From Shigella phage ESh24: 64,000 bases of DNA. The notes under the pieces were generated by a model. That model made no database searches, was not told the origin of the DNA, and saw nothing but the letters and a program-made list of their open reading frames with translations. Each line of letters begins with the position of its first letter. Positions within the stretch are counted from its first letter, which is position 1. The position numbers were made by a program, and so were the translations under genes. Shown one piece after another: positions 1-64,000 of the stretch. The stretch is taken from the sequence record ON528734, one strand, 5' to 3'.

Positions 1-137
1 GTAAAAGGTATTTTCGTAAGATCGTTAAGCTAGAAAAACAGTTTGTAACATGTGATTACACAGAAGTTTTAAAATAACTATTTACTTTTGTTGGAAATTG
101 AGATACTATATAAACATAAACTACTGAGGAGATTATC

Positions 138-431
138 ATGAAAAAATTTATCTTTGCCACAATTTTTGCTTTAGCTTCTTGTGCTGCTCAGCCTGCTATG
201 GCAGGTTATGATAAAGATTTGTGCGAATGGTCTATGACTGCTGATCAGACTGAGGTTGAAACTCAAATTGAAGCAGATATTATGAATATCGTTGAGCGCG
301 ATCGCCCTGAAATGAAAGCTGAAGTGCAAAAACAGCTTAAGTCTGGTGGTGTAATGCAGTATAATTATGTTCTGTATTGCGATAAAAACTTTAATAATAA
401 AAATATCATCGCTGAAGTGGTAGGTGAGTAA
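138..431 (+). CDS. sp: Spackle-like periplasmic protein (97 aa, N-terminal signal peptide)
   Basis: 97-aa ORF with signal peptide MKKFIFATIFALASCAAQPAMA; length and position (gene 61 cluster) match T4 sp as recalled. Confidence 0.6.
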   Translation: MKKFIFATIFALASCAAQPAMAGYDKDLCEWSMTADQTEVETQIEADIMNIVERDRPEMKAEVQKQLKSGGVMQYNYVLYCDKNFNNKNIIAEVVGE

Positions 432-444
432 TTAGAGGTTAAGT

Positions 445-801
445 ATGTATAGTTCTGAATTTTCATATTTAAAAATGGAAAAAATTTCATACGATTTTAT
501 AGATGAAAAGGTTTATTATAGTTTCCATGAACCACGTTTTAATAGTGAGGTTGGGTTTATTGTAGTAAAAGACAATTTTATTTTAAAAATATATTCAGCA
601 TTAAAGGATTTTCATTACGAAAATATTAACCTAAAATTTAATAAAGAAAACGTTCGTAATTGCGCAGTAACAATTACAGGAAATAAAGGTACATGTGTTA
701 TGCTATCTGATGAAATTAATGATTTGCTAAATGATGCAGAAAATATTACTGCGCCATCTATTGATGACCAAATTTTTAATGCTTTTATGAATAGAGGTTA
801 A
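445..801 (+). CDS. hypothetical protein (61.2-position ORF)
   Basis: 118-aa ORF tightly packed between sp and primase; AT-rich phage codon usage. Confidence 0.5.
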   Translation: MYSSEFSYLKMEKISYDFIDEKVYYSFHEPRFNSEVGFIVVKDNFILKIYSALKDFHYENINLKFNKENVRNCAVTITGNKGTCVMLSDEINDLLNDAENITAPSIDDQIFNAFMNRG

Positions 802-802
802 T

Positions 803-967
803 ATGAAAACATATAAAGAATTTATCAAAGAAGATATGGTCGCTGGAGATTCAGGTGGTAATCCTGAAAATATCTCTACTGGAACAACATCAGGTGCTGT
901 AGTAAATAAAGGTCCTGAACAGATTCCTAAAAAGAAAAAAGAGGAATCTAAAGAAAAAGAAGAGTAA
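803..967 (+). CDS. hypothetical small acidic/lysine-rich protein (61.1-position)
   Basis: 54-codon ORF ATG 803 to TAA 965-967, not in the >=60 aa track; ends 2 nt before primase ATG. Confidence 0.4.
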   Translation: MKTYKEFIKEDMVAGDSGGNPENISTGTTSGAVVNKGPEQIPKKKKEESKEKEE

Positions 968-969
968 AA

Positions 970-1998
970 ATGTCATCAATACCTTGGATTGATAATGAGT
1001 TTGCATACCGTGCATTAGCTCATTTACCTAAATTCACACAAGTAAATAATAGTTCAACTTTTAAATTGCGGTTTAGATGCCCAGTGTGTGGAGATTCAAA
1101 AACCGACCAGAATAAAGCTCGTGGATGGTATTATGGTGATAATAATGAAGGAAACATTCATTGTTATAACTGTAACTATCATGCACCAATCGGAATATAT
1201 TTAAAGGAGTTTGAACCTGATTTATATCGTGAGTATATCTTTGAAATAAGAAAAGAAAAAGGTAAAAGTCGTCCAGTAGAAAAACCTAAAGAACTTCCTA
1301 AACAACCTGAGAAGAAAATAATTAAATCTCTTCCGTCATGTGTTCGATTAGATAAACTGGCGGAAGACCATCCAATTATAAAATATGTAAAAGCTCGTTG
1401 TATTCCAAAGGATAAATGGAAATATCTTTGGTTTACAACCGAATGGCCTAAATTAGTTAATAGCATAGCACCGGGAACATATAAAAAGGAAATTTCTGAG
1501 CCTCGTCTTGTTATTCCAATTTATAATGCTAATGGAAAAGCTGAGTCTTTTCAAGGACGTGCATTAAAGAAAGATGCTCCTCAAAAATATATCACCATCA
1601 AAGCTTATCCTGAGGCAACAAAAATCTATGGAGTCGAACGAGTTAAAGATGGTGATGTATATGTTCTAGAAGGACCTATAGATTCGCTTTTTATTGAAAA
1701 TGGTATAGCTATTACGGGTGGTCAATTAGACCTAGAAATTGTTCCATTTAAAGATAGACGTGTGTGGGTTTTAGATAATGAACCTCGTCATCCTGACACT
1801 ATTAAGCGAATGACTAAATTAGTTGATGCAGGAGAAAGGGTTATGTTTTGGGATAAATCTCCCTGGAAATCAAAAGATGTTAATGATATGATTAGAAAGG
1901 AAGGTGCAACCCCTGAACAAATTATGGAATATATGAAAAATAATATTGCCCAGGGGTTAATGGCTAAAATGCGGTTATCTAAATATGCTAAGATTTAA
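970..1998 (+). CDS. 61: DNA primase gp61
   Basis: 342 aa, N-terminal zinc ribbon CPVCGD...CYNC; length and sequence match T4 gp61 as recalled. Confidence 0.9.
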   Translation: MSSIPWIDNEFAYRALAHLPKFTQVNNSSTFKLRFRCPVCGDSKTDQNKARGWYYGDNNEGNIHCYNCNYHAPIGIYLKEFEPDLYREYIFEIRKEKGKSRPVEKPKELPKQPEKKIIKSLPSCVRLDKLAEDHPIIKYVKARCIPKDKWKYLWFTTEWPKLVNSIAPGTYKKEISEPRLVIPIYNANGKAESFQGRALKKDAPQKYITIKAYPEATKIYGVERVKDGDVYVLEGPIDSLFIENGIAITGGQLDLEIVPFKDRRVWVLDNEPRHPDTIKRMTKLVDAGERVMFWDKSPWKSKDVNDMIRKEGATPEQIMEYMKNNIAQGLMAKMRLSKYAKI

Positions 1999-2195
1999 AT
2001 TAACCCAACTAAAGCAAATGCTAAATCTACGAATGTATCAAGAGTAACTACTGGAATACTAACGCCATGAGCAATAGCAACTGGCGATAAAACAAAATTC
2101 CAAAGTAAAATTCCTATCATAGCAGAAATAGTAAAAGCTATACGTTTCTTATTACCTTTTATGGCATTAACAAGTGCCATTAATTTTTGTACCAT
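1995..2195 (-). CDS. hypothetical small hydrophobic protein (antisense to the gene 61 / dam-region early unit)
   Basis: 66-aa ORF, strong SD AGGAGG 7 nt upstream of ATG, near-consensus late-promoter box upstream on minus strand; two predicted TM stretches. Confidence 0.3.
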   Translation of the reverse strand: MVQKLMALVNAIKGNKKRIAFTISAMIGILLWNFVLSPVAIAHGVSIPVVTLDTFVDLAFALVGLI

Positions 2196-2285
2196 ATGTC
2201 CTCCTTTAAATTAATATTTATCATAAATTTGTTTACTTTCTCAGCTTGTTATGGTATTATAAAATAAATTGCTGAGGATGATATA

Positions 2286-3625
<1,340 letters not shown>

Positions 3626-3685
3626 TTGCTTACATATTCAAATGATATAATTATTTAACTTATTAATGAATTGAAAGGAAAAATA

Positions 3686-4204
3686 ATGGCTCACTTTAAT
3701 GAATGTTCACAACTGATCGAAGGCGCTGATAAAGCTCAAAATGAATATTGGGATATTCTCGGTGATGAAAAAGACCCGCTGCAGGTTATGCTTGACATGC
3801 AGAAATCTTTGCAGGTTCGTTTAGCTAAAGATAAACCTGAATATAACCGTCATCCTGATGATTTGGCTACTGCAGGTGAAGTTGTTGATTGGCTGCGTAA
3901 TCAGAAAGATTATATTGACGATGAATTCCGTGAACTTCTGACTTCTCTTGGTGGTATGAGTAATGGTGAAAAAGACGCATCTGCTGTATGGAAACCTTGG
4001 AAGTCGCAGCATGGTGAACGTCGTGAAACTCTGATTACTGATTTGTCTCCACAGGACCAGTTAGAAATCAAATTCGAAATGATTGATATTCTCCATTTTG
4101 TTCTGAACATGTTTCAAGGTCTTGGTCTTACAGCAGAAGAAATCTTTAAACTTTATTATCTGAAAAATGCTGAAAATTTCGCTCGTCAAGACCGAGGTTA
4201 TTAA
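3686..4204 (+). CDS. 56: dCTPase/dUTPase gp56 (MazG-like)
   Basis: ATG at 3686 with RBS AAAGGA; 171 aa; sequence recalled as T4 gp56. Confidence 0.85.
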   Translation: MAHFNECSQLIEGADKAQNEYWDILGDEKDPLQVMLDMQKSLQVRLAKDKPEYNRHPDDLATAGEVVDWLRNQKDYIDDEFRELLTSLGGMSNGEKDASAVWKPWKSQHGERRETLITDLSPQDQLEIKFEMIDILHFVLNMFQGLGLTAEEIFKLYYLKNAENFARQDRGY

Positions 4205-4234
4205 CAGCTCGTCTTAAAAGCCGCGAGAATTTAT

Positions 4235-4242
4235 TATAAATA
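4235..4242 (+). promoter_or_regulatory. late promoter TATAAATA upstream of soc
   Basis: exact TATAAATA about 30 nt upstream of soc ATG. Confidence 0.6.
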
Positions 4243-4272
4243 ATCATGTAATTTAAATAAAAGGAGAATTAC

Positions 4273-4518
4273 ATGGCTAGTACTCGCGGTTATGTTAATA
4301 TCAAAACATTTGAGCAGAAATTAGATGGAAATAAGAAAATTGAAGGAAAGGAAATTTCAGTAGCTTTCCCTCTTTATTCTGACGTTCACAAAATTTCTGG
4401 TGCTCATTACCAGACGTTCCCTTCAGAAAAAGCAGCATATACTACTGTATATGAAGAAAATCAGCGTACTGAATGGATTGCTGCAAACGAAGATTTGTGG
4501 AAAGTAACTGGTGGTTAA
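4273..4518 (+). CDS. soc: small outer capsid protein Soc
   Basis: 80-aa product MASTRGYVNIKTFEQ...; matches T4 Soc as recalled. Confidence 0.9.
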   Translation: MASTRGYVNIKTFEQKLDGNKKIEGKEISVAFPLYSDVHKISGAHYQTFPSEKAAYTTVYEENQRTEWIAANEDLWKVTGG

Positions 4519-4526
4519 TAATTCAA

Positions 4527-4549
4527 GGACTCCTTCGGGAGTCCTTTTT
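4527..4549 (+). terminator. intrinsic terminator hairpin (UUCG tetraloop) after soc
   Basis: GGACTCCTTCGGGAGTCC followed by T-run. Confidence 0.7.
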
Positions 4550-4559
4550 CATTTAAACG

Positions 4560-4589
4560 GTTTACTTTCCAAAATGAGTATGGTATAAT
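4560..4589 (+). promoter_or_regulatory. T4-type early promoter (GTTTAC -35 / TATAAT -10, 18-bp spacing)
   Basis: GTTTAC at 4560-4565, TGGTATAAT at 4581-4589. Confidence 0.6.
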
Positions 4590-4615
4590 AAAATTATCTT
4601 ATAGAGGAGAGCACT

Positions 4616-4828
4616 ATGTTAAATCGTTGGATTAAACCAAATGAAGACCTCCAGAAGGTTCTTGATAAAGCTATCTCTGATAAATGGGGTATGAAAAGCT
4701 GGGATTGCGATGTCGTTACGCATTCATTCATGATGCATGCAGATGGTTCAGTCGAGTTCAATGCTGAAATGCGATACACTGACTGGGGTGGATTTCAAAG
4801 AGTCGAATTTCAAAGAGGCTTTTTGTAA
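4616..4828 (+). CDS. hypothetical protein
   Basis: 70-aa ORF with RBS GAGGAG; first of a 7-ORF array between soc and modB. Confidence 0.5.
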   Translation: MLNRWIKPNEDLQKVLDKAISDKWGMKSWDCDVVTHSFMMHADGSVEFNAEMRYTDWGGFQRVEFQRGFL

Positions 4829-5166
4829 TGTTTATCTTTAATTGGTTTAAAAGTTTCTTTACGGATTTTTTCTCTACGACTCCTGGGGAAGGTGTAGTTC
4901 CTATTTCAAATGACTACCTTCCTTTAACTGTAGTTGAGTATGTTTATATGGGAGATGGAACAGTAGAAGAAGTTACTATGACTTATGAAGAAGCCCAAGA
5001 ATATTATAAAAATCCTTGGCGCTGGTCAGTACCTACATCATCTAACACACAGAATACACAGTCTAGTTCTGATTCATATGATACTAATGTTCCTGTTCAT
5101 GTATGGGCGGGTGATTCATGCGGAAGTTCTTGTGATTCTGGCTGTTCATCTACATCTTGTGATTGA
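4828..5166 (+). CDS. hypothetical protein with Cys/Ser-rich C-terminal tail
   Basis: 112 aa; start overlaps previous stop (TAATG); C-terminus [16 protein letters not shown]. Confidence 0.5.
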
Positions 5167-5174
5167 GGAAAATT

Positions 5175-5660
5175 ATGGAAGCGATTTTGTTTGAAATGTA
5201 TATTAGCAGTAATAGCATGTCGTTTGCTAAAGATGTTCCAATTACTGTAGCCGTAATGATTGATAAGGGTTATTGTGACCCAATGTATCTCGTAGAAAAT
5301 TTCGTTTCAATGCCAGTTCCAGAAGATGCTGAAATAAAACTTAAAAAGATCGGAATTATTGAAACTGTGCCAAATATTCCGTTTAGAGCAATTGAAGCAT
5401 TTACTAAATCCGAATACATTAATGTTAACACAGAAAAATATAATGATAAACCTTTATCTTTCTATTCATATGATTCAGTATATAGTTGGAAAATAGATAA
5501 AGGAAATAAATTTATAATTGTGAGTGAAGACGCTTTATCATACTTTATTTCTTCTGTATGGAATATTTTAAATCCAAATTTGCTAAAAATTCATGAATTT
5601 GACGGTGTCCATACTATTGTTTTAGGTAAAATAAATGAAAGCTCTCAAGAAGATTCTTGA
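5175..5660 (+). CDS. hypothetical protein
   Basis: 161 aa from ATG 5175 with RBS GAGGAAAA (track ORF begins at TTG 5163). Confidence 0.5.
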
Positions 5661-5838
5661 ATGGTTCAATAGACCAAACTCAATGTATATTGATGATGGT
5701 TGGGTTGAACAGGCAAATAAAGAAATGCAGAATGAATCGGAAGAATGGATGAAATCAATGATTAGTGCTGAGAAAGAAAAGAAATTAGAGCGCTCAGCGC
5801 TTAAATTGATGAGAGACATCTATGGGGATAAATCGTGA
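5635..5838 (+). CDS. hypothetical protein
   Basis: 67-aa ORF overlapping end of previous ORF. Confidence 0.4.
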
Positions 5839-5846
5839 ACAAAGAT

Positions 5847-5996
5847 ATGACGTTAGAAGAGGCTAAAGCAAAAGCAAATGAAGCAATGGATTTGCTTCTT
5901 AAAATCGGCAGTAAAATGATGGAAGAAAATGAGAAATATATCCAGGAAAACAAAATTCCCGATGGTCCATTAGTAGGCAAAAGGAAATCACATGAT
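5847..5996 (+). CDS. hypothetical small protein
   Basis: 49-codon ORF filling the gap between flanking ORFs; below track cutoff. Confidence 0.3.
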
Positions 5997-6462
5997 TGAA
6001 GTAGCAAAATTATATTCAATAGAATTTATGTCTAAAGAAGGTAAATCAGTAAATACACTTGATAAAAAATGCTCATTAATTATTCCTTTAGCAGAAAATC
6101 CGGATATTTTAATTAAAGATATAAAAGAAAGAAAATATCCAGAAAATGTTATTCTAATTATAAAGCATACTGAAGATATTTTGCAAAATACAGATTCACC
6201 ATTTTCTTCTTCTGAAGCTTTAACTATTAAAGGCTATAAAAGAGCTCATGAATATGGTCTTTTTGACATGTTTGAAGACGATAAAGTTAAATTAGCGAGT
6301 CAACCTTCTAAAAGTAAAACATTCATTATTGAAGATATTAAAGATATAAATGCATTTGTTAGGATGGTCTGGGCTCATTTTGATGTTGGACTACGCTGGA
6401 GAATGTCCGAAGAAGAAAGAAAGATTGTTGAAGCTAATCGTCAATTTGGTTTTTATCGCTAG
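5992..6462 (+). CDS. hypothetical protein
   Basis: 156-aa ORF. Confidence 0.5.
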
Positions 6463-6470
6463 GAATTAAT

Positions 6471-6653
6471 ATGGATTTATTTGAGATGTTAGAAGATAAT
6501 CATTCTACGAATAACCAGAATGATTCTAGTGATTATAAGAAAGAGTACCGTATAGTATTACAGAATTATGGAATTGAAGCCCCAGATGCTCTTCTAGAAG
6601 AACTAGCTTCATACCATCTTGACCCTCCGCCTTGGGCTCCCTGGGCAAAATAA
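6471..6653 (+). CDS. hypothetical small acidic protein
   Basis: 60-aa ORF. Confidence 0.4.
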   Translation: MDLFEMLEDNHSTNNQNDSSDYKKEYRIVLQNYGIEAPDALLEELASYHLDPPPWAPWAK

Positions 6654-6664
6654 TTCAAAAAGTT

Positions 6665-6694
6665 GTTTACTTTCCTTTCTAACGATGATATGAT
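6665..6694 (+). promoter_or_regulatory. T4-type early promoter upstream of modB
   Basis: GTTTAC 6665-6670, TATGAT 6689-6694. Confidence 0.55.
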
Positions 6695-6720
6695 AGCTTC
6701 TGAAGTATACGGAGGCTATC

Positions 6721-7344
6721 ATGATTATTAATCCTGCAGATGTTGAACAGTTATCTATAAAAGCTGAAAGCGTTGATTTTCAATATGATATGTATAAAAA
6801 AGTCTGTGAAAAATTTACTGACTTTGAGCAGTCTGTTCTTTGGCAATGTATGGAAGCCAAAAAGAATGAAGCTCTTCACAGACAGTTGAATAAAATCATT
6901 AAAAAGCATTTAACTAAATCGCCATATCAGTTATATCGTGGTATATCAAAATCGACAAAAGAGCTCATTAAAGATTTACAAGTTGGAGAAGTGTTTTCAA
7001 CGAACAGAGTAGATTCATTTACTACTAGTTTGCACACAGCATGCGGTTTTTCTTATGTTGAGTATTTCACTGAAATAATATTTCGCTTAAAAACTGATAA
7101 AGCTTTTAATTACTCTGACCATATCAGCGATATTATACTTTCTTCTCCTAATACTGAGTTTAAGTACACGTATGAAGATACTGATGGGTTAGATTCAGAA
7201 AGAACTGATAACTTAATGATGATTGTGCGTGAACAAGAATGGATGATTCCAATTGGAAAGTATAAAATAACTTCTATTTCAAAAGAAAAATTACACGATT
7301 CATTTGGAACATTTAAAGTGTATGATATTGAGGTAGTTGAATGA
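6721..7344 (+). CDS. modB: ADP-ribosyltransferase ModB
   Basis: 207 aa; R-S-E ART signature (YRG, STN, EQEWMIP); order and length match T4 ModB. Confidence 0.7.
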   Translation: MIINPADVEQLSIKAESVDFQYDMYKKVCEKFTDFEQSVLWQCMEAKKNEALHRQLNKIIKKHLTKSPYQLYRGISKSTKELIKDLQVGEVFSTNRVDSFTTSLHTACGFSYVEYFTEIIFRLKTDKAFNYSDHISDIILSSPNTEFKYTYEDTDGLDSERTDNLMMIVREQEWMIPIGKYKITSISKEKLHDSFGTFKVYDIEVVE

Positions 7345-7943
7345 AATACTCAGTAATGCAATTAAAAGATTTTAAAATAAAATCAATGGATGCATCGGTG
7401 CGTGCTTCTATTCGTGAAGAATTACTTTCTGAAGGGTTTAATTTATCTGAAATTGAACTTTTAATTCATTGTATTACCAACAAACCAGATGACCATACTT
7501 GGTTAAATGAAATAATTAAATCTCGTTTGGTTCCAAACGATAAACCTCTTTGGAGAGGTGTTCCAGCTGAGACTAAGCAGGTGTTAAATCAAGGAATTGA
7601 TATTATTACATTTGATAAAGTCGTATCAGCTTCATATGATAAAAATATAGCTCTACATTTTGCTTCCGGTTTAGAGTATAACACACAGGTTATTTTTGAA
7701 TTCAAAGCTCCTATGGTATTCAATTTCCAGGAGTATGCTATAAAAGCTCTACGCTGTAAAGAATACAATCCAAACTTTAAGTTTCCGGATAGCCATCGTT
7801 ATCGTAATATGGAATTAGTTTCAGATGAACAAGAAGTAATGATACCAGCTGGAAGTGTATTTAGAATTGCAGATAGATATGAGTATAAAAAGTATTCAAC
7901 ATACACTATCTATACTCTTGATTTTGAAGGATTTAATCTATAA
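7341..7943 (+). CDS. modA: ADP-ribosyltransferase ModA
   Basis: 200 aa; LWRG, SAS, EQEVMIP motifs; paralog of adjacent ModB. Confidence 0.7.
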   Translation: MKYSVMQLKDFKIKSMDASVRASIREELLSEGFNLSEIELLIHCITNKPDDHTWLNEIIKSRLVPNDKPLWRGVPAETKQVLNQGIDIITFDKVVSASYDKNIALHFASGLEYNTQVIFEFKAPMVFNFQEYAIKALRCKEYNPNFKFPDSHRYRNMELVSDEQEVMIPAGSVFRIADRYEYKKYSTYTIYTLDFEGFNL

Positions 7944-7999
7944 TGGAAGGACTTAGATTCATTATACCACGAAAGTTTTAAAGCATTTTACATAAAGTT

Positions 8000-8029
8000 G
8001 TTTACAAGTTAAAGTAAAAATGTTATAGT
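8000..8029 (+). promoter_or_regulatory. T4-type early promoter upstream of srd
   Basis: GTTTAC 8000-8005, TATAGT 8024-8029. Confidence 0.5.
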
Positions 8030-8065
8030 ATAGTAGTCAAACCGTCCGTAAGATGTGAGAAAAAT

Positions 8066-8812
8066 ATGAAACTGTCTAATAATCAAATTCGTAAAATTAA
8101 ACGTCGTTTAGAGCATACTCAGGCATCTGCTAAAAGACGTTCTAAAGATTTTAACTTAGACTTCAATTACATTAAGAACATTTTAGACCAAAAAGTTTGC
8201 GCTTACTCGGGAGAACCTTTTGATAATCGTATTGAAGGAGAGAAATTATCATTAGAACGTTTTGATAATAACATTGGATACATTAAAGGGAATGTTATTG
8301 CAGTAAAGAAAAAGTATAATACATTTCGTTCTGATTATACTTTAGAAGAGTTGATTGAAAAACGGGATTTATTTGCTTTGCGAATTGGTCGTTCATCTGC
8401 GAAAAAAGTTCATAAACTAAATTTAGATGAAAAGAAATGGGCTAAAATCAAAAAGACTTATAATCAAATTAAAGCTATACAGAAAAAACGTGAAAACCGA
8501 ATTGAACACATTTCTCAGCTTTCTAAATCAAAACAAACCGCTGATATTAAATTAACTATTGTAGCACTTAAAGCTCGTATTGATGGTTCTCGTATAGCAG
8601 AAGGCGCTGAAGTTGTTAAATTGAACGTTCTTCTTAAAGGCTCGGATTGGAAAATTGTGAAAAAGTTGTCAGAAGCAGAAATGCAATATGACATGTGTGA
8701 TAAAATTATTCAAGGTGTAGAGCGGTATCAAAACTTGTCTTTTATTGATAAACTTAAACTGAAAAGAGGATACCCGCTAAATTGTTCAATTTTTAAACTT
8801 ATCCGAGGATAA
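8066..8812 (+). CDS. srd: Srd-like protein (sigma-related, decoy of host sigma factors)
   Basis: 248-aa basic protein in the position of srd between modA and dda.1. Confidence 0.5.
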   Translation: MKLSNNQIRKIKRRLEHTQASAKRRSKDFNLDFNYIKNILDQKVCAYSGEPFDNRIEGEKLSLERFDNNIGYIKGNVIAVKKKYNTFRSDYTLEELIEKRDLFALRIGRSSAKKVHKLNLDEKKWAKIKKTYNQIKAIQKKRENRIEHISQLSKSKQTADIKLTIVALKARIDGSRIAEGAEVVKLNVLLKGSDWKIVKKLSEAEMQYDMCDKIIQGVERYQNLSFIDKLKLKRGYPLNCSIFKLIRG

Positions 8813-8813
8813 T

Positions 8814-9125
8814 ATGGTTTATGTATATGCGATAGTGTATAGAGATAAGGATGGATTTACGGCACCAGTTCCACTTGATGAACATCGTCCTGCTGTATTT
8901 TTTGAATGGAATATTGCTGATAAAGTATTTACCACTCTTAAAGAGCAGTATCAACTAGCTTTAGGTAAGGGAATTCCAAGATTAGTTGAGACTCCACGTA
9001 AATTTTGGTTTAATAAAATAGAAGTTAAACATGTTAAGCCTGATGTAGACACACAAAGATTATATCAGCGAATTTTAGATACTGGGCGTATTGTTAGTAT
9101 TCCAATTGCAGGGACTTTCCGATGA
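8814..9125 (+). CDS. hypothetical protein (dda.1 position)
   Basis: 103-aa ORF immediately upstream of dda, overlapping starts. Confidence 0.5.
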   Translation: MVYVYAIVYRDKDGFTAPVPLDEHRPAVFFEWNIADKVFTTLKEQYQLALGKGIPRLVETPRKFWFNKIEVKHVKPDVDTQRLYQRILDTGRIVSIPIAGTFR

Positions 9126-10441
9126 CATTTGATGATTTGACCGAAGGCCAGAAAAATGCCTTTAACATTGTTATGAGGGCTATTAAAGAAAAGAAACATC
9201 ATGTAACTATTAATGGACCTGCTGGTACTGGTAAGACTACTCTTACTAAGTTCATCATTGAAGCTTTAATATCTACGGGTGAAACTGGTATTATTTTAGC
9301 AGCTCCTACTCATGCAGCTAAAAAGATTCTTTCAAAACTGTCGGGGAAAGAAGCGAGTACTATTCACAGTATTCTTAAAATTAACCCAGTAACATATGAA
9401 GAAAATGTTCTTTTTGAACAGAAGGAAGTGCCAGATTTAGCTAAATGTAGGGTATTAATCTGCGACGAAGTGTCAATGTATGATAGAAAGCTATTTAAAA
9501 TTCTGCTTTCAACTATCCCGCCGTGGTGTACTATAATTGGAATAGGTGATAATAAGCAAATTAGACCTGTTGACCCAGGAGAAAACACTGCTTATATCAG
9601 TCCATTCTTTACACACAAAGATTTTTATCAGTGTGAACTTACTGAAGTTAAACGCAGTAATGCTCCTATTATTGATGTAGCTACTGATGTTCGCAACGGT
9701 AAGTGGATTTATGATAAAGTTGTTGACGGTCATGGAGTACGTGGATTTACTGGTGATACCGCTTTACGTGATTTTATGGTAAATTATTTTTCAATCGTCA
9801 AATCACTAGATGATTTGTTTGAAAATCGCGTAATGGCATTTACGAATAAATCTGTTGATAAGTTAAATAGCATTATTCGTAAAAAGATTTTTGAAACTGA
9901 TAAAGATTTTATTGTCGGTGAAATTATTGTAATGCAGGAACCATTAATTAAAACATATAAAATTGATGGAAAGCCTGTATCAGAAATTATTTTTAATAAC
10001 GGACAATTAGTTCGTATTATAGAAGCAGAGTATACATCAACATTTGTTAAAGCTCGTGGTGTTCCTGGAGAATATCTAATTCGTCATTGGGATTTAACAG
10101 TAGAAACTTACGGCGATGATGAATATTATCGTGAAAAGATTAAAATAATTTCATCTGATGAAGAGCTGTATAAGTTTAACTTATTTTTAGGTAAAACAGC
10201 AGAAACTTATAAGAACTGGAATAAAGGCGGAAAAGCTCCGTGGAGTGATTTTTGGGATGCTAAATCACAGTTCAGTAAAGTGAAAGCACTTCCTGCATCA
10301 ACATTCCATAAAGCGCAGGGCATGTCTGTAGACCGTGCTTTCATTTATACGCCTTGTATTCATTATGCAGATGCTGAATTGGCTCAACAACTTCTTTATG
10401 TTGGTGTTACCCGTGGTCGTTATGATGTGTTTTATGTATGA
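9122..10441 (+). CDS. dda: Dda SF1B DNA helicase
   Basis: 439 aa; Walker A GPAGTGKTT; length matches T4 Dda. Confidence 0.9.
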   Translation: MTFDDLTEGQKNAFNIVMRAIKEKKHHVTINGPAGTGKTTLTKFIIEALISTGETGIILAAPTHAAKKILSKLSGKEASTIHSILKINPVTYEENVLFEQKEVPDLAKCRVLICDEVSMYDRKLFKILLSTIPPWCTIIGIGDNKQIRPVDPGENTAYISPFFTHKDFYQCELTEVKRSNAPIIDVATDVRNGKWIYDKVVDGHGVRGFTGDTALRDFMVNYFSIVKSLDDLFENRVMAFTNKSVDKLNSIIRKKIFETDKDFIVGEIIVMQEPLIKTYKIDGKPVSEIIFNNGQLVRIIEAEYTSTFVKARGVPGEYLIRHWDLTVETYGDDEYYREKIKIISSDEELYKFNLFLGKTAETYKNWNKGGKAPWSDFWDAKSQFSKVKALPASTFHKAQGMSVDRAFIYTPCIHYADAELAQQLLYVGVTRGRYDVFYV

Positions 10442-10462
10442 TTAAATTTGAGGAAGCTATTC

Positions 10463-10708
10463 GTGGAAATAACTAAAGACCAGTTTTATCTACTTCAAGA
10501 TAAAGTGAGCGAAATATATGAAATAGCTTATAGTAAAAATTATAGAAATGTAAAAATTGAATCAGGCAAGTTAATGCTTCAATTGGAAGAAATTGAACGA
10601 GATTTGATTGCGTTAGAATTCTTTTGTGGTGAAGTGAAAACTGTTACAATCAGTGATTACATTTTAGGTGAAATTAGCCATCTTTATAAGGTGATTATTA
10701 ATGTTTGA
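10463..10708 (+). CDS. hypothetical protein (dexA.2 position)
   Basis: ORF with probable GTG start 10463 after RBS GAGGAAG. Confidence 0.4.
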   Translation: MEITKDQFYLLQDKVSEIYEIAYSKNYRNVKIESGKLMLQLEEIERDLIALEFFCGEVKTVTISDYILGEISHLYKVIINV

Positions 10709-11384
10709 TTTTATTATAGATTTTGAAACAATGGGAAGTGGTGAAAAAGCAGCTGTTATTGATTTGGCTGTTATTGCCTTTGACCCTAATCCAGAGGTAG
10801 TTGAAACATTTGATGAATTAGTTTCGCGCGGCATTAAAATCAAATTTGATTTAAAAAGCCAAAAAGGACATCGTCTTTTTACTAAAAGCACTATTGAATG
10901 GTGGAAAAATCAGTCTCCTGAAGCTCGAAAAAATATTGCACAATCAGATGAAGATGTAAGCACTATCGATGGTATTGTAAAATTTAATGATTACATCAAT
11001 GCACATAACATCGATCCCTGGAAATCTCAGGGTTGGTGCCGTGGAATGTCGTTTGATTTTCCAATTTTAGTCGATCTCATTCGCGATATTCAACGTCTTA
11101 ACGGCGTTTCCGAGAATGAGCTTGATACGTTTAAGTTAGAACCTTGTAAATTCTGGAATCAGCGTGATATTCGTACCAGAATTGAAGCACTTCTCCTTGT
11201 TCGTGATATGACCACGTGTCCTCTTCCAAAGGGAACTTTAGATGGATTCGTTGCGCATAATTCTATTCATGACTGTGCGAAAGACATTCTGATGATGAAG
11301 TATGCTTTGCGATATGCTATGGGTCTTGAAGATGCTCCATCAGAGGAAGAGTGCGATCCTCTGTCTCTTCCAACAAAACGATAA
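10701..11384 (+). CDS. dexA: exonuclease A (DnaQ-like 3'-5' exonuclease)
   Basis: 227 aa; N-terminal FIIDFETMG exo motif I. Confidence 0.8.
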   Translation: MFDFIIDFETMGSGEKAAVIDLAVIAFDPNPEVVETFDELVSRGIKIKFDLKSQKGHRLFTKSTIEWWKNQSPEARKNIAQSDEDVSTIDGIVKFNDYINAHNIDPWKSQGWCRGMSFDFPILVDLIRDIQRLNGVSENELDTFKLEPCKFWNQRDIRTRIEALLLVRDMTTCPLPKGTLDGFVAHNSIHDCAKDILMMKYALRYAMGLEDAPSEEECDPLSLPTKR

Positions 11385-11389
11385 AAAGT

Positions 11390-11419
11390 TGTTTACTTCC
11401 TCGGTTAGTTGTGGTATTA
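11390..11419 (+). promoter_or_regulatory. T4-type early promoter
   Basis: GTTTAC 11390-11395, TGGTATTAT 11411-11419. Confidence 0.55.
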
Positions 11420-11447
11420 TAACACCATAGCTACTGAGGATAATAAA

Positions 11448-11945
11448 ATGAAAATTTATCGTGTTGAATCATCGTTTAGTATTCTTGATTATGAAGATGC
11501 TATAACAATACGTCGAAATCTTTGTGTTCAAATAACGCCGTACAGGAGTATAATAGATTCATGGAGCGAAGAGTGGCTATTACACGTAGGTTATGACAGA
11601 CCTAATTTTATGCATCATAGCGATAATAAAAGAATTCCTTTACCACACGAAGATAAACTATTAGTTAAAAACGCTAATATAGTAATTAATACTAAGTTCA
11701 AGAAAGATTATGTTGGAGTAGAATATCATATTCCAGGATGGTTTATAGCTCTTTATCATTTTGCTTTCGCTAGTGAATATGATATGATGAGATGGTTCAC
11801 ACGAGAAGAGAGGGAAGAATTATCTTCTAAAGGATTTTATCTTGCTGTATACGAAGTTCCTGAAGATGAAGTTATCATTGGTGGGCACCAAGTAATGTTC
11901 CGCAAATCGCATGCTGAACTTGTAGATTTTATTGAAATGAGATAA
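11448..11945 (+). CDS. hypothetical protein
   Basis: 165 aa from ATG 11448 with RBS GAGGA. Confidence 0.5.
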   Translation: MKIYRVESSFSILDYEDAITIRRNLCVQITPYRSIIDSWSEEWLLHVGYDRPNFMHHSDNKRIPLPHEDKLLVKNANIVINTKFKKDYVGVEYHIPGWFIALYHFAFASEYDMMRWFTREEREELSSKGFYLAVYEVPEDEVIIGGHQVMFRKSHAELVDFIEMR

Positions 11946-11947
11946 TT

Positions 11948-12493
11948 ATGAAATTTAATTATAATCCTGAATGCATACCAAATCCGGTAGCTAAACTGAT
12001 TGATTTTGATGTTGTAAGCACTTATGTATGCCCTGTTAAACCACTGGAAATTAAGGAACCTACTATGACTACCGCTATTGAAATCGGCAAAACCTACAAA
12101 CTGGTTGAACCTAAAATTAAAACTAATGCCTTGATTTCTGGTCATAAAACTCTGACTGATGTTTTTGGCGAAGGCGAATTTATTGTTGAAGAATTTGCCA
12201 AAAGTGAGTGGTTTAACAAATCTTACGTCATCCACGGTCGCCGGTTAGATAATAACAAAATAAAGAAAAACCTGGTTTATGAAGATGAGTTCATCCTGTT
12301 CCAAGAAGTTGAAGAACAAGACCCTACAGACCTGTTGTGTGCTGCTGTGTCTATCCGTCGTCCTTTTGATAATCCTATCTGTGGTTGGGTAACAGACCAG
12401 TGGATTGAAGATGGTGTTGAGCTTCTGAACGTTGTCCATGCAGGAGATTTTAGTGTAGTACCTCGTAGTGCGGTGGTAGCTATTTTGAATTAA
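11948..12493 (+). CDS. hypothetical protein, paralog of the following MotB-like ORF
   Basis: 181 aa; C-terminal block CGWVTDQWIEDGVELLNVV resembles CGYITDQWVEDGVKLYNVV of next ORF. Confidence 0.5.
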   Translation: MKFNYNPECIPNPVAKLIDFDVVSTYVCPVKPLEIKEPTMTTAIEIGKTYKLVEPKIKTNALISGHKTLTDVFGEGEFIVEEFAKSEWFNKSYVIHGRRLDNNKIKKNLVYEDEFILFQEVEEQDPTDLLCAAVSIRRPFDNPICGWVTDQWIEDGVELLNVVHAGDFSVVPRSAVVAILN

Positions 12494-12570
12494 TAGTTTA
12501 CAAACTCTTGGGACCAGAGTATAATGGTCCTGTGGAGTATAAAAATCTTTTTAACAAGTGAGAGATAACT

Positions 12571-13059
12571 ATGATTATTAATATTGGTGAAATTGCTCGT
12601 GTATCTGATAAATCCCGTTCTAAAGCAGCAGGAAAATTGGTCGAAATTGTAAGCATTCAGCTTAAACACGGCGTTAAAGATGAAGATTCTGAAGTAAAAG
12701 TGCGTATCATTCCTAAAGATGGAAAGTCTAAACCTCAGTTTGGTTATGTTCGTGCGAAATTTCTTGAATCTGCGTTTTTGAAAGCTGTTCCCGCTAAAGG
12801 AATTGAAACGATTGATACTTCGCATGTAGGTGTAGACTTTAAGTGGAAACTCGGTCAAGCTATTAAGTTCATTGCTCCTTGTGAATTTAAATTTATCAAA
12901 GATGATGGAAAGGCTGCTTATACTCGCGCTATGTGTGGATACATTACCGATCAATGGGTAGAAGATGGCGTTAAGTTGTACAACGTGGTATTTTTAGGAA
13001 CATACAAAGTCATTCCTGAAAGTTGGATTAAACACTATAGCAATGCTCTCTATGCATAA
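12571..13059 (+). CDS. motB: MotB-like protein
   Basis: 162 aa, length and position consistent with T4 motB. Confidence 0.5.
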   Translation: MIINIGEIARVSDKSRSKAAGKLVEIVSIQLKHGVKDEDSEVKVRIIPKDGKSKPQFGYVRAKFLESAFLKAVPAKGIETIDTSHVGVDFKWKLGQAIKFIAPCEFKFIKDDGKAAYTRAMCGYITDQWVEDGVKLYNVVFLGTYKVIPESWIKHYSNALYA

Positions 13060-13231
13060 AGTTTAAAATTTTTTCATAAAACTATATACATCAGTAGTTG
13101 ATTATGGTACTATATCAATATCAACTACTGATATAGAAAACAACTTGGAGAATAAAATGGATAATTCGTTAAAGGTGCTGATACTCTTCTGAAACGCATC
13201 GCTCCAATGTTCAATTAATGAGGAAATTGTA

Positions 13232-13447
13232 ATGAAACGTAAAATTGTTCAGAACTGCACTAATGACGAATTTGAAGATGTATTATTTGATCCAGATTTG
13301 GTAGTGGTTCAAAAGGAACACACTATTAAGTTTACTCACTTGACTTCTGTTTATGTGTATGAGAAAGTCGGTGATAAACAGCCAATTTACGGTGTATTTC
13401 GTGAAATTACTGAAGACGGCACAACTTACTGGAAGGAAATTTATTAA
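13232..13447 (+). CDS. cef: Cef-like protein (modifier of suppressor tRNA processing)
   Basis: 71 aa, position between motB and goF-like ORF. Confidence 0.45.
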
Positions 13448-13866
13448 TGGCTATTAAATTTGAAGTTAATAAATGGTATCAATTTAAAAATAAACAAGCT
13501 CAAGAAAATTTTATTAAAGACCATACTGATAACGGAATCTATGCACGACGTTTAGGTATGGAGCCTTTTAAAATTTTAGATGCTGATTATCTTGGGCGTC
13601 CTACTAAAATTATGACATCTATAGGTGTACTCAAACGTTGTGCCGGCGGTGATATCCTTGACGAAAACTTTATCTGGCTCTCTACTAACGAAGCTGGGTT
13701 CTTTGATGAAGTTGAAAATCCATATCAGGCTGCTGAAGAACAAGAGCAGGAAGAGCAAGAACAAATAGAAGATTTCATAGAATTCCCGGTAATGAAAGTT
13801 ACTATTGAAAATAATGAACAAGCATGGTCCTTGTATCAGATGTTGAAAGCTCACTTTAAGGAATAA
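13447..13866 (+). CDS. hypothetical acidic protein (goF/comC-alpha position)
   Basis: 139 aa with [10 protein letters not shown] acidic tract. Confidence 0.4.
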
Positions 13867-13868
13867 TT

Positions 13869-14045
13869 ATGCCAATGTATGATTATAAATGCCAATCCGA
13901 AGATTGCGGGCATGAATATGAAAAAATTAAAAAGATTTCTGAACGAGAAAATGATGTTTGCCCTAAATGTCATCGTTTGTCTACTCGTCGGCCTTCTGCT
14001 CCTAAGCATGTGAATGGTGGTTTTTACGACTTACTTAAAGGGTGA
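13869..14045 (+). CDS. zinc-ribbon small protein
   Basis: 58 aa with CxxC...CxxC (CQSEDC ... CPKC); below track cutoff. Confidence 0.4.
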   Translation: MPMYDYKCQSEDCGHEYEKIKKISERENDVCPKCHRLSTRRPSAPKHVNGGFYDLLKG

Positions 14046-14047
14046 TT

Positions 14048-14419
14048 ATGTTTAAAATCGGTAAGAAATATCGTATTCGCGAAGGCGAAGAAAAGAAATA
14101 TCTAATGTCTGCTATTTATAGGAATGGTTCTATTAATGCTGTAATATCTACAAGCGAATTTATCGTTGAAGATATGAAAGGTAATAATGTTACAATGATT
14201 AGTACAGCATCTGGAAATGATGGAAAAATTCTTCACAGTTTTCAGAGTAATGTTCTAATTTATGATGAAGAATTTGACTTCTTCGAAGAAGTTCCTGAAG
14301 ATTTTGATTTTGAATGCACCATCACTATGAAATCTGGTGACCCTCTTTCTTTTACAGTTAAAGATGAAAGAAGCCGTTTAAGAATTATTAGTCTCCTTCA
14401 AGCCATTAAATTTGAGTGA
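14048..14419 (+). CDS. hypothetical protein
   Basis: 124 aa from ATG 14048. Confidence 0.5.
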   Translation: MFKIGKKYRIREGEEKKYLMSAIYRNGSINAVISTSEFIVEDMKGNNVTMISTASGNDGKILHSFQSNVLIYDEEFDFFEEVPEDFDFECTITMKSGDPLSFTVKDERSRLRIISLLQAIKFE

Positions 14420-14423
14420 AATT

Positions 14424-14684
14424 ATGAAATATGTTAATCGTTCTATCGCGGCATTAGTATTAGCAGTATCTTTAGTAGGATGTACTGATGCTGATAATGC
14501 AACCAAAGTTTTGTCTTCAAGTGGTTTTACTAATATTGAAATCACTGGATACAATTGGTTCGGTTGTTCTGAAAATGATTTCCAACATACTGGATTTCGT
14601 GCTATTGGACCTACTGGGCAGAAAGTAGAAGGAACAGTATGTTCTGGTCTGTTCTTTAAGGATTCAACTATTCGTTTTAAATAA
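14424..14684 (+). CDS. putative lipoprotein
   Basis: signal peptide plus lipobox LVGC. Confidence 0.5.
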   Translation: MKYVNRSIAALVLAVSLVGCTDADNATKVLSSSGFTNIEITGYNWFGCSENDFQHTGFRAIGPTGQKVEGTVCSGLFFKDSTIRFK

Positions 14685-14703
14685 AAGGCCTTCGGGCCTT
14701 TAG
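14685..14703 (+). terminator. intrinsic terminator hairpin
   Basis: AAGGCCTTCGGGCCTT + T. Confidence 0.6.
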
Positions 14704-14726
14704 CTTTATGATTACCGGAGTATAAT
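14700..14726 (+). promoter_or_regulatory. candidate MotA-dependent middle promoter for gene 39
   Basis: Mot-box-like AGCTTTA 12 bp upstream of TATAAT. Confidence 0.4.
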
Positions 14727-14753
14727 ATTCCCGAAACCAAACGAGGATAAGTG

Positions 14754-16571
14754 ATGATTAAGAATGAAATTAAAATTCTGAGCGATATTGAACATATCAA
14801 AAAGCGTAGTGGCATGTATATTGGCTCTTCTGCTAATGAAATGCATGAGCGCTTTCTGTTTGGTAAATGGGAAAGTGTTCAGTATGTACCTGGTCTTGTT
14901 AAGCTTATTGATGAAATTATCGATAACTCAGTAGATGAAGGTATTCGTACTAAGTTTAAATTCGCGAATAAAATTAATGTTACCATTAAAAATAATCAGG
15001 TAACAGTTGAAGATAACGGTCGCGGTATTCCACAAGCGATGGTTAAAACACCTACCGGTGAAGAAATTCCTGGTCCAGTTGCTGCTTGGACTATTCCAAA
15101 AGCAGGTGGTAACTTTGGCGATGATAAAGAACGTGTCACCGGTGGTATGAATGGTGTTGGTTCTAGTTTGACAAACATTTTTTCTGTGATGTTTGTCGGT
15201 GAAACTGGCGATGGTCAAAATAATATTGTAGTTCGTTGTTCAAATGGCATGGAAAATAAATCATGGGAAGATATTCCTGGAAAATGGAAAGGAACTCGTG
15301 TTACTTTCATTCCAGATTTTATGTCATTTGAAACTAATGAGCTGTCCCAAGTTTATCTTGACATTACACTGGATCGTCTCCAGACGCTTGCTGTAGTTTA
15401 TCCTGATATTCAATTTACCTTTAATGGTAAAAAGGTTCAGGGCAATTTTAAGAAATATGCACGACAGTATGATGAGCATGCTATTGTTCAAGAACAAGAA
15501 AATTGTTCTATTGCGGTTGGTCGTTCACCGGATGGATTTCGTCAATTAACTTACGTGAATAACATTCATACTAAGAATGGTGGCCATCACATTGATTGTG
15601 TTATGGATGATATTTGTGAAGACCTTATTCCACAAATCAAACGTAAGTTCAAAATTGATGTCACTAAAGCACGTGTCAAAGAATGTTTGACTATCGTTAT
15701 GTTTGTCCGTGATATGAAAAACATGCGATTTGACTCTCAAACTAAAGAACGACTTACTTCTCCATTTGGCGAAATTCGTAGTCATATTCAACTTGATGCT
15801 AAAAAGATTTCACGTGCTATTTTAAATAATGAAGCAATTTTAATGCCAATTATTGAAGCTGCTTTGGCTCGTAAATTGGCGGCAGAAAAAGCAGCAGAAA
15901 CTAAAGCAGCTAAAAAGGCTTCTAAAGCTAAAGTTCATAAACATATTAAAGCGAATCTTTGTGGTAAAGATGCTGACACTACATTGTTCTTAACCGAGGG
16001 TGATTCAGCTATCGGATATCTTATTGATGTTCGCGATAAAGAACTTCATGGCGGTTATCCATTGCGTGGTAAAGTTCTTAATAGCTGGGGTATGTCATAT
16101 GCCGATATGCTTAAAAACAAAGAACTATTTGATATTTGCGCAATCACTGGATTGGTTCTTGGTGAAAAAGCTGAAAACTTGAATTATCATAATATTGCTA
16201 TTATGACCGATGCTGACCATGATGGTCTAGGAAGCATTTATCCTTCTCTTCTTGGATTTTTTAGTAATTGGCCAGAACTGTTTGAGCAAGGAAGAATTCG
16301 CTTTGTCAAAACTCCTGTAATCATCGCTCAGGTCGGTAAAAAACAAGAATGGTTTTATACAGTCGCTGAATATGAGAGTGCCAAAGATGCTCTACCTAAA
16401 CATAGCATCCGTTATATTAAGGGACTTGGCTCTTTGGAAAAATCTGAATATCGTGAGATGATTCAGAACCCAGTATATGATGTTGTTAAACTTCCTGAGA
16501 ACTGGAAAGAGCTTTTTGAAATGCTCATGGGAGATAATGCTGACCTTCGTAAAGAATGGATGAGCCAGTAG
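14754..16571 (+). CDS. 39: DNA topoisomerase II large subunit gp39, fused form (ATPase plus Toprim region; no separate gene 60)
   Basis: 605 aa continuous ORF with GyrB-like ATPase motifs and Toprim region; T4 has split 39+60. Confidence 0.9.
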   Translation: MIKNEIKILSDIEHIKKRSGMYIGSSANEMHERFLFGKWESVQYVPGLVKLIDEIIDNSVDEGIRTKFKFANKINVTIKNNQVTVEDNGRGIPQAMVKTPTGEEIPGPVAAWTIPKAGGNFGDDKERVTGGMNGVGSSLTNIFSVMFVGETGDGQNNIVVRCSNGMENKSWEDIPGKWKGTRVTFIPDFMSFETNELSQVYLDITLDRLQTLAVVYPDIQFTFNGKKVQGNFKKYARQYDEHAIVQEQENCSIAVGRSPDGFRQLTYVNNIHTKNGGHHIDCVMDDICEDLIPQIKRKFKIDVTKARVKECLTIVMFVRDMKNMRFDSQTKERLTSPFGEIRSHIQLDAKKISRAILNNEAILMPIIEAALARKLAAEKAAETKAAKKASKAKVHKHIKANLCGKDADTTLFLTEGDSAIGYLIDVRDKELHGGYPLRGKVLNSWGMSYADMLKNKELFDICAITGLVLGEKAENLNYHNIAIMTDADHDGLGSIYPSLLGFFSNWPELFEQGRIRFVKTPVIIAQVGKKQEWFYTVAEYESAKDALPKHSIRYIKGLGSLEKSEYREMIQNPVYDVVKLPENWKELFEMLMGDNADLRKEWMSQ

Positions 16572-16600
16572 TTTACTTTACCACAAGGATGTGGTATAAT
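16571..16600 (+). promoter_or_regulatory. T4-type early promoter
   Basis: GTTTAC 16571-16576, TGGTATAAT 16592-16600. Confidence 0.55.
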
Positions 16601-16626
16601 TAATTTGGGCAAATGAGGATATTGAA

Positions 16627-16830
16627 ATGAAATCATATAAAGTAAATTTAGAACTTTTTGATAAAGCAGTTCATCGAGAATATAGAATCATTCAACGCTT
16701 TTTCGATATGGGAGAAGCCGAAGAATTTAAAAACCGCTTTAAAGATATTAGAGATAAAATTCAATCCGACACCGCAACTAAAGATGAATTACTAGAAGTT
16801 GCTGAAGTTATTAAGCGTAATATGAATTAA
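16627..16830 (+). CDS. hypothetical protein (rIIA.1 position)
   Basis: 67-aa ORF. Confidence 0.45.
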
Positions 16831-16840
16831 TGAGGAAATT

Positions 16841-19018
16841 ATGATTATCACCACTGAAAAAGAAACAATTCTTGGTAATGGTTCTAAATCAAAAGCATTT
16901 AGCATCACAGCATCTCCTAAAGTATTTAAAATTCTGTCATCTGATTTATATACAAACAAAATTCGCGCAGTAGTCCGTGAATTGATTACCAACATGATTG
17001 ATGCCCATGCTCTCAATGGAAATCCTGAAAAATTTATCATTCAAGTTCCTGGACGTTTAGATCCACGATTTGTTTGCCGAGATTTTGGTCCAGGTATGAG
17101 TGATTTTGATATTCAGGGTGATGATAATTCTCCTGGTTTGTATAATTCATACTTCAGTTCATCTAAGGCTGAATCTAACGATTTCATTGGCGGATTTGGT
17201 TTAGGTTCTAAATCTCCGTTTAGTTATACTGATACATTTAGTATTACTTCATATCATAAAGGCGAAATTCGTGGTTATGTAGCTTACATGGATGGTGATG
17301 GTCCGCAAATTAAACCTACATTCGTAAAAGAAATGGGTCCAGACGATAAAACTGGTATTGAAATCGTAGTTCCAGTTGAAGAAAAAGATTTTAGAAACTT
17401 TGCTTATGAAGTTTCTTATATCATGCGACCATTCAAAGATTTGGCTATCATTAATGGCCTTGACCGCGAAATTGATTATTTTCCGGATTTTGATGACTAT
17501 TACGGTGTAAATCCAGAAAGATACTGGCCTGATCGCGGCGGATTATATGCTATCTATGGCGGTATTGTTTATCCTATCGATGGTGTTATTAGAGACCGTA
17601 ATTGGCTAAGCATTCGCAATGAAGTGAATTACATTAAGTTTCCAATGGGTTCACTGGATATTGCTCCATCACGCGAAGCTCTTTCACTGGACGATCGCAC
17701 TCGCAAAAATATTATTGAACGAGTTAAAGAGCTTAGTGAAAAGGCATTCAATGAAGATGTAAAACGATTTAAAGAATCTACATCTCCTCGTCACACATAT
17801 CGTGAATTGATGAAGATGGGGTATTCTGCTCGAGATTATATGATTAGTAATTCGGTCAAATTCACGACTAAAAATCTGTCATATAAAAAGATGCAGAGCA
17901 TGTTTGAACCTGACAGTAAGTTATGTAATGCAGGAGTTGTGTATGAAGTAAATCTTGACCCTCGACTGAAACGCATTAAGCAAAGTCATGAAACTTCAGC
18001 CGTTGCATCAAGTTATCGTCTGTTTGGTATTAATACAACAAAAATTAATATCGTTATTGATAATATTAAAAATCGTGTTAATATTGTCCGTGGATTAGCA
18101 CATGCGCTAGATGATAGTGAATTTAATAACACTTTAAATATTCATCACAATGAGCGTCTTCTGTTTATTAATCCGGAAGTAGAATCGCAGATTGATTTAC
18201 TACCTGATATTATGGCAATGTTTGAAAGTGATGAAGTTAACATTCATTATTTGTCAGAAATTGAAGCTTTAGTTAAAAGCTATATTCCAAAGGTAGTTAA
18301 AAGTAAAGCTCCTCGTCCTAAAGCTGCTACAGCATTTAAGTTTGAAATTAAAGATGGGCGTTGGGAAAAAGAGGAATTATTTACACTTACGTCAGAAGCA
18401 GATGAAATTACTGGTTATGTAGCGTATATGCATCGTTCTGATATTTTCTCTATGGATGGTACTACATCACTTTGTCATCCATCTATGAATATTTTGATTC
18501 GTATGGCTAATCTTATTGGTATTAATGAATTTTATGTTATTCGTCCGCTTTTGCAGAAAAAGGTAAAAGAGCTTGGTCAGTGCCAATGTATTTTTGAAGC
18601 TTTACGTGATTTATATGTAGATGCTTTTGATGATGTAGATTATGATAAGTATGTAGGTTATTCAAGTTCAGCTCAACGATATATTGATAAAATTATCAAG
18701 TATCCTGAACTAGATTTTATGATGAAGTACTTCAGTACAGATGAAGTTTCTGAAGAATATACACGACTTGGTAATATGGTTAGTTCATTACGCGGTGTGT
18801 ATTTTAATGGTGGAAAAGATACCATCGGTCATGATATCTGGACAGTAACTAATCTCTTTGATGAATTATCACGTAATGCTTCAAAAAATAGTGATAAAAT
18901 GGTTGCTGAGTTTACCAAGAAATTCCGTATTGTTTCTGACTTCATCGGTTATCGCAGCTCTTTAAGTGATGATGAAGTTTCCCAAATCGCTAAAACTATG
19001 AAGGCCCTTGCGGCCTAA
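16841..19018 (+). CDS. rIIA: rIIA protein (lysis inhibition / Rex exclusion determinant)
   Basis: 725 aa, exact T4 rIIA length, followed by rIIB. Confidence 0.9.
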
Positions 19019-19029
19019 TAAGGAAAATT

Positions 19030-19968
19030 ATGTACAATATTAAATGCCTGACCAAAAACGAACAAGCTGAAATTGTTAAATTGTATTCAAGCGGTAATTA
19101 CACCCAACAGGAATTGGCTGATTGGCAAGGTGTATCGGTTGATACAATCCGTCGTGTTTTGAAAAATGCTGAAGAAGTTAAACGCTCTAAAGTTACTATT
19201 AGCGGTGATATTACAGTTAAAGTTAATAGTGATGTAGTTATTGCTCCAGTTGCTAAATCTGACATTATTTGGAATGCATCTAAAAAATTCATTTCGATTA
19301 CTGTTGACGGTGTAACTTATAACGCAACTCCTAATACTCATTCAAACTTCCAGGAAATTCTCAATCTGCTTGTAGCGGATAAGCTGGAAGAAGCGGCACA
19401 AAAAATTAATGTTCGTCGCGCTGTTGAAAAATATATTTCCGGCGATGTTCGAATTGAAGGTGGAAGCTTGTTCTATCAAAATATTGAATTGCGGTCTGGT
19501 TTGGTTGATCGTATTCTTGACTCGATGGAAAAAGGCGAAAACTTTGAATTTTATTTTCCGTTCTTGGAAAATCTGCTGGAAAACCCAAGCCAAAAAGCGG
19601 TATCTCGACTCTTTGATTTCTTGGTAGCAAACGATATTGAAATTACAGAAGATGGTTACTTCTATGCTTGGAAAGTAGTTCGCAGCAATTACTTTGACTG
19701 TCACTCAAATACCTTTGATAACAGTCCGGGTAAAGTAGTTAAAATGCCGCGTACTCGCGTGAATGACGATGATACACAAACTTGTTCTCGTGGTCTGCAT
19801 GTGTGTTCTAAATCTTATATTCGTCACTTCGGTGGTTCAACCAGCCGAGTTGTAAAAGTTAAAGTTCATCCTCGCGATGTAGTATCAATTCCGATTGATT
19901 ACAACGATGCTAAAATGCGTACCTGCCAATACGAAGTAGTTGAAGACGTTACTGAACAATTTAAATAA
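19030..19968 (+). CDS. rIIB: rIIB protein
   Basis: 312 aa, T4 rIIB length. Confidence 0.9.
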   Translation: MYNIKCLTKNEQAEIVKLYSSGNYTQQELADWQGVSVDTIRRVLKNAEEVKRSKVTISGDITVKVNSDVVIAPVAKSDIIWNASKKFISITVDGVTYNATPNTHSNFQEILNLLVADKLEEAAQKINVRRAVEKYISGDVRIEGGSLFYQNIELRSGLVDRILDSMEKGENFEFYFPFLENLLENPSQKAVSRLFDFLVANDIEITEDGYFYAWKVVRSNYFDCHSNTFDNSPGKVVKMPRTRVNDDDTQTCSRGLHVCSKSYIRHFGGSTSRVVKVKVHPRDVVSIPIDYNDAKMRTCQYEVVEDVTEQFK

Positions 19969-19981
19969 GGGCTTCGGCCCT
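19967..19981 (+). terminator. terminator-like UUCG hairpin after rIIB
   Basis: AGGGCTTCGGCCCTT. Confidence 0.55.
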
Positions 19982-19996
19982 TAACTAAGGAAAATT

Positions 19997-20191
19997 ATGT
20001 TAGGTTATCAAGCACGAGTAAAAGAAGAATACGATCAATTAATGCTCAAAATTAATGCACTGAGCAAATTTTTAGAAAGCGCAAAGTTTCTAACGGTTAG
20101 TGCAGTTGAGCAAGAACTTCTACTTTCACAGTTCATCTCAATGAAATCTTACGCAGAGTGTTTAGAAAAAAGAATTGCACAATTCAAATAA
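19997..20191 (+). CDS. hypothetical coiled-coil small protein
   Basis: 64-aa ORF bracketed by two GGGCTTCGGCCC hairpins. Confidence 0.4.
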   Translation: MLGYQARVKEEYDQLMLKINALSKFLESAKFLTVSAVEQELLLSQFISMKSYAECLEKRIAQFK

Positions 20192-20195
20192 AATA

Positions 20196-20218
20196 AGGGG
20201 CTTCGGCCCTTTTGTTTT
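20196..20218 (+). terminator. intrinsic terminator hairpin
   Basis: GGGGCTTCGGCCC + TTTTGTTTT. Confidence 0.6.
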
Positions 20219-20255
20219 AAGAGAAATTATGATTCCGACATAAAGGAAAGTTTAA

Positions 20256-20813
20256 ATGCAGAAAACAAATCCGGGTTTGCAGAGACTATTTCAGATTCCG
20301 ACATTTACCCTATCGAACAGTGACTTGACTAGTGAAATGAAGGTCAAAATTGCTGATACAGCAAGATACTCTTTAAAACAAAATCCAAATCAGGATAAGG
20401 CAGAAGTTATCGAAAGATGCCGTATCGCTGTGTACGCAGAGTTTTTTGTGGCAGATTGGCTAAGCGGATATGTCAATAAAGGCCAAGAAGATGTCGATGA
20501 TCCGTACACATATGCATGGGATGTTTTAGCACATCCAAAATACTGTGGGCTCCGTGTAGAAGTTAAGACACATCAAACTGACTCGCGTTGGATTTCGGTA
20601 ACAACGGGATGCAGCGGAGAGTATCCATATGGTTCTGGAATAAATCTAGGGCCCATTCTAAATCATCAAGTCGCTGACTGTATAATTATATTCAACACTA
20701 AAGAAATTCATCCAGGTGTCATCCAGTACACTCCGAAGTTCATCGGTGATAGAGAAGACCTTCGTAAGGTTGTAAGAAAAAGCAACTACAACGGATGGTA
20801 TCTTTCCATTTAA
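20256..20813 (+). CDS. denB: endonuclease IV DenB
   Basis: 185 aa, matches T4 denB length and position next to rIIB. Confidence 0.8.
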   Translation: MQKTNPGLQRLFQIPTFTLSNSDLTSEMKVKIADTARYSLKQNPNQDKAEVIERCRIAVYAEFFVADWLSGYVNKGQEDVDDPYTYAWDVLAHPKYCGLRVEVKTHQTDSRWISVTTGCSGEYPYGSGINLGPILNHQVADCIIIFNTKEIHPGVIQYTPKFIGDREDLRKVVRKSNYNGWYLSI

Positions 20814-20829
20814 AAAATTTCACAAAACG

Positions 20830-20859
20830 GTTTACATACCACAAGGACCGTGGTACTAT
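20830..20859 (+). promoter_or_regulatory. T4-type early promoter with conserved leader cassette
   Basis: GTTTAC 20830-20835, TGGTACTAT 20851-20859, then TATCAACTACGGAGGA RBS. Confidence 0.55.
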
Positions 20860-20887
20860 ACAATTATCAACTACGGAGGAGCGGAAA

Positions 20888-21151
20888 ATGAAATTTAAAT
20901 TTTATTACGCTAAACATAAAATAACTGATGAATTCGTGTCAGTTGAATATTCTAGCGATGATGAAGGTATGATTTATACTCGCTTAGGATTATCGCATTG
21001 GGAGTCTGATACGCCTTATTTTTCAACTCCCGAAGAAATTACACGCTTAGTTAATGGTCATATGAATGACCACTGGGATGTAATTCTTTCAGATAGTCTT
21101 AAAGCGGCTATTAATAGTAATGAAATGAAAATTGCTGAGATTGAACTATGA
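20888..21151 (+). CDS. hypothetical protein (ndd.x position)
   Basis: 87 aa from ATG 20888 after GGAGGAG. Confidence 0.4.
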   Translation: MKFKFYYAKHKITDEFVSVEYSSDDEGMIYTRLGLSHWESDTPYFSTPEEITRLVNGHMNDHWDVILSDSLKAAINSNEMKIAEIEL

Positions 21152-21393
21152 GTTCATTATGGTGGTGTTTTGTTTGGTTAATTAGTATTCCAGTAATTTG
21201 TTTAACATTTACTTTTGTGATGAGGTTATTATGAAAATTATGAATTCTGTACTTATTGCTTGCGCGTGGTGGGTTGCACAGGTTTCAGCGGTAGTAGTTG
21301 GTATTCACATTTATTACGAATATTTTTAAAAAGCTGTTTACAAGACTGTTCTTCCGTGGTACTATTACCCTATCAACTACGGAGGAACAGAAA

Positions 21394-21507
21394 ATGAAAA
21401 AGATTATTAAAGCTATATGGAATGTAGTTATAATACTAATAGTTTTGAGTATATTCCCAATCGTTTTAATGATTGATGTATTAAACGCTTACTTTGGATT
21501 TATGTGA
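21394..21507 (+). CDS. hypothetical small membrane protein
   Basis: 37-aa hydrophobic ORF after same promoter/RBS cassette. Confidence 0.3.
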   Translation: MKKIIKAIWNVVIILIVLSIFPIVLMIDVLNAYFGFM

Positions 21508-21514
21508 GGAAAAT

Positions 21515-21712
21515 ATGAAGCGTAAACGCAGTGCTTTTACATTTATTGAATGGTTTTTCGATAATATTTTTCCGGCTTTATTCATTTTCATGCTGATTTT
21601 TGCCTTAGGTTCAGTTGTAGTTGGAATCTATTTGATGGCGGTAGTCGGAATGGATATTCATCAAAATGGTTTAAAATCCGTAGTTGAAACAATTTGGAAT
21701 GGTGTAAAATGA
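21515..21712 (+). CDS. hypothetical small membrane protein
   Basis: 65 aa, one TM segment. Confidence 0.35.
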   Translation: MKRKRSAFTFIEWFFDNIFPALFIFMLIFALGSVVVGIYLMAVVGMDIHQNGLKSVVETIWNGVK

Positions 21713-21827
21713 TGAATTTGTTGAGCGGTTGGTTTTATATTCTTATGTTTTACATTGGTGCAAATTTTCCATATTGGATGGGATGGTCAACAACTGCATT
21801 TGGATTTTATACTCCTTGAGGTGAATT

Positions 21828-22043
21828 ATGAAAAGTTTTAAAGATGTAAAAGTTGGTGAAATTTTCTGTTTAGATAACGGTGATCAGTTAATTCGTATTT
21901 CACCTCTTAAGAGCACTAGCGAGAAACCGACAGTTAATGCTACTTTAGCAAATAACAGTAACGAACGTTTCTGTATTGAAAGTGATACTGAAACTTATAC
22001 TGTAGAAGAGTTTTGGGAATTGAGCGTCGCCTGCGACGATTAA
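21828..22043 (+). CDS. hypothetical protein
   Basis: 71-aa ORF. Confidence 0.4.
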   Translation: MKSFKDVKVGEIFCLDNGDQLIRISPLKSTSEKPTVNATLANNSNERFCIESDTETYTVEEFWELSVACDD

Positions 22044-22103
22044 TTTAATGGCCGTGTGTATTCATGCGGCCTTGGAGTAGAAAATAATTTAGAGGAAATT
22101 AAT

Positions 22104-22562
22104 ATGAAATACATGACTGTTACTGATCTGAATAATGCAGGCGCTACTGTTATTGGTACAATCAAGGGCGGTGAGTGGTTTTTGGGAACTCCGCATAAAG
22201 ATATTTTATCTAAACCTGGATTTTACTTTTTAGTGAGTAAATTAGATGGTCGTCCATTTAGTAATCCATGTGTGTCTGCACGATTTTATGTGGGTAATCA
22301 GCGTTCTAAGCAAGGATTCAGCGCAGTTCTAAGTCATATTCGTCAACGCCGGTCTCAACTTGCGCGTACTATTGCAAATAACAATGTTCCATACACAGTA
22401 TTTTATCTGCCTGCTTCTAAGATGAAACCTCTGACGACGGGATTTGGTAAAGGTCAGTTAGCTTTAGCGTTTACTCGTAATCATCATTCTGAGTATCAAA
22501 CACTTGAAGAAATGAACCGTATGTTGGCTGATAACTTTAAATTTGTTTTACAGGCATATTAA
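22104..22562 (+). CDS. ndd: nucleoid disruption protein Ndd
   Basis: 152 aa from ATG 22104; position and size match T4 ndd. Confidence 0.75.
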
Positions 22563-22642
22563 TGAGTAATTTCCACAACGAACACGTGATGCAGTTCTAT
22601 CGTAATAATTTTAAAACTAAAGGCGTCTTCGGACGCCAGTGA
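22562..22642 (+). CDS. stp: Stp peptide (26 aa)
   Basis: [26 protein letters not shown], 26 codons, ATG overlapping ndd stop; matches T4 Stp as recalled. Confidence 0.8.
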
Positions 22643-22949
22643 GGAAAATATGGTTATTCTGGTTTTTTATTGAACTTATTACGGCTATTGTCTGTTCGGT
22701 TTGCTTCTTTTTAGGCATGTGGACCCCAGGTTCAGTATTCTTAAGTTTTCTGTTTATTGCCTGGGTGCTTTCTACTTCTGTTGGCTTACTTAAGATGATT
22801 AAAAATGATTAAGAAAATCTTGGGCTATTCATTAGCCCTTGCTATTTTATTAATAGCGTTATATTATGGAGTAATGTTCGGATTAATTCAAGTCGTGCTT
22901 TTCATTTCTGATGTTATTATGGCACTACATTCACTAGTATGGTAAATTT

Positions 22950-24278
22950 ATGCAACTGAATAATCGCGATTTAAAAAGTATCATTGATAATGAAGCATTG
23001 GCTTATGCTATGTACACGGTTGAAAATCGTGCTATCCCAAATATGATTGACGGATTTAAGCCAGTTCAACGATTTGTTATTGCTCGAGCTCTTGATTTGG
23101 CACGAGGAAATAAAGATAAGTTTCACAAACTCGCTTCTATTGCAGGTGGTGTAGCGGACCTTGGATATCATCATGGTGAAAACTCTGCGCAAGACGCAGG
23201 TGCTTTAATGGCTAACACTTGGAATAATAACTTTCCTCTGTTAGATGGTCAAGGAAACTTTGGTTCTCGTACCGTCCAAAAAGCAGCAGCAAGTCGTTAT
23301 ATTTTTGCTCGTGTAAGTAAAAATTTCTATAACGTATATAAAGATACTGAATATGCTCCGGTACATCAAGATAAAGAACACATTCCGCCTGCTTTCTATT
23401 TGCCTATTATTCCTACTGTTCTTCTTAATGGCGTTTCCGGTATTGCAACTGGTTATGCAACTTACATTCTTCCTCATAGTGTTTCTTCTGTCAAGAAAGC
23501 TGTACTACAAGCTCTTCAAGGAAAGAAAGTAACTAAACCGAAGGTAGAATTCCCAGAATTTCGTGGTAAAGTCGTTGAAATTGATGGGCAATATGAAATT
23601 CGTGGAACATATAAGTTTACTTCACGAACTCAAATGCATATCACTGAGATTCCGTATAAGTATGATCGTGAAACTTATGTGAGTAAAATCTTAGACCCAC
23701 TTGAAGATAAAGGCTTCATTACATGGGATGATGCTTGTGGTGAGCACGGCTTCGGCTTTAAAGTTAAATTCCGTAAAGAATATTCTTTGAGCGATAATGA
23801 AGAAGAACGCCATGCAAAAATTATGAAAGACTTCGGGTTGATTGAGCGTCGTTCTCAGAATATTACGGTTATTAATGAGAAAGGAAAGCTACAAGTTTAC
23901 GATAACGTAGTCGATTTAATTAAAGACTTTGTTGAAGTTCGTAAAACTTATGTCAAAAAACGAATTGATAACAAAATCAAAGAAACTGAATCAGCTTTTC
24001 GTTTAGCCTTTGCCAAGGCACATTTCATTAAGAAAGTAATTTCAGGTGAAATTGTTGTACAAGGTAAAACTCGTAAAGAACTAACCGAAGAACTTTCTAA
24101 AATTGATATGTATTCTTCTTATGTTGATAAACTAGTCGGAATGAATATTTTTCATATGACTTCCGACGAAGCAAAGAAACTTGCTGAAGAAGCAAAAGCT
24201 AAAAAAGAAGAAAACGAATATTGGAAAACTACTGATGTAGTTACAGAATACACCAAAGATTTAGAGGAAATCAAATGA
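22950..24278 (+). CDS. 52: DNA topoisomerase II medium subunit gp52
   Basis: 442 aa, GyrA-like N-terminus; T4 gp52 length. Confidence 0.9.
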   Translation: MQLNNRDLKSIIDNEALAYAMYTVENRAIPNMIDGFKPVQRFVIARALDLARGNKDKFHKLASIAGGVADLGYHHGENSAQDAGALMANTWNNNFPLLDGQGNFGSRTVQKAAASRYIFARVSKNFYNVYKDTEYAPVHQDKEHIPPAFYLPIIPTVLLNGVSGIATGYATYILPHSVSSVKKAVLQALQGKKVTKPKVEFPEFRGKVVEIDGQYEIRGTYKFTSRTQMHITEIPYKYDRETYVSKILDPLEDKGFITWDDACGEHGFGFKVKFRKEYSLSDNEEERHAKIMKDFGLIERRSQNITVINEKGKLQVYDNVVDLIKDFVEVRKTYVKKRIDNKIKETESAFRLAFAKAHFIKKVISGEIVVQGKTRKELTEELSKIDMYSSYVDKLVGMNIFHMTSDEAKKLAEEAKAKKEENEYWKTTDVVTEYTKDLEEIK

Positions 24279-24424
24279 GTCCATTCATAGGTATTACAAG
24301 CGCTGCATTAGTATCTGGTAGCATTTTACTGGCGGGTTTAGGCGTTGTTCCAGCCGTAGCAGGAGGTCTTCTTGCGTTCGGAATTCAACGTGTTATCATG
24401 ACAGTTATCACAGTCATGCAGTAA
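24275..24424 (+). CDS. hypothetical small membrane protein (52.1 position)
   Basis: 49 codons, Gly/Ala-rich TM peptide, ATG overlapping gene 52 stop. Confidence 0.35.
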   Translation: MSPFIGITSAALVSGSILLAGLGVVPAVAGGLLAFGIQRVIMTVITVMQ

Positions 24425-24429
24425 TTTTA

Positions 24430-24456
24430 GGGAGAGCCTCGGCTCTCCCTTTTTTA
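24430..24456 (+). terminator. intrinsic terminator
   Basis: GGGAGAGCCTCGGCTCTCCC + TTTTTTATTTT. Confidence 0.7.
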
Positions 24457-24480
24457 TTTTAAAATTTTTTTCACAAAACG

Positions 24481-24510
24481 GTTTACAACCAAAGCATACT
24501 GTGGTACTAT
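24481..24510 (+). promoter_or_regulatory. T4-type early promoter upstream of motA
   Basis: GTTTAC 24481-24486, TGGTACTAT 24502-24510. Confidence 0.55.
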
Positions 24511-24551
24511 ACAACTATCAACTACTGATACAGAATTACGGAGATTAGAAA

Positions 24552-25187
24552 ATGTCTAAAGTAACTTACATCATCAAAGCTTCTAACGATGTTCTGAATG
24601 AAAAAACTGCTGCGATTTTAATTACTATTGCTAAGAAAGATTTCATTACAGCCGCAGAAGTTCGTGAGGTGCATCCAGATTTAGGTAACGCAGTAGTTAA
24701 TAGTAATATTGGGGTGTTGATTAAAAAAGGCCTGGTGGAGAAATCTGGTGATGGATTAATCATTACTGGTGAAGCTCAGGATATTATTTCAAATGCAGCA
24801 ACTTTATATGCACAAGAAAATGCTCCGGAACTGCTGAAAAAACGAGCAACTCGTAAAGCTCGCGAGATTACTTCCGATATGGAAGAAGATAAAGACTTCA
24901 TGTTAAAACTTTTAGATGAAAATGGATTTATTCTTAAAAAGGTTGAAACTTACCGCAGTAACTATCTTGCTATTTTAGAAAAACGCACTCACGGAATTCG
25001 CAATTTTGAAATTAACAATAATGGAAATATGCGAATTTTTGGATATAAAATGATGGAACATCATATTCAGAAATTTACTGATATCGGAATGTCATGTAAA
25101 ATCGCTAAAAACGGTAATGTGTATCTTGACATTAAACGCTCGGCAGAAAACATTGAAGCAGTAATCACCGTAGCATCTGAACTGTGA
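24552..25187 (+). CDS. motA: middle-transcription activator MotA
   Basis: 211 aa, T4 MotA length, next to asiA/52. Confidence 0.85.
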   Translation: MSKVTYIIKASNDVLNEKTAAILITIAKKDFITAAEVREVHPDLGNAVVNSNIGVLIKKGLVEKSGDGLIITGEAQDIISNAATLYAQENAPELLKKRATRKAREITSDMEEDKDFMLKLLDENGFILKKVETYRSNYLAILEKRTHGIRNFEINNNGNMRIFGYKMMEHHIQKFTDIGMSCKIAKNGNVYLDIKRSAENIEAVITVASEL

Positions 25188-25197
25188 GGAATAAATA

Positions 25198-25527
25198 ATG
25201 AACAAGTTAGAAATTGTTAATGAACTTCGTCGTTGTGCAGAACCCACTCAAGAGGGGTGGGACATCTGGTATCATGGAGCTTATCTTGGAACTATCGTAA
25301 AGATTAAGACTGGCAAATACATGATTATTCGTGAAAGTAAAGATGCTCCAGTAGGTATTCGCAATAATTTCATGGCAGCGATAAGTTCCTTTACGGATTC
25401 AGCTTACGAAATTTACCTTGCTGATTATAAAGAATTCCAGGAATCTCAACCAGTTATTCGTTCAATTGGTGTTAACAAAGCTCAACAGAAAACTTTGTGG
25501 CAACGTATTAAAGGATGGTTTAAATGA
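25198..25527 (+). CDS. hypothetical protein
   Basis: 109-aa ORF. Confidence 0.5.
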
Positions 25528-25985
25528 AAACTTTTAAAGAACGTTTAGCTCTGTTAGATAAAGCTTTGTTACGTGAGACTCCGGAAAGTCTGGCTGCTAA
25601 ATTAGCTTCTTACGGCGGTGAATATACAGAACAAAATGTTTTAGATGAAGTTCCTGAAATCTGTTGGCAGACTGCATATTGGGATGAAAACCAAAAGTAT
25701 CAACGACGAATTGTCTGTGCAGCCAACCGTTTTAAATTAAAAGATGGACGAACTCTTATTATTCCGGGTGCTCGTCATTATTCTAAAGATATGGCAGCAG
25801 TTTTAGATGTAGTTAAACCTCAATTAGTTACTCAACAAGTTTGTGATGATGACCAAGGGTTTATTGACCAATATAGTAATTATTGGACACGTGAAGAAGC
25901 AATGATTATTGCAACTTACGCTGGACAAGTACGTATTGAACGTGGTGGTAGTGAAAAAGAACTTTACTCTGAGGACCTTTACTAA
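25524..25985 (+). CDS. hypothetical protein
   Basis: 153-aa ORF. Confidence 0.5.
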
Positions 25986-26281
25986 TGAATATTAAAAAGT
26001 TTCAAATTGATGGAATTATGAATCAAATCCAGGCGCTGGAATATGCCAATAAAATGATGTCAACTAATTGGGGAATTTATACCAATGAACCTGCATTTCA
26101 GTTTTGTGATATGGAATTAACTAAAAAGCTCGTAGGAAAAGATTATGTATGTCCATTTAGTTCTCCAGTAAATGGAATGTTAAAACCTGCTTTACGCGAT
26201 CTTTATATTGCGATGAATGAAGAGATGATAAAAGATCTAAAACGTCAACTGAAGGTAATTCAATTTGGCCAGGGAAATTAA
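25985..26281 (+). CDS. hypothetical protein
   Basis: 98-aa ORF. Confidence 0.5.
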   Translation: MNIKKFQIDGIMNQIQALEYANKMMSTNWGIYTNEPAFQFCDMELTKKLVGKDYVCPFSSPVNGMLKPALRDLYIAMNEEMIKDLKRQLKVIQFGQGN

Positions 26282-26483
26282 TTCAAAATCCGATTATTTT
26301 AATTCTCTCAATGATAAAGATAAAAATCTAATACGGCATTTTATTGTTGAGATGGGATATACTGACACACGTGATTTAAGAGAACATATATTTGAATGTG
26401 GTGTAGCTAAAAAGTTTTCATTCACATGCAAATGTTTGAGAGAGGTAATTCAGCACTATGAACAATTTAGTCGCAAAACATAA
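26265..26483 (+). CDS. hypothetical protein (start uncertain, TTG or internal ATG)
   Basis: 72-codon ORF from TTG; ATG at 26352 would give 43 aa. Confidence 0.3.
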   Translation: MAREINSKSDYFNSLNDKDKNLIRHFIVEMGYTDTRDLREHIFECGVAKKFSFTCKCLREVIQHYEQFSRKT

Positions 26484-26566
26484 TTTTAATAAAGCTTCTG
26501 TCCATAAAGATAAGAAGAAAGCGTTTAAAGAATCTAATCGCAAACAGAAACATAAGGGGAAGGTCT

Positions 26567-26846
26567 ATGATTATTGATTCTCAATCTGTGGTTCAATATA
26601 CAATCAAAATTGATATTCTAGAAAAGCTATATAAGTTTTCTACCAAATTTATACCATTCAATTGTTAATGAATTAGTTGAAGAATTACATCTTGAGAATA
26701 ACGATTTCTTGATTGGAACTTATAAAGACCTCTCAAAAGCAGGATATTTTTACGTAATTCCAGCTCCAGGAAAAAGTATTGATGATATATTAAAAACTAT
26801 AATGATTTACGTCCATGATTACGAAATTGAAGATTATTTCGAATGA
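26567..26846 (+). pseudogene. arn: arn-like acidic ORF interrupted by a +1 frame break
   Basis: ATG 26567 with RBS AAGGGGAAGG; frame stops after 33 codons at 26666-26668 while the +1 frame continues 60 more codons to TGA 26844-26846; combined about 92 aa. Confidence 0.4.
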
Positions 26847-26995
26847 GTCATAATCTTGAAAAGGTAATCGAGCACAATGTAGCTCAGGAACGTGAGTCGT
26901 TCAAGGAATTCGTAGAAAAAATTTTTGAAGAAAATAACACAGACCAGTTTACAAATCAAGCGTCTGATGATATTATAACAAAGTCAACTAATTGA
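26843..26995 (+). CDS. hypothetical small acidic protein
   Basis: 50 codons immediately upstream of asiA. Confidence 0.35.
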   Translation: MSHNLEKVIEHNVAQERESFKEFVEKIFEENNTDQFTNQASDDIITKSTN

Positions 26996-27007
26996 GTGGT
27001 ATAGTTA

Positions 27008-27280
27008 ATGAATAAAAACATTGATACAGTTCGTGAAATTATTACTGTTGCATCTATTTTGATTAAATTTTCCAGAGAAGATATTGTTGAGAATCGTGCT
27101 AATTTTATTGCATTTCTGAATGAGATTGGAGTAACGCATGAAGGTAGAAAGTTAAATCAGAATTCATTCCGTAAAATTGTTTCTGAATTAACCCAAGAAG
27201 ATAAGAAAACCCTCATCGACGAATTCAACGAGGGTTTTGAGAGTGTATATCGATATCTAGAGATGTATACGAACAAATAA
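27008..27280 (+). CDS. asiA: anti-sigma70 factor AsiA
   Basis: 90 aa MNKNIDTVREIITVASILIKF...; matches T4 AsiA as recalled. Confidence 0.9.
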   Translation: MNKNIDTVREIITVASILIKFSREDIVENRANFIAFLNEIGVTHEGRKLNQNSFRKIVSELTQEDKKTLIDEFNEGFESVYRYLEMYTNK

Positions 27281-27937
27281 TTATTTAGCCCTTCCTAATA
27301 TTCTGGCCGCCTGAGCACATATTGATTCAAGGCGGTCATTACTTATATGATCATTTCTATACCAGTACATGGTTATCGTTCCAGCATAGATATTATCCAA
27401 ATTAAAATATGGACAACTGTACATGTAGTTTATTTCGGGAGTAGGCTTTTTAGTTGGTAAAAAAGCAAATTTTGAGTTGGAATAATAATGACGTCCATTT
27501 AAATGAACTATATATTCATCCATAGTTTTATCAACAGGATATCCTCCAAGTGATTTTTCACTTATTGTTGAAGGTAATTTTCCTTCATATGCTATAATAT
27601 CAACAAAATAGTTTAAGTTTTTAGGGCGGAAAGAATACACCGCACTAAAGTCTGCCTCAGATGATATATGAACTATCTGGAGTTGTTCCAGGGCGACAGA
27701 TTCAAAGCGTGCATTTCTTTCCTTTTCAATAATTTCACTGTATGTTTCATACTTTGATTGCTTATAGTACTCAAAGAAACTATCTCCCCTATACCAAACA
27801 ATCGCCATTATAAACAAAAGAATTACGACAGCTACCCGGGAAGCAAGAACCTTCCCGGTAGCATTATCTTTGAACAAGCGATCTAGAACACCCAACAGAA
27901 TATCAGAGGGCGAAAATGATATTCTAGGTGCTGCCAT
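27281..27937 (-). CDS. t: holin T
   Basis: 218 aa with single N-terminal TM and large periplasmic domain; T4 t length. Confidence 0.9.
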   Translation of the reverse strand: MAAPRISFSPSDILLGVLDRLFKDNATGKVLASRVAVVILLFIMAIVWYRGDSFFEYYKQSKYETYSEIIEKERNARFESVALEQLQIVHISSEADFSAVYSFRPKNLNYFVDIIAYEGKLPSTISEKSLGGYPVDKTMDEYIVHLNGRHYYSNSKFAFLPTKKPTPEINYMYSCPYFNLDNIYAGTITMYWYRNDHISNDRLESICAQAARILGRAK

Positions 27938-27955
27938 AGACCCTCCTTTTAAGGA

Positions 27956-27963
27956 TATTTATA
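27956..27963 (-). promoter_or_regulatory. late promoter TATAAATA for t
   Basis: plus-strand TATTTATA, about 20 nt upstream of t start. Confidence 0.55.
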
Positions 27964-27982
27964 TGCTGAGAGGTATTACCAT

Positions 27983-28762
27983 TTAAATCCAGGAACCATA
28001 GATCGTGCCTGTTGCACCCCATGATGGCGAAGAACCGAATACCGCTCTACCTGGAGCACCACCGCCGGATCTAGATAAGTGATTACCCCATCCATCTCCA
28101 CCCCGACCTCCAGCATCACCGCCATTGCCACCGCCAAATTGACTTGTATTACCACCGCCGCCTGGACCGTCATAACTAGCATTGCCACCAGGCCAATTAA
28201 CACCACCGCCACCGAGACCAAATGGTCTGCCACCGCCACCACCAGCTGTAGCATACGCGTCCCAGCTATTCTTTAACGACACTGCACCACCGCCACCGCC
28301 GCCTGATGCAATAACGCCATAGTTCCAAATGCGGAGTCGTCCACCAATATCATTTTGGATTACGTCGCCACCATTAGTGCCTGGGCTTCCATTTACGCTA
28401 CCATTACCACCTCGGCCCCACATATGAACACCACCATGAATATTCAAAGTAACATATTCGTTAGGAGTATCACCATACATGAAGAATAAAGGAACGTCTT
28501 TAGAATATGATACTAAGTTGCCTGTGATATTAAACACTATAGGAGCGCCACCGGCTTCAAAACAACGGTCACGGAACCATTGACCATTAAAGTTATGGTC
28601 TGCTCCAAGAGTGTGAATAATTTCTCTTGAACGTCCAGCGAATTGTGACATCCAAGATGGGTTCCCTAGACGTAATTCTCTAGAAGCTGCTGACATCCAA
28701 CGTTGACCTGTTTCAGCCACTGCTGATGTTCCAATCCAACCAGGTATTCCTACTACTGCCAT
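27983..28762 (-). CDS. 38: gp38 receptor-recognising adhesin (T2-type, glycine-rich motifs)
   Basis: 259 aa; conserved N-terminal region then poly-Gly blocks ([30 protein letters not shown]) separating variable segments. Confidence 0.8.
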
Positions 28763-28773
28763 AAAAACCTCCA

Positions 28774-28789
28774 GGGCCCGAAGGCCCTT
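28774..28789 (-). terminator. hairpin between genes 37 and 38 (attenuator-like), immediately before the gp38 RBS
   Basis: AGGGCCCGAAGGCCCT in the 30-bp gap between gp37 stop and gp38 start. Confidence 0.45.
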
Positions 28790-28792
28790 TTA

Positions 28793-31700
28793 TTATTTTA
28801 TCAATGATTTAATTAATGCTTTCAACTCAGCAATTTCAGATTTCAATTCCTTGATTTCGTCAGTATGCTCGTTGATAGTGGCAGTATTTAAACCAATAAT
28901 ACCGTTATAGTTCAAACGAAGCAGTCCGGTCTCTTTATCTTCAGAAACAAGTTCAGGAAATACTTTTTGAACTTCCTGGGCGATTAAACCGGCGGACGGT
29001 TTAACTTCATCAGTAACGGGGTTTTTAAGCAGATAAGTATAACCACCTAAGAGTTTAGATTTCTCTTGTGCGTTATCGATAAGCTTAATTTCCGATTTAC
29101 AACGAATATCAGAACGAATATAAACGTCGTTAACGTCAATGTTATCGCGAACATACATACCGGCGTTACAGTGGAAGTTAACGTTACTAAAGGTCTGGGC
29201 CAGCCCAGCTCGAATACTGAATACACCTTGACCATTAGCATACATGTTGTAGATGCCATCGCTTTCCCAGACCAATCCAGTGTCATTGTCACCAATTGCT
29301 ATGCATGGCGTAGACCAAGCGGGTTCAATACCTACACCAATACCCGCCCAACCGGAAACAATTCTTCCTGGGGAAGTAAACTGCCCGTTGGCCAAAAATT
29401 GATAAACCGCTGCAGGATGTCCTTGTTCTGGTGTATTTTCAGTTGAACGAACAATTATACAACCGGTACCCCAACCTGCGGTACCTGAACGTAAAGTACC
29501 TAGCTCTACACTTGTGTTATATCCATACCCCGTTGAAGAACTTCGTCCTTTAATAATAGGATAGTACACATTCCCGTTTAATTCGCCATGTTCTACAAAT
29601 ATAGGAGCTTCAAGGTTATATTGTAGGCTAATCATACCTGAGTTTTGAGAGACCCATCTTGTAGCATTAACGTACATACGGTTTTCACTCATTTGAACCA
29701 AGCCAAAAGCGCTTGGGCTAAATGTAATGGCGCCAGCGTCATTCAAATCAATACCGGTTGTTGTTTTATAGTTGTAAAAAGATACTGTGTCAGATTGGCC
29801 ACCTTTACCAACAAACCAACTATTAGCACCACCAACTTCTGAACGAATATGCGAACTATTAATTGCATTAGGTGCTCTAATTACTAAAGCATCATCGGCC
29901 GCAGCAATAGTTAATTTTCCGGTCATCGTATCGCCTTCTTTGGCAATACGAGTAGCTATTGCATCGCGAATATTTGTAATGTCTCCTGCTGAAGTAAACG
30001 TTTTCCAAATATCCGAGAAAATATTACCATTACGAGCAATAGCAGCTTCGCCACCGCCGACCAGAACGTTATCGGGAAAATTAACGGTACCATCGGCGTT
30101 AAATCTTGATGTATGGCCTTGTGAACCATCTTCTTTGATATGGTGTAAAACAAATGTACCCGAATTAATTTCAGTACCTAAAGACCAAACAGCTTTACTG
30201 TTTAAAAACTTCTGTTTAACAATAGGATAATATTTACTTACTGCGTCATCATCGATTTCCTGGAAAATAGGAGCTGCTTGAACATATTGAATATCATAAC
30301 CACCAGCGCCCGCGCCGTGACCAGTAAATTTAATATAACCGTTTGCTGCGAACGTATTGTAACTTGATTGTAAATCTGGAATAGTAACTTTACCAGTATC
30401 TAAAGCCATACTAAACGGGCGAAGTGGACCGATATCGCCGTGTTTACCTTCACCGTAAGCAGTTGGAATAATATGAAGACTACCTTCTGAACGTCTAAAA
30501 ATGGCTCCATAATCTGCGTTCCAAATACGAAGCGCATTCACTGCTCCAGATGAAATTTCACCTGTTGTGTGAACTCCTCTATCTCCAGCAGTAACACCAG
30601 ATGATTCAAATGAACCATTAACGTTCATTTCTACTTCGCCAGTAGTAAGTCTTTGAATATAGCTCATCCAGCTAGTTGCATCAGAAATTTCCATAATGTT
30701 TTTACGGATACCTCCGCTTGGATCAACAAACGTATTACCCCAAACTTTAATATCCATATTATCAACCGAGCTGTATCCTGTTGTGTTGCCTCTAAACATT
30801 AGTGTAGAAGAATTATTTCTACCATCTATATTAACAGAACCGCCAATAACGTCAATATTACCAGGAGTAACTAACAAACCGCCGTGAGTATTAATGTTTG
30901 TAGTACCCTTACCGCGGAAATAATGATGATAATTACCACCTTGATAATATCCTAAAAGAGTTTGACCGTCGCCGTATGCGTTATTATCGTGGTATGTTAC
31001 TACAGTAGCAAGAGCATAGTTTTCTGTCGGTGGCGTTGTCATAAGAATCCCATCCGGAGAATAACCCATAACCATTTTTCTAAGGCTTTGTGTTTCCGCA
31101 GGACCGTAAATGAAAGTTCTTGTTCCGTTGTTTACTGTATGAAAATATCCGTCCTGGTGCCATTTTAGCCCGGTATCATTATCACCAAGAGCAATCGAAG
31201 CAGTCCCTAATTCAGAATATCCTTTAGAGCCACCCGGAAGACCTATAGAAATAGAATGGCCTGCTTTCAATCCACCGGCCCAGTTAAACGACCAAAGATA
31301 AGTGTCTAAGCCATCTCCGGAATACCAGGTTATTCCGTCATTAACATTAACTTCGTGGAAAATACCTGCTCCTACAGCATTTCGCATAACACGTAGGTGG
31401 TTAATAGCCGTTTCGCCTTCTGCCATTGGAGTGTTATTTGATAATGAATAGATATCATAATCGCCTGTCTTCTTCCCGTTTGTAATAACTTTGTCGGTCA
31501 GAATTTGTGGAGACGAAATAGATTTCCATGCTGATACTTCAGGTGAAGTAAATAGGCCACTGCCTGAAAATGCATAAGTGCTTTCGCTACCAGCGGCGTA
31601 GTCTTGAACCCTGATATTAAGTACTTGTGTAGTTAAACCATCATTAGCCGGGGCATAAATGATTCCACGTTCGCGACTATTGCCATCGAAAAAACGAACA

Positions 31701-32059
31701 TGCGCTGTACCTGAACTTTTTGTAATAAGTTCTCCGCCTTCAGTCATAATCTGCCCAGCAGCAATAATATCACGAGTTACTCGAGCAATACCAGTTAAAT
31801 TAAAATTACCAGTCTGGGTGAATGTACCGTTTAAAGTATAATCACCAGTTTGGTTATAATTGCCTTTATGAATAACATTCCCGTCAATACTACCGCCTTT
31901 AGCAAAACCTAAATCAATAATATTTCCCTGGTCATCTTTAGTAAAAAGTACACGGTCTTTTAAGTTTATAGCCAATTCACCTTCGGCTAATACTGAAGCA
32001 GCTGGACGTTGACCTGCCGTTTTGCTTCTTTTAAATTGTATTTGTTTTAAAGTAGCCAT
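28793..32059 (-). CDS. 37: long tail fibre distal subunit gp37 with C-terminal intramolecular-chaperone-like domain
   Basis: 1088 aa; conserved N-terminus MATLKQIQFKRSKTAGQRPAAS; C-terminal SDIRCK...coiled-coil tail. Confidence 0.9.
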   Translation of the reverse strand: MATLKQIQFKRSKTAGQRPAASVLAEGELAINLKDRVLFTKDDQGNIIDLGFAKGGSIDGNVIHKGNYNQTGDYTLNGTFTQTGNFNLTGIARVTRDIIAAGQIMTEGGELITKSSGTAHVRFFDGNSRERGIIYAPANDGLTTQVLNIRVQDYAAGSESTYAFSGSGLFTSPEVSAWKSISSPQILTDKVITNGKKTGDYDIYSLSNNTPMAEGETAINHLRVMRNAVGAGIFHEVNVNDGITWYSGDGLDTYLWSFNWAGGLKAGHSISIGLPGGSKGYSELGTASIALGDNDTGLKWHQDGYFHTVNNGTRTFIYGPAETQSLRKMVMGYSPDGILMTTPPTENYALATVVTYHDNNAYGDGQTLLGYYQGGNYHHYFRGKGTTNINTHGGLLVTPGNIDVIGGSVNIDGRNNSSTLMFRGNTTGYSSVDNMDIKVWGNTFVDPSGGIRKNIMEISDATSWMSYIQRLTTGEVEMNVNGSFESSGVTAGDRGVHTTGEISSGAVNALRIWNADYGAIFRRSEGSLHIIPTAYGEGKHGDIGPLRPFSMALDTGKVTIPDLQSSYNTFAANGYIKFTGHGAGAGGYDIQYVQAAPIFQEIDDDAVSKYYPIVKQKFLNSKAVWSLGTEINSGTFVLHHIKEDGSQGHTSRFNADGTVNFPDNVLVGGGEAAIARNGNIFSDIWKTFTSAGDITNIRDAIATRIAKEGDTMTGKLTIAAADDALVIRAPNAINSSHIRSEVGGANSWFVGKGGQSDTVSFYNYKTTTGIDLNDAGAITFSPSAFGLVQMSENRMYVNATRWVSQNSGMISLQYNLEAPIFVEHGELNGNVYYPIIKGRSSSTGYGYNTSVELGTLRSGTAGWGTGCIIVRSTENTPEQGHPAAVYQFLANGQFTSPGRIVSGWAGIGVGIEPAWSTPCIAIGDNDTGLVWESDGIYNMYANGQGVFSIRAGLAQTFSNVNFHCNAGMYVRDNIDVNDVYIRSDIRCKSEIKLIDNAQEKSKLLGGYTYLLKNPVTDEVKPSAGLIAQEVQKVFPELVSEDKETGLLRLNYNGIIGLNTATINEHTDEIKELKSEIAELKALIKSLIK

Positions 32060-32067
32060 AAGTCCTC

Positions 32068-32724
32068 TTAATAATAGCCGAAATCTTGAACAGAATCCTT
32101 AATTACGATTTGGTCAAATCGCGGAACATGCGAGGGTTGAGATGCAGGATTCTGTGAAAAAAGGTTTGGCGCAGTTAAATTTCCTGTCATAGTGTCTCCA
32201 GAGCGTAATACTCTAGAGTTTGCATTTGTTGTAACAATATTTATTGCCCCATCAACATAATCTTTTCTCGTAAGGTCATAATTATTTACTGGTGATAACG
32301 AAGTTGCGCGTATTTGTGATGCTTCAATTACACCCTTTGAGCTAATATCTCCGTTTCGTGTGTTAATTACTACAGTTCTACCTGCTGCCCCTTGTGATGA
32401 TTTAAAGCCGATACCATACCATGAAACAATATCCATATTTGTAGTATCATATGTAGCATTATCACCAGGACCGGCAAAAATACCGTTGTCACCTGACCCA
32501 GCACCAGGAACAGTCATTCCTTTATTAAAAATTACTTTATTTAAATATGTACCACCATTAGCTTTAGAAACGAAATCGTTATCAGCAGCTTGTGGTTTAT
32601 TATATTCTGAATATATTTTAAATGATTTATAGAGTACATCGTCACCGGCTGGATTCAATGGAAAATTTCCTTGATGCCAAATGACAGAGCCTCCAGTTGT
32701 TGAACCTACTTTTAAATCAGCCAT
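32068..32724 (-). CDS. 36: long tail fibre distal connector gp36
   Basis: 218 aa, position between 35 and 37. Confidence 0.85.
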   Translation of the reverse strand: MADLKVGSTTGGSVIWHQGNFPLNPAGDDVLYKSFKIYSEYNKPQAADNDFVSKANGGTYLNKVIFNKGMTVPGAGSGDNGIFAGPGDNATYDTTNMDIVSWYGIGFKSSQGAAGRTVVINTRNGDISSKGVIEASQIRATSLSPVNNYDLTRKDYVDGAINIVTTNANSRVLRSGDTMTGNLTAPNLFSQNPASQPSHVPRFDQIVIKDSVQDFGYY

Positions 32725-32747
32725 TGTATGCCCCTTTATTTTAATAG

Positions 32748-32755
32748 TATTTATA
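32748..32755 (-). promoter_or_regulatory. late promoter TATAAATA for genes 36-37-38
   Basis: plus-strand TATTTATA about 25 nt upstream of gene 36 start. Confidence 0.6.
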
Positions 32756-32763
32756 AAGAAAAA

Positions 32764-32781
32764 GGGAGCCCGAAGGCTCCC
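32764..32781 (-). terminator. terminator hairpin after gene 35
   Basis: GGGAGCCCGAAGGCTCCC. Confidence 0.6.
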
Positions 32782-32786
32782 TCAAT

Positions 32787-33902
32787 TTAAACTTCTCTAA
32801 ATTCTTGCCCAAACACTTTACCAGTTTTAGACGATGCTTGTGTAGGAAGTACCATTATATCTGGAGGTGAAGCAGATTCGCAGATATAATTAACTCGAAT
32901 GCCATTAACGCCAAACTCTGCAGGTTTTGAAATGCCACCATTTCTTGACACTTCAGAAAAGCTTAAATTTCTCATACCGCCTTGACCCGCTTGTGCAGTT
33001 CTCTGTGCGTATATCGTAAATCCTACTGCATTTTCAGGAACAACTACATAATCTTCCTTTAACTCCCAAGACCCAGCTTGCCCAGTAAACTCAGCTTGGG
33101 TAGAGGAAATATATCCATTCGACGCATTATAAAAACGAATTGAAATATTAGTAGTTCCCAACGCTAATAAATCAGCATCAGCATATAGTTGTGCTTTAAG
33201 ATAAAGAACATCTCCAGGAATTAAATTATAGTCAGAAAGTTTACTTATTGCAGATGCTGTAGGTAGACGTGCAATTTCGTTATTAGTTCCACCAACAGCT
33301 GACATAAATTGCTCAACGCTTTCATATGTTCTTTTAGGAAATCCTGTCGCTCCAACATCTTCTAAACTATCAAATACTACGTCTAATATAGTTTGATAGT
33401 CATCTGTGCTTTTTCTGTTACTCAGTTTAACATGCTCTAATGCGATAGCTCTTTTAGAAGAAGTGTAAAAGGCAGCATATGATACGTCAAATCTTGACAA
33501 TAAAGAATCAGATGGAAAAGCAGATGTTCCTGCCGTTCTTAACCAAGATACTACTTCAGGAGGAAAATTAACCTTTCCGCTAGTTAATATGGCAACAAGT
33601 CTATTGCTTGAAAAAGAATTCATGAAACTAACAAAAGCAGCAGATGTTGTATCATTTGAAGTAGAAAAAACATATGACTTACTATCAACCAATGCTCCCG
33701 TGGAAGGGTCAAAAACTCTTAAATGAAGACCTGCACTAAATGTTTGACTTCCTACAGGATTATCTTGAAATTTAACATAAGGCCCTGCGGTAGAAAGCGG
33801 GCAAGAACCCGCTATACTTATTTTATATCTTACTGAATTACTTTCCGATAAAAATGGCGTTTGGACATATCCTTGTCCAAACTCTGCCATAAATTTTTCC
33901 AT
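32787..33902 (-). CDS. 35: long tail fibre hinge protein gp35
   Basis: 371 aa, position and length match T4 gp35. Confidence 0.85.
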   Translation of the reverse strand: MEKFMAEFGQGYVQTPFLSESNSVRYKISIAGSCPLSTAGPYVKFQDNPVGSQTFSAGLHLRVFDPSTGALVDSKSYVFSTSNDTTSAAFVSFMNSFSSNRLVAILTSGKVNFPPEVVSWLRTAGTSAFPSDSLLSRFDVSYAAFYTSSKRAIALEHVKLSNRKSTDDYQTILDVVFDSLEDVGATGFPKRTYESVEQFMSAVGGTNNEIARLPTASAISKLSDYNLIPGDVLYLKAQLYADADLLALGTTNISIRFYNASNGYISSTQAEFTGQAGSWELKEDYVVVPENAVGFTIYAQRTAQAGQGGMRNLSFSEVSRNGGISKPAEFGVNGIRVNYICESASPPDIMVLPTQASSKTGKVFGQEFREV

Positions 33903-33910
33903 AATACCTC

Positions 33911-36900
33911 TTATTCAACCCATTCAAATTTAACAGTTTTATTCACTGGGTCAGGAATAATGCGAACATTACCAATTCGTAAGAAATCACGAATAGTAAG
34001 ATTCCCCATTGTAGCATTATCAGATGGTAAAGCACCGATATCAGACGGTTGAGGAGGGTTACCTCCATCAAATACCTGAACAAAACTTGACCAAGAATTT
34101 TTGGTTTTCTGCCATGTGCGGGTCCAACGAGTGGTACGCGCTTCTGGAGTTGTTGGATAAGTAATCCAATCTTGATAAAGCGAATCAAGTGTGTTACCAA
34201 ACTGAGTCAGTGTACCAGGAGATTTAACTTCTTCGCCACGTTCTAAATATGGAAGACCAGTCACTTCATTAGTTTTTTCAACCATTTTAAAATAACCTGG
34301 GAACTGGTTATAAGTAGCTGAATCGTTAATATCAATTGACCAGAATCCTACAGTATCAGATGTTGGCGCACGTGTATATAAGTCAGATGTTTTAGTACCT
34401 TGAGAACGAATTCTCGAGTTAACAGTTAAACCACCAGAATTTATAGTAGCACCTTTGGCGATGATTAAGCTTTCACCAATCGTTACTTGACCAGATGCAT
34501 TATTAATAGCTAATGGGCGTAATCCATTGAATCCACCAGTCTGATCACCCGATGCAGTAAGCATAAAATTCGTTACTGATCCATCATTGCGAACAATGAA
34601 ACCATAATTTCCGTTAATAGCACGGAAAGCATTTGCGCTTCGAGAAATAATTTCACCAGTTGCAGTGACTGAATTACCAAATGTTGCTACGCCATTTGCA
34701 TTCAATGTTCCTGAAGCATTAACATTTATCGGTGTTACTGTACCGTTGATATTAAATGTTATATTTCCAGCTTTATTGCGCTGAGAATAAAAATGACTAG
34801 ATGTTTCATCACTAACTTCAAATACGGTAGAACGTGTTGTATCTAATTCCCCACTAAATTGATTTCCCCACACTCTAACAGTCATCGTTTGGGCTGGGTT
34901 TGTTCCAGTTTGAGGTCCTTTCTCAAAAATCAATCGAGTTGCTGTTCCAGTATTAGAAATCGTTAGTACACTATTTGCTGTAACTGAACCACCAAACGTA
35001 GCAGTACTAGATGATACAAGAGGGGCACTCAGATTCGTTTGTTGGGTTAAGGTTAGTGAACCATTAACCGTCTGCGCAATGTCCCTACGAATGAACTGAG
35101 ATGAATCTAGACCATCCAATAAATTACTATCAGCAGCTTTTGCTTTTAACGGTAAATAATTTGCTAATACACGGTTTAATTCGTATGGTGATACTGCATA
35201 GCTATTTTTCTCATACAGTTCTAAATCTTGGGTAGAACCGACTGTATCATTACCGACAAATGTAATTGAACCAGATGAAGTTTTAACAAAGCCTCTTACT
35301 GTAGTAGTAGCTGCCCAGGTAGGTTCACTCTGTACAATCCATTTTAAATTTTTTGGAGATACAGCAGTATTTGCTGACGTTCCAGTCACAGTTTCAGACT
35401 GAGTTGCAACTTTAATAACACCTTCTTGTGCTTCAGTAGATTTAGTACCTAAAAGCTTTTTAGGAGTTATTAAAACATTATCTAATTTTCCAGCAGCAGC
35501 TTCAACTTGTGTAGCCACACGAAGTGTACCACGTTGTGTCTCATTTGCTTCAAGAATATTAAGGGTATAATGGTCCCAGAGAGTTCCTGATTCAACTAAT
35601 CCAGATAGAGCAACAACAGAAGTACGATCAGTACTATTAAATCTAGTTTTAATTTTTAATGGTGTAGAGATACGAGTATCGTCGACGCCTGCGTCGAATT
35701 CAACTTGTGTAGCAATTTCAGCTATACCACTTAAACTTTCAGTTGCTCTACGGTCATTTAAAGTTTTAGGAGTGACTGCACGAGTATAATCAGTTCCTGT
35801 ATTAACTTCAGATTGTGTAGCAATTTCAATTAATCCAATTCTTCCATCAGTTGATGTCTTTTTGTGTAACGTTTCTGGCGTTACAACAGCATTTGCCCAT
35901 CCTTCTTGACTCTGTCCAGCAATTACTTCACTTTCAACTGCTAAAATTACTGCACCTTGTTGCGTTGGAGTAGCTTTATATTGATCTAAAGCTTTAGGTG
36001 AAACAACTAAATTATTAGTGTTTTTATTATAAACGTTTGTACCATTTAATTCACGGCTAGAAGCTGGAGTAGCACCTGCAGTAGATACAAAAGTTACAAT
36101 ACCAGATAATGATTCAGAACCTTGACGAGCTTGAAGCTTTTTAGGAGTAATGATGGTTGTATCATCTGTTCCTGCGTTTGTTTCTTGCTGCGTAGCAATT
36201 TCAGCAACACCTCTGCGAGTTTCTGTAGCAGTTCTTTCATTCAGCTTTTTAGGAGTGATGATAATATCATCAGCAAAAGAGAATGTAGTATCCTGGTTAA
36301 CTTGAGCAGTAGTTGCTATTCTTGCGATACCTCTGCGAGTTTCAGTAGCAGTACGATTAGCTAACGTTTCTGGAGTAATTGCTAATTCTTTTTGTGGAGA
36401 ATTTTCTAAATCGACATTAGCTTGAGCTTGTGTAGCTAAAGCAATTACGCCTAATCTTGCTCTAGTAGAATCATTTAAAGAGTCTACTCTTTCTACAGTT
36501 GGAACGTTTTGCTGTACAACCCAGTATTTTCCATCAGAATCTTCAATATATGCAAGCTCTAAAACTGGAACATAATTAGTTTCACCGTTAAAAACTAATT
36601 CTTGAACTGTAACCCACTCAGCTCCAGGCGGATATTCTGAGCGTTTTGGGAATTGCAGCAATTGAACTGAGGAAGCAATTTTATCTTCACCAGCAGCTTT
36701 GATTTTAACTGTTTGTCCTTTTCTCATGTAATTCATGGAAATTTTAACAGTATCACCAACAGAAATATCAGTCGGAAGCTGAAGCTCAATTGTTTGAGTT
36801 GCTCCGTTATTCGCACCAAACACCATGACTTCTTCATTTGGACGAATATTAGAATTAGTTGTTATAATGCGTAAACGTGCTTTACTATCCCCGTCAAACA

Positions 36901-37780
36901 ATCTCCACAATTTCTCATTATCATCAAACATCAAGAAACCGTCAATCGTTGTACGGCCTTCAATGGAATGAGTTCCAACTTCTTGTACTGAAGTCGTTTC
37001 ATCGTATGTAGTAACAATTGTATGATAAAGCGGATTTAGTTTATCTAAATCGACGAAATTAATAATATCGCCATGATTAGCAAATCTTGGAAGTTTAACA
37101 TTAATTGGTGCAGCAGAAGTAAATCTACGTACGATAAAATCGTTGGATTGCGCTTGATAAAGACTCGCTGGAGTTACAACTGCCGCTTCTCTACTATAAT
37201 CAGCAACATACATTTGCCACAGACGATTACTAAAAATTAAAACTATCTGTGACTTTGGATGAGTCATTAGTACTGAACGTACTTGTTCACCTCTAAAGTT
37301 TACAATGCTTTGTACCGGAGCTGTAATTAAAACCTGGTTAACTCCAGGTTTTCCTCCAATATCTTGGAGAACGATAGTATCACCATCAATTGGAGAAGAT
37401 GGCAAAGTAAATGTAATGTCATTACCCGCTGCGGTGTTAACTGAAATCGATTCGCCTGATTTTAATTGATAAGGTCCTGACGAAACAGTTGTCCAGTTTG
37501 CATCGGTACGTAATGCTCTCCAGCGTCCGCTATTAAAAGCTCCTGCTGGTTTTGGAATATCATTTATAGCAGCCCAAAAGCGGTTATCATAAATGATTAC
37601 AAAATCTTTTAAATATCCACGAGTTGGATCATATTGTTGAACTGTGTTTTCTTGAATTAAGTAATCAACGTTAACACCGTCAGTTCCTACGGTACGATCA
37701 GCTAAAGCTACGTTGATTATTTTATCGCCACCTGCGTCCAGACCATCTTCTGCTCTGAACTTTCTTTTAATCTCGGCCAT
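33911..37780 (-). CDS. 34: long tail fibre proximal subunit gp34
   Basis: 1289 aa, exact T4 gp34 length; repeated TATE(T/S)RRG and ITPKKL motifs. Confidence 0.9.
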   Translation of the reverse strand: MAEIKRKFRAEDGLDAGGDKIINVALADRTVGTDGVNVDYLIQENTVQQYDPTRGYLKDFVIIYDNRFWAAINDIPKPAGAFNSGRWRALRTDANWTTVSSGPYQLKSGESISVNTAAGNDITFTLPSSPIDGDTIVLQDIGGKPGVNQVLITAPVQSIVNFRGEQVRSVLMTHPKSQIVLIFSNRLWQMYVADYSREAAVVTPASLYQAQSNDFIVRRFTSAAPINVKLPRFANHGDIINFVDLDKLNPLYHTIVTTYDETTSVQEVGTHSIEGRTTIDGFLMFDDNEKLWRLFDGDSKARLRIITTNSNIRPNEEVMVFGANNGATQTIELQLPTDISVGDTVKISMNYMRKGQTVKIKAAGEDKIASSVQLLQFPKRSEYPPGAEWVTVQELVFNGETNYVPVLELAYIEDSDGKYWVVQQNVPTVERVDSLNDSTRARLGVIALATQAQANVDLENSPQKELAITPETLANRTATETRRGIARIATTAQVNQDTTFSFADDIIITPKKLNERTATETRRGVAEIATQQETNAGTDDTTIITPKKLQARQGSESLSGIVTFVSTAGATPASSRELNGTNVYNKNTNNLVVSPKALDQYKATPTQQGAVILAVESEVIAGQSQEGWANAVVTPETLHKKTSTDGRIGLIEIATQSEVNTGTDYTRAVTPKTLNDRRATESLSGIAEIATQVEFDAGVDDTRISTPLKIKTRFNSTDRTSVVALSGLVESGTLWDHYTLNILEANETQRGTLRVATQVEAAAGKLDNVLITPKKLLGTKSTEAQEGVIKVATQSETVTGTSANTAVSPKNLKWIVQSEPTWAATTTVRGFVKTSSGSITFVGNDTVGSTQDLELYEKNSYAVSPYELNRVLANYLPLKAKAADSNLLDGLDSSQFIRRDIAQTVNGSLTLTQQTNLSAPLVSSSTATFGGSVTANSVLTISNTGTATRLIFEKGPQTGTNPAQTMTVRVWGNQFSGELDTTRSTVFEVSDETSSHFYSQRNKAGNITFNINGTVTPINVNASGTLNANGVATFGNSVTATGEIISRSANAFRAINGNYGFIVRNDGSVTNFMLTASGDQTGGFNGLRPLAINNASGQVTIGESLIIAKGATINSGGLTVNSRIRSQGTKTSDLYTRAPTSDTVGFWSIDINDSATYNQFPGYFKMVEKTNEVTGLPYLERGEEVKSPGTLTQFGNTLDSLYQDWITYPTTPEARTTRWTRTWQKTKNSWSSFVQVFDGGNPPQPSDIGALPSDNATMGNLTIRDFLRIGNVRIIPDPVNKTVKFEWVE

Positions 37781-37814
37781 TCTCCCGGGCTCCTATTGTG
37801 TTTTCAATAATAAG

Positions 37815-37822
37815 TATTTATA
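37815..37822 (-). promoter_or_regulatory. late promoter TATAAATA for gene 34
   Basis: plus-strand TATTTATA 35 nt upstream of gene 34 start. Confidence 0.6.
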
Positions 37823-37825
37823 CTT

Positions 37826-37855
37826 GTTTACTTTAAGATTTGGATGGTATATAAT
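37826..37855 (+). promoter_or_regulatory. T4-type early promoter for rnh (divergent from gene 34 late promoter)
   Basis: GTTTAC 37826-37831, TGGTATATAAT to 37855. Confidence 0.55.
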
Positions 37856-37884
37856 AGAAATCTCACTAATTGAACGAGGTTCAT

Positions 37885-38802
37885 ATGGATTTAGAAATGA
37901 TGCTGGATGAAGATTATAAAGAAGGAATTTGCTTTATTGACTTTAGTCAGATTGCGCTTTCAACTGCTTTAGTAAACTTCCCAGATAAAGAAAAAATTAA
38001 TTTATCAATGGTTCGTCATTTGATATTGAACTCAATTAAGTTTAATGTCAAAAAAGCAAAAACGCTTGGATACACTAAAATTGTACTGTGTATTGATAAC
38101 GCGAAATCTGGATATTGGCGTCGTGATTTCGCTTATTATTATAAGAAAAACCGTGGAAAAGCACGAGAAGAATCGACTTGGGACTGGGAAGGTTATTTTG
38201 AATCCAGCCATAAAGTTATAGATGAATTGAAAACTTATATGCCATATATTGTTATGGATATTGATAAGTATGAAGCAGATGACCACATTGCTGTTCTTGT
38301 TAAAAAGTTCTCTTTAGAAGGACATAAGATTTTAATCATTTCATCGGATGGTGACTTTACACAGCTTCACAAATACCCAAATGTTAAGCAATGGTCGCCG
38401 ATGCATAAGAAATGGGTTAAAATTAAAAGCGGTTCTGCTGAAATTGACTGTATGACTAAAATCCTTAAAGGCGACAAAAAGGATAACGTTGCTTCAGTTA
38501 AAGTACGATCTGACTTTTGGTTTACTAGAGTTGAAGGTGAACGAACTCCTTCAATGAAAACTTCAATCGTTGAAGCTATTGCTAATGACCGTGAGCAAGC
38601 TAAGGTGCTTCTCACAGAATCTGAGTATAATCGTTATAAAGAAAATTTAGTTCTAATTGATTTTGATTATATTCCTGATAATATTGCTTCAAACATTGTG
38701 AATTACTATAATTCATATAAATTACCACCGCGTGGCAAAATTTATTCATATTTTGTAAAAGCGGGTCTTTCTAAATTAACTAATAGCATTAATGAATTTT
38801 GA
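37885..38802 (+). CDS. rnh: RNase H / 5'-3' flap exonuclease
   Basis: 305 aa from ATG 37885; FEN-family acidic clusters; T4 RNase H length. Confidence 0.85.
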   Translation: MDLEMMLDEDYKEGICFIDFSQIALSTALVNFPDKEKINLSMVRHLILNSIKFNVKKAKTLGYTKIVLCIDNAKSGYWRRDFAYYYKKNRGKAREESTWDWEGYFESSHKVIDELKTYMPYIVMDIDKYEADDHIAVLVKKFSLEGHKILIISSDGDFTQLHKYPNVKQWSPMHKKWVKIKSGSAEIDCMTKILKGDKKDNVASVKVRSDFWFTRVEGERTPSMKTSIVEAIANDREQAKVLLTESEYNRYKENLVLIDFDYIPDNIASNIVNYYNSYKLPPRGKIYSYFVKAGLSKLTNSINEF

Positions 38803-38810
38803 GGTGAATA

Positions 38811-39080
38811 ATGGCTAAAAAAGAAATGGTTGAATTTGATGAAGCTATCCATGGCGAAGACTTGGCTAAATTTATTAAAGAAGCATCTGATCATAAACTG
38901 AAAATTTCCGGTTATAATGAATTGATTAAAGATATTCGAATTCGTGCCAAAGATGAACTTGGTGTTGATGGTAAGATGTTTAATCGTTTGTTAGCTTTGT
39001 ATCATAAAGATAATCGTGATGTGTTTGAAGCTGAAACTGAAGAGGTAGTTGAACTTTATGACACAGTTTTCTCTAAATGA
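38811..39080 (+). CDS. dsbA: dsDNA-binding protein DsbA (late transcription enhancer)
   Basis: 89 aa, position between rnh and 33. Confidence 0.75.
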   Translation: MAKKEMVEFDEAIHGEDLAKFIKEASDHKLKISGYNELIKDIRIRAKDELGVDGKMFNRLLALYHKDNRDVFEAETEEVVELYDTVFSK

Positions 39081-39396
39081 TATTCGTCCGGTCGATGAGG
39101 CCGGGCTTTCAGAAAAAGAACTTTCCCTTAAAAAGGAAAAAGATGAAATCGCAAAGCTTCTTGATCGACAAGAAAATGGATTTATTATTGAAAAGATGGT
39201 AGAAGAATTTGGAATGAGTTATCTTGAAGCTACGACAGCATTCTTGGAAGAAAATTCTATTCCTGAAACTCAATTTGCTAAATTTATTCCTTCGGGTATA
39301 ATTGAAAAAATTCAGTCAGAAGCTATTGACGAAAATCTTTTGCGTCCTTCTGTTGTTCGTTGTGAAAAAACTAATACATTAGATTTTCTACTATGA
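39058..39396 (+). CDS. 33: late transcription co-activator gp33
   Basis: 112 aa from ATG 39058. Confidence 0.75.
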   Translation: MTQFSLNDIRPVDEAGLSEKELSLKKEKDEIAKLLDRQENGFIIEKMVEEFGMSYLEATTAFLEENSIPETQFAKFIPSGIIEKIQSEAIDENLLRPSVVRCEKTNTLDFLL

Positions 39397-40046
39397 TTAA
39401 ACTCCGCATGCCTGCTGGTGGTGAAAGATACATTGATGGTAAATCAGTTTATAAATTATACTTAATGATAAAACAACATATGAATGGAAAATATGATGTT
39501 ATTAAGTACAATTGGTGCATGCGGGTGTCTGATGCCGCTTATCAAAAGCGAAGGGATAAGTATTTTTTCCAGAAGTTATCAGAAAAATATAAATTAAAGG
39601 AACTTGCTTTAATCTTTATAAGCAATTTGGTTGCTAACCAAGATGCTTGGATTGGTGACATCTCTGACGCTGATGCACTTGTGTTTTATCGTGAATATAT
39701 CGGACGCTTAAAGCAAATTAAATTTAAGTTTGAAGAAGATATTCGCAACATTTATTATTTTAGTAAAAAAGTTGAAGTTTCTGCTTTTAAAGAAATCTTT
39801 GAATATAATCCAAAGGTTCAATCAAGTTATATTTTTAAACTGCTTCAGTCGAATATAATTTCGTTTGAAACGTTTATCTTGCTTGATTCGTTTTTAAATA
39901 TAATTGATAAACATGATGAACAGACTGATAATTTAGTTTGGAACAATTATTCTATAAAGTTAAAGGCTTATAGAAAAATTTTAAATATTGATTCACAGAA
40001 AGCTAAAAGTGTTTTCATTGAAACTGTGAAATCTTGCAAGTATTAA
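39393..40046 (+). CDS. 59: helicase loader gp59
   Basis: 217 aa, T4 gp59 length, upstream of gene 32. Confidence 0.85.
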   Translation: MIKLRMPAGGERYIDGKSVYKLYLMIKQHMNGKYDVIKYNWCMRVSDAAYQKRRDKYFFQKLSEKYKLKELALIFISNLVANQDAWIGDISDADALVFYREYIGRLKQIKFKFEEDIRNIYYFSKKVEVSAFKEIFEYNPKVQSSYIFKLLQSNIISFETFILLDSFLNIIDKHDEQTDNLVWNNYSIKLKAYRKILNIDSQKAKSVFIETVKSCKY

Positions 40047-40145
40047 TTGCTTATTATAAATAGATTATAATTATCTCACTGACCAGCTATGAGGTCATAC
40101 ATCGTCATAGCACCAACTGTTAATTAAATTAAAAAGGAAATAAAA
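40047..40145 (+). promoter_or_regulatory. gene 32 translational operator (pseudoknot plus unstructured A/U-rich tract)
   Basis: TGACC AGCTATGA GGTCA ... TCATAGC pseudoknot-forming repeats, then AATTAAATTAAAAAGGAAATAAAA before ATG. Confidence 0.65.
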
Positions 40146-41054
40146 ATGTTTAAACGTAAATCTACTGCTGAACTCGCTGCACAAATGGCTAAACTGGCTG
40201 GAAATAAAGGTGGTTTTTCTTCTGAAGATAAAGGCGAGTGGAAACTGAAACTCGATAATGCGGGTAATGGTCAAGCAGTAATTCGTTTTCTTCCGTCTAA
40301 AAATGATGAACAAGCACCATTCGCAATTCTTGTAAATCACGGTTTCAAGAAAAATGGTAAATGGTATATTGAAAACTGTTCATCTACCCACGGTGATTAC
40401 GATTCTTGTCCAGTATGTCAGTATATCAGTAAAAATGATCTGTACAACACTGACAATAAAGAGTACAGTCTTGTTAAACGTAAAACTTCTTACTGGGCTA
40501 ACATTCTTGTTGTAAAAGACCCAGCTGCTCCAGAAAACGAAGGTAAAGTATTTAAATATCGTTTCGGTAAGAAAATCTGGGATAAAATCAACGCAATGAT
40601 TGCAGTTGATGTTGAAATGGGTGAAACTCCGGTTGATGTAACTTGTCCGTGGGAAGGTGCTAACTTTGTACTGAAAGTTAAACAAGTTTCTGGATTTAGT
40701 AACTACGACGAATCTAAATTCCTGAATCAATCTGCGATTCCAAACATTGATGATGAATCTTTCCAGAAAGAACTGTTCGAACAAATGGTTGACCTTTCTG
40801 AAATGACTTCTAAAGATAAATTCAAATCGTTTGAAGAACTAAGCACTAAGTTCAGTCAAGTTATGGGAACTGCTGCTATGGGTGGTGCCGCAGCAACTGC
40901 CGCTAAGAAAGCTGATAAAGTTGCTGATGATTTGGATGCATTCAATGTTGATGACTTCAAAACAAAAACTGAAGATGATTTTATGAGCTCAAGCTCTGGC
41001 AGTTCATCTAGTGCTGATGACACGGACCTGGATGACCTTTTGAATGACCTTTAA
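40146..41054 (+). CDS. 32: single-stranded DNA-binding protein gp32
   Basis: [17 protein letters not shown]..., Zn-binding Cys/His, acidic C-tail; T4 gp32. Confidence 0.95.
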
Positions 41055-41076
41055 TAGATTATATTACTAATTAATT

Positions 41077-41101
41077 GGGGACCCTAGAGGTCCCCTTTTT
41101 A
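41077..41101 (+). terminator. intrinsic terminator after gene 32
   Basis: GGGGACCCTAGAGGTCCCC + TTTTT. Confidence 0.7.
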
Positions 41102-41125
41102 TTTCAAAAATTTTTTCACAAAACG

Positions 41126-41155
41126 GTTTACATCCTTGTCCTTCCATGGTACTAT
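41126..41155 (+). promoter_or_regulatory. T4-type early promoter
   Basis: GTTTAC 41126-41131, TGGTACTAT 41147-41155. Confidence 0.55.
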
Positions 41156-41198
41156 ACAACTATCGGCAATACTGCTGATGATTAAAGAGGAAAATAAT

Positions 41199-41429
41199 AT
41201 GGCTAAAGTTGATATTGACATTGTTGATTTTGAATATATTGAAGAGATTATTCGTAATCGTTATCCTGAACTTAGTATCACAAGTATTCACGATGATCCC
41301 AATTATTGCAATTTTTCTATTGTCATTGAAGGTCCTCTTGAAGACCTCACCCGCTTTATGGCTAATGAATATTGTGATGGTATGGATTCTGAAGACGCAG
41401 AATTTTACATGGGATTGATTGAACAATAA
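41199..41429 (+). CDS. hypothetical acidic protein
   Basis: 76 aa from ATG 41199 with RBS AAAGAGGAAAA. Confidence 0.4.
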
Positions 41430-41473
41430 TTATCAAGGGGCTATTACAGCCCCGTTAAAATGAGGAAAACGCA

Positions 41474-41839
41474 ATGTATATCGGTAAAAAGTATGAACTT
41501 GTTCCAAGACTTATTGATACATTTATTAATTATCGCCCACGTTCTAATTCAGCAATAGTTAAAATTATTCAAGAAAATGGCGGATGGTTTGAAGTTAAAG
41601 AAGCTTTCTTTGTTGATGGATTTAGAGTAATAAAACACATTGAATGCGCAAATGGAAAGCATTTTTACTTTAACGTTTGTGAAGACGAATTTCATTGTTT
41701 TCGTGAGTATAAAGAACTGACTTCTGAAGAAGATGAAGTCAAAGACAAGGTTTCTGGCGTAACAAAAATTCACTGCATTGTAGACGAAAACAATGTAGAT
41801 GAAATCATTGAACTTTTGCGAAAAACTTTCAAAAAGTAG
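41474..41839 (+). CDS. hypothetical protein
   Basis: 121-aa ORF. Confidence 0.5.
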   Translation: MYIGKKYELVPRLIDTFINYRPRSNSAIVKIIQENGGWFEVKEAFFVDGFRVIKHIECANGKHFYFNVCEDEFHCFREYKELTSEEDEVKDKVSGVTKIHCIVDENNVDEIIELLRKTFKK

Positions 41840-41893
41840 TTTACAACAGGGTAGTAGTGTGATACTATTACCCTATCAACTAAGGAGAATAAA

Positions 41894-42136
41894 ATGAGAT
41901 TACAACGCCAGAGCATCAAAGATTCGGAAGTTAGAGGTAAATGGTATTTTAATATCATCGGTAAAGATTCTGAACTCGTTGAAAAAGCTGAACATCTTTT
42001 ACGTGATATGGGATGGGAAGATGAATGTGATGGATGCCCTCTTTATGAGGATGGAGAAAGCGCAGGATTCTGGATTTACCATTCTGACGTCGAGCAGTTT
42101 AAAGCTGATTGGAAAATTGTGAAAAAGTCTGTTTAA
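41894..42136 (+). CDS. hypothetical protein
   Basis: 80-aa ORF. Confidence 0.5.
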   Translation: MRLQRQSIKDSEVRGKWYFNIIGKDSELVEKAEHLLRDMGWEDECDGCPLYEDGESAGFWIYHSDVEQFKADWKIVKKSV

Positions 42137-42146
42137 GGAAAATAAT

Positions 42147-42389
42147 ATGATTTTTGTATTTGAATTTATGAATGATGAATTCGATTATGCAATTTTTAAC
42201 GCATTGCATAATCCTGATTTAAATGAATTTAATGAAATGTTTTCTGACGCTTTGAGCATGTCAGAAGAATACTGTGGAGAATGTCAACGTGTTTGTGTGA
42301 CAGTTTTTGAAAACAAAGAAAAGACTTACGAAGAATTATTCTTTGATGCTAATAAAGCCACTGAATGGTTTATTGAAAGGGGGTTTTGA
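42147..42389 (+). CDS. hypothetical acidic protein
   Basis: 80-aa ORF. Confidence 0.5.
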   Translation: MIFVFEFMNDEFDYAIFNALHNPDLNEFNEMFSDALSMSEEYCGECQRVCVTVFENKEKTYEELFFDANKATEWFIERGF

Positions 42390-42977
<588 letters not shown>

Positions 42978-42996
42978 AATAACGTGTGGCGGAAAT

Positions 42997-43344
42997 ATGA
43001 ATTTTAATTATTACCCTATTCTATTAGAAAAAGATGATAAGCAGCCAAAGTGGCAGGGTCCTCAGTTTATTAAAGGCGTCTATCAATTAGTAGTTCCTAA
43101 AGACAAGATTTATAGCAGTTGTTTCACTGAATCCGCCTGCAGTATTTTCGGTAATAGTTCTCCGTATTGGAATTTTGACATAAAGCTGGATAGAAATATC
43201 GATATTTGGTTGAAAGCTATGGATATTGGTAATATCACGTTTGATGAGAATAATTATCATATTATTGGTCGCTTTTCCAAACGCGGTAAAGAATTGTATT
43301 TCACACCTGAAATTGAAAGAAAATTTGATGCTAAACCGTATTGA
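42997..43344 (+). CDS. hypothetical protein inserted between frd and td
   Basis: 115-aa ORF; in T4 frd and td overlap (recalled), so this ORF occupies an extra slot. Confidence 0.5.
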   Translation: MNFNYYPILLEKDDKQPKWQGPQFIKGVYQLVVPKDKIYSSCFTESACSIFGNSSPYWNFDIKLDRNIDIWLKAMDIGNITFDENNYHIIGRFSKRGKELYFTPEIERKFDAKPY

Positions 43345-43387
43345 TTATTTAGCTTCATAAAATGTATTATAATATATAAGGTACTAA

Positions 43388-43936
43388 ATGAAACAATACC
43401 AAGATTTAATTAAAGACATTTTTGAAAATGGCTATGAAACCGATGACCGAACAGGCACAGGAACAATTGCTTTGTTTGGTACTAAATTACGCTGGGATTT
43501 AACTAAAGGTTTTCCTGCAGTAACAACTAAGAAGCTCGCTTGGAACGCATGTATTGCTGAGCTTCTATGGTTTATTTCCGGTTCTACCAATGTTAATGAT
43601 TTACGTCTTCGTACTCATGGTAGTCTTATTCAAGGTAAAACTATCTGGGATGACAATTATGAAAACCAAGCTAAAGACCTAGGATATCATAGTGGTGAAC
43701 TTGGTCCAATTTATGGAAAACAGTGGCGTGATTTCGGTGGTGTGGATCAATTAGTTGAAACTATTGATCGTATTAAAAAATTACCAACTGATCGACGTCA
43801 AATCGTTTCAGCATGGAATCCAGCTGAAATCAATCAAATGGCATTACCGCCCTGTCATATGTTCTATCAGTTTAATGTGCGTAATGGCTATTTAGATTTG
43901 CAGTGGTATCAACGATCAGTAGATGTTTTCTTGGGT
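43388..43936 (+). CDS. td: thymidylate synthase, exon 1
   Basis: TS N-terminal domain; exon ends ...TTGGGT before intron TAATTGAGGCCTGAGTATAAGG. Confidence 0.9.
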
Positions 43937-44952
43937 TAATTGAGGCCTGAGTATAAGGTGACTTATACTTGTAATCTATCTAAACGGGGAACCTCTCTAG
44001 TAGACAATCCCGTGCTAAATTGTAGGACTGCCCTTTAATAAATACTTCTATATTTAAAGAGGTATTTATGAAAAGCGGAATTTATCAGATTAAAAATACT
44101 TTAAACAATAAAGTATATGTAGGAAGTGCTAAAGATTTTAAAAAGAGATGGAAGAGGCATTTTAAAGATTTAGAAAAAGGATGCCATTCTTCTATAAAAC
44201 TTCAGAGGTCTTTTAACAAACACGGTAATGTGTTTGAATGTTCTATTTTGGAAGAAATTCCATATGAGAAAGATTTGATTATTGAACGAGAAAATTTTTG
44301 GATTAAAGAGCTTAATTCTAAAATTAATGGATACAATATTGCTGATGCAACGTTTGGTGATACATGTTCTACACATCCATTAAAAGAAGAAATTATTAAG
44401 AAACGTTCTGAAACTGTTAAAGCTAAGATGCTTAAACTTGGACCTGATGGTCGGAAAGCTCTTTACAGTAAACCCGGAAGTAAAAACGGGCGTTGGAATC
44501 CAGAAACCCATAAGTTTTGTAAGTGCGGTGTTCGCATACAAACTTCTGCTTATACTTGTAGTAAATGCAGAAATCGTTCAGGTGAAAATAATTCATTCTT
44601 TAATCATAAGCATTCAGACATAACTAAATCTAAAATATCAGAAAAGATGAAAGGTAAAAAGCCTAGTAATATTAAAAAGATTTCATGTGATGGGGTTATT
44701 TTTGATTGTGCAGCAGATGCAGCTAGACATTTTAAAATTTCGTCTGGATTAGTTACTTATCGTGTAAAATCTGATAAATGGAATTGGTTCTACATAAATG
44801 CCTAACGACTATCCCTTTGGGGAGTAGGGTCAAGTGACTCGAAACGATAGACAACTTGCTTTAACAAGTTGGAGATATAGTCTGATCTGCATGGTGACAT
44901 GTAGCTGGATATAATTCCGGGGTAAGATTAACGACCTTATCTGAACATAATG
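43937..44952 (+). mobile_element. td group I intron (1016 nt) carrying I-TevI
   Basis: 5' intron sequence matches the T4 td intron as recalled; 1016-nt length equals T4 td intron; exon 2 resumes in frame. Confidence 0.9.
44068..44805 (+). CDS. I-TevI: GIY-YIG homing endonuclease I-TevI
   Basis: 245 aa; GIYQIKNTLNNKVYVGS GIY-YIG motif, Zn finger, C-terminal DNA-binding domain. Confidence 0.9.
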   Translation: MKSGIYQIKNTLNNKVYVGSAKDFKKRWKRHFKDLEKGCHSSIKLQRSFNKHGNVFECSILEEIPYEKDLIIERENFWIKELNSKINGYNIADATFGDTCSTHPLKEEIIKKRSETVKAKMLKLGPDGRKALYSKPGSKNGRWNPETHKFCKCGVRIQTSAYTCSKCRNRSGENNSFFNHKHSDITKSKISEKMKGKKPSNIKKISCDGVIFDCAADAARHFKISSGLVTYRVKSDKWNWFYINA

Positions 44953-45264
44953 CTACCATTTAATATTGCATCATATGCTGCGTTAGTTCATATTGTAGCT
45001 AAGATGTGTAATCTTATTCCTGGAGATTTGATATTTTCTGGCGGTAATACTCATATCTATATGAATCATGTGGAACAATGTAAAGAAATTTTACGTCGTG
45101 AACCTATGGATTTATGCGAATTGCAATTAAAATTTCCAGATGAATTTGATGAATGGGACACAGAATCGCAGGTATTTTGGTTGAGTCAATTCGCAAAGCC
45201 GCATAATTTTGTTCTTAACAACTATGAATCACACCCTTCTATTAAAGGAAAGATGGCGGTGTAA
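44953..45264 (+). CDS. td: thymidylate synthase, exon 2
   Basis: continues [15 protein letters not shown]...; joined product 286 aa. Confidence 0.9.
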
Positions 45265-45284
45265 TTTTATTATTGCGAGGATAT

Positions 45285-45548
45285 ATGATTTTACGATTTA
45301 AAGATACTTCTGGTGTCGTTCTTTTTACACTTCCTAATCCAAGCGAGTTAGAAGTTCCAGGACCAAATCAGCCTATTATCATTTATGGCAAAAAATATTA
45401 TACTCATAAAATGACTCGTGAGTATTTTGATAATAAAATTTCTACAGTTAAAACTTCTTCAGATTGTTACTATGATATTACTGTTTTAACGGAAAAACAA
45501 TATGACGAATTATCACCGCGCGGGCCGTCTATGCCAGGTAGTGAATAA
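45285..45548 (+). CDS. hypothetical protein (nrdA.2 position)
   Basis: 87 aa from ATG 45285. Confidence 0.45.
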
Positions 45549-45828
45549 ATATAAATCCGACTTTGATGTTAATATTCACCGTGGTACATTTTGGGGAAAT
45601 TACGTCGGTAAAGATGCTGGCAGCCGGGAGGCTGCCATTGAATTATTCAAAAAAGATTTTATACGTCGAATTAAATCCGGAGAAATAACTAAAGCACATT
45701 TAGAGCCTTTACGTGGAATGAGGCTAGGATGCACATGTAAACCAAAGCCGTGTCATGGTGATATAATAGCTCATATAGTTAACCGATTGTTTAAAGACGA
45801 TTTTCAAGTTGAGGACTTATGCAATTAA
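45502..45828 (+). CDS. hypothetical protein (nrdA.1 position)
   Basis: 108-aa ORF overlapping neighbours. Confidence 0.45.
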
Positions 45829-48083
45829 TTAATGTTATCAAAAGTAGTGGTGTTTCTCAGAGCTTTGACCCGCAAAAAATTATTAAAGTTTTATCTTGGG
45901 CAGCTGAAGGAACATCAGTCGATCCTTATGAATTATATGAAAATATTAAATCATATCTCCGTGATGGAATGACAACTGATGATATTCAGACTATTGTCAT
46001 TAAGGCCGCTGCGAATTCTATTTCAGTTGAAGAGCCTGATTATCAATACGTAGCCGCGCGCTGTTTAATGTTTGCTCTTCGTAAGCATGTTTATGGGCAG
46101 TATGAACCACGTTCATTTATTGACCATATTTCTTACTGTGTAAATGAAGGTAAATATGACCCTGAATTATTGTCAAAATATTCAGCAGAAGAAATTACAT
46201 TTTTAGAATCAAAAATTAAGCACGAGCGGGATATGGAATTTACTTATTCCGGGGCGATGCAATTAAAAGAAAAATATCTCGTTAAAGATAAAACTACTGG
46301 TCAAATTTATGAAACTCCACAGTTTGCATTTATGACTATTGGAATGGCACTGCATCAAGATGAACCTGTTGATAGATTAAAACATGTTATTCGTTTTTAT
46401 GAAGCAGTATCTACTCGACAGATTTCATTGCCAACTCCTATTATGGCTGGTTGTCGTACTCCGACTCGACAGTTTAGTTCATGCGTTGTTATTGAGGCAG
46501 GTGATTCATTGAAGTCTATCAATAAGGCTTCCGCTTCAATTGTTGAATATATCTCTAAACGCGCTGGAATTGGTATTAACGTTGGTATGATTCGTGCCGA
46601 AGGTTCTAAGATTGGCATGGGTGAAGTACGCCATACCGGTGTTATTCCTTTTTGGAAACATTTTCAGACTGCTGTTAAATCATGTTCACAGGGTGGAATT
46701 CGTGGCGGCGCTGCTACTGCTTATTATCCTATTTGGCATTTGGAAGTTGAAAATCTTCTCGTTTTGAAAAATAACAAAGGTGTAGAAGAAAACCGCATTC
46801 GTCATATGGATTATGGTGTTCAGCTGAATGATTTGATGATGGAACGTTTTGGAAAGAACGATTACATTACTTTGTTCAGTCCGCATGAAATGGGTGGCGA
46901 GCTTTATTATTCTTATTTTAAAGATCAAGACCGTTTCCGTGAATTATACGAAGCTGCAGAAAAAGACCCTAATATTCGTAAAAAGCGTATTAAAGCCCGT
47001 GAACTGTTTGAATTGCTTATGACTGAACGCTCAGGAACAGCAAGGATTTATGTGCAGTTCATTGATAATACGAATAACTATACTCCGTTTATTCGTGAAA
47101 AGGCACCTATTCGCCAGAGTAACTTGTGCTGTGAAATTGCTATTCCAACAAATGATGTGAATAGTCCTGATGCTGAAATTGGCTTGTGTACTCTCTCTGC
47201 ATTCGTACTAGATAATTTTGACTGGCAAGACCAAGATAAAATTAATGAATTAGCAGAAGTTCAAGTTCGTGCTCTTGATAATCTTTTGGATTACCAAGGA
47301 TATCCAGTTCCTGAAGCAGAAAAAGCTAAAAAGCGTCGTAACCTCGGTGTAGGTGTTACTAACTATGCAGCTTGGCTGGCAAGTAACTTTGCTTCTTATG
47401 AAGATGCTAACGATTTAACACATGAACTATTTGAGAGATTACAGTATGGACTCATTAAAGCATCCATTAAGCTCGCCAAAGAAAAAGGACCTTGCGAATA
47501 TTATTCAGACACTCGTTGGTCTCGAGGCGAATTACCTATCGACTGGTACAATAAAAAGATTGACCAAATCGCAGCTCCAAAATACGTTTGTGACTGGTCG
47601 TCGCTGCGGGAAGACCTTAAGCTCTTTGGCATCCGTAATAGCACATTATCAGCACTTATGCCATGTGAGTCATCTTCCCAAGTTTCTAACAGTACAAACG
47701 GTATCGAGCCTCCACGTGGACCAGTCTCTGTTAAAGAATCAAAAGAGGGCTCCTTTAATCAAGTCGTGCCCAATATTGAACATAACATAGACCTATATGA
47801 TTATACATGGAAATTAGCTAAGAAAGGTAATAAACCTTATCTTACGCAGGTAGCTATTATGCTGAAATGGGTATGTCAATCAGCTTCGGCGAATACATAT
47901 TATGACCCACAGATTTTTCCAAAAGGAAAGGTTCCAATGTCAATAATGATTGATGACCTTTTGTATTTTTGGTATTTTGGCGGAAAAAATTTCTATTATC
48001 ATAATACCCGTGATGGTTCTGGTACTGATGATTATGAAATAGAAACTCCTAAAGCTGAAGATTGTTCATCCTGTAAATTATGA
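45819..48083 (+). CDS. nrdA: aerobic ribonucleotide reductase large subunit NrdA
   Basis: 754 aa with ATP-cone N-terminus and class I RNR catalytic motifs. Confidence 0.95.
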   Translation: MQLINVIKSSGVSQSFDPQKIIKVLSWAAEGTSVDPYELYENIKSYLRDGMTTDDIQTIVIKAAANSISVEEPDYQYVAARCLMFALRKHVYGQYEPRSFIDHISYCVNEGKYDPELLSKYSAEEITFLESKIKHERDMEFTYSGAMQLKEKYLVKDKTTGQIYETPQFAFMTIGMALHQDEPVDRLKHVIRFYEAVSTRQISLPTPIMAGCRTPTRQFSSCVVIEAGDSLKSINKASASIVEYISKRAGIGINVGMIRAEGSKIGMGEVRHTGVIPFWKHFQTAVKSCSQGGIRGGAATAYYPIWHLEVENLLVLKNNKGVEENRIRHMDYGVQLNDLMMERFGKNDYITLFSPHEMGGELYYSYFKDQDRFRELYEAAEKDPNIRKKRIKARELFELLMTERSGTARIYVQFIDNTNNYTPFIREKAPIRQSNLCCEIAIPTNDVNSPDAEIGLCTLSAFVLDNFDWQDQDKINELAEVQVRALDNLLDYQGYPVPEAEKAKKRRNLGVGVTNYAAWLASNFASYEDANDLTHELFERLQYGLIKASIKLAKEKGPCEYYSDTRWSRGELPIDWYNKKIDQIAAPKYVCDWSSLREDLKLFGIRNSTLSALMPCESSSQVSNSTNGIEPPRGPVSVKESKEGSFNQVVPNIEHNIDLYDYTWKLAKKGNKPYLTQVAIMLKWVCQSASANTYYDPQIFPKGKVPMSIMIDDLLYFWYFGGKNFYYHNTRDGSGTDDYEIETPKAEDCSSCKL

Positions 48084-48134
48084 TATAATTTGACTCATGG
48101 ACGAGTCACTATCTATTAACTAAGTGGAAAATTT

Positions 48135-48810
48135 ATGAGCACAGTTTTTAATACAAATCCAGTTGATGTTTTAAAAGAACCTATGTTTTTTGGTTCAGGT
48201 CTTGGTATTGCGCGTTATGATATTCAGCGGCATCGAGTATTTGAAGAACTTACTGAGAAGTCTTTATCATTTTTCTGGCGTCCTGAAGAAGTAAACTTAA
48301 TGATGGATGCTGCGCAATTTAATAAGCTTCCTCAGTATCAGCAAAATATTTTTACTAATAACCTGAAGTATCAATCACTTTTGGATAGCATTCAGGGTCG
48401 TGCGCCATCTGCTGTACTTATGTCATTAATTTCAGACCCGAGTCTTGATACATGGGTTGCTACATGGACTTTTAGTGAAACTATTCACAGTCGTTCATAT
48501 ACACATATCATGCGAAATCTTTATACTGATCCATCGAAGGTATTTGATGAGATTGTATTAGATGAAGCTATTATGAAACGCGCTGAATCCATTGGACGTT
48601 ATTATGATGATGTTCTGATTAAAACCCGTGAATGGGAAAATGCTAAAGAATTTGTAGAACTAGCTAAAGAATCTCCTGATGCCGACTTTCGTTTAAACAG
48701 GGCTATTAAACAAGAAGCCGAAGCTAAACGCGCTTTAATGAAATCTCTTTACCTCTGTTTACACGTTATTAATGCCTTAGAAGCTATTCGTTTTTATGTA
48801 TCTTTTGCGT
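48135..48810 (+). CDS. nrdB: ribonucleotide reductase small subunit NrdB, exon 1
   Basis: RNR R2 fold; exon ends ...YVSFA plus first base of Cys codon. Confidence 0.85.
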
Positions 48811-49895
48811 AAAATGCGCCTTTAAACGGTAACGTTTATCGAAAACTCCTTTAATTGCTGGAAAGTCCTTTATAGGAAAACTAGCAGCCAAGGTTTTGCT
48901 TGCACCTTTAATTAGTATAATATGATTATACTTTTAAGAGGATGCACAATTGAACTATAGAAAAATTTGGATAGATGCTAACGGACCTATACCTAAAGAT
49001 TCTGATGGAAGAACATACGAAATCCATCATAAAGACGGTAACCGTGAAAATAATGATTTAGATAATTTGATGTGCCTTTCTATACAGGAACATTATGATA
49101 TACATTTAGCTCAAAAAGATTACCAGGCTTGTCATGCTATAAAGCTTAGAATGAAATATTCTCCTGAAGAAATTTCTGAATTAGCTTCTAAAGCCGCAAA
49201 ATCTAGAGAAATCCAGATTTTTAATATCCCTGAAGTACGAGCTAAAAATATTGCCTCTATTAAATCTAAGATAGAAAATGGTACATTTCATCTTTTAGAC
49301 GGTGAAATACAGCGTAAATCTAATTTAAATAGAGTTGCATTAGGTATACATAATTTTCAACAAGCTGAGCATATTGCAAAAGTTAAAGAACGCAATATTG
49401 CAGCTATAAAAGAAGGTACTCATGTATTTTGCGGTGGTAAAATGCAGTCAGAAACTCAATCAAAACGGGTAAATGACGGTTCACATCATTTCTTGTCAGA
49501 AGACCATAAGAAAAGAACATCAGCAAAAACATTAGAAATGGTTAAGAACGGGACCCATCCTGCACAAAAAGAAATCACATGTGATTTCTGCGGTCACATT
49601 GGTAAAGGTCCTGGATTTTATCTAAAACATAATGACAGATGTAAATTAAATCCAAATAGAATTCAATTGAATTGTCCATATTGTGATAAGAAAGATTTAT
49701 CACCATCAACATATAAACGATGGCACGGCGACAATTGCAAAGCAAGGTTCAACGACTAGTCTTCGGACGTAGGGTCAAGCGACTCGAAATGGGGAGAATC
49801 CCTCTGGGATTGTGATATAGTCTGGTCTGCATAGTAATATGTAGCAGTTCATAAGAGAACGGGTTGAGAATTAGCGAGCTCAATCGAACATAACG
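48811..49895 (+). mobile_element. nrdB group I intron (about 1085 nt) carrying I-TevIII-like ORF
   Basis: boundaries inferred from restoring NrdB frame (...SFA-C-TFNFHKNMEIMEGNAK...); 5' splice after U, intron ends in G. Confidence 0.7.
48950..49759 (+). CDS. I-TevIII: HNH homing endonuclease I-TevIII-like (full length)
   Basis: 269 codons; HNH motif EIHHKDGNRENNDLDNL, C-terminal Zn fingers; ORF begins at TTG, no in-frame ATG nearby. Confidence 0.65.
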   Translation: MNYRKIWIDANGPIPKDSDGRTYEIHHKDGNRENNDLDNLMCLSIQEHYDIHLAQKDYQACHAIKLRMKYSPEEISELASKAAKSREIQIFNIPEVRAKNIASIKSKIENGTFHLLDGEIQRKSNLNRVALGIHNFQQAEHIAKVKERNIAAIKEGTHVFCGGKMQSETQSKRVNDGSHHFLSEDHKKRTSAKTLEMVKNGTHPAQKEITCDFCGHIGKGPGFYLKHNDRCKLNPNRIQLNCPYCDKKDLSPSTYKRWHGDNCKARFND

Positions 49896-50398
49896 GTACC
49901 TTTAACTTCCATAAGAACATGGAAATCATGGAAGGTAATGCCAAGATTATGAAGTTCATTGCACGCGATGAACAGCTTCACCTTAAAGGCACCCAATATA
50001 TTATTCGTCAGCTTCAATCCGGTACTGATGGTGATGAATGGGTTAAAATTGCCAAAGAGTGTGAACAAGAAGCAGTTGATATTTTCATGGAAGTTAACCG
50101 CCAAGAAAAAGATTGGGCAGTTCATTTATTTAAAGATGGCGATGTTCCTGGATTAAATACAAATAGCATGTGGAGCTTTATTGATTACTTAACTGTATCT
50201 CGTATGAAACAGTGTGGTCTTCCATGCCCGATTACCGATGCTCCGGTTAAACATCCATATCCTTGGATTCGTGAATACCTTAATTCTGATAATGTTCAAT
50301 CCGCGCCGCAAGAAGTAGAACTGTCATCTTATCTTGTTGCACAGATTGATAATGATGTTGATGATAAAGTTATGATGAGTTTTAAAAAATACTTTTAA
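49896..50398 (+). CDS. nrdB: ribonucleotide reductase small subunit NrdB, exon 2
   Basis: in-frame continuation; joined product about 392 aa. Confidence 0.85.
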
Positions 50399-50403
50399 GG
50401 AGT

Positions 50404-50422
50404 GGGCCGCAAGGCCCATTTT
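50404..50422 (+). terminator. terminator-like hairpin after nrdB
   Basis: GGGCCGCAAGGCCC + ATTTTATT. Confidence 0.55.
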
Positions 50423-50425
50423 ATT

Positions 50426-52013
<1,588 letters not shown>

Positions 52014-52016
52014 GTT

Positions 52017-52046
52017 GTTTACAAGTCCCTCATGCTGTGTTATAGT
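52017..52046 (+). promoter_or_regulatory. T4-type early promoter
   Basis: GTTTAC 52017-52022, TATAGT 52041-52046. Confidence 0.5.
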
Positions 52047-52077
52047 AGTCTTACTGACATAACATGAGGACTTTATG

Positions 52078-52581
52078 ATGGATTTGCAGCTTATTACTAC
52101 TGAAATGGTCGTTGAAGCATACGGTGATACTACAGATGGGATTTCTGTATTTAAAGGAAATCGTCGAGTTGGATATATCACCGATCTTAAGAAAGATTTA
52201 GCTAAGCAAGTCAAGCGGAAAACGACCATTAAAGAATATCGAAATCGTCGTCTTGAGCAAGCCCGTGATATGCTTCCTGATGCGGTTGAGGAGATGAAAG
52301 TCTTTTTAGAAAATCAACTCGCTAAGTATGAGTGCGAAGTATTCATTAATCAGACTCAACCTAATGTTCATATCAATAGCTGCAAATGCTATATCATCGT
52401 TAATCCTTTGACGGGAAAACATCGTCTTGGAATTAGTAATCCAAATCGTAGCGCATCGGATATGGCAGAAGATGTTGAGGCATGCTTTAAAATTTCTAAA
52501 TCTCCGGCTGAACACCATATTTTAATTAACGGTCTTTCTCAAGACGATATTGTAGAGGTTATTAAAACTTTATGCAATTAA
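52078..52581 (+). CDS. alc: Alc-like protein (position of the host transcription terminator alc)
   Basis: 167 aa from second ATG; position between 63 and pseT. Confidence 0.45.
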   Translation: MDLQLITTEMVVEAYGDTTDGISVFKGNRRVGYITDLKKDLAKQVKRKTTIKEYRNRRLEQARDMLPDAVEEMKVFLENQLAKYECEVFINQTQPNVHINSCKCYIIVNPLTGKHRLGISNPNRSASDMAEDVEACFKISKSPAEHHILINGLSQDDIVEVIKTLCN

Positions 52582-52925
52582 GTAATACGACAGCAGGTTT
52601 GCTATTAATTGTAATAGCATTGGGCGGAACATCTATTATTTTAAAAAATAAGGTAGAAAGATTAGAAACATCAGTTACTGAAATTACAAAAACAGCCAAT
52701 GAAAACGCTTTAGCATTAAATAATTTGCGAATTCAGTATAATTATATTGATGCGATGAATAATAAAAATCGTGAGGCAATTGCTGCTATTGAGCGTGAAA
52801 ATGAAAAACTGCGCAAAGACGCAAAGAAGGCGGATGTGGTGGCTCATAAGCCAGGATTGGTTGAAAAACAAATCAACAATTCCTTCAACAAGTTCGCAGA
52901 AGACATCCAGGACCTTTCTAAATGA
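52572..52925 (+). CDS. hypothetical membrane-anchored coiled-coil protein
   Basis: 117 aa, N-terminal TM helix. Confidence 0.45.
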   Translation: MQLSNTTAGLLLIVIALGGTSIILKNKVERLETSVTEITKTANENALALNNLRIQYNYIDAMNNKNREAIAAIERENEKLRKDAKKADVVAHKPGLVEKQINNSFNKFAEDIQDLSK

Positions 52926-53221
52926 TTAAACTATCGGCAGTAATATTATCTATTGGTCTTCTAGTTGGTTGTTCTACAAAGCCTCTAGAAGTAAAGAAAG
53001 AAACAGTTCATCCTAATTGGCCTGTACAAATAAAGTCATATGATGAAGCTAAACTATCTTGGCAAGTTAAAGTTATTGATGGTAAAGCTTGGGTCGGTAT
53101 GCCATTTGAAGATTCCCAGGAATTTCGTATTTGGCTTAATGATGTAAAACGATATGTACATGACCAGAAAACTATGATATGTTATTATCGTCAAGAGCTA
53201 AAAGAGGATAAATGTAAATGA
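52922..53221 (+). CDS. putative lipoprotein
   Basis: 99 aa; signal peptide with lipobox LLVGCS. Confidence 0.45.
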   Translation: MIKLSAVILSIGLLVGCSTKPLEVKKETVHPNWPVQIKSYDEAKLSWQVKVIDGKAWVGMPFEDSQEFRIWLNDVKRYVHDQKTMICYYRQELKEDKCK

Positions 53222-53444
53222 TTTCATGGCATCAATTTGAACATCTCAAAGGATTGATTTATGAATCTGAGATGGCCGCAATGATTTATGGACGCCAGAT
53301 TCAACGATTAGAATCTTTACCTCCAACTAATGATGTTTTATTAGCTCAATCTCGGGTTAATCTTAAAAATGAATATCAAAATAAGTGGGGTAAAGCATCT
53401 AAAGACCTGCATGATTATATTCAATCATTGGTTGAGAAAAATAA

Positions 53445-53448
<4 letters not shown>
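53218..53448 (+). CDS. hypothetical protein
   Basis: 76-aa ORF. Confidence 0.4.
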
Positions 53449-54669
<1,221 letters not shown>

Positions 54670-54670
<1 letters not shown>

Positions 54671-54867
54671 TGGCTTTGCACCATGAAACTTGGGCTATTG
54701 TTATTGTAAATAGCGGTTTAGTTGGTACTAGTAATGGGCAATTTTGTGTATTTACTAGTGAAAATAGAGCATGGGAGGAATGTCTTAAATTAAGAGAAAA
54801 GAATCCTGATGTTGAACTAGTAGTAAAGAAAACTAAACTGCCTTTACCATGGAAAACTTATGAATAA
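54670..54867 (+). CDS. hypothetical protein
   Basis: 65 aa from ATG overlapping pseT stop. Confidence 0.4.
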
Positions 54868-55060
54868 CCTAGAAAAGATTTATCATCTTTGTGATAAAAT
54901 TGAAAAAGAAAAGAAATATCTATTTTGTTTATGGCCTATTGTTGATGGAAGAGTAGGCTTAGATGTTCTTGATTATGAAACAGAAGACAGAGTAGATGGT
55001 TCAACTTTTGATAACGCTTTAGATGTTATTGATTGGCTTGAAGAAAATTATGTGAGGTAA
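54860..55060 (+). CDS. hypothetical protein
   Basis: 66-aa ORF. Confidence 0.4.
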   Translation: MNNLEKIYHLCDKIEKEKKYLFCLWPIVDGRVGLDVLDYETEDRVDGSTFDNALDVIDWLEENYVR

Positions 55061-55062
55061 AT

Positions 55063-55338
55063 ATGTTTCCGACTTACTCTAAAATCGTAGAAGTAGTGTT
55101 TAGCCAAATTATCGCTAATAATATGTTTGAAAAACTTGATAATGCAGCTGAGCTTCGAATCCATGCTCAAGTGACTCATGTATTGAATACTTTGCTTCCA
55201 GACCAGGTGGATTCTGTTGCCATCACGTTGTATCCAGGTTCCGCGCATATCATTGTTGTATTCGGTCTTGATGCTGAGCTAGTCATCAAAGGCGATATTC
55301 GTTTTGAATCGCAGACAGCAGAATTCAAAGCAATTTAA
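55063..55338 (+). CDS. hypothetical protein
   Basis: 91-aa ORF. Confidence 0.45.
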   Translation: MFPTYSKIVEVVFSQIIANNMFEKLDNAAELRIHAQVTHVLNTLLPDQVDSVAITLYPGSAHIIVVFGLDAELVIKGDIRFESQTAEFKAI

Positions 55339-55340
55339 TA

Positions 55341-55370
55341 GTTTACTTTACGGTAGAGTTGTGATATTAT
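55341..55370 (+). promoter_or_regulatory. T4-type early promoter
   Basis: GTTTAC 55341-55346, TATTAT 55365-55370. Confidence 0.5.
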
Positions 55371-55399
55371 AGCTCTACCAAACAAATGAGGAAAACAAA

Positions 55400-55639
55400 A
55401 TGCTGCTAAGTGAAAAACCGATTACTGTTAAAGAATTCCAAGAAAAAGTTAAGTTATTTGCACAGGAATTGGTAAATAAGGTTTCTGAACGATTTCCTGA
55501 AACATCGGTTCGTGTTATTACCGAAACTCCTCGTTCAGTATTAGTAATTGTGAATCCAGGTGATGGCGATCAAATATCGCATCTTAAACTGGATTTTGAT
55601 GGATTAGTTGAAGCACAAAGGGTGTATGGCGTACTATGA
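55400..55639 (+). CDS. hypothetical protein
   Basis: 79-aa ORF. Confidence 0.45.
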   Translation: MLLSEKPITVKEFQEKVKLFAQELVNKVSERFPETSVRVITETPRSVLVIVNPGDGDQISHLKLDFDGLVEAQRVYGVL

Positions 55640-55974
55640 TGAATTTAACTGATATAATTGATAATTGTCTTGAAAATGATACTGGCGATCATAGAGCGCT
55701 TGATTCTGAAACAGCACAGTTCATTAGAATAACTTTAATGAATGATACTCTGGTGAATAGTATTCATCCTTCTGTGTATGATGCTATTATTGTGACGAAG
55801 TATCCAGTTGAGCTTCACAAAAAGATGGTTGGCGCAATTTTTATTGATAAGAAAAACCGCTTTAAAGACGGGCAGAATATAATTAGTTCTATTATTAAAA
55901 GTATAACTAAACTTCGTCACGAAATTTATCGTGTTGAAACTGCTAAATCTGCTTATCTGGTGATTATGAAATGA
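55636..55974 (+). CDS. hypothetical protein
   Basis: 112-aa ORF. Confidence 0.45.
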   Translation: MMNLTDIIDNCLENDTGDHRALDSETAQFIRITLMNDTLVNSIHPSVYDAIIVTKYPVELHKKMVGAIFIDKKNRFKDGQNIISSIIKSITKLRHEIYRVETAKSAYLVIMK

Positions 55975-56552
55975 AAGCGAGTACAGTACTTCAAATTGCA
56001 TATTTAGTATCACAAGAATCAAAATGTTGCTCCTGGAAGGTAGGAGCAGTAATTGAAAAGAATGGACGTATTATTTCTACTGGGTATAATGGTTCGCCTG
56101 CCGGTGGTGTGAACTGCTGTGATTATGCTGCCGAGCAAGGTTGGTTGTTGAATAAACCTAAACATACTATCATTCAAGGTCATAAGCCTGAATGCGTATC
56201 ATTTGGTTCAACTGATCGCTTTGTCTTGGCGAAAGAACACCGTAGCGCTCACTCTGAATGGTCGTCTAAAAATGAAATTCATGCTGAACTAAATGCAATT
56301 TTGTTTGCTGCACGAAATGGTTCTTCTATTGAAGGTGCTACTATGTATGTAACACTTTCTCCTTGTCCAGATTGTGCAAAAGCGATAGCTCAATCTGGTA
56401 TTAAAAAGCTGGTTTATTGCGAAACATACGATAAAAATAAACCTGGCTGGGATGATATTCTGCGAAATGCAGGTATTGAAGTGTTTAATGTTCCTAAGAA
56501 AAACTTGAATAAGTTAAACTGGGAAAATATCAACGAATTCTGTGGTGAATAA
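55971..56552 (+). CDS. cd: dCMP deaminase
   Basis: 193 aa; cytidine/dCMP deaminase Zn motifs HAELNA and SPCPDC. Confidence 0.9.
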   Translation: MKASTVLQIAYLVSQESKCCSWKVGAVIEKNGRIISTGYNGSPAGGVNCCDYAAEQGWLLNKPKHTIIQGHKPECVSFGSTDRFVLAKEHRSAHSEWSSKNEIHAELNAILFAARNGSSIEGATMYVTLSPCPDCAKAIAQSGIKKLVYCETYDKNKPGWDDILRNAGIEVFNVPKKNLNKLNWENINEFCGE

Positions 56553-56789
56553 TGAAATTTCGTTTGGTAAAGCTCACAGCAATTAGTTCTTATTCTAATG
56601 AGAACATCTCGTTTGCTGTAGAGTATAAGAAATATTTTTTTCTCTAAATGGAAACAGTATTATAAAACTGATTGGACTAGTATTGATAGACCATATAGTT
56701 GGAAATCTGATTTAGAAAAATGCCAAAAATTACTTTCCACTCTTAAAGAACGTGGAACAACTCATATTAAAACTGTAATAGGTAAATAA
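56552..56789 (+). pseudogene. small ORF broken by a frame change in a T7 homopolymer (31.2 position)
   Basis: frame stops after 31 codons at 56645-56647 right after TTTTTTT (56635-56641); +1 frame continues 47 codons to TAA 56787-56789 abutting next ATG. Confidence 0.35.
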
Positions 56790-57098
56790 ATGAAACTGAC
56801 AACTGAGCAGAAAGTAGCAATTCGCGAAATTTTGAAAACTAAATTGTCCATGGGTGTTTCAAACGTAGTTTTTGAAAAGTCTGATGGTACTATTCGTACT
56901 ATGAAAGGTACTCGTGATGCAGACTTTATGCCAACCATGCAAACCGGTAAGTTGACTGAATCTACTCGGAAAGAATCTACGGATATGATTCCAGTATTTG
57001 ATGTTGAACTTGGTGCATGGCGAGGTTTTTCTATTGACAAATTGATTTCCGTTAATGGTATGAAAGTTGAGCATTTACTCCAATTTATTGGTAAATAA
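56790..57098 (+). CDS. hypothetical protein (31.1 position)
   Basis: 102-aa ORF. Confidence 0.5.
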   Translation: MKLTTEQKVAIREILKTKLSMGVSNVVFEKSDGTIRTMKGTRDADFMPTMQTGKLTESTRKESTDMIPVFDVELGAWRGFSIDKLISVNGMKVEHLLQFIGK

Positions 57099-57154
57099 AT
57101 GCTTTAAGAATTATTTGTTATTATTAACTCATCTGTTAACAAAAAGGAAAAACG

Positions 57155-57490
57155 ATGTCTGAAGTACAACAGCTACCAATTCGTGCTGTCGGTGAATATG
57201 TTATTTTAGTTTCTGAACCTGCACAGGCTGGTGATGAAGAAGTTACAGAATCAGGACTTATTATCGGTAAACGTGTTCAAGGTGAAGTTCCTGAACTGTG
57301 TGTAGTTCACTCTGTTGGTCCTGATGTTCCTGAAGGTTTCTGCGAAGTTGGTGATTTGACTTCTCTTCCAGTTGGTCAAATTCGAAATGTTCCGCATCCT
57401 TTTGTAGCTCTGGGTCTTAAGCAGCCAAAAGAAATTAAACAAAAATTTGTTACCTGTCATTATAAAGCTATTCCGTGTCTTTATAAGTGA
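57155..57490 (+). CDS. 31: co-chaperonin gp31 (GroES analogue)
   Basis: 111 aa; T4 gp31 length and position next to rIII. Confidence 0.85.
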
Positions 57491-57637
57491 TATAAATAAT
57501 AATATGAATTGGGTGTCGGAATAATAAGTTAACCGAACAATTCTATGTGGTAGTCTACAACTGAGAGATCTGTCGAAAGAAGATGAAATTCAGAAGAACG
57601 TGACTACCGAGTTTTAATCTCTAACGAGAATTTTTAA

Positions 57638-57886
57638 ATGATTAAACAATTACAACACGCTCTTGAACTGCAACGAAACGCATGGAATAATGGTCACGAA
57701 AACTATGGCGCATCTATTGATGTTGAAGCCGAAGCTCTTGAAATCCTGCGTTATTTCAAACATCTAAATCCTGCTCAAACTGCATTAGCTGCTGAGCTTC
57801 AGGAAAAAGATGAACTTAAGTATGCTAAGCCTCTGGCTTCTGCTGCACGAAAAGCAGTTCGTCACTTTGTGGTAACATTGAAGTAA
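57638..57886 (+). CDS. rIII: lysis inhibition accessory protein RIII
   Basis: 82 aa MIKQLQHALELQRNAWNNGHENYG...; T4 rIII length. Confidence 0.8.
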   Translation: MIKQLQHALELQRNAWNNGHENYGASIDVEAEALEILRYFKHLNPAQTALAAELQEKDELKYAKPLASAARKAVRHFVVTLK

Positions 57887-58283
57887 TTTATTGGAGATTC
57901 ACTGCCTTAGTGTGAGCTAAAATCGAGGAGCCATCGAACTGTCTGATTAATGATTTGCGAATCATTATAGTTTTAAGACCCTGGCAGTTTTATGGTGTAC
58001 CTCTTGAATGTTATTTTATAGCGGCAAGTGCATGCTACCCCGAGGTGATGGCCAATCGGGAGTACGCCTTAAGGCCTATATATCCATCAGTATATATCTT
58101 ATCCTCGAGTAATCGGACCCGGAACCTTTAAGCTAACGGTGTGCAACAGATAAGAGCTATAAGGTATGATGACGGGTTTATGGTTATCCTGGTCGTTAAA
58201 TATCCAAAAACCTATGTTCCCCTTGAGGGCTTGCGCAGGCAATGCCAATAAGTCCTGCATTTTCATTTAAAAGAGAATTTATA
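57887..58283. other. 397-bp ORF-free, GC-elevated intergenic segment (candidate structured RNA or decayed insert)
   Basis: no ORF over about 35 codons in any frame; visibly higher G+C than flanks; perfect hairpin TAATGATT-TGCG-AATCATTA at 57947-57966. Confidence 0.4.
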
Positions 58284-58460
58284 ATGGCAAAACAAGCTAA
58301 AGCAAAGAAAGCAGTTGAAAAGAAAGTTGGTGATTCTAAACGCGCTGGTTACAAGCGTGGGTCGAACTCTCGTATCAATCAAACTGTTGAGAAGATCATG
58401 CGCCGAGCACGTGCGGTTCTTCGAGATGATGCTTCTCGTTTTGGTAAGCAGAAAGCATAA
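58284..58460 (+). CDS. hypothetical small basic protein
   Basis: 58 aa MAKQAKAKKAVEKKVGDSKRAGYKRG..., Lys/Arg-rich. Confidence 0.4.
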   Translation: MAKQAKAKKAVEKKVGDSKRAGYKRGSNSRINQTVEKIMRRARAVLRDDASRFGKQKA

Positions 58461-58475
58461 GTTGAGGACTCCTTC

Positions 58476-58499
58476 GGGAGTCCTTTTTTATTTTCCAAA
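58476..58499 (+). terminator. intrinsic terminator (same hairpin as after soc)
   Basis: GGACTCCTTCGGGAGTCC + TTTTTTATTTT. Confidence 0.7.
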
Positions 58500-58513
58500 G
58501 ATTGCATAAAGTT

Positions 58514-58546
58514 GTTTACAGTATGGTTCCTTTGTGATAGTATTAT
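58514..58546 (+). promoter_or_regulatory. T4-type early promoter
   Basis: GTTTAC 58514-58519, TAGTATTAT -10 region. Confidence 0.45.
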
Positions 58547-58596
58547 CTTACACAAACAAAAGAAAAGGGCTTCGGCCCCTTACTGAGGAAAATATT

Positions 58597-58884
58597 ATGT
58601 TTATGACTACTTATTTTGATACCCGTAAAAATTTCTGTGAAGTGGTTTTCTCAAAGGCGCCTAAAGACCTTCCTGCTCATTTGCAACCTACCAGTGAATC
58701 GATTAAAAATTACGTTGATGTGGTTTGTCCTTTAGAATTCCGTACAGTAAATGGGCGTGATACTTTAGCTATCACTAAACTCAATCGTGAAATTGACATT
58801 GACCCTTCAATTGCGAGTGAAATTAACATTTCTGATATTGGCGGTGGTAATGTTAAATCACACGGCTTTCAGATGAGGTTCTAA
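58597..58884 (+). CDS. hypothetical protein
   Basis: 95 aa from ATG 58597, RBS TGAGGAAAA, preceded by GGGCTTCGGCCC hairpin. Confidence 0.45.
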   Translation: MFMTTYFDTRKNFCEVVFSKAPKDLPAHLQPTSESIKNYVDVVCPLEFRTVNGRDTLAITKLNREIDIDPSIASEINISDIGGGNVKSHGFQMRF

Positions 58885-59081
58885 TGAAATTCTTTTTAGG
58901 TCAAACTGTTGAATTAAAGGGAGTTGGTATACCTGGATTAATTTCTAAGGTTCTACCTCCATTTAAATGGAGTGGTATTCAAATAAAAGAGGCTTATATT
59001 GTTTCCTGGGTAGATGGAAATGAAGACCTTCGCATGGGTGATGAATTATCTCCTATTTACGGATTAAAGGAATTAGTATGA
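58884..59081 (+). CDS. hypothetical protein
   Basis: 65-aa ORF. Confidence 0.4.
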   Translation: MKFFLGQTVELKGVGIPGLISKVLPPFKWSGIQIKEAYIVSWVDGNEDLRMGDELSPIYGLKELV

Positions 59082-59284
59082 ATATAATTAATAAGATTTT
59101 TGGAATTCAGTACATTAAGGTCACATATAAAGTAACAGATAAAAATCCATATACTGATGAACATGAAGAACCACGAGTTGAGTCTGTTATATTAGAAAAG
59201 GACCCTAACTGGCCAGTTGAATTTCGTCTTCCTTGCTATGGTCATTGGGCTGATGTTGAAATTATAAGTATTGAAAATGCCTGA
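59078..59284 (+). CDS. hypothetical protein
   Basis: 68-aa ORF. Confidence 0.4.
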   Translation: MNIINKIFGIQYIKVTYKVTDKNPYTDEHEEPRVESVILEKDPNWPVEFRLPCYGHWADVEIISIENA

Positions 59285-59735
59285 GTTAGAGATTAGAAGC
59301 AATTTTAGGTGGCCATCATGTGCATTAAGTAATTTCGCCCAATGGCCTTTCGTTATGGATGGTATTCAATTTGGAGGTCTTGAAGGATTCCTCCAAGGAT
59401 GCAAGGTGAAAAATGTTGAACAACAACGTCGTATATTTGGGTTATCTGGGCTTGCCGCCCAACAAGCTGGAAGGTCTTATGCTAGAGCTCAGGACCGTGG
59501 GACCCTCTTCTGGCTTGGAGTTCCGTTTTCAAGATACTCACCAGCGTGGAAAGAGTTGTACACAAATGCATATTTTGAAGCAGCGATTCAAAACAAGGGT
59601 TTTCGTGATGCATTACAAGCCTCTAAAGGAAAAATTTTGAAGCATAGCATGGCTAGTGGTCTAACAAAAGATGATACAATACTAACCGAAGCTGAATTTA
59701 TTGATGTGTTAAACCTATTAAGAGACTCTCTATGA
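59271..59735 (+). CDS. hypothetical protein (30.3 position)
   Basis: 154-aa ORF. Confidence 0.5.
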   Translation: MKMPELEIRSNFRWPSCALSNFAQWPFVMDGIQFGGLEGFLQGCKVKNVEQQRRIFGLSGLAAQQAGRSYARAQDRGTLFWLGVPFSRYSPAWKELYTNAYFEAAIQNKGFRDALQASKGKILKHSMASGLTKDDTILTEAEFIDVLNLLRDSL

Positions 59736-60571
59736 AGCCTACTATTTTAACTGATATTGATGGAGTATGTTTAAGCTGGCAATCAGGCCTTCCTTATTTT
59801 GCTCAGAAATATAATCTTCCGTTGGAACATATTTTAAAAATGATCCAAGATGAGAAATTTATTTCTCCTGGTAAGCTCTTTAATTGCGATGAAGAACTTG
59901 GTGTTAAATTAATCGAAAAGTATAATCGTTCAGATTTTATTCGTTACTTGTCTCCATATAAAGATGCCCTGTGTGTAATTAATAAATTAAAAGAAGATTA
60001 TAATTTTGTAGCTGTTACAGCATTGGGTGATTCTATTGACGCTCTGTTGAATCGTCAATTTAATTTGAATGCTCTTTTTCCTGGTGCCTTCTCAGAAGTA
60101 ATGATGTGTGGTCATGATTCTTCAAAAGAAGAGTTATTCAAAAAGGCAAAAGAGAAATATAACGTAATTTGTTATATTGACGATCTCGCTCACCACTGCG
60201 ACCACGCGAGTGAAATATTAAATGTTCCTGTTTATTGGATGGCTCGAGGGGAGCGTGACAGTATTCCAAAAACTGCGCAGCGAGTTTATACATGGAATGA
60301 TGTAGAGAATAAGCTTTTTCCATCGAAGGAAAATAAAGAAAGTTTTGATAGTGAAAAAGCTATAAAAGATTTAATTGAGAAGATGGTTAAAAACGATTCT
60401 TTTCCTTGGAACACTACCTGGAGAACGCCTGGATTTAATCCTTATAATCATCCATATCATCCATATCAGACACATCCATTTCAGACATGGAACTATATTA
60501 AACCTGGTGGCATAGAGTATTTGTATAATAGACCTACTGGTGGTGATAATATTTTCCAAGGAGCATTCTAA
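59732..60571 (+). CDS. HAD-superfamily hydrolase-like protein with His/Pro/aromatic-rich C-terminal tail (30.2 position)
   Basis: 279 aa; N-terminal ILTDIDGV (HAD motif I DxDG); tail PYNHPYHPYQTHPFQTWNY. Confidence 0.55.
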   Translation: MKPTILTDIDGVCLSWQSGLPYFAQKYNLPLEHILKMIQDEKFISPGKLFNCDEELGVKLIEKYNRSDFIRYLSPYKDALCVINKLKEDYNFVAVTALGDSIDALLNRQFNLNALFPGAFSEVMMCGHDSSKEELFKKAKEKYNVICYIDDLAHHCDHASEILNVPVYWMARGERDSIPKTAQRVYTWNDVENKLFPSKENKESFDSEKAIKDLIEKMVKNDSFPWNTTWRTPGFNPYNHPYHPYQTHPFQTWNYIKPGGIEYLYNRPTGGDNIFQGAF

Positions 60572-60840
60572 TGTTTGTTGTTCACACTATTTATGAAAAT
60601 GAAGGTAATACTACACGTGATTACGGTCACGTAAATCAATTTTTTAGATGCAATCCAGAATTCCGAGCTCAAAAAGACGAACGAATTTTTAAAAAATGTG
60701 TAGAGCAAGGTTTCATTTACGTTAAGCACTGGATGCAAGGAAATAAAGTTAGAACTACATATCATAAGTCTTTGCCTGAGCTTAATGATGAATTGATTTA
60801 TAATAGAGCTGTAAACCAAACTCTAAAGGATGAACAATGA
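60571..60840 (+). CDS. hypothetical protein (30.1 position)
   Basis: 89-aa ORF. Confidence 0.45.
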   Translation: MFVVHTIYENEGNTTRDYGHVNQFFRCNPEFRAQKDERIFKKCVEQGFIYVKHWMQGNKVRTTYHKSLPELNDELIYNRAVNQTLKDEQ

Positions 60841-62300
60841 TTCTTAAAATTCTGAACGAAATAGCATCTATTGGTTCAACTAAGCAGAAGCAAGCAATTC
60901 TTGAAAAGAATAAAGATAATGAATTGCTTAAACGAGTATATCGTCTGACTTATTCTCGTGGGTTACAGTATTATATCAAGAAATGGCCTAAACCGGGTAT
61001 TGCTACCCAGAGTTTTGGAATGTTGACTCTTACCGATATGCTTGACTTCATTGAATTCACGTTAGCTACTCGGAAATTGACTGGAAATGCGGCAATTGAG
61101 GAATTAACTGGATATATTACTGACGGTAAAAAAGATGATGTTGAAGTTTTGCGTCGGGTGATGATGCGAGACCTTGAATGCGGTGCTTCAGTATCTATTG
61201 CGAACAAAGTTTGGCCAGGTTTAATTCCTGAACAACCTCAAATGCTTGCAAGTTCTTATGATGAAAAAGGCATTAATAAGAATATCAAATTTCCAGCCTT
61301 TGCCCAGTTAAAAGCTGATGGAGCTCGGTGCTTTGCTGAAGTCAGAGGTGATGAATTAGATGATGTTCGTCTTTTATCACGAGCTGGTAATGAATATCTA
61401 GGATTAGATCTTCTCAAGGAAGAGTTAATCAAAATGACTGCAGAAGCTCGTCAGATTCATCCAGAAGGTGTGTTAATTGATGGCGAATTGGTATACCATG
61501 AGCAAGTTGAAAAGGAACCAGAAGGCCTAGATTTTCTTTTTGATGCTTATCCTGAAATTAGTAAAGCTAAAGAATTCGCCGAAGTAGCTGAATCACGTAC
61601 TGCATCTAATGGCATCGCCAATAAATCTTTAAAGGGAACTATTTCAGAAAAAGAAGCTCAATGCATGAAGTTTCAGGTCTGGGACTATGTTCCATTAGTA
61701 GAAATATATGGTCTTCCTGCATTTCGTTTAAAGTATGATGCACGTTTTTCTAAACTAGAACAAATGACATCAGGCTATGATAAAGTAATTTTAATTGAAA
61801 ACCAGCTAGTAAATAACCTAGATGAAGCTAAGGTAATTTACAAAAAGTATATTGACCAAGGTCTTGAAGGTATTATTCTCAAAAATATCGATGGATTATG
61901 GGAAAATGCTCGTTCAAAAAATCTTTATAAATTTAAAGAAGTAATTGATGTTGATTTAAAAATTGTAGGAATTTATCCGCACCGTAAAGACCCTACTAAA
62001 GCAGGTGGATTTATTCTTGAGTCAGAGTGTGGAAAAATTAAAGTAAATGCTGGTTCAGGCTTAAAAGATAAAGCCGGTGTAAAATCGCATGAACTTGACC
62101 GTACTCGCATTATGGAAAACCAAAATTATTATATTGGAAAAATTCTAGAGTGCGAATGCAACGGTTGGTTAAAATCTGATGGCCGCACTGATTACGTTAA
62201 ATTATTTCTTCCGATTGCGATTCGTTTACGTGAAGATAAAACTAAAGCTAATACATTCGAGGATGTATTTGGTGATTTTCATGAGGTAACTGGTCTATGA
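60837..62300 (+). CDS. 30: ATP-dependent DNA ligase gp30
   Basis: 487 aa; adenylation motif KADGAR (motif I); T4 ligase length. Confidence 0.95.
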   Translation: MILKILNEIASIGSTKQKQAILEKNKDNELLKRVYRLTYSRGLQYYIKKWPKPGIATQSFGMLTLTDMLDFIEFTLATRKLTGNAAIEELTGYITDGKKDDVEVLRRVMMRDLECGASVSIANKVWPGLIPEQPQMLASSYDEKGINKNIKFPAFAQLKADGARCFAEVRGDELDDVRLLSRAGNEYLGLDLLKEELIKMTAEARQIHPEGVLIDGELVYHEQVEKEPEGLDFLFDAYPEISKAKEFAEVAESRTASNGIANKSLKGTISEKEAQCMKFQVWDYVPLVEIYGLPAFRLKYDARFSKLEQMTSGYDKVILIENQLVNNLDEAKVIYKKYIDQGLEGIILKNIDGLWENARSKNLYKFKEVIDVDLKIVGIYPHRKDPTKAGGFILESECGKIKVNAGSGLKDKAGVKSHELDRTRIMENQNYYIGKILECECNGWLKSDGRTDYVKLFLPIAIRLREDKTKANTFEDVFGDFHEVTGL

Positions 62301-62485
62301 AAGCTTACTTAGAAACAATTGTCATTGCTCAAAAAGAAGGTGGAGATGTTTCTACTTCTGTATCACAAGTCATTCTCGAATTTGTAGATGCATATGCTTA
62401 TAATAAATTCACAGAAACATTTGATGCCTATGAAAAAGGTCCAAAGTTTGAAATATACCGTACTCTCTTACCACTAGATTACTAA
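62297..62485 (+). CDS. hypothetical protein
   Basis: 62-aa ORF followed by AAGGCCTTCGGGCCTT hairpin. Confidence 0.4.
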   Translation: MKAYLETIVIAQKEGGDVSTSVSQVILEFVDAYAYNKFTETFDAYEKGPKFEIYRTLLPLDY

Positions 62486-62501
62486 AGGCCTTCGGGCCTT
62501 T
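62485..62501 (+). terminator. intrinsic terminator hairpin (same sequence as at 14685)
   Basis: AAGGCCTTCGGGCCTT + T. Confidence 0.6.
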
Positions 62502-62534
62502 AATTTTATAAATAGAATAAACACTAGAGAGGAT

Positions 62535-64000
62535 ATGATGGAACTCATTACAGAATTATTTGACGAAGATACTACTCTTCCGATTACAAACTTAAATCCA
62601 AAGAAGAAAATACCACAAATTTTTTCAGTTCATGTTGATGACGCAATTGAACAACCAGGCTTTCGTTTATGTACCTATACATCTGGAGGTGATACTAATC
62701 GCGATTTAAAGATGGGCGATAAAATGATGCATATTGTTCCTTTTACATTAACTGCTAAAGGTTCAATTGCTAAATTAAAAGGTCTTGGTCCAAGCCCAAT
62801 TAATTATATCAATTCAGTTTTTACTGTTGCAATGCAAACAATGCGCCAGTATAAAATTGATGCTTGTATGCTTCGTATTCTTAAGTCTAAAACTGCTGGC
62901 CAAGCTCGACAAATTCAAGTTATTGCTGATAGACTTATCCGTAGTCGTTCAGGTGGCAGATACGTCCTTCTTAAGGAACTCTGGGATTATGATAAAAAGT
63001 ATGCATATATTCTTATACATCGCAAAAATGTATCACTAGAAGACATTCCAGGAGTTCCGGAAATTAGTACCGAGCTCTTTACTAAAGTTGAATCGAAGGT
63101 CGGTGATGTTTATATCAATAAAGATACTGGGGCTCAAGTAACTAAAAATGAGGCAATTGCAGCATCTATTGCACAAGAAAATGATAAACGTTCTGACCAA
63201 GCTGTAATCGTTAAAGTTAAAATTTCACGTAGAGCAATTGCGCAAAGTCAATCATTGGAATCTTCTAGATTTGAAAGTGAATTATTCCAGAAGTATGAAT
63301 CTACCGCAGCTAATTTCAATAAACCTGCTACAGCTCCTTTAATTCCTGAAGCAGAAGAAATGAAGCTTGGAATTAATTCATTAGCTTCTAAAACTAAGGC
63401 AGCAAAAATTATTGCTGAAGGAACTGCAGATGAACTTCATTATGACTATAAATTCTTTTCAAAAAGTGAGGTTAATGAAGTTTCTGAAAAAATTAAAGAT
63501 GTAATTCTTAATGCGATTAAAAATGAACCAACTACTTCAATAAAATGTTTAGAGAAATACGCAGCAGCTGTTAATCAATTATTTGAAGAATATAAAGATA
63601 ACTGGCTTGATAAACATAATAAAACTCGTAAAGGACAGACAGATGAAGTCTGGGAAGAAATAACTAAAAATTCCTGGAACGCAGCAAAAACTAAATTCCT
63701 CAAACGAATGATTTATAGCTTTTCTGGAATTGGTGCAGGTCCAATGATTGATATTACTATTGCCCGTGATGGTTCTAAATATACTCCATCACAAAAGCGC
63801 GGCATTAGAGAGTATTGTGGTTCAGGATATACTGACATCAATAATCTTCTTTTAGGACGCTACAATCCAGAACGATATGATGTAATGAGTGAAAAAGAAA
63901 TTGAATCTGCTATAAATAACTTAGATTCAGCTTTTGAAAATGGTGACCGTATACCAGAAGGCATTACAGTTTATCGTGCTCAAAGTATGACTGCTCCTAT
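62535..64000 (+). CDS. alt: Alt-like ADP-ribosyltransferase (packaged head protein), 5' partial, runs off window end
   Basis: open frame from ATG 62535 to window end (488+ codons), not in track because no stop; position next to gene 30. Confidence 0.6.
   Translation, partial: MMELITELFDEDTTLPITNLNPKKKIPQIFSVHVDDAIEQPGFRLCTYTSGGDTNRDLKMGDKMMHIVPFTLTAKGSIAKLKGLGPSPINYINSVFTVAMQTMRQYKIDACMLRILKSKTAGQARQIQVIADRLIRSRSGGRYVLLKELWDYDKKYAYILIHRKNVSLEDIPGVPEISTELFTKVESKVGDVYINKDTGAQVTKNEAIAASIAQENDKRSDQAVIVKVKISRRAIAQSQSLESSRFESELFQKYESTAANFNKPATAPLIPEAEEMKLGINSLASKTKAAKIIAEGTADELHYDYKFFSKSEVNEVSEKIKDVILNAIKNEPTTSIKCLEKYAAAVNQLFEEYKDNWLDKHNKTRKGQTDEVWEEITKNSWNAAKTKFLKRMIYSFSGIGAGPMIDITIARDGSKYTPSQKRGIREYCGSGYTDINNLLLGRYNPERYDVMSEKEIESAINNLDSAFENGDRIPEGITVYRAQSMTAP

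Follow-up and report, generated by a model that had tools for sequence, protein, structure and literature searches.

A conserved small gene convergent with the DNA primase gene of T4-like phages probably encodes a late, accessory inner-membrane protein

The stretch of DNA analyzed here (the window; 64 kb of Shigella phage ESh24) was compared with phage records by megablast using positions 1700–2900, which matched 503 records, nearly all at 95–99% identity and almost all belonging to Tequatrovirus. Thus, the window represents a T4-like genome whose given strand runs in the direction of early transcription. Its first 4.2 kb carry on the plus strand sp (138–431), gene 61 (970–1998), an ORF for a nuclease-like protein of 186 aa (2286–2846), dam (2846–3625) and gene 56 for dCTPase (3671–4204), together with two further small ORFs. 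On the minus strand, 1.6 kb from sp, lies a 66-aa coding sequence at 1995–2195 (ATG start, stop codon included), which was recognized from the ORF list and its match to PHROG 2024, and whose predicted product is MVQKLMALVNAIKGNKKRIAFTISAMIGILLWNFVLSPVAIAHGVSIPVVTLDTFVDLAFALVGLI. This small ORF is divergent from the 186-aa ORF and convergent with gene 61, annotated as DNA primase in relatives; the two convergent genes share 4 nt (1995–1998), stop over stop, as described in the earlier note on this DNA.

The minus-strand 5′ flank of the small ORF reads GATAAATA-ttaatttaa-AGGAGG-acat-ATG. It contains a perfect AGGAGG Shine-Dalgarno sequence (SD; 2200–2205, minus strand) and a 4-nt spacer (ACAT) between the SD and the ATG. 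The earlier note had recognized the SD correctly, but its 7-nt spacing is obtained only by counting from the middle of the element. About 20 nt 5′ of the ATG is a late-promoter-like box, GATAAATA (2215–2222, minus strand), which agrees with the T4 consensus TATAAATA at seven of eight positions, the sole mismatch being a G at the first position (−13). Antisense ORFs of 60–95 aa are plentiful in the AT-rich DNA of the window, and the length of the small ORF alone is not significant. The composite signal ATAAATA-N6-16-GGAG-N3-9-ATG occurs twice on the two strands of the 64-kb window versus 0.12 occurrences expected, and the second occurrence belongs to the T4-type holin gene t, located elsewhere in the window near 27.3–27.9 kb.

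Two transcription signals of the plus strand lie close to or within the small ORF. A terminator-like hairpin followed by a T-run (2161–2190, plus strand; 8-bp stem, TAATTTTTGT tail, ΔG −8.9 kcal/mol) sits within codons 2–12 of the small ORF and is likely the end of the early/middle transcript of gene 61; its equivalent is annotated as a terminator in phages fPS-65 and SA21RB. The hairpin is conserved in Tequatrovirus only and cannot account for the cross-genus conservation of the small ORF, so that the gene 61 terminator was ruled out as the cause of the conserved N-terminus. The second signal is a candidate σ70-like early promoter that would serve the divergent 186-aa ORF (2232–2260, plus strand; TTTACT-17-TATTAT with TG); in fPS-65 and JB75, an early promoter has been predicted at the corresponding position. 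This candidate is context and no part of the small gene. A σ70-like match on the minus strand (2305–2278) was rejected, its 9/12 agreement corresponding to chance frequency and the T4 sequence at this place being unrelated to that of the window.

The product of the small ORF matched phrog_2024, a family with no assigned function, over the full length of the profile (E-value 8.1e-31; residues 2–66 on profile positions 1–65 of 65), and it was also recovered by a profile built from 21 family members. This PHROG was the sole match in the PHROG collection, and the window protein had no family match in Pfam or NCBIfam. Weak Pfam matches of one or two relatives to SSPI, Syndecan and Ldr_toxin (E-values 0.03–0.1) were considered noise; this includes the notion of an Ldr-like type I toxin peptide, which was suggested by one of the 21 members at an E-value of 0.1. 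Members RB32ORF030w (RB51/RB32), VR7 gp033, VR26_031-032, JB75_0238, fPS-65 g034, bas37_0144 and bas41_0145 share family, length, position and orientation with the window ORF, which does not differ from them and is a plain member of PHROG 2024; none of the members has a described function.

To define the distribution of the family, we searched phage records by tblastn and obtained 697 matches to the small protein, 685 of them at ≥80% coverage. About 500 records, from Tequatrovirus, had at least 86% identity, and 195 records from Mosigvirus, Gaprivervirus and Kanagawavirus fell below 60%. In all, about 700 or more phage records from at least eight genera carry the intact frame. A profile search of 5.8 billion proteins returned 109 clusters (90% identity) of 41–74 aa, most of them 62–74 aa, the shorter members looking like fragments; wherever the source was named, it proved to be either a T4-like phage or an enterobacterial assembly. 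When 1.84 billion representatives were searched exhaustively by HMM, the gain was only a few distant small proteins, which, where their context was examined, came from Karamvirus, Jiaodavirus and similar T4-like phages, and this search revealed no link to any characterized family. Homologs of gp61 at ≥60% identity were found in about 949 records and the small-ORF family in 847 (tblastn, permissive E ≤ 1). From these counts, the small gene appears to be near-universal in, and restricted to, Tevenvirinae, and it was present in every genus of this subfamily that was sampled.

The position of the gene was also conserved. A related-locus search in viral contigs yielded nine loci, and the DNA used for comparison was mostly taken from phage records in GenBank and from look-ups of the encoding contigs. 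At every locus examined, representing eight genera, the small gene occupies the interval between gene 56 (or dam) and gene 61, to which it is convergent, and often shares the 4-nt stop overlap; at one locus (L025), another gene separates it from the primase gene. In RB49 (Krischvirus, outside Tevenvirinae), gene 56 directly follows gene 61 and the small ORF is absent. The family consists of two subfamilies, the T4-type A (...AIKGNKKR...) and B (MGTxFYQIWKL...), and some phages carry A and B in tandem in either order; no paralog of the small protein was found within the 64-kb window.

T4 is among the best-studied viruses, and the ORF is intact in its genome (NC_000866, 17,738–17,938, plus strand), but it is unannotated in both T4 references, NC_000866 and AF158101. 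The exact T4 protein sequence was present only in raw-read (Logan) assemblies and not among NCBI proteins, whereas the window protein is identical to NCBI proteins from, for example, vB_EcoM_F1 and G8. In T4 derivatives and hundreds of relatives, automated pipelines labeled the product as “hypothetical protein”, “putative membrane protein” or RB32ORF030w. Thus, the small gene is already catalogued rather than new; it is real but ordinary. Its absence from the T4 reference annotation means that studies relying on that annotation do not score a conserved gene, and adding it would be a small but real correction, which is the main practical value of the gene.

One such study is the transposon sequencing of T4-like phages by HIDEN-SEQ (10.1101/2025.11.20.689424), in which the T4D gene table lists nothing between dam and 61. 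The same work includes phage Bas37, where bas37_0144 (201 bp) lies on the strand opposite the primase gene with a 4-nt overlap; from these coordinates and this architecture, rather than from sequence, we infer that bas37_0144 is the ortholog of the window ORF. Transposon insertions disrupted 20 of its 24 TA sites and the gene was classed “Non-essential” (10.1101/2025.11.20.689424). The three host comparisons examined, made with clinical isolates, gave log2FC values of +0.33, +0.20 and −0.28 with q = 1, none of them a significant change, and E. coli K-12 likewise revealed no phenotype (10.1101/2025.11.20.689424). Lysis-timing and superinfection phenotypes would escape such a screen. By analogy with this apparent ortholog in a close relative, the small gene appears to be dispensable in the laboratory.

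The earlier note had proposed a small membrane protein with two transmembrane (TM) helices. One of these is a strong TM segment: residues ~19–41 scored about −10 kcal/mol on the Wimley-White octanol scale. The other proposed helix, at residues 45–65, is doubtful, being marginal (−1.3 kcal/mol) with two Asp residues (D53 and D57), and it is weaker still in subfamily B. An AlphaFold2 model calculated from a 21-sequence alignment (pLDDT 78) placed helices at residues 2–14, 16–42 and 52–63, the C-terminal segment being modeled as a helix of 12 residues. The N-terminal 20 residues include five Lys/Arg and no acidic residue, and residues 43–66 contain two Asp and no Lys/Arg, the protein ending in ...FALVGLI. 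This distribution of a basic N-terminus and an acid-only C-terminal part favors an N-in, C-out orientation, and a single-pass N-in topology is what we would expect on these grounds, with some reservation.

Across 21 diverse members, including the window protein, five residues never vary (W32, N33, P38, G44 and V50), and P48 is conserved in ≥90%; the corresponding motif, W-N ... P ... G ... P.V, characterizes family members of 57–74 aa and is present in the window protein. An Asn conserved within a TM segment is known as a typical driver of helix association, and the conserved N33 points to a protein that would act by binding itself or a membrane partner. Structural and profile comparisons revealed no similarity to a characterized family: a sequence profile search of the PDB gave only matches at E > 0.2 to unrelated membrane proteins, and a search of BFVD with the AlphaFold2 model recovered only family members and one metagenomic “Holin” at an E-value of 8.3, which is not meaningful.

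We then considered how the gene would be expressed. T4 early and middle transcripts are all of one polarity, late transcripts are of either polarity, and several sites give rise to transcripts of both strands (PMC2988020). The small ORF lies on the strand opposite sp, 61, dam and 56, and is beyond the reach of early and middle transcription, which leaves a late promoter as the only known route of expression. The ATAAATA core of the candidate box noticed in the earlier note is conserved across lineages. Within 60 nt upstream of the ATG, ATAAATA is present in 10 of the 12 lineages compared, and it lies at −23 to −29 in nine of them, whereas 20,000 shuffles gave 0.67 on average and 5 at most. In phages of the SEA1/STP4-a type and in Karamvirus CkP1, ATTAAATA was found in place of ATAAATA. 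GGAG lies 9–11 nt 5′ of the ATG in 12 of 12 lineages; conservation in relatives, which the earlier note had suggested as a check, thus extends across genera for both the frame and its SD.

The deviation of the box from consensus is confined to its most variable position. The base preceding ATAAATA is G or A in Tequatrovirus, A in Mosigvirus and C in Gaprivervirus; the canonical TATAAATA is found in Kanagawa-, Slopek- and L024-type phages, and Klebsiella phage Potts1 has the canonical T at the first position. A list of 50 T4 late sites includes 32 perfect ones and nine with A at −13, most of the others carrying another single deviation; −13 is the most variable position of known T4 late promoters (PMC2988020). 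[quoted passage not shown] Within Tequatrovirus, homology upstream of the small gene breaks exactly at the box in three unrelated contexts, namely that of the window and JB75, that of T4 with its deletion, and that of SA21RB, which has no dam. The conserved ATAAATA core supports a putative gp55-type late promoter, from which transcription would be expected to start near position 2209, about 14 nt 5′ of the ATG. Judging from these features, the small gene is very probably transcribed late.

The earlier note had regarded a late small membrane-protein gene on the opposite strand within an early block as atypical, which seems overstated in view of the late transcription of T4 in either polarity (PMC2988020) and of soc, a late gene located in the same early block 2 kb from the small ORF, with TATAAATA at 4235. 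Like the small ORF, soc is a small late gene within the 39-56-61 early block and has a late box and an SD; it differs in lying on the early-gene strand and encoding a soluble capsid decoration protein, whereas the small ORF lies on the opposite strand and is predicted to encode a membrane protein. According to Macdonald, Kutter and Mosig (1984), T4 soc is reportedly a late gene inside an early region. Our literature search found no paper on the small ORF and no direct evidence of its transcription, translation or membrane location in any phage, and an omics study of T4 (PMC9697503) contains no mention of the small ORF or of antisense or unannotated transcripts.

We next evaluated whether the reading frame itself is under selection. 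Within Tequatrovirus, dN/dS of the small ORF was 0.10–0.21 (Nei-Gojobori); between genera, the same method gave saturated dS, a dN of about 0.4 and an amino-acid identity of about 50%. The protein motifs persist at about 50% and even at about 25% identity, with synonymous sites saturated. The plus strand is non-coding here, being the 3′ UTR of gene 61, and therefore an overlapping gene cannot explain the constraint. On the strength of these substitution patterns, the small ORF should almost certainly be regarded as a genuine protein-coding gene under purifying selection. That gene callers have merely picked up a chance ORF in the gene 61 3′ UTR, lacking a functional product, appears vanishingly improbable: antisense ORFs of similar length are indeed common in this AT-rich genome and the curated T4 reference annotation omits this one, but a chance ORF would not be expected to keep its frame, motifs, SD and promoter box across genera despite saturated synonymous divergence, nor to carry a composite box-SD-ATG signal so far in excess of expectation. 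The conserved elements could alternatively serve an RNA, the main role being that of a late antisense transcript that shuts off primase, with an incidental reading frame. Transcription from the box would be directed into gene 61, and a search for minus-strand terminators downstream of the small ORF found none, so that any transcript from the box would necessarily be complementary to the primase mRNA in its 3′ UTR and at its 3′ end, as the earlier note had argued for the latter, and the convergent layout is conserved. Late antisense transcription of T4 early genes is also on record (PMC2988020), as with gene 32 (work of Belin et al. 1987, as cited in PMC3014915), where, as predicted for the small ORF, transcription from a late promoter opposes an early replication gene. 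In contrast to the gene 32 case, however, the transcript predicted here bears a conserved and selected reading frame. The dN/dS of 0.1–0.2, the motifs that outlast synonymous saturation, the strong SD kept at a fixed distance, the tandem paralogs in some phages and the gene intervening before the primase gene in L025 all argue against a primary RNA function, and an RNA-only element would not preserve a frame of 62–74 codons in at least eight genera, making this explanation extremely unlikely. We read the antisense run into gene 61 as a by-product of genome packing and not as the purpose of the gene.

Taken together, these results suggest that the small ORF is probably a real, late-expressed gene for an accessory small inner-membrane protein. 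In the proposed scheme, RNA polymerase with gp55, gp33 and gp45 would start at the variant late box GATAAATA once replication begins, and translation of this monocistronic late gene, directed by the strong SD, would yield a protein of 7 kDa. The protein would be inserted in the inner membrane, leaving its basic N-terminus (five Lys/Arg) in the cytoplasm, and would span it by a single TM helix (~19–41) bearing W32-N33 and P38. An acidic amphipathic tail of roughly 24 residues, with the conserved G44, P48 and V50, would lie at the periplasmic face or beyond it. Through its buried Trp-Asn pair together with the conserved loop, the protein could enter into helix-helix association with itself or with another membrane protein and, as a best guess, modulate a late envelope process in an accessory, non-essential role.

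For the nature of this process we have only a tentative first guess, namely lysis timing or lysis inhibition through the network of holin T and antiholin RI; it is the likeliest single role, yet one that we would still consider doubtful, and it was chosen based on the predicted late timing, the T/RI-like orientation and the box-SD layout shared with gene t. T and RI are late, N-in proteins with a single membrane segment and the rest in the periplasm, as predicted for the small protein, and gene t and the small ORF have nearly the same box-SD-ATG layout. Globular periplasmic domains set T (218 aa) and RI (97 aa) apart from the small protein, of which only about 24 residues would lie outside the membrane and which has no sequence or fold similarity to either. 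Should lysis timing, lysis inhibition or exclusion turn out to be tuned by the small protein, a classic system would gain a further component; at present, it is one more non-essential T-even ORF without known function among about 130.

Late superinfection exclusion and the countering of a membrane-acting host defense are, as our best guess, close seconds to lysis timing. A late membrane factor for such phage-phage or phage-host conflict, including protection from an abortive-infection system that targets the membrane, in place of a lysis-timing function would fit a gene that is non-essential in the laboratory, like Imm, Sp and rII, lineage-restricted, fast-evolving outside a few motifs, duplicated in some phages and situated in a variable accessory-gene region. 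We nevertheless consider it unlikely, in that insertions were not depleted in the three clinical-isolate comparisons examined from the transposon study and the PHROG functional categories offered no match. To our knowledge, moreover, the T4 exclusion proteins are early and none is late. A second holin or a pinholin-like pore former would share the small size, hydrophobicity and predicted late timing of the protein and the promoter/SD layout of gene t, and it is suggested by the labels “holin family protein” (EAWsc9) and “Holin” (UniRef, OE5505) and by the faint structural likeness to the metagenomic “Holin” mentioned above (E-value 8.3). However, those labels came from automatic pipelines that assigned plainly wrong names in the same records, and none of the Pfam and NCBIfam holin HMMs matched the window protein or its 21 relatives at E-values up to 10. 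Holins typically have a hydrophilic, charged (basic) cytoplasmic C-terminal tail, and the small protein shows the opposite, a hydrophobic end with no basic residue, in addition to having only one convincing TM segment. Hydrophobic, late proteins of similar size (about 65–70 aa) are also known among class II holins and pinholins, for example S68 of phage 21. These have two clear TM domains and a cytoplasmic C-terminus that is basic, and they are encoded in a lysis cassette, features that the small ORF lacks; no endolysin or spanin gene adjoins it, the neighbors being the genes for primase, the nuclease-like ORF, Dam and dCTPase. As far as we know, T4 t mutants have an absolute lysis defect and do not lyse, which leaves no room for a redundant holin, and a pore-forming role is accordingly very unlikely. 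It is also very improbable that a single 230-bp unit performs two jobs, encoding a single-pass regulator of the holin/antiholin clock or of late exclusion and at the same time giving rise to a transcript that silences the primase mRNA. Compared with the known exclusion proteins, the predicted product of the small ORF resembles Imm and Sp in being a small, non-essential T-even envelope protein, its membrane location being predicted, and it differs in that Imm and Sp are encoded by early genes on the early strand and show no homology to it.

The 66-aa small ORF encoding a predicted membrane protein is intact in the reference T4 genome, where it occupies positions 17,738-17,938 of NC_000866 on the plus strand (3739-3939 of the extracted T4 locus), and it is annotated in neither of the T4 records NC_000866.4 and AF158101.6, nor does it have an entry in the T4D gene table compiled for Tn-seq (10.1101/2025.11.20.689424). 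The sequence match between T4 and the window ends directly upstream of the GATAAATA box. The neighboring 186-aa ORF has been lost from T4, and its 3′ remnant (3627-3738 of the T4 locus; NC_000866 17,626-17,737) is all that is left between dam and the small ORF.

In the window, this 186-aa ORF (2286-2846, plus strand) belongs to phrog_8706, a family labelled as of unknown function, and its end coincides with the start of dam, the phage GATC methylase gene. It has an invariant FDIVI...EIKHQ motif, and the family is very narrow, comprising about 10 clusters in a search of 5.8 billion proteins. Pfam DpnII gave a weak match below threshold (E 0.0045). The AF2 model of the product (pLDDT 80) matched the structures of PD-(D/E)XK nucleases, namely VC1899, McrC, MunI, Bax1 and Can2, with a TM-score of about 0.5 for the MunI restriction endonuclease. 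The phage GATC methylase gene is here paired with a gene, the 186-aa ORF, that is restriction-endonuclease-like.

A hairpin resembling a terminator of the gene 61 transcript (window 2161-2190, plus strand) falls within codons 2-12 of the oppositely oriented small ORF, and its conservation is restricted to Tequatrovirus. In Jiaodavirus there is no overlap between the small ORF and the primase gene. A GC-rich hairpin, GGGGCtttgGCCCC, lies between the two genes in Klebsiella phage KPN6 (at about 2193-2215 of its locus) and resembles a bidirectional terminator.

Two copies of the small gene in tandem, paralogues from the T4-type subfamily A and from subfamily B, were found in the order A-B in Gaprivervirus VR26 (2495-2901 of its locus) and in the order B-A in a metagenomic Mosigvirus-like contig (2501-2914); in both, the late box is present at the first copy only and the second copy carries an SD alone. 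Within the window, the box-SD-ATG layout of the small ORF recurs at a single site, that of holin gene t (218 aa, MAAPRISFSPSDILLG...), where the minus strand at 27935-27962 reads TATAAATA-tccttaaa-AGGAGG-gtct-ATG. At 44037 on the plus strand, an AATAAATA box and an SD, possibly marking a late promoter, precede a 245-aa ORF starting MKSGIYQIKNTLNNKVYVGSAKDF..., which has the appearance of a GIY-YIG homing endonuclease.

Database records of several members of the small-ORF family bear automatic names that are plainly wrong, for example 'DNA packaging ATPase' for the 66-aa proteins of UPEC01 and SAKp28, 'dCTP pyrophosphatase' (UniRef) for the 74-aa protein of SEA1, and 'Holin' or 'holin family protein' for those of OE5505 and EAWsc9.

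Follow-up and report, generated by a model that had tools for sequence, protein, structure and literature searches.

Gene content of the soc–modB interval

The window (the whole stretch of DNA analysed, 64,000 nucleotides of Shigella phage ESh24, sequence record ON528734) belongs to a Tequatrovirus, i.e. a T4-like phage. Between the late gene soc on one side and modB and modA, which encode ADP-ribosyltransferases, on the other, positions 4616–6653 of its plus strand are tiled by seven consecutive open reading frames (ORFs), as the initial annotation had described.

The mrh.2 ortholog (4616–4828, 70 aa) matches PHROG 1873 and is covered in relatives by the Pfam family Phage_T4_Y01J; its allele diverges from that of T4 (59 % identity, 70 aa here and 68 aa in T4) and is found at 99–100 % identity in the loci of relatives (L008/L012). 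The mrh.1 ortholog (4828–5166, 112 aa) belongs to Pfam DUF7206 and PHROG 2031. The mrh ortholog starts at an ATG (5175–5660, 161 aa) and belongs to Pfam T4_MRH; this gene is hyper-polymorphic among Tequatroviruses. The srh ortholog (5635–5838, 67 aa) matches PHROG 2441, described as "decoy of host sigma32". It is followed by the modA.4 ortholog (5835–5999, 54 aa), which has a GTG start, by the modA.3 ortholog (5992–6462, 156 aa), which encodes a second paralogue of the T4_MRH family, and by the modA.2 ortholog (6471–6653, 60 aa), whose product matches PHROG 1647 and, in relatives, the Pfam family Phage_T4_Y01E. Mrh.2, Mrh.1, ModA.4 and ModA.2 are without assigned function.

Six of the lengths given in the initial annotation stand (70, 112, 161, 67, 156 and 60 aa). 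The fifth ORF, put there at 49 aa, comprises 54 aa if read from GTG 5835 and 50 aa if read from ATG 5847. At the conserved start position of modA.4, where T4 and every relative read ATGA, ESh24 carries GTG; from its sequence, we take the fifth gene to start at GTG 5835.

The longest ORF on the opposite strand within the interval has 72 aa, and all seven products match PHROG families (1873, 2031, 1234, 2441, 2681, 1647) with E ≤ 1e-31; for both reasons the seven ORFs are not regarded as chance occurrences. Some of the short ones (54, 60, 67 or 70 aa) might still be suspected to be chance ORFs of AT-rich DNA, given their length and given that those of 70, 54 and 60 aa have no match in the local Pfam copy. 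This is extremely improbable, as a PHROG match exists for each, each is kept at 42–89 % amino acid identity in T4-like lineages with diverged DNA, and two have relatives that fall within the newer Pfam families Y01J and Y01E. Among Pfam families, DUF7206 was matched once and T4_MRH twice, and the NCBIfam search gave no meaningful match.

An alternative-frame ORF inside mrh.1 (4985–5194, 69 aa) was considered as a further gene and rejected: it is closed in the loci of distant homologs, and its being open in close relatives reflects no more than a DNA identity of about 96 %. In P0006 and L013, mrh.1 is frameshifted and enters or crosses this frame.

Correspondence with phage T4

The T4 record holds exactly seven CDS in the soc–modB interval (NC_000866, 13198–15232), and not about five, as the initial annotation had assumed. 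Aligned pairwise and end to end, they correspond one-to-one to the ORFs of the window with gene order kept, at amino acid identities of 58.6, 96.5, 75.8, 97.0, 98.1, 96.2 and 100 % from mrh.2 to modA.2, so that five of the seven proteins are 96–100 % identical. In both phages the seven genes lie between soc and modB, on the strand common to both; the inter-cistronic layout, the upstream early promoter and the soc terminator are likewise as in T4. The same seven CDS are present in a closely related annotated phage, all seven genes were found at this position in the T4/Tequatrovirus references checked, and at least 80 % of the region is covered in 494 phage records, nearly all of them Tequatrovirus.

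Differences from T4 include the mrh.2 allele, the mrh allele (76 % identical), the modA.4 start (GTG here, ATG in T4), one residue fewer in Mrh.1, whose tail reads SGC here and SSC in T4, and the gene segF, which T4 carries between 56 and soc and which ESh24 lacks at that place.

The initial annotation had raised the possibility of gene gain or loss, in the sense of a locally novel micro-gene insertion by which two ORFs were gained here or lost in T4. The figure of about five T4 ORFs was its sole basis as far as T4 is concerned. More distant T4-like lineages do differ in which genes they have and in their order: one MRH copy in place of two is found in some, an additional ORF of 82 aa in others, and in others again MRH follows the homologs of srh and modA.4. 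Against this, each of the seven T4 CDS aligns over its full length with one ORF of the window, and the junction distances are the same as in T4. Gain or loss relative to T4 is refuted by the T4 record and the pairwise alignments, and the likelihood that we would still assign to such an insertion is negligible.

The interval 4616–6653 is best explained, with high confidence, as the orthologue of the T4 early cluster mrh.2-mrh.1-mrh-srh-modA.4-modA.3-modA.2. It has the textbook T4 layout, which is already known, and each of its ORFs is already in a curated family. All seven genes were non-essential in a T4 transposon screen; the cluster is a non-essential host-takeover block.

Junctions, early promoter and probable transcription unit

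The seven cistrons are separated by junctions of −1, +8, −26, −4, −8 and +8 nt, which are the same in T4. The initial annotation had described them as joined by overlapping stop and start codons (TAATG, ATGA). Two such short overlaps are present, namely TAATG at the mrh.2/mrh.1 junction (4826–4830, −1 nt) and GTGA, not ATGA, at the srh/modA.4 junction (5835–5838, −4 nt). The remaining junctions are of other kinds: a 26-nt overlap of mrh and srh, an 8-nt overlap of modA.4 and modA.3 (ATGATTGA, 5992–5999), and two 8-nt gaps, each with a Shine-Dalgarno sequence. Judged by sequence, the spacing is tight enough for translational coupling.

Upstream of the block, a terminator-like hairpin follows soc on the plus strand (4525–4546). 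It has a 9-bp GC-rich stem, a UUCG loop and a T-run, a minimum free energy of −15.1 kcal/mol (z = −5.1), and is essentially identical in T4. Just past it lies a T4-type early promoter of the sigma-70 type (4561–4589, plus strand; GTTTACT-17-TGGTATAAT), which matches 10 of 12 positions and has an extended −10 element (TG). Its hexamers read TTTACT-17-TATAAT with a TG extension, and its place agrees with that of the promoter given in the initial annotation (4560–4589). It is conserved in T4 upstream of mrh.2. In the T4 literature, mrh, srh, modA and modB lie downstream of the early promoters Pe15.0 and Pe12.8; by inference, the promoter at 4561–4589 probably equals T4 Pe15.0.

The view of the array as one block likewise holds: it is compact, lies on one strand behind a T4-type early promoter, and no terminator-like site was found on the plus strand inside the seven cistrons. 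A weak MotA-box-like site at 5890–5917 could add a middle-mode start within the block, which counts against a single transcript. Unmodified host sigma-70 RNA polymerase is offered an early promoter just past the soc terminator hairpin. Taken with the T4 arrangement, these features suggest that one immediate-early polycistronic RNA would serve all seven cistrons, and that ribosomes may move from cistron to cistron by coupling or re-initiation.

A proposed masking hairpin in the modB leader

A second early-type promoter lies next to modB on the plus strand (6666–6694; GTTTACT-17-TATGAT). It is identical in T4, and all lineages keep its GTTTAC and its −10 hexamer. Folding and covariation point to an RNA hairpin at 6684–6729 (plus strand), in which the −10 region of this proximal promoter is paired with the modB Shine-Dalgarno sequence (GGAGG) and AUG. 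The long leader folds at −22.3 kcal/mol (z = −3.4), and a leader that begins at about position 6701 at −1.7 kcal/mol. Across the 18 pairs of the hairpin, 92 % of cells are paired, as compared with 35–47 % when the partner is slid. Compensatory double changes occur in 5 of the 18 pairs; 18 double-change cells were observed versus 6.9 ± 2.6 after shuffling, and none of 500 shuffles reached the observed number. In the predicted fold, a stable helix encloses the Shine-Dalgarno sequence and AUG, and its 5′ arm precedes the start site of the proximal promoter.

This structure and its covariation suggest that, in read-through RNA, the conserved hairpin would sequester the Shine-Dalgarno sequence and AUG of modB. 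RNA started at the proximal promoter would be without the 5′ arm, and translation of modB and modA may depend chiefly on their own promoter. The hairpin would, as predicted from sequence, mark the translational end of the transcription unit of the array.

Masked translation-initiation regions are known in T4 for e, soc, 49 and I-TevI, where the read-through RNA is masked and the RNA from a promoter internal to the hairpin is open (PMC3014915). The modB leader resembles them in its logic: the arm that pairs with the Shine-Dalgarno sequence and AUG lies upstream and is left off transcripts started at the proximal promoter. In examples of the e/soc/49/I-TevI type, the promoter inside the hairpin is a late one, whereas in the modB leader it is early, of the sigma-70 type, and its own −10 hexamer lies in the 5′ arm. 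modB is absent from the examples listed in the 2010 review (PMC3014915).

Mrh, ModA.3 and Srh

Mrh and ModA.3 both match the family T4_MRH (PF24070) over its full length, Mrh with 142.7 bits (E = 1e-41) and ModA.3 with 130.8 bits (E = 4e-38), at a threshold of 24.4 bits. The two proteins share just 22 % identity; ModA.3 is a distant Mrh paralogue. Of the pair, Mrh alone is linked to a genetic phenotype in T4. An AlphaFold2 model of Mrh built on an alignment of 22 sequences reached a mean pLDDT of 40, which is too poor for fold searches. Compared with PDB chain sequences, Srh, Mrh and ModA.3 gave nothing below E = 0.2, the best match of Srh having E = 7.4.

BLASTP of Srh against Escherichia coli RpoH displays a weak, local similarity (32 % identity over 38 aa, RpoH 244–279, pairwise E = 7e-4) and a second match of 13 aa (RpoH 139–151, E = 0.19). 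According to T4 genetics, late transcription under heat shock (42 °C) and in rpoH (sigma-32) mutants is modulated by mrh and srh (PMC6070864). Following the T4 annotation, Srh is postulated to be a decoy of sigma-32, for which old genetics and the weak local similarity are the grounds. Full-text searching of the literature returned no phage papers on mrh.1 or modA.3.

Mrh.1 and its Cys/Ser tail

Mrh.1 matches DUF7206 (PF23836) with 100.9 bits at a cutoff of 25.6, its residues 3–112 covering positions 1–107 of the 107 of the profile. Features common to the family are an N-terminal helix, a TPGEG...P motif, a further motif of 11 residues and a tail ending in CD. Mrh.1 is a small and very acidic protein (net charge −12), in which we distinguish four parts: an amphipathic helix at the N-terminus, a beta-hairpin with the conserved sequence EYVYMGDG, a linker that is variable and disordered, and the conserved tail of Ser, Asp and Cys. 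The amphipathic moment of residues 2–16 is exceeded by 2.8 % of shuffles.

The Cys-rich end of the 112-aa protein, which according to the initial annotation could bind metal or form disulfides, is present as described; the Ser/Asp/Cys tail comprises residues 94–112 (codons at 5107–5163 on the plus strand). Throughout the family, C102, C111 and the C-terminal D112 of this tail are unchanged. The tail is present in T4 Mrh.1, and homologs of 43–60 % identity at the syntenic loci of other T4-like lineages have it in a reduced form, SC[DG]…[SG]CD. Two Cys and the C-terminal CD are invariant in every homolog recovered; in these the conserved Cys are spaced by 6–9 residues, with SC[DG]x5-9[SG]CD-COOH as the form of the motif. 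Tequatroviruses have four Cys (CxxxCxxxCxxxxC), whereas other T4-like lineages have two, often with a longer linker. Between the beta-hairpin and the tail nearly everything has changed in homologs, the linker being hypervariable and taking insertions of 50 aa. These distant relatives were reached by exhaustive phmmer and a scan of viral contigs; a word-indexed search yielded close relatives only.

In structure prediction, the N-terminal helix and hairpin were modelled and the tail was predicted to be disordered. AlphaFold2 places helices at residues 3–14 and 53–61 and a hairpin at 34–52, with pLDDT below 50 for residues 69–112; the mean pLDDT of 54.8 is too poor for fold searches. The Mrh.1 profile found nothing below E = 0.2 among PDB chain sequences. 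A transmembrane or secreted Mrh.1, in which disulfides could form, was rejected, the N-terminal segment being short, amphipathic, furnished with Lys and Asp, and about 10 residues long in relatives. A beta-clamp-binding motif was likewise rejected: the N-terminal spacing LxxLF does not match QLxLF, which we take to be the form of that motif.

As Mrh.1 has neither a signal peptide nor a transmembrane segment and is, as far as its sequence indicates, probably cytoplasmic, disulfides in the tail are unlikely, and the tail is probably not a disulfide module. Concerning metal, the tail lacks the Cys pattern of structural zinc-binding or zinc-ribbon sites, which have two CxxC or CxxC/CxxH knuckles of conserved spacing in a folded module; it reads CxxxCxxxCxxxxC. 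Conservation of only two of the four Cys, their varying spacing, the predicted disorder and the lack of a match to metal-binding families (DUF7206 is the sole Pfam match of Mrh.1) count against a defined metal site. A flexible set of thiolate and carboxylate ligands for a metal ion or Fe-S cluster, possibly formed across a dimer, is our best guess, if a rather doubtful one.

The gene that bears the tail is not indispensable, as T4 mrh.1 tolerated insertions at 31 of 31 sites in the transposon screen. In the genome-wide T4 CRISPRi-ART knockdown in DH10B, mrh.1 was weakly "Semi-Fit", and no other gene of the block gave a fitness signal. Quite possibly, the tail is a low-complexity, disordered appendage rich in acidic residues and Ser (a spacer, a solubility tail, or a generic protein- or DNA-mimicking surface), the Cys of which have no specific chemistry and number four by drift from Ser to Cys. 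The pLDDT below 50, the lineage-dependent number (two or four) and spacing of the Cys, the hypervariable adjoining linker and the tolerated insertions all agree with such an appendage; the invariance of two Cys and the C-terminal Cys-Asp down to 43 % identity would be unexpected for a spacer.

The invariant tail might instead be a real functional module, presented by the N-terminal helix and hairpin, that captures a metal ion or Fe-S cluster through flexible thiolate and carboxylate ligands or contacts a host factor covalently or through its thiols. Such a module would explain the weak fitness signal of mrh.1, and we put it forward as a proposal that is, on the whole, unlikely to be correct.

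In composition, the tail resembles what we take to be typical of azole- or thioether-containing peptide cores. A core rich in Cys, Ser, Gly and Asp stands at the extreme C-terminus, after a conserved leader-like N-domain, and might on composition alone be read as a peptide substrate or mimic, i.e. a RiPP-like core or a pseudo-substrate of a host enzyme that acts on Cys/Ser-rich tails. This is highly improbable, as no YcaO, radical SAM or LanM-type enzyme was found in the cluster or its flanks in the lineages examined, and no precursor family was matched in Pfam or NCBIfam.

Biological implications

This analysis corrects the number of genes assumed for the T4 interval to seven. The Cys tail is a conserved signature of the uncharacterised family DUF7206, and mrh.1 is a reasonable, if small, target for biochemistry. 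If true, a functional tail module would assign a role to a family that is conserved across several T-even-like lineages. The proposed masking hairpin ahead of modB suggests how the toxic ADP-ribosyltransferases may be uncoupled from the upstream operon.

Gene content of the soc-modB interval

Positions 4200-6800 matched 555 phage records by megablast (494 with at least 80 % query coverage), nearly all of them Tequatrovirus and the best 96.7 % identical; the phage is T4-like. ORF listing and direct reading bear out seven consecutive + strand ORFs at 4616-6653, preceded by dam, gene 56 and soc (4273-4518) and followed by modB (6721-7344) and modA (7341-7943). The initial annotation put the T4 interval at about five ORFs and suggested possible gene gain or loss. 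In the annotated T4 record (NC_000866, 13198-15232), soc and modB are separated by exactly seven CDS, in the order mrh.2, mrh.1, mrh, srh, modA.4, modA.3, modA.2. Each ORF of the window aligns end to end with one of these T4 proteins, in identical order and with identities of 58.6 %, 96.5 %, 75.8 %, 97.0 %, 98.1 %, 96.2 % and 100 %, respectively. Given this one-to-one correspondence, nothing has been gained or lost relative to T4, and the number of about five does not hold. The closely related annotated phage Jbel has the same seven CDS. The array is thus the ordinary, already known T4 mrh.2-modA.2 early cluster.

T4 differs from this phage in carrying the homing endonuclease gene segF between 56 and soc; here segF is absent and soc directly follows 56 (4205-4272). 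In the non-Tequatrovirus loci examined (L003, L004, L006, L007, L014-L020) the order is mrh.2, mrh.1, srh-like, modA.4-like, one or two MRH copies, modA.2-like and two Mod genes. Some have an extra 82-aa ORF after the modA.2-like gene, and two larger genomes (L019, L020) are missing the srh and modA.4 homologs. Judged from these sequences, the gene content of the interval varies among T4-like lineages, not between this phage and T4.

Many deposited genomes matching 4200-6800 label the modA.2, modA.3 and modA.4 homologs 'molybdenum ABC transporter, periplasmic molybdenum-binding protein', a name that seems to stem from confusion with the like-named E. coli modA, and a few records label Mrh.1 'prohead assembly scaffold protein'.

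Junctions and transcription signals

The six junction distances are -1, +8, -26, -4, -8 and +8 nt, and T4 coordinates give the same values. Joining by overlapping stop/start codons, initially proposed for the whole array, holds at two junctions only (TAATG, 4826-4830; GTGA, 5835-5838); of the other four, two are longer overlaps, of 26 nt and of 8 nt (ATGATTGA), and two are gaps of 8 nt that contain an SD sequence. All are probably close enough for translational coupling or re-initiation. Six of the seven ORF lengths reported initially were right, the exception being the fifth, given as 49 aa. In T4 and the relatives examined, modA.4 starts in the context ...GGRGATAAATC-ATG-A, overlapping the srh stop; in the window and in contig L010 this conserved start codon is GTG (5835), which yields a 54-aa product, and the first in-frame ATG (5847) would yield 50 aa.

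The best promoter-like match of the region, TTTACT-17-TATAAT with a TG extension at 4561-4589, agrees with the promoter initially placed at 4560-4589. T4 keeps both this site and a GC-rich hairpin with a T-run 3' of soc (4525-4546; -15.1 kcal/mol, z = -5.1). No + strand terminator-like site was found within the array. A second early-type promoter, GTTTACT-17-TATGAT, lies at 6666-6694, where 67 nt separate modA.2 from modB. The T4 literature names two early promoters here, Pe15.0 and Pe12.8, and includes mrh, srh, modA and modB in the genes downstream of them; we infer that 4561-4589 is Pe15.0 and 6666-6694 is Pe12.8. The only late-promoter box reported (TATAAATA) is at 4235, upstream of soc. 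Within modA.4, a weak MotA-box-like site at 5890-5917 (TTTGCTTCT, differing from the box consensus at one position, then 12 nt and TAAAAT) might be a candidate middle promoter for modA.3 and modA.2.

Protein families, variation and function

Existing families take in all seven products: Mrh.2 (PHROG 1873), Mrh.1 (DUF7206 / PHROG 2031), Mrh and ModA.3 (both T4_MRH / PHROG 1234), Srh (PHROG 2441), ModA.4 (PHROG 2681) and ModA.2 (PHROG 1647). In relatives, homologs of Mrh.2 and ModA.2 fall under the newer Pfam models Phage_T4_Y01J and Phage_T4_Y01E, respectively. Mrh and ModA.3, 22 % identical, are distant paralogues.

Srh residues 23-60 align weakly to E. coli RpoH 244-279 (32 % over 38 aa, pairwise E = 7e-4), near the RpoH C-terminus in what we take to be region 4.2, and residues 1-13 align to RpoH 139-151 (E = 0.19); among PDB sequences the best match to Srh has E = 7.4. 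The T4 record annotates Srh as a postulated sigma-32 decoy, and the similarity to RpoH, weak as it is, is suggestive of this old proposal.

DNA identity to T4 is mosaic, 95-100 % over most of 4285-8000 with dips to 67-86 % across mrh.2 (4584-4883) and 79-88 % across mrh (5181-5580). Clustering at 90 % identity divides the Mrh proteins of Tequatroviruses into 109 groups, which span 72-96 % identity, and the Mrh.1 proteins into only a handful; mrh.2 has two allele types, of 70 aa (window) and 68 aa (T4). Both mrh.2 and mrh look like recombining or diversifying loci, which would fit an arms-race role.

Functions of the array genes are taken solely from T4 genetics. In that phage, mrh and srh both influence late transcription, at 42 degrees C as well as in rpoH mutants, and T4 can do without the region (PMC6070864). 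A transposon screen of T4 found none of the seven genes to be essential, insertions being tolerated at every usable site: mrh 56/56, mrh.1 31/31, mrh.2 16/16, srh 9/9, modA.2 19/19, modA.3 48/48 and modA.4 10/10 (bioRxiv 10.1101/2025.11.20.689424 supplement). CRISPRi-ART scored mrh.1 'Semi-Fit' (0.79, p = 0.069) and the other six 'Not Fit', and its authors highlight mrh.1 among unknown-function genes of interest (PMC11879866 supplement).

Mrh.1 and its C-terminal tail

By tblastn, with the tail clipped by the low-complexity filter, 501 phage records contain Mrh.1; the great majority are T-even-type phages of Escherichia, Shigella, Yersinia and Salmonella. Homologs of 43-60 % identity, and weaker ones, were added by exhaustive phmmer searching and by scanning viral contigs; these distant homologs belong to other T4-like lineages, in which the locus is syntenic (soc, Y01J, DUF7206, srh-like, modA.4-like, one or two MRH, Y01E, Mod, Mod). 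Invariant in all homologs are M1, K8, F11, P19, P25, E37-Y-x-Y-M-G-D-G44, E47 and V49, and, in the tail, S97, S101, C102, S107, S108, C111 and D112; this gives the tail the conserved form ...[WY]xGDS...SC[DG]x5-9[SG]CD-COOH. The Cys/Ser tail of the 112-aa protein, noticed initially, thus stands: it ends Mrh.1 of both T4 and the window and recurs in distant homologs, with two Cys and the C-terminal Cys-Asp invariant and four Cys in the Tequatrovirus form only. We conclude that it is a real, conserved feature of a catalogued but uncharacterised family.

The linker between hairpin and tail is hypervariable, with a ~50-aa insertion in P0003 (the 164-aa Mrh.1 of Escherichia phage 235Ecol030PP; …EKAGNVGAGALPLNSKKLKEHL…) and in the L014-L018 type. 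The P0003 insertion shares homology with the linker found in non-Tequatrovirus homologs (compared with L014-L016), which suggests intragenic recombination between lineages. Frameshifted mrh.1 copies occur in a metagenomic contig (L013, 2095-2428) and in one deposited genome (P0006); the frameshifts may have arisen in sequencing, or the copies may be natural pseudogenes, and either origin would fit dispensability of mrh.1.

AlphaFold2 on a shallow alignment gave a low-confidence model (mean pLDDT 54.8) with helix 3-14, a beta-hairpin (34-40 and 46-52) and helix 53-61, the rest being disordered. Residues 2-16 are amphipathic (hydrophobic moment 0.45, reached by 2.8 % of shuffles), and the net charge is -12. 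Mrh.1 lacks both a signal peptide and a TM segment, which makes a cytoplasmic location probable and disulfides unlikely. Mrh.1 matched no metal-binding family and no solved structure. Binding of metal or Fe-S by the tail, perhaps across a dimer in two-Cys forms, is possible, if rather unlikely in our view; a functionally looser disordered tail, which the model would allow and to which the invariant positions are less easily fitted, is somewhat more plausible, short of even odds.

A proposed masked start in the modB leader

The modA.2-modB spacer also has a long RNA hairpin at 6684-6729 (within 6661-6735), which pairs the -10 hexamer of the modB-proximal promoter and downstream bases (5' arm) with the SD GGAGG and the modB AUG (3' arm). 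The long modB leader has a folding energy of -22.3 kcal/mol (z = -3.4), and a leader beginning at ~6701 is unstructured (-1.7 kcal/mol). Each of the T4-like lineages recovered (L003, L004, L007, L008, L015, L017-L020) has the same arrangement ahead of its first Mod gene, in a different sequence. In a 10-sequence alignment, 92 % of cells of the 18-bp helix are paired, compared with 35-47 % when the partner is slid, and double changes are seen at five pairs; in one of them, -10 position 4 (G/A) covaries with the second base upstream of the modB AUG (C/U). The observed covariation score was reached by 0/500 shuffles.

The principle is that of the masked initiation regions already known in T4 for e, soc, 49 and I-TevI (PMC3014915); that 2010 review does not name modB as one of them. 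In a read-through RNA of the seven genes, the modB SD and AUG would be masked and modB would not be efficiently translated, and in an RNA begun at the proximal promoter the start would be open. Mod ADP-ribosyltransferases are toxic (PMC3014915); with the modB start so masked, these enzymes would be expressed from their own promoter.

Follow-up and report, generated by a model that had tools for sequence, protein, structure and literature searches.

Does Shigella phage ESh24 (record ON528734) encode the large subunit of its DNA topoisomerase in one gene or in two, and what does the answer say about the ancestry of the phage? The type II topoisomerase has two subunits in T2 and T6, and three in T4 (PMC11461880). 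A stretch of 64,000 nucleotides of the ESh24 genome, here called the window, was analysed with attention to the gene at 14754–16571. An earlier note on this DNA, made from the letters alone, had described the gene as unsplit, and had used this together with several other features to argue for a lineage. The features located in the analysis are collected in Table 1.

Table 1 Features located in the window, in order of position
Feature	Position	Strand	Evidence
Empty site at the position of T4 segF, between gene 56 and soc	4165..4234	+	BLAST segment ends; no SegF by tblastn
GAGGA Shine-Dalgarno sequence, 6 nt 5' of the ATG of gene 39	14743..14747	+	read from sequence
Gene 39, uninterrupted; GyrB-like ATPase and TOPRIM large subunit of phage type IIA topoisomerase, 605 aa	14754..16571	+	ORF; alignment to T4 gp39 and gp60; RB3 gp39 605/605
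GHKL ATPase domain, aa 47–149	14892..15200	+	Pfam HATPase_c, E 2e-9, 38.3 bits (cut-off 26.4)
GyrB transducer domain, aa 250–384	15501..15905	+	Pfam DNA_gyraseB, E 1.4e-13, 51.1 bits (cut-off 27)
TOPRIM metal-binding core in a single chain, EGDSA (aa 415–419) to DADHDG (aa 486–491)	15996..16226	+	motif positions
Empty site, 64 in-frame bases in place of 1117 bp of T4 (3910–2794)	16172..16235	+	BLAST segment ends; codon view; four-phage alignment
TOPRIM-associated C-terminal domain, aa 519–604, equivalent to the body of T4 gp60	16308..16565	+	Pfam TOPRIM_C, E 4.2e-7, 30.7 bits (cut-off 29); gp60 alignment
Gene 52, GyrA-like partner subunit, 442 aa	22950..24278	+	differs from T4 gp52, and likewise from T6 gp52, at three residues
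gp38 tail-fibre adhesin, 259 aa	27983..28762	-	Pfam GP38, E 9e-82, 274.6 bits; Gp38_N, 74.2 bits
Empty site at the position of T4 segG, between genes 59 and 32	40045..40082	+	BLAST segment ends; tblastn
td group I intron, 1016 nt, with I-TevI ORF at 44068–44805	43937..44952	+	exon mapping against intron-less T2 td
Empty site between nrdA and nrdB, where T4 has mobE and nrdB.1	48080..48134	+	BLAST segment ends; tblastn
nrdB group I intron, 1085 nt, with full-length I-TevIII ORF at 48950–49759, 269 aa	48811..49895	+	exon mapping against intron-less T2 nrdB

The window and its relatives

The window has a G+C content of about 35%, and its + strand is the strand of the early genes of T4. In T4 coordinates it extends downwards from about 20186 and, passing the rIIA/rIIB origin, ends near 124764. 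It matches several hundred T4-like phages (Tequatrovirus) with a nucleotide identity of 95–97%. The alignment to T4, T2, T6 and RB3 that the earlier note had proposed gives about 95% for each of them over the whole window (95.3%, 95.4%, 94.9% and 95.6% respectively), and the local variation in identity along the window shows no preference for any of the four.

When the window was searched by thirds, no sequenced phage was found that matches all of it. The best matches have identities of 94–96.5% and are different phages: vB_EcoM-CHD16UKE1 at 95.6% for the first third, EC128 at 94.2% over 94% of the query for the second, and AV121 at 96.5% for the last. Identity to one already sequenced phage from end to end, which the earlier note had raised as a possibility, is therefore not seen. 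Because no single phage matches throughout, the window is probably a mosaic Tequatrovirus without a sequenced counterpart, which is routine for the genus.

Gene 39 and its product

The earlier note had described a large subunit of 605 residues in one reading frame, carrying both the ATPase region and the C-terminal region that is equivalent to gene 60. This description is correct, as judged by the reading frame from the ATG at 14754 and by alignments to T4 gp39 and gp60. The list of open reading frames gives the frame as 14751..16571 (+), with a GTG start and 606 residues; starting at the ATG gives 605. Upstream of the gene there is a TATAAT at 14721–14726, and on the 3' side of the preceding reading frame a GGCC-TTCG-GGCC hairpin followed by TTT, at 14684–14701, both of these being read directly from the sequence.

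The gene lies between 39.1 and rIIA.1, as it does in T2, T6 and RB3, each of which has a single CDS of 1818 nt annotated at the equivalent map position. The predicted protein is identical to gp39 of RB3 (YP_009098389.1; 605/605, 100%), and matches those of T2 and T6 at 604/605 (99.8%) and 603/605 (99.7%) respectively. Chance is far from sufficient to explain a reading frame of 1.8 kb that encodes a known protein residue for residue. All three relatives have a protein of the same length, with the same domains, and have the partner gene 52. At the nucleotide level there are 61–76 differences from the three genes (95.8–96.6% identity), nearly all of them synonymous: only 0–2 change an amino acid, a near-absence that indicates strong purifying selection on gene 39.

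The domains listed in Table 1 are accompanied by recognisable motifs. The GHKL ATPase motifs are DNSVDE (residues 57–62) and GGMNGVG (residues 130–136). The two TOPRIM motifs are found in one polypeptide, whereas in T4 they are divided between gp39 and gp60. An alignment to the T6 Topo II structure (PDB 8ylu_C) covers residues 1–605. Further matches in the PDB are to Topo II alpha and beta, ParE and GyrB, with E values from 1e-59 to 1e-36. The cellular GyrB and ParE, and the N-terminal half of eukaryotic Topo II, have the same architecture of GHKL ATPase, transducer and TOPRIM, although they are distant from phage gp39 in sequence.

On this basis gp39, with its GHKL ATPase, transducer and complete TOPRIM, would combine with gp52 to form a two-subunit type IIA topoisomerase, as in T2 and T6. 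The phage topoisomerase relaxes DNA and does not supercoil it. T6 gp39 is active in vitro (PMC11461880), and the protein described here differs from it by two amino acids, from which we infer that the enzyme would carry out ATP-dependent relaxation of DNA. Its activity and the assembly of its subunits can be expected more generally from the near-identity to characterised proteins.

The site of the MobA insertion

The comparison with T4 locates precisely where the two genes differ. Residues 1–473 align without gaps to residues 1–473 of T4 gp39, with 98.5% identity. Residues 472–605 align to residues 27–160 of T4 gp60 with 95.5% identity, and from about residue 476 to 605 the sequence is near-identical to gp60 31–160. 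In the DNA, BLAST finds two segments of homology, matching 14682–16171 of the window to 5400–3911 of T4, and 16236–16880 to 2793–2150. The T4 segment that lies between these two contains the C-terminal extension of gp39, mobA/60.1, the N-terminal extension of gp60 and the coding gap of 50 nt. In the window its place is taken by the short in-frame sequence given in Table 1.

At the position of the T4 take-off site, the reading frame here is continuous, GAT GGT CTA GGA AGC, with the codon GGT and not GGA. In T4 the corresponding sequence is GAT GGA, followed by the 50-nt gap TAGCCTTCGGGCTATC...TTGGA, and then TTA GGT TCT. The T4 gap also comes with a stop codon next to the GGA and with a stem-loop, and the mobA of T4 is an HNH endonuclease gene lying within the sequence that codes for TOPRIM. 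The gap sequence was sought across the whole window, and its best ungapped match was 28 of 50 positions, which is the level expected by chance. A tblastn search of the window with gp60.1 and the MobA fragment gave no match, and the extensions derived from the cassette (residues 474–516 of T4 gp39 and 1–26 of gp60) have no counterpart in the window. No remnants of a hit-and-run type of cassette were found in gene 39. The statement of the earlier note that there is neither a gene 60 nor a translational bypass element is thus upheld, and the gene 60-like interruption that it had named as contrary evidence is absent from the alignment.

Around the T4 insertion site the sequence is very close to that of T2, with one synonymous difference in 16155–16249; the other differences in the displayed region 16150–16259 are found only at its ends. 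By inference from this comparison, gene 39 in this phage may be regarded as a naive target for MobA.

Empty sites and introns

The earlier note had reported segF and mobE, as well as mobA, to be missing. The ends of the BLAST segments mark an empty site in place of each, and tblastn agrees; segG is absent as well. Relocated copies of segF, segG, mobE, mobA/60.1 or a T4-type gp38 were sought throughout the window, and none was found.

The T4-type introns that the note had described as retained are indeed present, in td and nrdB. They were placed by exon mapping against T2 because Rfam gave only a match below threshold. At the gathering threshold Rfam has no matches in the whole window, and a permissive search over 43800–50000 found Intron_gpI in the nrdB intron (49604–49844, 33.9 bits as against a gathering threshold of 50) and none in td. 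The inserted reading frames probably break the covariance model. It can be added as an observation in its own right that phage group I introns containing reading frames escape routine Rfam annotation.

Removal of the td intron joins exons 43388–43936 and 44953–45264 to give a Td of 286 residues, and removal of the nrdB intron joins 48135–48810 and 49896–50398 to give an NrdB of 392 residues. Both introns are at the splice sites used in T4, and the sequences of their 5' junctions are found exactly in T4. I-TevI has 245 residues, is 99.6% identical to that of T4, and contains the Pfam GIY-YIG and I-TevI domains. I-TevIII contains a Pfam HNH_3 domain, and the nrdB intron is 99.4% identical in nucleotides to that of RB3. 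The T4 nrdB intron carries a truncated I-TevIII and is accompanied by mobE, which mobilises it in trans (PMC2988022), whereas here I-TevIII is intact, as in RB3, and mobE is absent.

At a coverage of at least 80%, 196 records have the td intron and 84 the nrdB intron. Both introns are 99.4–99.6% identical to those of many phages, as against about 95–97% for the surrounding backbone, and exon 1 of td is only 87.5% identical to that of T2. Such a pattern fits a recent horizontal spread of the introns, which may have been accompanied by co-conversion of the flanking exon.

gp38 and the tail-fibre tip

The gp38 of this phage had been called T2-type, which is correct as to its family. It is an adhesin, and it is not the T4 chaperone: T4 gp38, used as a tblastn query against the window, found no match. 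However, it is only 51% identical to T2 gp38, over the full length. The identity to T6 and RB3 gp38 is about 82%, in the N-terminal 150 residues only. Much closer are the adhesins of vB_EcoM-VR5, UGJNEcP3 and the Mosigvirus phage Shf125875 (95–97% identical), which suggests that the tail-fibre tip may have been exchanged across genera.

At the nucleotide level, neither T4 nor T2 matches the region 27983–31893 (-), made up of gp38 and the distal end of gene 37, and T6 and RB3 cover only about 17% of it.

Other reading frames that differ from T4

Several other reading frames distinguish the window from T4. At 445–801 (+), a reading frame of 118 residues (PHROG 4122) occupies the place of T4 gene 61.2. 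Its match to the Pfam family AdfA (anti-DarT factor A) is confined to the C-terminal half, at profile positions 113–211. T2 has a reading frame of equal length annotated there.

A reading frame of 186 residues at 2286–2846 (+) ends at the start of dam (2846–3625). It sits in a stretch of about 540 bp that is absent from T4; coverage by bins suggests that this stretch is present in T2 and largely missing in T6 and RB3. The product belongs to PHROG 8706, of unknown function, and has a weak match, below the cut-off, to the Pfam DpnII (GATC) restriction endonuclease (E 0.0045). The position of this tentative match beside the gene for the GATC methylase dam is curious.

Between 39.2 and 39.1 there is a reading frame of 125 residues (14042–14419, +; PHROG 622), with a weak likeness to goF-like proteins. 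T4 has no counterpart, and T6 and RB3 have a reading frame of 372 nt annotated there. In T4 frd and td overlap, whereas here they are separated by a reading frame of 115 residues (42997–43344, +; PHROG 1928, function unknown); T2, T6 and RB3 have a 348-nt reading frame annotated in the same place. Lastly, about 790 bp of T4 (129475–130264, genes 30.7 and 30.8) have no counterpart at 58560–58567.

Affinities of the phage

The earlier note had concluded that the phage belongs to a T2/T6-like branch. As examined here, this account takes the unsplit gene 39, the adhesin gp38 and the lack of segF, mobA and mobE to mark a distinct T2/T6 lineage, which gained its T4-type introns secondarily. T2 and T6 do agree in having gene 39 unsplit and a gp38 of the adhesin family, and in lacking segF, and the horizontal spread proposed above for the introns, on the basis of their high identity, would be in keeping with a secondary gain. 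The backbone, however, gives the account no support, being equally near to all four phages: over the common part of gene 39, the identity is 96.1% to T4, 96.6% to T2, 95.8% to T6 and 96.5% to RB3. This is a star pattern without grouping, and the values for the whole window are similarly alike.

The characters themselves also argue against it. The states common to T2 and T6 are either the absence of mobile elements or the state found in the majority, and the lack of mobile endonuclease cassettes is the commoner condition rather than a shared derived character. The adhesin, as noted, is only 51% identical to that of T2. The combination of features, which had been thought worth noting for lineage assignment, is moreover already present in RB3 (unsplit gene 39, adhesin gp38, and both the td and nrdB introns) and, for the td intron, in T6 (with unsplit gene 39 and adhesin gp38). 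The T4 mobA cassette (2794–3910) is found in only 43 phage records, which implies that gene 39 is unsplit in most of the phages bearing the td intron; the intron must occur without the cassette in at least about 150 records (196 as against 43), an approximate figure, as a few records are partial. We consider it very unlikely that these features mark membership of a distinct T2/T6 lineage.

Very little weight is likewise given to the compound proposal that the phage is a Tequatrovirus without a sequenced counterpart, perhaps lying on or close to the 95% boundary between species, and that its gene 39 would be a naive MobA target or, less likely, the product of a scarless secondary restoration after loss of a bypass cassette.

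Origin of the unsplit gene

Records that match the region of gene 39 number 585, and 511 of them reach an identity of at least 80%. A preprint describes the MobA element as having inserted into a parental gene that was unsplit; in each clade some close relatives have the element and others lack it, and it is reported to home into T2 (bioRxiv 10.1101/2022.08.31.505936). mobA has similarly been placed among the endonucleases whose insertion split a gene relative to related phages (Edgell et al., PMC2988022). The absence of the split gene and of the ribosomal hop is ordinary, because the split is particular to T4 and a few relatives. An unsplit gene 39 is already known: it is what textbooks give for T2 and T6, and most of the T4-like phages sequenced have it.

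We conclude, with a probability of about 0.97, that 14754..16571 is a standard uninterrupted Tequatrovirus gene 39, which encodes a GyrB-like subunit of 605 residues, is conventionally translated, and is without the MobA cassette. No result of the analysis speaks against this. Translation would proceed conventionally from one reading frame because the genome either never acquired the MobA homing-endonuclease cassette or no longer carries it. In T4 and a minority of its relatives, the cassette splits the gene into 39 and 60 and brings with it the bypass element of 50 nt.

It is extremely improbable that the unsplit state is secondary, an ancestor having lost the MobA/bypass cassette through precise excision or, in a co-infection, through recombination with an unsplit allele. 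In favour of such a loss, the window is clearly mosaic through recombination, its best-matching phage differing from third to third; gene 39 is in its 3' part marginally nearer to T4 (98.5%) than to T2, T6 and RB3 (97.6–97.9%); and loss of the cassette with restoration of a single reading frame has been proposed for Aeromonas phages. Those phages, however, retained remnants of the extensions (bioRxiv 10.1101/2022.08.31.505936), whereas here the C- and N-terminal extensions that come with the cassette have left no trace. The protein is moreover collinear with that of RB3 and matches it at every residue, and the unsplit gene is the state of the large majority (43 records with the cassette, as against 585 that match the gene region).

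The standard, uninterrupted gene 39 matters little as a finding in itself, the protein being identical to one already deposited. Its value is for annotation: the gene should be entered as one CDS of 605 residues from 14754, and needs neither a gene 60 nor a bypass feature. For the T-even group as a whole, the presence or absence of homing-endonuclease cassettes is unfit for the assignment of lineage.

Follow-up and report, generated by a model that had tools for sequence, protein, structure and literature searches.

The region between rIIB and denB of Shigella phage ESh24 is, with a probability of roughly 80% for the explanation as a whole, an ordinary locus in which the punctuation of T4-type early and middle genes stands next to the scar of a lost gene. 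According to this joint reading, the small gene denB.1 is real, the two UUCG hairpins on either side of it are RNA punctuation, and an 11-mer repeated around the denB start is a relic of a DUF7418 gene. The window analyzed (64,000 nucleotides of sequence record ON528734, to which all coordinates refer unless stated otherwise) stems from a T4-like phage (Tequatrovirus); its rIIB is 97–99% identical to rIIB of Tequatrovirus. The flanking genes had been correctly named in the initial annotation: rIIB (+ strand, 19030–19968) encodes 312 aa with the C-terminal end EQFK-stop, and denB (+ strand, 20256–20813) encodes endonuclease IV (185 aa). An Rfam scan of positions 18900–20900 at E ≤ 1 gave no matches, and a scan of the + strand between 19746 and 20830 for promoter-like sites was empty.

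The 64-aa ORF on the + strand (19997–20191) is present as previously described. It corresponds to T4 denB.1 (alias ORF64), which is already annotated in T4, and its synteny is kept in the six examined genera carrying the gene. Residues 4–61 match the Pfam profile PF21825 (crAss001_48-related; phrog_774) with 68.7 bits (gathering threshold, 24.8 bits; E = 4e-19). An AlphaFold2 model of DenB.1 (mean pLDDT 95.6) has helices at residues 4–27 and 36–62, and a two-helix hairpin protein is predicted. The protein was detected by proteomics in T4 (PMC9697503, supplement 4), with 'middle' as its class in the T4 omics data (PMC9697503). denB.1 is a real, translated accessory gene. A sequence search of the PDB with DenB.1 yielded only a chance match (IF1, E = 0.5), and Foldseek against the PDB only generic helical hairpins (E > 0.8), from which no function is assignable. 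A large protein-database search returned close relatives only; scans of viral contigs found 5 loci at first and 27 when the scan was alignment based. In the literature, a search on 'denB.1' retrieved nothing substantive, and 'crAss001_48' was mentioned in no paper found. A candidate MotA-dependent middle promoter inside denB.1 (AATGCTCAA, near 20041) was dropped, as the match was poor by eye.

That two nearly identical UUCG hairpins bracket the mini-gene, as noted before, was borne out with small coordinate offsets. On the + (coding) strand, each has the loop sequence C-TTCG-G. The window contains the 12-mer GGGCTTCGGCCC at three positions (19969, 20198, and 58567), where none was expected from shuffles. 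GC-rich C(UUCG)G hairpins are found 10 times in the window, all of them intergenic and most of them 0–7 nt past a stop codon, and identical UUCG hairpins occupy unrelated sites (4525 and 58464; 14684 and 62483). With so little freedom in the sequence of a GC-rich UUCG hairpin, and with identical ones at unrelated sites, the likeness of two such hairpins is by itself weak evidence of a common origin.

Hairpin 1 (TAAGGGCTTCGGCCCTTA; + strand, 19966–19983) consists of a 7-bp stem and a C(UUCG)G tetraloop (TAAGGGC-UUCG-GCCCUUA). It begins with the rIIB stop codon as its first three bases and ends 14 nt before the denB.1 ATG. The RNA energy is predicted to be −10.9 kcal/mol (z = −2.8; computed fold only). 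The tail after the hairpin reads AACTAAGGAA, and the terminator scan finds it on the − strand only. As no U tract follows the stem in this phage (CCCUUAACUAAGG), hairpin 1 is not a canonical intrinsic terminator here. It is kept, with compensatory stem changes, in Tequatro-, Dhaka-, Gapriver-, Kanagawa-, Marfa-, and Winklervirus, the six examined genera that carry denB.1. In the alignment of 15 distinct sequences, 86.7% of the cells are paired, a fraction that drops to 63–64% when the 3′ partners are slid by one column in either direction. Three inner pairs of the stem alternate between G-C and A-U; 15 double-change cells were observed versus 4.6 in shuffles, and none of 500 shuffles reached 15. 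The loop is UUCG in 13 of the 15 distinct sequences, and its distance to the denB.1 ATG is always 17–26 nt.

The lack of a U tract makes it most likely that RNA polymerase reads through hairpin 1. The hairpin probably acts on the mRNA, in either or both of two ways. It may form a very stable fold that would block 3′-to-5′ exonucleases and thereby protect the upstream rIIA–rIIB message. It may also free the ribosome-binding site of denB.1, which is A/U-rich, of the RegA type, and begins 2–3 nt downstream, from competing structure. Some Kanagawa-type sequences, and those of the Marfa and Winkler types, do have a U tract, so that hairpin 1 may be a partial terminator and its role may vary among lineages. 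Read-through and stabilization at hairpin 1, and termination at hairpin 2, are functions that we infer from sequence, conservation, and annotation.

Hairpin 2 (AAGGGGCTTCGGCCCTTT; + strand, 20195–20212) starts 4 nt past the denB.1 stop, has seven pairs, and is followed by TGTTTT. Together with its U tract (TTTTGTTTT, 20210–20218), it spans 20195–20218 on the + strand as a predicted intrinsic terminator after denB.1. Its RNA energy is predicted to be −12.8 kcal/mol (z = −2.9; again, computed fold only), and the terminator scan picks it up on the + strand. Four GenBank records annotate it, as a stem_loop in the T4D record X75802 and as a terminator in GiZh, Kha5h, and G2133. Hairpin 2 and the adjoining UUUUGUUUU are predicted to form an intrinsic terminator, or an attenuator, at the end of denB.1. 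Since no promoter-like site lies between hairpin 2 and denB, the latter is most likely expressed by read-through. Among the other examined genera with denB.1, only Winklervirus has a hairpin after the gene, and its sequence is different; in Dhaka-, Gapriver-, Kanagawa-, and Marfavirus, denB.1 is followed by no hairpin and abuts the DUF7418 start (TAAAATG). By this comparison, hairpin 2 is lineage-specific.

The denB.1 translation initiation region (TAAGGAAAATTATGT; + strand, 19986–20000) is, over 15 nt, identical to the initiation region of rIIB at 19019–19033. It is A/U-rich and unstructured, includes the AUG, and has a 5′ A tract, the features by which RegA sites are recognized (PMC3014915). 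RegA operators are described for rIIB (AAAAUUAUGUAC) and gene 44 (AAAUUAUGAUU) (PMC3014915). The string AAAAUUAUGUUA within the exact copy of the rIIB region makes the denB.1 initiation region a putative RegA site by sequence likeness, and the initiation region of the relic ORF upstream of denB has the same string as the gene 44 operator.

The spacer between hairpin 2 and denB, the 11-mer pair included, is best understood from alignment of the spacer to Sf23, another Tequatrovirus, which retains the gene lost here, and to T4, L018, and L020. In Sf23, a 109-aa ORF between denB.1 and denB contains both 11-mers, and T4 'ORF37' matches this ORF at either end with 100% identity. The intact gene belongs to DUF7418 (PF24193; phrog_2237); intact homologues score 115–139 bits, 223 phage records in the collection searched keep the interior of the gene, and its presence or absence varies within Tequatrovirus. 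In ESh24, the 5′ relic is a mini-ORF, MIPT-stop (ATG ATT CCG ACA TAA; + strand, 20229–20243), which holds 11-mer copy 1 (20231–20241). The 3′ relic (+ strand, 20244–20323) is read in the +1 frame of denB, ends in SDSDIYPIEQ with a TGA at 20321–20323, and overlaps the denB ribosome-binding site and the first 22 denB codons. Because ESh24 keeps four N-terminal codons and, in another frame, the C-terminal end, the spacer is a pseudogene relic, not an intact PF24193 ORF. The gene has lost 213 bp from its middle, a deletion shared with T4, and then another 19 bp in ESh24; the junctions lie at the 5-nt microhomologies AAAAG and TGATT, not at the 11-mers. On this reading, an ancestral DUF7418 gene would have occupied the place between denB.1 and denB, extending at its 3′ end into denB, and would have lost its interior through microhomology-mediated deletions. 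Such interior deletions would have brought the two copies of GATTCCGACAT, from the N- and C-terminal ends of the gene, to within 63 bp of each other.

The 11-mer GATTCCGACAT occurs exactly twice, at 20231–20241 and at 20294–20304 (63 bp from start to start, with a 52-bp gap). A pair flanking the denB start (20256) thus exists as the initial annotation had it, with the positions given there (∼20229 and ∼20291) slightly off. It is not statistically unusual: when one mismatch was allowed, 22 of 100 shuffles gave at least two matches, and exact 11-mer pairs within 100 bp number 6 in the window versus 2.9 ± 1.7 in random sequence. The copies correspond to the codon stretches GDSDIK and SDSDIY of the decayed DUF7418 gene; copy 2, within the 3′ relic, also represents denB codons 13–17 (QIPTF). 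Closely related phages have variants of copy 1 (GACACCGACAT, GATTCAGACAT). In Dhakavirus, which was the only further genus in the comparison, the corresponding DNA shows no relation to copy 1, and the counterparts of the two copies (GAACGTGATAT versus GATGCCGACAT) are less alike than the 11/11 within Tequatrovirus. This full identity within Tequatrovirus is attributed, without proof, to chance or gene conversion. As judged from these comparisons, the GATTCCGACAT copies have no function of their own. The notion that copy 1 is a duplication of the denB 5′ end was rejected for the DUF7418 relic after the alignment to Sf23.

Three other readings of the locus were weighed against this explanation. 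It had been proposed that the GATTCCGACAT direct repeats might serve recombination (deletions) or the control of denB, perhaps together with a replication origin close by. This is already largely refuted, and we regard it as extremely unlikely. Although the copies match exactly and lie on both sides of the denB start, such a pair is unremarkable, and copy 1 is gene relic, variable in close relatives and without a DNA-level counterpart in Dhakavirus. If the two copies recombined, the product would be an in-frame DenB beginning MIPTF, similar to the M-PSF with which SP18 DenB is annotated to start. Both copies are kept in all of the best 25 matches listed, none of which has a recombinant junction joining them, and in Sf23-type phages a single ORF contains both copies, 276 bp apart. 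A regulatory variant could invoke pairing of TTCC in copy 1 with GGAA of the denB ribosome-binding site, a weak 4-bp helix. The description of the region as deletion prone holds: many classical laboratory deletions fall in the 'D region' from rIIB to gene 52 (PMC12115623; PMC6071114), and the spacer has natural deletions, but the latter do not lie at the 11-mers. The sequenced deletion NB5060 in T4 GT7 joins at AGCACGAC, a different 8-bp repeat inside gene 52.1 and rIIB. The proximity of a replication origin could not be upheld either. In the published list of T4 origins, oriA lies close to soc and gene 56 (PMC3016281). Its annotated T4 position, 16763, is ∼17.7 kb away from the junction of rIIB with denB.1, so that the locus is not near oriA. 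It is also very unlikely that the mini-ORF MIPT-stop and T4 ORF37 are kept since their translation delivers ribosomes to the denB start, a coupling that would derive from the overlap of DUF7418 with denB. In Klebsiella phage Roth51 and in phages of the Dhaka, Mosig, Winkler, and Sf23 types, the DUF7418 ORF does overlap the annotated denB start by ∼65–80 nt; the deletion in T4 preserves the frame, so that ORF37 continues across the denB start; the relic ORF of ESh24 has the RegA-type initiation region AAAUUAUGAUU and stops 12 nt before the denB ATG. However, an in-frame deletion has a one-in-three chance of arising by accident, and the relic frame comprises 37 codons overlapping denB in T4 versus four codons ending upstream of it in ESh24, so that no single arrangement is conserved.

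The remaining alternative takes denB.1 as a facultative cassette, gained and lost by recombination of the flanking modules of hairpin and ribosome-binding site, in analogy to a PeSL mini-circle lacking its promoter. PeSLs (promoter-early stem-loops) are mobile regulatory cassettes of T4-like phages (Arbiol et al, 2010; Comeau et al, 2014; PMC4122927). We consider this possible but unlikely. denB.1 is absent from Mosigvirus JM10 and Klebsiella phage Roth51, which have a single hairpin between rIIB and the next gene: rIIB is followed by one C(UUCG)G hairpin, a U tract, a ribosome-binding site, and ATGATT, the DUF7418 start. This junction consists of the left half of the Tequatrovirus rIIB/denB.1 spacer, joined to the right half of the denB.1/DUF7418 spacer. 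Among the best-listed Tequatrovirus records, none has a one-piece rIIB–hairpin–spacer junction without denB.1. No recombinant junction joining the two hairpins was found among the best 25 matches listed, which were ordinary two-piece matches, though rare recombinants may exist beyond these; one-piece matches in the junction searches for hairpins and 11-mers are explained by the similarity of denB.1 and rIIB at their 3′ ends. The denB.1 flanks share 30 identical nucleotides in Sf23 (TGAACAATTTAAATAAGGGCTTCGGCCCTT, a stretch that takes in the final four codons of either upstream gene) and 14 nt in ESh24; hairpin likeness alone, as said, is weak evidence of common origin. PeSL elements stand beside indels in this D region (ndd.4/.5, T4 versus PST; PMC4122927). 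Neither spacer here contains a promoter, and the modules are thus not PeSLs as defined. The idea of an insulated cassette survives insofar as the hairpins bracket denB.1 and lie at gene-module boundaries; the double bracket is specific to Tequatrovirus and not a general architecture, as denB.1 lacks the following hairpin in Dhaka-, Gapriver-, Kanagawa-, and Marfavirus. With the same low expectation, the rIIB–denB interval may be seen as a miniature hyperplastic region in which promoter-less modules of stem-loop and RegA-type site act as recombination joints for insertion, excision, or swapping of denB.1 and DUF7418. If so, the PeSL shuffling model would extend to promoter-less elements, and hairpin 1 would be both an RNA element and a joint. 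The presence or absence of denB.1 and DUF7418 at hairpin-marked joints bears on how small accessory genes are shuffled in T4-like phages.

The preferred reading, punctuation plus gene relic, means that the locus matters little beyond annotation, its striking look being that of standard T4 punctuation with a pseudogene scar; denB.1 and the UUCG hairpin type are already known. What it explains are the denB.1–denB spacer and the previously unexplained T4 'ORF37', both as relics of a DUF7418 gene. The hairpin between rIIB and denB.1, covarying across six genera, offers a clean natural test case for non-terminating UUCG hairpins in phage mRNAs.

Compared with PeSLs, the modules at this locus share the order of a stem-loop followed by a ribosome-binding site and a start codon, the location in a hyperplastic region, direct repeats around a small accessory ORF, and coincidence with gene presence or absence between relatives (denB.1 across genera, DUF7418 within Tequatrovirus). 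Unlike PeSLs, they have no sigma-70 −35/−10 promoter between stem-loop and ribosome-binding site, and the spacers from hairpin to the next ATG (14 and 44 nt) are too short. True PeSL-like repeats with promoters occur just downstream, at 20831–20893 and 21337–21399. Like the microhomology deletions of the T4 rII–D region (NB5060, saDelta9, and rIIPT8), the two natural deletions of the spacer fall at short direct repeats, of 5 nt here and of 8 nt at the NB5060 junction of T4 GT7; the compared junctions use neither the 11-mers nor the hairpins. With intrinsic terminators, hairpin 2 shares a GC-rich stem directly followed by UUUUGUUUU and the terminator annotation in related GenBank records, its termination being predicted only; hairpin 1, without a U tract, differs from the canonical form. 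The hairpins also compare with the C(UUCG)G hairpins of T4, which, according to PMC4371310, were first found in T4 intercistronic mRNA (Tuerk et al, 1988). Here as there, a UUCG loop closed by C-G tops a GC-rich stem located between cistrons, on the mRNA-sense strand, and in many copies. Nothing material differs, and hairpins 1 and 2 are two instances of this class, to which are added the conservation of hairpin 1 with covariation in six genera and the restriction of hairpin 2 to its lineage.

Over 2.2 kb around the locus, the window is 96–97% identical to many Tequatrovirus (T4-like) genomes, with Escherichia phage JY01 as the closest match, and the + strand carries, in this order, rIIA (16841–19018), rIIB (19030–19968), a 64-aa ORF (19997–20191), and denB (20256–20813). 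The ORF is the annotated T4 gene denB.1 (NP_049888 in NC_000866; "ORF64" in the older T4 record D16359). The two nearly identical UUCG hairpins said to bracket it exist: hairpin 1 (TAAGGGC-TTCG-GCCCTTA; 19966–19983; RNA fold −10.9 kcal/mol, z about −2.8) at the rIIB/denB.1 boundary and hairpin 2 (AAGGGGC-TTCG-GCCCTTT; 20195–20212; RNA fold −12.8 kcal/mol, z about −2.9) after denB.1. Among the features singled out by the initial annotation, the hairpins alone exceed chance; the 12-mer GGGCTTCGGCCC common to both has three copies in the window (the third at 58567–58578) and none in shuffles. The observation was real, and the features of the rIIB-denB locus are already known: the C-G-closed UUCG tetraloop was first found in T4 mRNA (PMC4371310), and the hairpins themselves are a known T4 feature. 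In the T4 records, hairpin 1 has one G fewer than in the window (both AF158101 and D16359); for hairpin 2, the T4 reference AF158101 has GGGCTTCGGCC, one C short, and the independent record D16359 the perfect GGGCTTCGGCCC. Such differences may reflect variation between strains or GC-compression errors from older sequencing.

Hairpins of the GC-rich C(UUCG)G type number ten in the window, eight of them on the + strand and two on the −; all are intergenic, most of them 0–7 nt past a stop codon. One kind has a U tract attached and is terminator-like (e.g., 4525, 58464, and 20195); the other has a ribosome-binding site within a few bases downstream (e.g., 19966, 22622, and 58567). The rIIA/rIIB junction (19002–19033) is laid out like the spacers of denB.1, with a GC hairpin, AGGCCCTTGCGGCCT, over the last rIIA codons and the stop, followed by TAAGGAAAATTATGT, a 15-nt identity to the denB.1 initiation region (19986–20000). 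Another initiation region, GTGAGGAAAATATG, is exactly repeated at two gene starts (21504–21517 and 22639–22652), the second copy following the UUCG hairpin at 22622–22637, which shows the same punctuation by a hairpin plus a stereotyped ribosome-binding site. Near-identical long UUCG hairpins also recur far apart, (A/G)AGGACTCCTTCGGGAGTCCTT at 4525–4546 and 58464–58485, and AAAGGCCTTCGGGCCTTT at 14684–14701 and 62483–62502; either such modules have spread or few sequences are available to stems of this type.

Conservation of hairpin 1 was assessed in rIIB/denB.1 spacers gathered from GenBank phages and IMG/VR contigs (Tequatro-, Dhaka-, Gapriver-, Kanagawa-, Marfa-, and Winklervirus). Every spacer collected contained a C(UUCG)G hairpin 17–26 nt upstream of the denB.1 ATG, with stems varying between GGGC/GCCC, GGAGGC/GCCTCC, GGGGC/GCCCC, GGGGAC/GTCCCC, and GGAGAC/GTCTCC. 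When the 15 distinct sequences were aligned, 86.7% of the cells were paired, which fell to 63–64% with the 3′ partners slid by ±1 column. Three inner pairs change from G-C to A-U on both sides, and 15 double-change cells were observed versus 4.6 in shuffles (0/500). The loop is UUCG in 13 of the 15 sequences and UUUG or UCCG in the other two; one more contig, outside this alignment, has a shortened CUUG-type loop. These pairing and covariation data show hairpin 1 to be a conserved structure in the RNA sense. Marfa-, Winkler-, and some Kanagawa-type sequences have a U tract behind it; those of Tequatro-, Dhaka-, and Gaprivervirus lack one. Hairpin 1 may act as a barrier to exonucleases or a stabilizer of the upstream message, hold the adjacent ribosome-binding site unstructured, or serve as a weak attenuator. 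In T4 omics data (PMC9697503, supplement 4), rIIB RNA falls in the early class and the RNAs of denB.1 and denB in the middle class, which loosely fits some attenuation between rIIB and denB.1.

Hairpin 2, followed by TTTTGTTTT, was detected by a terminator scan; the 1994 T4D record X75802 labels it a stem_loop, and the annotations of phages GiZh, Kha5h, and G2133 call it a Rho-independent terminator. It is a predicted terminator, and it is lineage-specific: no hairpin follows denB.1 in Dhaka-, Gapriver-, Kanagawa-, and Marfavirus, where the denB.1 stop abuts the next start (TAAAATG), and the one in Winklervirus has a different sequence. No promoter-like site was found between hairpin 2 and denB in a scan of the window, so denB expression would probably depend on read-through past hairpin 2.

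The protein between the hairpins matches Pfam PF21825 (crAss001_48-related; E = 4e-19) and has remote homologues in crAss-like, Providencia, and Sinorhizobium phages. Since its AlphaFold2 model predicts two long antiparallel helices (mean pLDDT 95.6), calling it a coiled coil is fair; a search for its structural neighbors returned none that was informative.

The 11-mer GATTCCGACAT does occur twice around the denB start, as exact copies at 20231 and 20294. Statistically, the pair is unremarkable: at least two near-matches occurred in 22 of 100 shuffles, and the window holds six exact 11-mer pairs no more than 100 bp apart, random sequence giving 2.9 ± 1.7. Several exact 11-mer pairs, 27–85 bp apart, come from a cluster of CCACCGCCACC-type repeats at 28201–28298, probably a coding repeat that is Gly-rich (GGTGG, other strand) or Pro-rich.

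The other genera examined carry an ORF of 89–100 aa directly upstream of denB, behind denB.1 where present and behind rIIB in Mosigvirus and Klebsiella phage Roth51 (the Marfavirus record does not annotate it, but the sequence contains it). In most of these records, the ORF reaches at its 3′ end, in a different frame, past the annotated start of denB, and the three homologues tested (Sf23, a Dhakavirus, and a Kanagawavirus) all matched Pfam DUF7418 and phrog_2237. Some members of Tequatrovirus have retained the gene: Shigella phage Sf23 has a 109-aa ORF at this position, the interior of which is present in 223 phage records. Both copies of GATTCCGACAT lie inside the Sf23 ORF, 276 bp apart; the copy close to the N terminus encodes GDSDIK, the one close to the C terminus SDSDIY. 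In T4, an in-frame deletion with AAAAG microhomology at its junction has taken out 213 bp of the interior; the remnant, the 37-codon "ORF37" (D16359), matches the Sf23 protein at both ends with 100% identity. The window has lost 19 bp more, between two TGATT repeats, giving ATG ATT CCG ACA TAA. Copy 1 varies in close relatives (GACACCGACAT and GATTCAGACAT in the compared phage sequences L017 and L018, respectively), and the corresponding Dhakavirus codons show no relationship to it in DNA sequence. Copy 2 doubles as denB codons 13–17 (QIPTF) and is constrained for that reason. Given the DUF7418 origin, the variability of copy 1, and the denB constraint on copy 2, the repeat is a relic, a pseudogene scar with no sign of a function of its own. 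The proposal that it is a recombination or regulation signal does not survive, the copies being codons of a decayed gene.

The rIIB-denB interval is indeed deletion-prone, lying within the classical nonessential "D region" between rIIB and gene 52, where many laboratory deletions map (PMC12115623; PMC6071114). One deletion endpoint was compared: in T4 GT7 (KJ477686), which carries NB5060, T4 position about 165262 (gene 52.1) is joined to about 168508 (inside rIIB), as seen against wild-type T4 (164500–168903). The junction falls within an 8-nt direct repeat, AGCACGAC, rather than at the 11-mer or hairpins, and the deletion takes about 3.26 kb, with the flagged stretch lost in its entirety. In searches for 11-mer × 11-mer and hairpin × hairpin recombinant junctions, the best 25 rows were all normal two-piece matches. 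The supposed proximity to a replication origin was wrong: the annotation places T4 oriA at 16763, near soc and upstream of gene 56 (PMC3016281), about 17.7 kb from the locus.

Whether denB.1 is itself an insulated cassette, shuffled at its hairpin spacers like the promoter-early stem-loop (PeSL) cassettes of T4-like phages, was considered. Mosigvirus JM10 and Roth51 lack denB.1; between rIIB and the ATGATT of the DUF7418 gene, they have a single C(UUCG)G hairpin, then a U tract and a ribosome-binding site. When junctions were aligned, spacers preceding the DUF7418 gene (Mosigvirus, Roth51, Sf23, and the second spacer of the window) consisted of hairpin, U tract, and AATTATGATT, and those preceding denB.1 of hairpin, without U tract, and AATTATGTTAGGTTA; by this split, the Mosigvirus junction resembles an "empty site" in which the left part of Tequatrovirus spacer 1 meets the right part of spacer 2. 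In Sf23 (L044, the compared sequence, 1150–1420), the denB.1 flanks share 30 identical nt, TGAACAATTTAAATAAGGGCTTCGGCCCTT, which include the hairpins and span the last four codons of rIIB and denB.1 (both ending EQFK*), suggesting gene conversion or duplication between two intergenic modules. However, neither flanking spacer has a promoter, the second hairpin is missing in four other denB.1-bearing genera, and identical UUCG hairpins also stand at unrelated sites, so that such shuffling appears unlikely. The bracket of hairpins is real; the insulated cassette survives only as a modest evolutionary hypothesis.

Compared with the PeSL model of T4-like phages (PMC4122927), the likeness would be the modular shuffling, and the difference the lack of a promoter in the denB.1 spacers. 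Downstream of denB, a 46-nt direct repeat (85% identical; 20848–20893 and 21354–21399) flanks a small ORF whose end is at 21151; in front of both copies stands the same promoter-like site (TTTACA-17-TACTAT with an upstream TG), and both end in GGAGG..ATGAAA. Regions 20831–20893 and 21337–21399 look like a pair of true PeSL-type cassettes of promoter plus ribosome-binding site, resembling those described at ndd.4/.5 in T4 versus PST.

Follow-up and report, generated by a model that had tools for sequence, protein, structure and literature searches.

Promoter-early stem-loop (PeSL) cassettes have been described in T4-like phages (Arbiol et al. 2010, PMC2839356; Comeau et al. 2014, PMC4122927). 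The promoter consensus given for T4 and PST in the PeSL literature is TTTACW-N17-TAYWAT. Mini-circles of phages RB49 and phi1 had their crossover between the -10 and Shine-Dalgarno (SD) boxes, and terminator-like activity was measured for one RB49 PeSL stem-loop (Arbiol et al. 2010, PMC2839356). The two papers call the stem-loop a terminator or attenuator and do not mention translation (PMC2839356, PMC4122927). Fig. 6A of Comeau et al. 2014 (PMC4122927) depicts the denB-ndd locus, with ORF268 and ORF269 of PST set against T4.

Related elements are known under other names. The early promoters of T4 (Pe) are exceptionally strong 'uber' sigma-70 promoters with UP, -35, TGn and -10 elements (Hinton 2010, PMC2988021). 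The T4 genes e, soc, 49 and I-TevI have SD-sequestering hairpins that are combined with an internal promoter (Uzan & Miller 2010, PMC3014915). RegB cuts the T4 motA mRNA in its SD sequence; the RegB motif is GGAG, and motA and regB are the precedents.

Botstein-Campbell 'linker' sequences, morons and integron cassettes are modular exchange systems; to our knowledge, morons are not thought to move via regulatory sequences. The small early genes of T4-like phages often have host-takeover or anti-defence functions.

Here we analyze two promoter-leader blocks, cassettes 1 and 2, which precede successive small genes in the genome of Shigella phage ESh24 (sequence record ON528734). The analysis covers a stretch of 64,000 nucleotides, referred to as the window, and all coordinates are positions in it. 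Both blocks are very probably PeSLs, that is, units of early promoter, leader, ribosome-binding site and ATG, with a predicted SD-masking hairpin in cassette 2, which at the same time act as linkers in recombination. The cassette concept and the denB-ndd locus are already published, under the headings of T4 early promoters and PeSL. What the window adds is incremental, namely a further architecture of the locus, conversion between the cassettes of ndd.4 and nrdC.8, and possible masking of the SD by the promoter spacer.

Results

Genome setting of the two cassettes

The ORF content of the window and its matches are those of a T4-like phage of the genus Tequatrovirus. A 1.9-kb query spanning both blocks matched 499 phage records (best 97%), nearly all of them Tequatroviruses of Escherichia, Shigella or Yersinia. 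The gene order on the + strand is rIIB (19030-19968), denB.1, denB (20256-20813, with the stop codon ending at 20813), cassette 1, ORF-B (20888-21151), ndd.6 (21148-21234), ndd.5 (21231-21329), cassette 2 and ndd.4 (21394-21507), followed by further genes up to ndd and 52. Both blocks lie in intergenic gaps, cassette 1 between denB and ORF-B and cassette 2 between ndd.5 and ndd.4.

ORF-B encodes 87 aa and is a homologue of PST ORF268 (PHROG 2390) without known function. It is missing in T4 and T2, and phages of the fPS-90 type carry a deeply divergent allele. The genes between the cassettes, ndd.6 and ndd.5, encode tiny predicted membrane proteins, and ndd.4, behind cassette 2, encodes a predicted membrane protein of 37 aa. 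The stretch from denB to ndd is a hyperplastic region in which these small genes (ORF-B, ndd.4, ndd.5, ndd.6) have no assigned function. Pfam and PHROGs searches with them, and with the gene ORF-A of related phages, returned only families of unknown function or generic 'outer membrane protein' families.

Promoter and leader anatomy

Cassettes 1 and 2 have a common layout, in which an AT-rich stretch is followed by an element of about 65 nt (GTTTAC to ATG). The element is composed of a GTTTACA -35 box, a 17-bp spacer ending in TGG and a TACTAT -10 box, and 3' of these of five variable bases, TATCAACTAC, GGAGG, 8 nt and ATGAAA. A promoter scan found TTTACA-17-TACTAT at 20831-20859 and at 21337-21365, with a TG preceding the -10 box in both cases.

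The UP-like AT-rich region of cassette 1 (AAAAATTTCACAAAACG, 20814-20829) lies directly 3' of the denB stop codon. It is followed by the core promoter at 20830-20859 (-35 GTTTACA 20830-20836, TGn 20851-20853, -10 TACTAT 20854-20859), in which the 17-bp spacer can form a 6-bp hairpin, TACCAC/GTGGTA (20837-20842/20850-20855). The start region and leader extend over 20860-20890 (predicted +1 at about 20866, TATCAACTAC, GGAGG 20875-20879, ATG 20888-20890). The core promoter of cassette 2 occupies 21336-21365 (-35 GTTTACA 21336-21342, 17-bp spacer, TGn 21357-21359, -10 TACTAT 21360-21365), with a predicted +1 at about 21372, the SD GGAGG at 21381-21385 and the ATG at 21394. The RegB motif GGAG is contained in the SD of both cassettes. 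The UP-like AT-rich sequences at -40 to -60 are AAAAAATTTCACAAAAC in one cassette and ATATTTTTAAAAAGCT in the other, and TTTCACAAAACGGTTTAC, from this upstream region, is conserved in four of the six copies of the family treated below. In none of the cassette promoters is the -35 box, which is GTTTAC, replaced by a MotA box (TGCTT at -30).

Annotations of homologous elements agree with this assignment. The orthologue of cassette 1 in phage fPS-90 is annotated as 'predicted early promoter', and in an old T4 record the corresponding bases of a paralogous cassette are labelled as -35 and -10 signals; promoter features are absent from the annotation of the denB-ndd region in the T4 GenBank record. 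By their sequence, cassettes 1 and 2 are T4-type sigma-70 early promoters, and a preliminary description of this DNA had rightly seen them as promoter-leader cassettes.

The same description had called the two blocks nearly identical. This is true of the leaders, in which 27 of 29 nt from TATCAAC to ATGAAA are the same, and CCGTGGTACTAT is also highly alike. It does not extend to the 15-nt promoter spacers, which are unrelated, so that identity over the whole 66-nt unit is 68%. The second block had been placed at 21348; its register with the first block begins at 21357, and the two cassettes are separated by 506 bp. The correct starts of the genes behind them are ATG 20888 and ATG 21394, each 8 nt 3' of a GGAGG. 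Two longer ORFs, 20795-21151 (giving ...RGTIQLSTTEERKMK) and 21298-21507 (giving ...RGTITLSTTEEQKMK), are six-frame artefacts, as had been suspected. A terminator scan found no + strand site between 20364 and 22025.

The cassette family in the window

The 31-nt pattern GTGGTACTAT-N5-TATCAACTACGGAGGA has two exact matches, 20850-20880 and 21356-21386, and one with 3 mismatches, 41859-41889, while 100 shuffles gave zero matches. The pattern GTTTAC-N15-TGGTAYTAT with up to 2 mismatches is matched 14 times in the window (0.45 expected). All 14 promoters lie on the + strand, which is the strand of rIIB, denB, ndd, 52 and motA.

A repeat search found a six-copy family of 66 nt at 13067, 20813, 21319, 24464, 41109 and 41822. 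Related versions reported before at 13105, 24502, 41147 and 41863 fall in the same places. The copy at 13084-13150, upstream of cef/goF by T4 collinearity, has an A-type leader with which its own spacer forms a 13-bp hairpin (z -6.0). The copy with GTTTAC at 24481 drives motA and has GGAG in its leader; immediately upstream is a terminator hairpin (24429-24450, then a T run; whole region 24429-24554). A terminator-like hairpin also lies immediately upstream of the copy with GTTTAC at 41126 (whole region 41077-41201), which precedes frd.3 by T4 collinearity. In the copy upstream of frd.1 (41839-41896) a 12-bp hairpin overlaps the -10 box (z -2.5), and T4 has 72 extra bp, a 22-codon micro-ORF, directly 3' of this leader.

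Comparison with relatives at the denB-ndd locus

Alignment of T4 with the window showed that about 240 bp, corresponding to ORF-B, are missing in T4. The divergence begins directly 3' of TATCAACTAC, inside cassette 1, and the T4 remnant of ORF-B consists of its last eight codons, MKIAEIEL. Among the phage records the locus has at least four architectures. In ime09 and PST, cassette 1 has the A-type leader TGATACGGATTTGGAGAATAAAATG and is followed by ORF-A (68 aa) and then ORF-B. ORF-A is present and ORF-B absent in T2, and T4 lacks both. The window has ORF-B without ORF-A, behind a B-type leader that is nearly identical to the leader of cassette 2, where T4, T2 and ime09 carry the A-type leader. 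ORF-A is ORF269 of PST and ORF-B is its ORF268; the locus is therefore the example in Fig. 6A of Comeau et al. 2014.

The left boundaries of the four architectures all fall at TATCAAC(TAC). In T4, T2, ime09/PST, fPS-90 and the window alike, the differences begin on the left within cassette 1, 3' of its -10 box and 5' of its ATG. The right boundaries are 8-10-nt microhomologies resembling AAAATGAAA, and those of the T4 and T2 deletions are not inside a cassette. T4 groups with the window at eight informative sites spanning both flanks, and in the leader (20873-20887) the window stands alone at 11 informative sites in a row, which marks the leader as an exchangeable patch. Judged from this alignment, cassette 1 of the window is a chimera of the denB-side promoter and a B-type leader that resembles the one in cassette 2.

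Phages of the fPS-90 type differ from the window in another way. Identity to the window is 96-98% in denB (fPS-90 and JEP6; the loci of PinkRuby and Pu-Krd-SF5 are truncated there) and 94-98% in the promoter of fPS-90 and JEP6 (89-98% across fPS-90, JEP6, PinkRuby and Pu-Krd-SF5). It is 84% in the leader, 66-67% in the body of ORF-B and 98-99% in ndd.6; the Mosigvirus orthologue of ORF-B has a higher identity of 73%. From this identity profile, phages of the fPS-90 type carry a swapped allele of ORF-B, and cassette 1 bounds the swap. Three kinds of event thus have cassette 1 as their left boundary, namely insertion or deletion of the 68-aa gene, loss of the 87-aa gene and replacement of the 87-aa gene by another allele.

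The preliminary description had proposed that the repeated units are potential substrates for recombination and gene shuffling, and had named an absence of rearrangements at the copies as what would speak against this. A search of related genomes found that rearrangements do map to the cassettes, in T4, T2, ime09/PST and fPS-90-type phages. The proposal gains further from three more T4-versus-window indels that touch cassettes and from the pair of paralogous cassettes with ectopic gene conversion, both described below. Its suggestion that the small genes are amplified was not borne out: ORF-B is single-copy per genome in 628 records and ORF-A in 129 records, and tandem amplification was rejected on these counts. 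Both genes were at the denB-ndd locus in all records examined, including those of Gaprivervirus and Gelderlandvirus. Neither was found at another genomic locus in these records, and movement of ORF-A or ORF-B between loci is not supported.

Breakpoints at other cassettes

When the whole window was chained collinearly to T4 by BLAST, 18 junctions resulted, of which four (J2, J8, J11 and J18) touch a cassette. J2 is a promoter-plus-gene module of 536 bp inserted at 2222, the right end of which is at the half-cassette TCACAAAACG. J8 is the presence or absence of ORF-B at cassette 1. At J11, near 41885, the 72-bp micro-ORF that T4 has between two CTAA(T)GGAGAA..AAAATG leaders is gone in the window, and at J18 the genes 30.7 and 30.8 are missing directly 3' of the leader of cassette 58514. 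The junctions J8, J11 and J18 are located 41-52 nt 3' of the start of the -35 box, i.e. between the -10 box and the ATG. Most of the remaining junctions are T4 homing-endonuclease genes or tail-fibre genes.

The number of junctions at cassettes exceeds the 0.53 expected under a genome-wide null (P=0.002). Under a crude non-coding null 2.2 are expected and the enrichment is not significant (P=0.17). Position alone is therefore no proof that the cassettes cause the events; they may just be sites where indels are tolerated. The latter result also suits the explanation that the cassettes are promoters only. Their likeness would then reflect selection for the strongest promoter, start, ribosome-binding site and second codon, and the junctions would be the survivors of ordinary microhomology or illegitimate events. 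This explanation can point to the right ends of the T4 and T2 deletions, which are at short AAAATGAAA microhomologies inside ORF-B and outside the cassettes, and to the general use of GGAGG, an 8-nt spacing and ATGAAA at strong translation starts. The deletion product expected from cassette 1 x cassette 2 is also consistent with it, since no contiguous match to this junction was found among the best hits from about 500 genomes.

Exchange between cassette copies

An IMG/VR search with ORF-B returned only five near-identical loci. These are too alike for an analysis of covariation, and cassettes fetched by pattern together with annotated phage records were used instead. In total, 77 distinct cassettes were gathered from the window, T4 and the fetched loci. 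The denB-side promoter spacer is paired in this set with at least five different leaders, and the combinations include an A-type leader fused directly to ORF-B. The same unit of spacer plus leader was also found before two unrelated genes.

Cassette 2 is most closely related to the cassette before nrdC.8, which is about 113 kb away in T4. The two have about 87% identity from GTTTAC to ATGAA, spacer included, and unrelated flanks. The ndd.4 and nrdC.8 cassettes of T4 differ by a 5-nt block (TACCC vs ACAAC, 4 differences), to which variants in the -10 box and the spacer are linked. ACAAC stands at both loci in a G8-like contig. In a ZN18-like contig both loci have TACCC, and there is no difference between its nrdC.8 cassette and the ndd.4 cassette of the ime09 type. 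All four combinations of locus and variant exist, and two genomes have been homogenised in opposite directions. This pattern of variants indicates ectopic gene conversion between the ndd.4 and nrdC.8 cassettes rather than repeated mutation.

These data bear on the promoter-only explanation, which we regard as unlikely. It does not anticipate that the 15-nt spacer, which RNA polymerase does not constrain, is common to two cassettes so far apart with unrelated flanks, or that the 5-nt block and the variants linked to it occur in every combination of locus and variant. Close relatives use two quite different leaders, A and B, at one site, and the leader is thus not tightly constrained. Furthermore, the crossovers in the experimental mini-circles of RB49 and phi1 fall between the -10 and SD boxes.

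A second alternative is that cassettes 1 and 2 arose by local tandem duplication and were kept, one per operon, without later exchange. The copies are indeed close to each other, their leaders are almost the same, and two cassettes that resemble each other also occupy the orthologous positions in a Mosigvirus outgroup. However, the spacers are unrelated, and the closest relative of cassette 2 is not adjacent but at nrdC.8. Cassette 1 of close relatives has the A-type leader, which makes the B-type leader a replaceable patch. Even the Mosigvirus pair is alike in a genus-specific way, which suggests continuing homogenisation and not one old duplication. We therefore consider duplication without exchange improbable. 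Grouping of the copies by genome rather than by locus is seen in part, namely in the ndd.4/nrdC.8 variant combinations.

The cassette 2 hairpin and predicted masking of the Shine-Dalgarno sequence

The spacer of cassette 2 (CTGTTCTTCCGTGGT, 5' arm 21346-21360) pairs over 15 bp with ACTACGGAGGAACAG (3' arm 21376-21390). The resulting hairpin (21346-21390) has a dG of -22.7 kcal/mol and a z of -4.74 in folding. Its 3' arm includes the SD GGAGG, and its loop (21361-21375) contains the -10 box and the predicted +1. Among 12 cassette 2-type variants 97.2% of the cells are paired, and unpaired cells are confined to the two outermost pairs. Five pairs vary, by wobble only (four G-C/G-U, one A-U/G-U); double compensatory changes were not found in the 12 variants, for which the shuffle control was uninformative. 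The pairing is conservation, not proof of selection on structure.

The calculated pairing probability of the ndd.4 SD is 1.00 in read-through RNA and 0.23 in RNA that begins at the predicted start of its own promoter. The corresponding values are 0.77 and 0.31 for the 12 cassette-driven genes of the window and 0.58 and 0.53 for 51 other gene starts, which served as controls. The SD-masking difference is 0.45 for cassette genes and 0.05 for controls (P=7e-5). For 40 representative cassettes the native combination of spacer and leader folds at -11.6 kcal/mol, compared with -8.0 kcal/mol for chimeras (P=8e-6). In cassette 1 the hairpin is only weak (6-7 bp, z -1.4), which would be expected of a cassette with a transplanted leader.

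It has little probability that TATCAACTAC and the hairpin are in the first place a terminator or attenuator, an RNase site or the target of a phage protein, with promoter reuse being secondary. In favor of this are the terminator-like activity of one RB49 PeSL stem-loop (Arbiol et al.), the true terminator hairpins just upstream of copies 24481 and 41126, and the role of GGAG as the motif of RegB. Against it, the cassette 2 hairpin lacks a U-tract at its 3' side and, with the -10 box and start site in its loop, cannot form in RNA from its own promoter. Moreover, an Rfam scan of 12000-43000 matched zero families, and TATCAACTAC is found in only about 5 of the 14 early promoters of the window.

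Discussion

The reading of both cassettes as PeSLs implies the following course of events. Judging from the sequence and the T4 literature, host sigma-70 RNA polymerase would fire from the cassettes in the first minutes of infection. The RNA is predicted to start about 7 nt 3' of TACTAT (at about 20866 and 21372), which would give a leader of about 22 nt. Cleavage by RegB at the GGAG of the leader would presumably end early expression. According to the computed folds, RNA that reads through from upstream would form the 15-bp hairpin and so hide the SD of ndd.4 from ribosomes, whereas transcripts begun at the promoter of cassette 2 itself have no 5' arm and would stay translatable.

The second role of the cassettes would be in recombination. 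The conserved segments GTTTAC, TGGTACTAT, TATCAACTAC and GGAG..AAAATGAAA recur before many small non-essential early genes, and the phage recombination system probably uses these short homology patches as 'linkers'. Comparison of the phages shows that genes behind a cassette are inserted, deleted or replaced at junctions that fall 3' of the -10 box and 5' of the ATG, and that the cassette copies convert one another.

The folding results allow a tentative extension, to which we attach somewhat less than even credence. The stem-loops may be mainly translational gates, with a spacer that is kept complementary to the SD, and the cassettes would then be portable expression insulators. If this is true, the logic of the late genes e, soc, 49 and I-TevI extends to T4 early promoters generally. 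It would also account for the co-variation of spacer and leader and for the loss of the hairpin with the transplanted leader of cassette 1.

The locus offers a small example of how a conserved T4-like backbone is kept while small early genes are traded. The cassettes would mark the points of exchange and supply expression signals to any gene that arrives behind them. For annotation, they give the correct start codons and help to avoid over-extended ORFs. They may also be used for predicting where accessory genes vary and for engineering phages by insertion behind a cassette.

Several known systems can be compared with the cassettes. Like Botstein-Campbell linkers, morons and integron cassettes, they are short conserved sequences at module boundaries which guide exchange and bring expression signals along. 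Unlike these, PeSLs have no dedicated recombinase or attachment site, and their homology patches are only about 10-30 nt long. The likeness to Pe promoters comprises the GTTTAC -35 box, TGn, the TAnnAT -10 box, the AT-rich upstream region, extra conserved positions and the location on the early-gene strand. The difference from Pe is without substance; the ACTAT-N5-TATCAACTAC subfamily is a subset of them.

The predicted behavior of cassette 2 resembles that of e, soc, 49 and I-TevI, in that a helix in read-through RNA would hide the SD and an internal promoter would provide a shorter, translatable RNA without the 5' arm. However, the promoters of these genes are late (gp55) and delay expression, whereas the internal promoter of cassette 2 is an early sigma-70 promoter. 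The predicted effect is therefore that translation is restricted to RNA from ndd.4's own promoter, and because of this early promoter cassette 2 would work like the e/soc/49/I-TevI class without being a member of it.

The cassettes of the window resemble published PeSLs in that an AT-rich region, -35 and -10 boxes, a stem-loop of variable position, an SD and a start codon are united in one element. They also fit the PeSL promoter consensus. As with PeSLs, the genes behind them are small and have no known function, and they lie in hyperplastic regions, where indels and replacements distinguish close relatives. The stem-loop of cassette 2 pairs the promoter spacer with the SD, whereas that of PeSLs is a G/C-rich terminator. 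To the published PeSLs the window adds an architecture in which ORF-B stands alone behind a B-type leader.

Cassettes at other gene boundaries

The interval between gene 61 and dam contains a 536-bp module (2222-2759) which is not present in T4 and which carries its own early promoter (GTTTAC at 2231). Its right boundary is a half-cassette, TCACAAAACG, that is, part of the unit of early promoter, leader, Shine-Dalgarno sequence and start codon. The only Pfam match of the 186-aa ORF in this module (2286-2846) was a weak one to DpnII, which remained under the cut-off (E=0.0045).

In T4, frd.1 is separated from its promoter cassette by an unannotated ORF of 22 codons, MFAPYIMAAVMLVCLYLLIKAC, which has its own Shine-Dalgarno sequence (L003, 146018-146090). 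This ORF is missing in the window (~41885); two leaders of almost identical sequence flank the junction. Genes 30.7 and 30.8 are also missing, at the early promoter at 58514 (58514-58600). In their absence a GC-rich hairpin of the GGGGCTTCGGCCCC type (58565-58582) is located ~22 nt past the -10 box of this promoter, and the Shine-Dalgarno sequence of the next gene comes after the hairpin. Transcription from this promoter would thus run directly into a stem resembling a terminator.

Other differences from T4

Two further insertions relative to T4, one of 371 bp with a 125-aa ORF (14042-14422) and one of 313 bp near pseT/cd.5 (53451-53765), were not associated with any recognised early-promoter cassette.

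The large subunit of topoisomerase II is encoded by a single ORF of 606 aa (14751-16571). The window is devoid of the 1.1-kb T4 segment which holds mobA, 60.1 and the gene 39/60 split (J7 in the collinear BLAST chain, 16171->16236); the translational bypass of gene 60, which is part of this segment, is likewise missing. The window has nothing that corresponds to segF, segG and mobE, homing-endonuclease genes of T4; 659, 623 and 700 bp are missing (4204-4235, 40047-40083 and 48079-48135). The nrdB intron region (49022-49499) contains 476 bp more than that of T4, in which I-TevIII is a deleted, defective copy.

In the tail-fibre region ~3.9 kb (27963-31893) gave no BLAST match to T4 between coordinates 160196 and 156708, an interval that covers gene 38 as well as the distal portion of gene 37. 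This suggests that the window has a different receptor-binding module from T4. Two direct-repeat families within 35403-36379, D3 (four copies of 68 nt) and D8 (three copies of 45 nt), fall in a long stretch collinear with the T4 tail-fibre genes; their copies are 65-73% identical and are probably internal protein repeats.

Cassettes and ORF-A in other genera

ORF-A, the 68-aa small gene of the denB-ndd locus in relatives of the window, also occurs in Gaprivervirus VR26 (L008, 1201-1407). Its protein is 94% identical to the Tequatrovirus version, across genera. For the homologues from Salmonella and Proteus phages of the Gelderlandvirus type the identity is ~63%. This suggests a recent horizontal transfer of the small gene into the same locus.

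Mosigvirus APCEc01 has cassettes at both orthologous intergenic positions (L006, 540-600 and 1060-1120). The two share a genus-specific pattern, GTTTACAAC..GTAGGAYTATGRTATAGTAGTCCTA, and in it a hairpin spans the -10 box. They are unlike those of Tequatrovirus, which suggests that the style of the cassette evolves in concert within a lineage.
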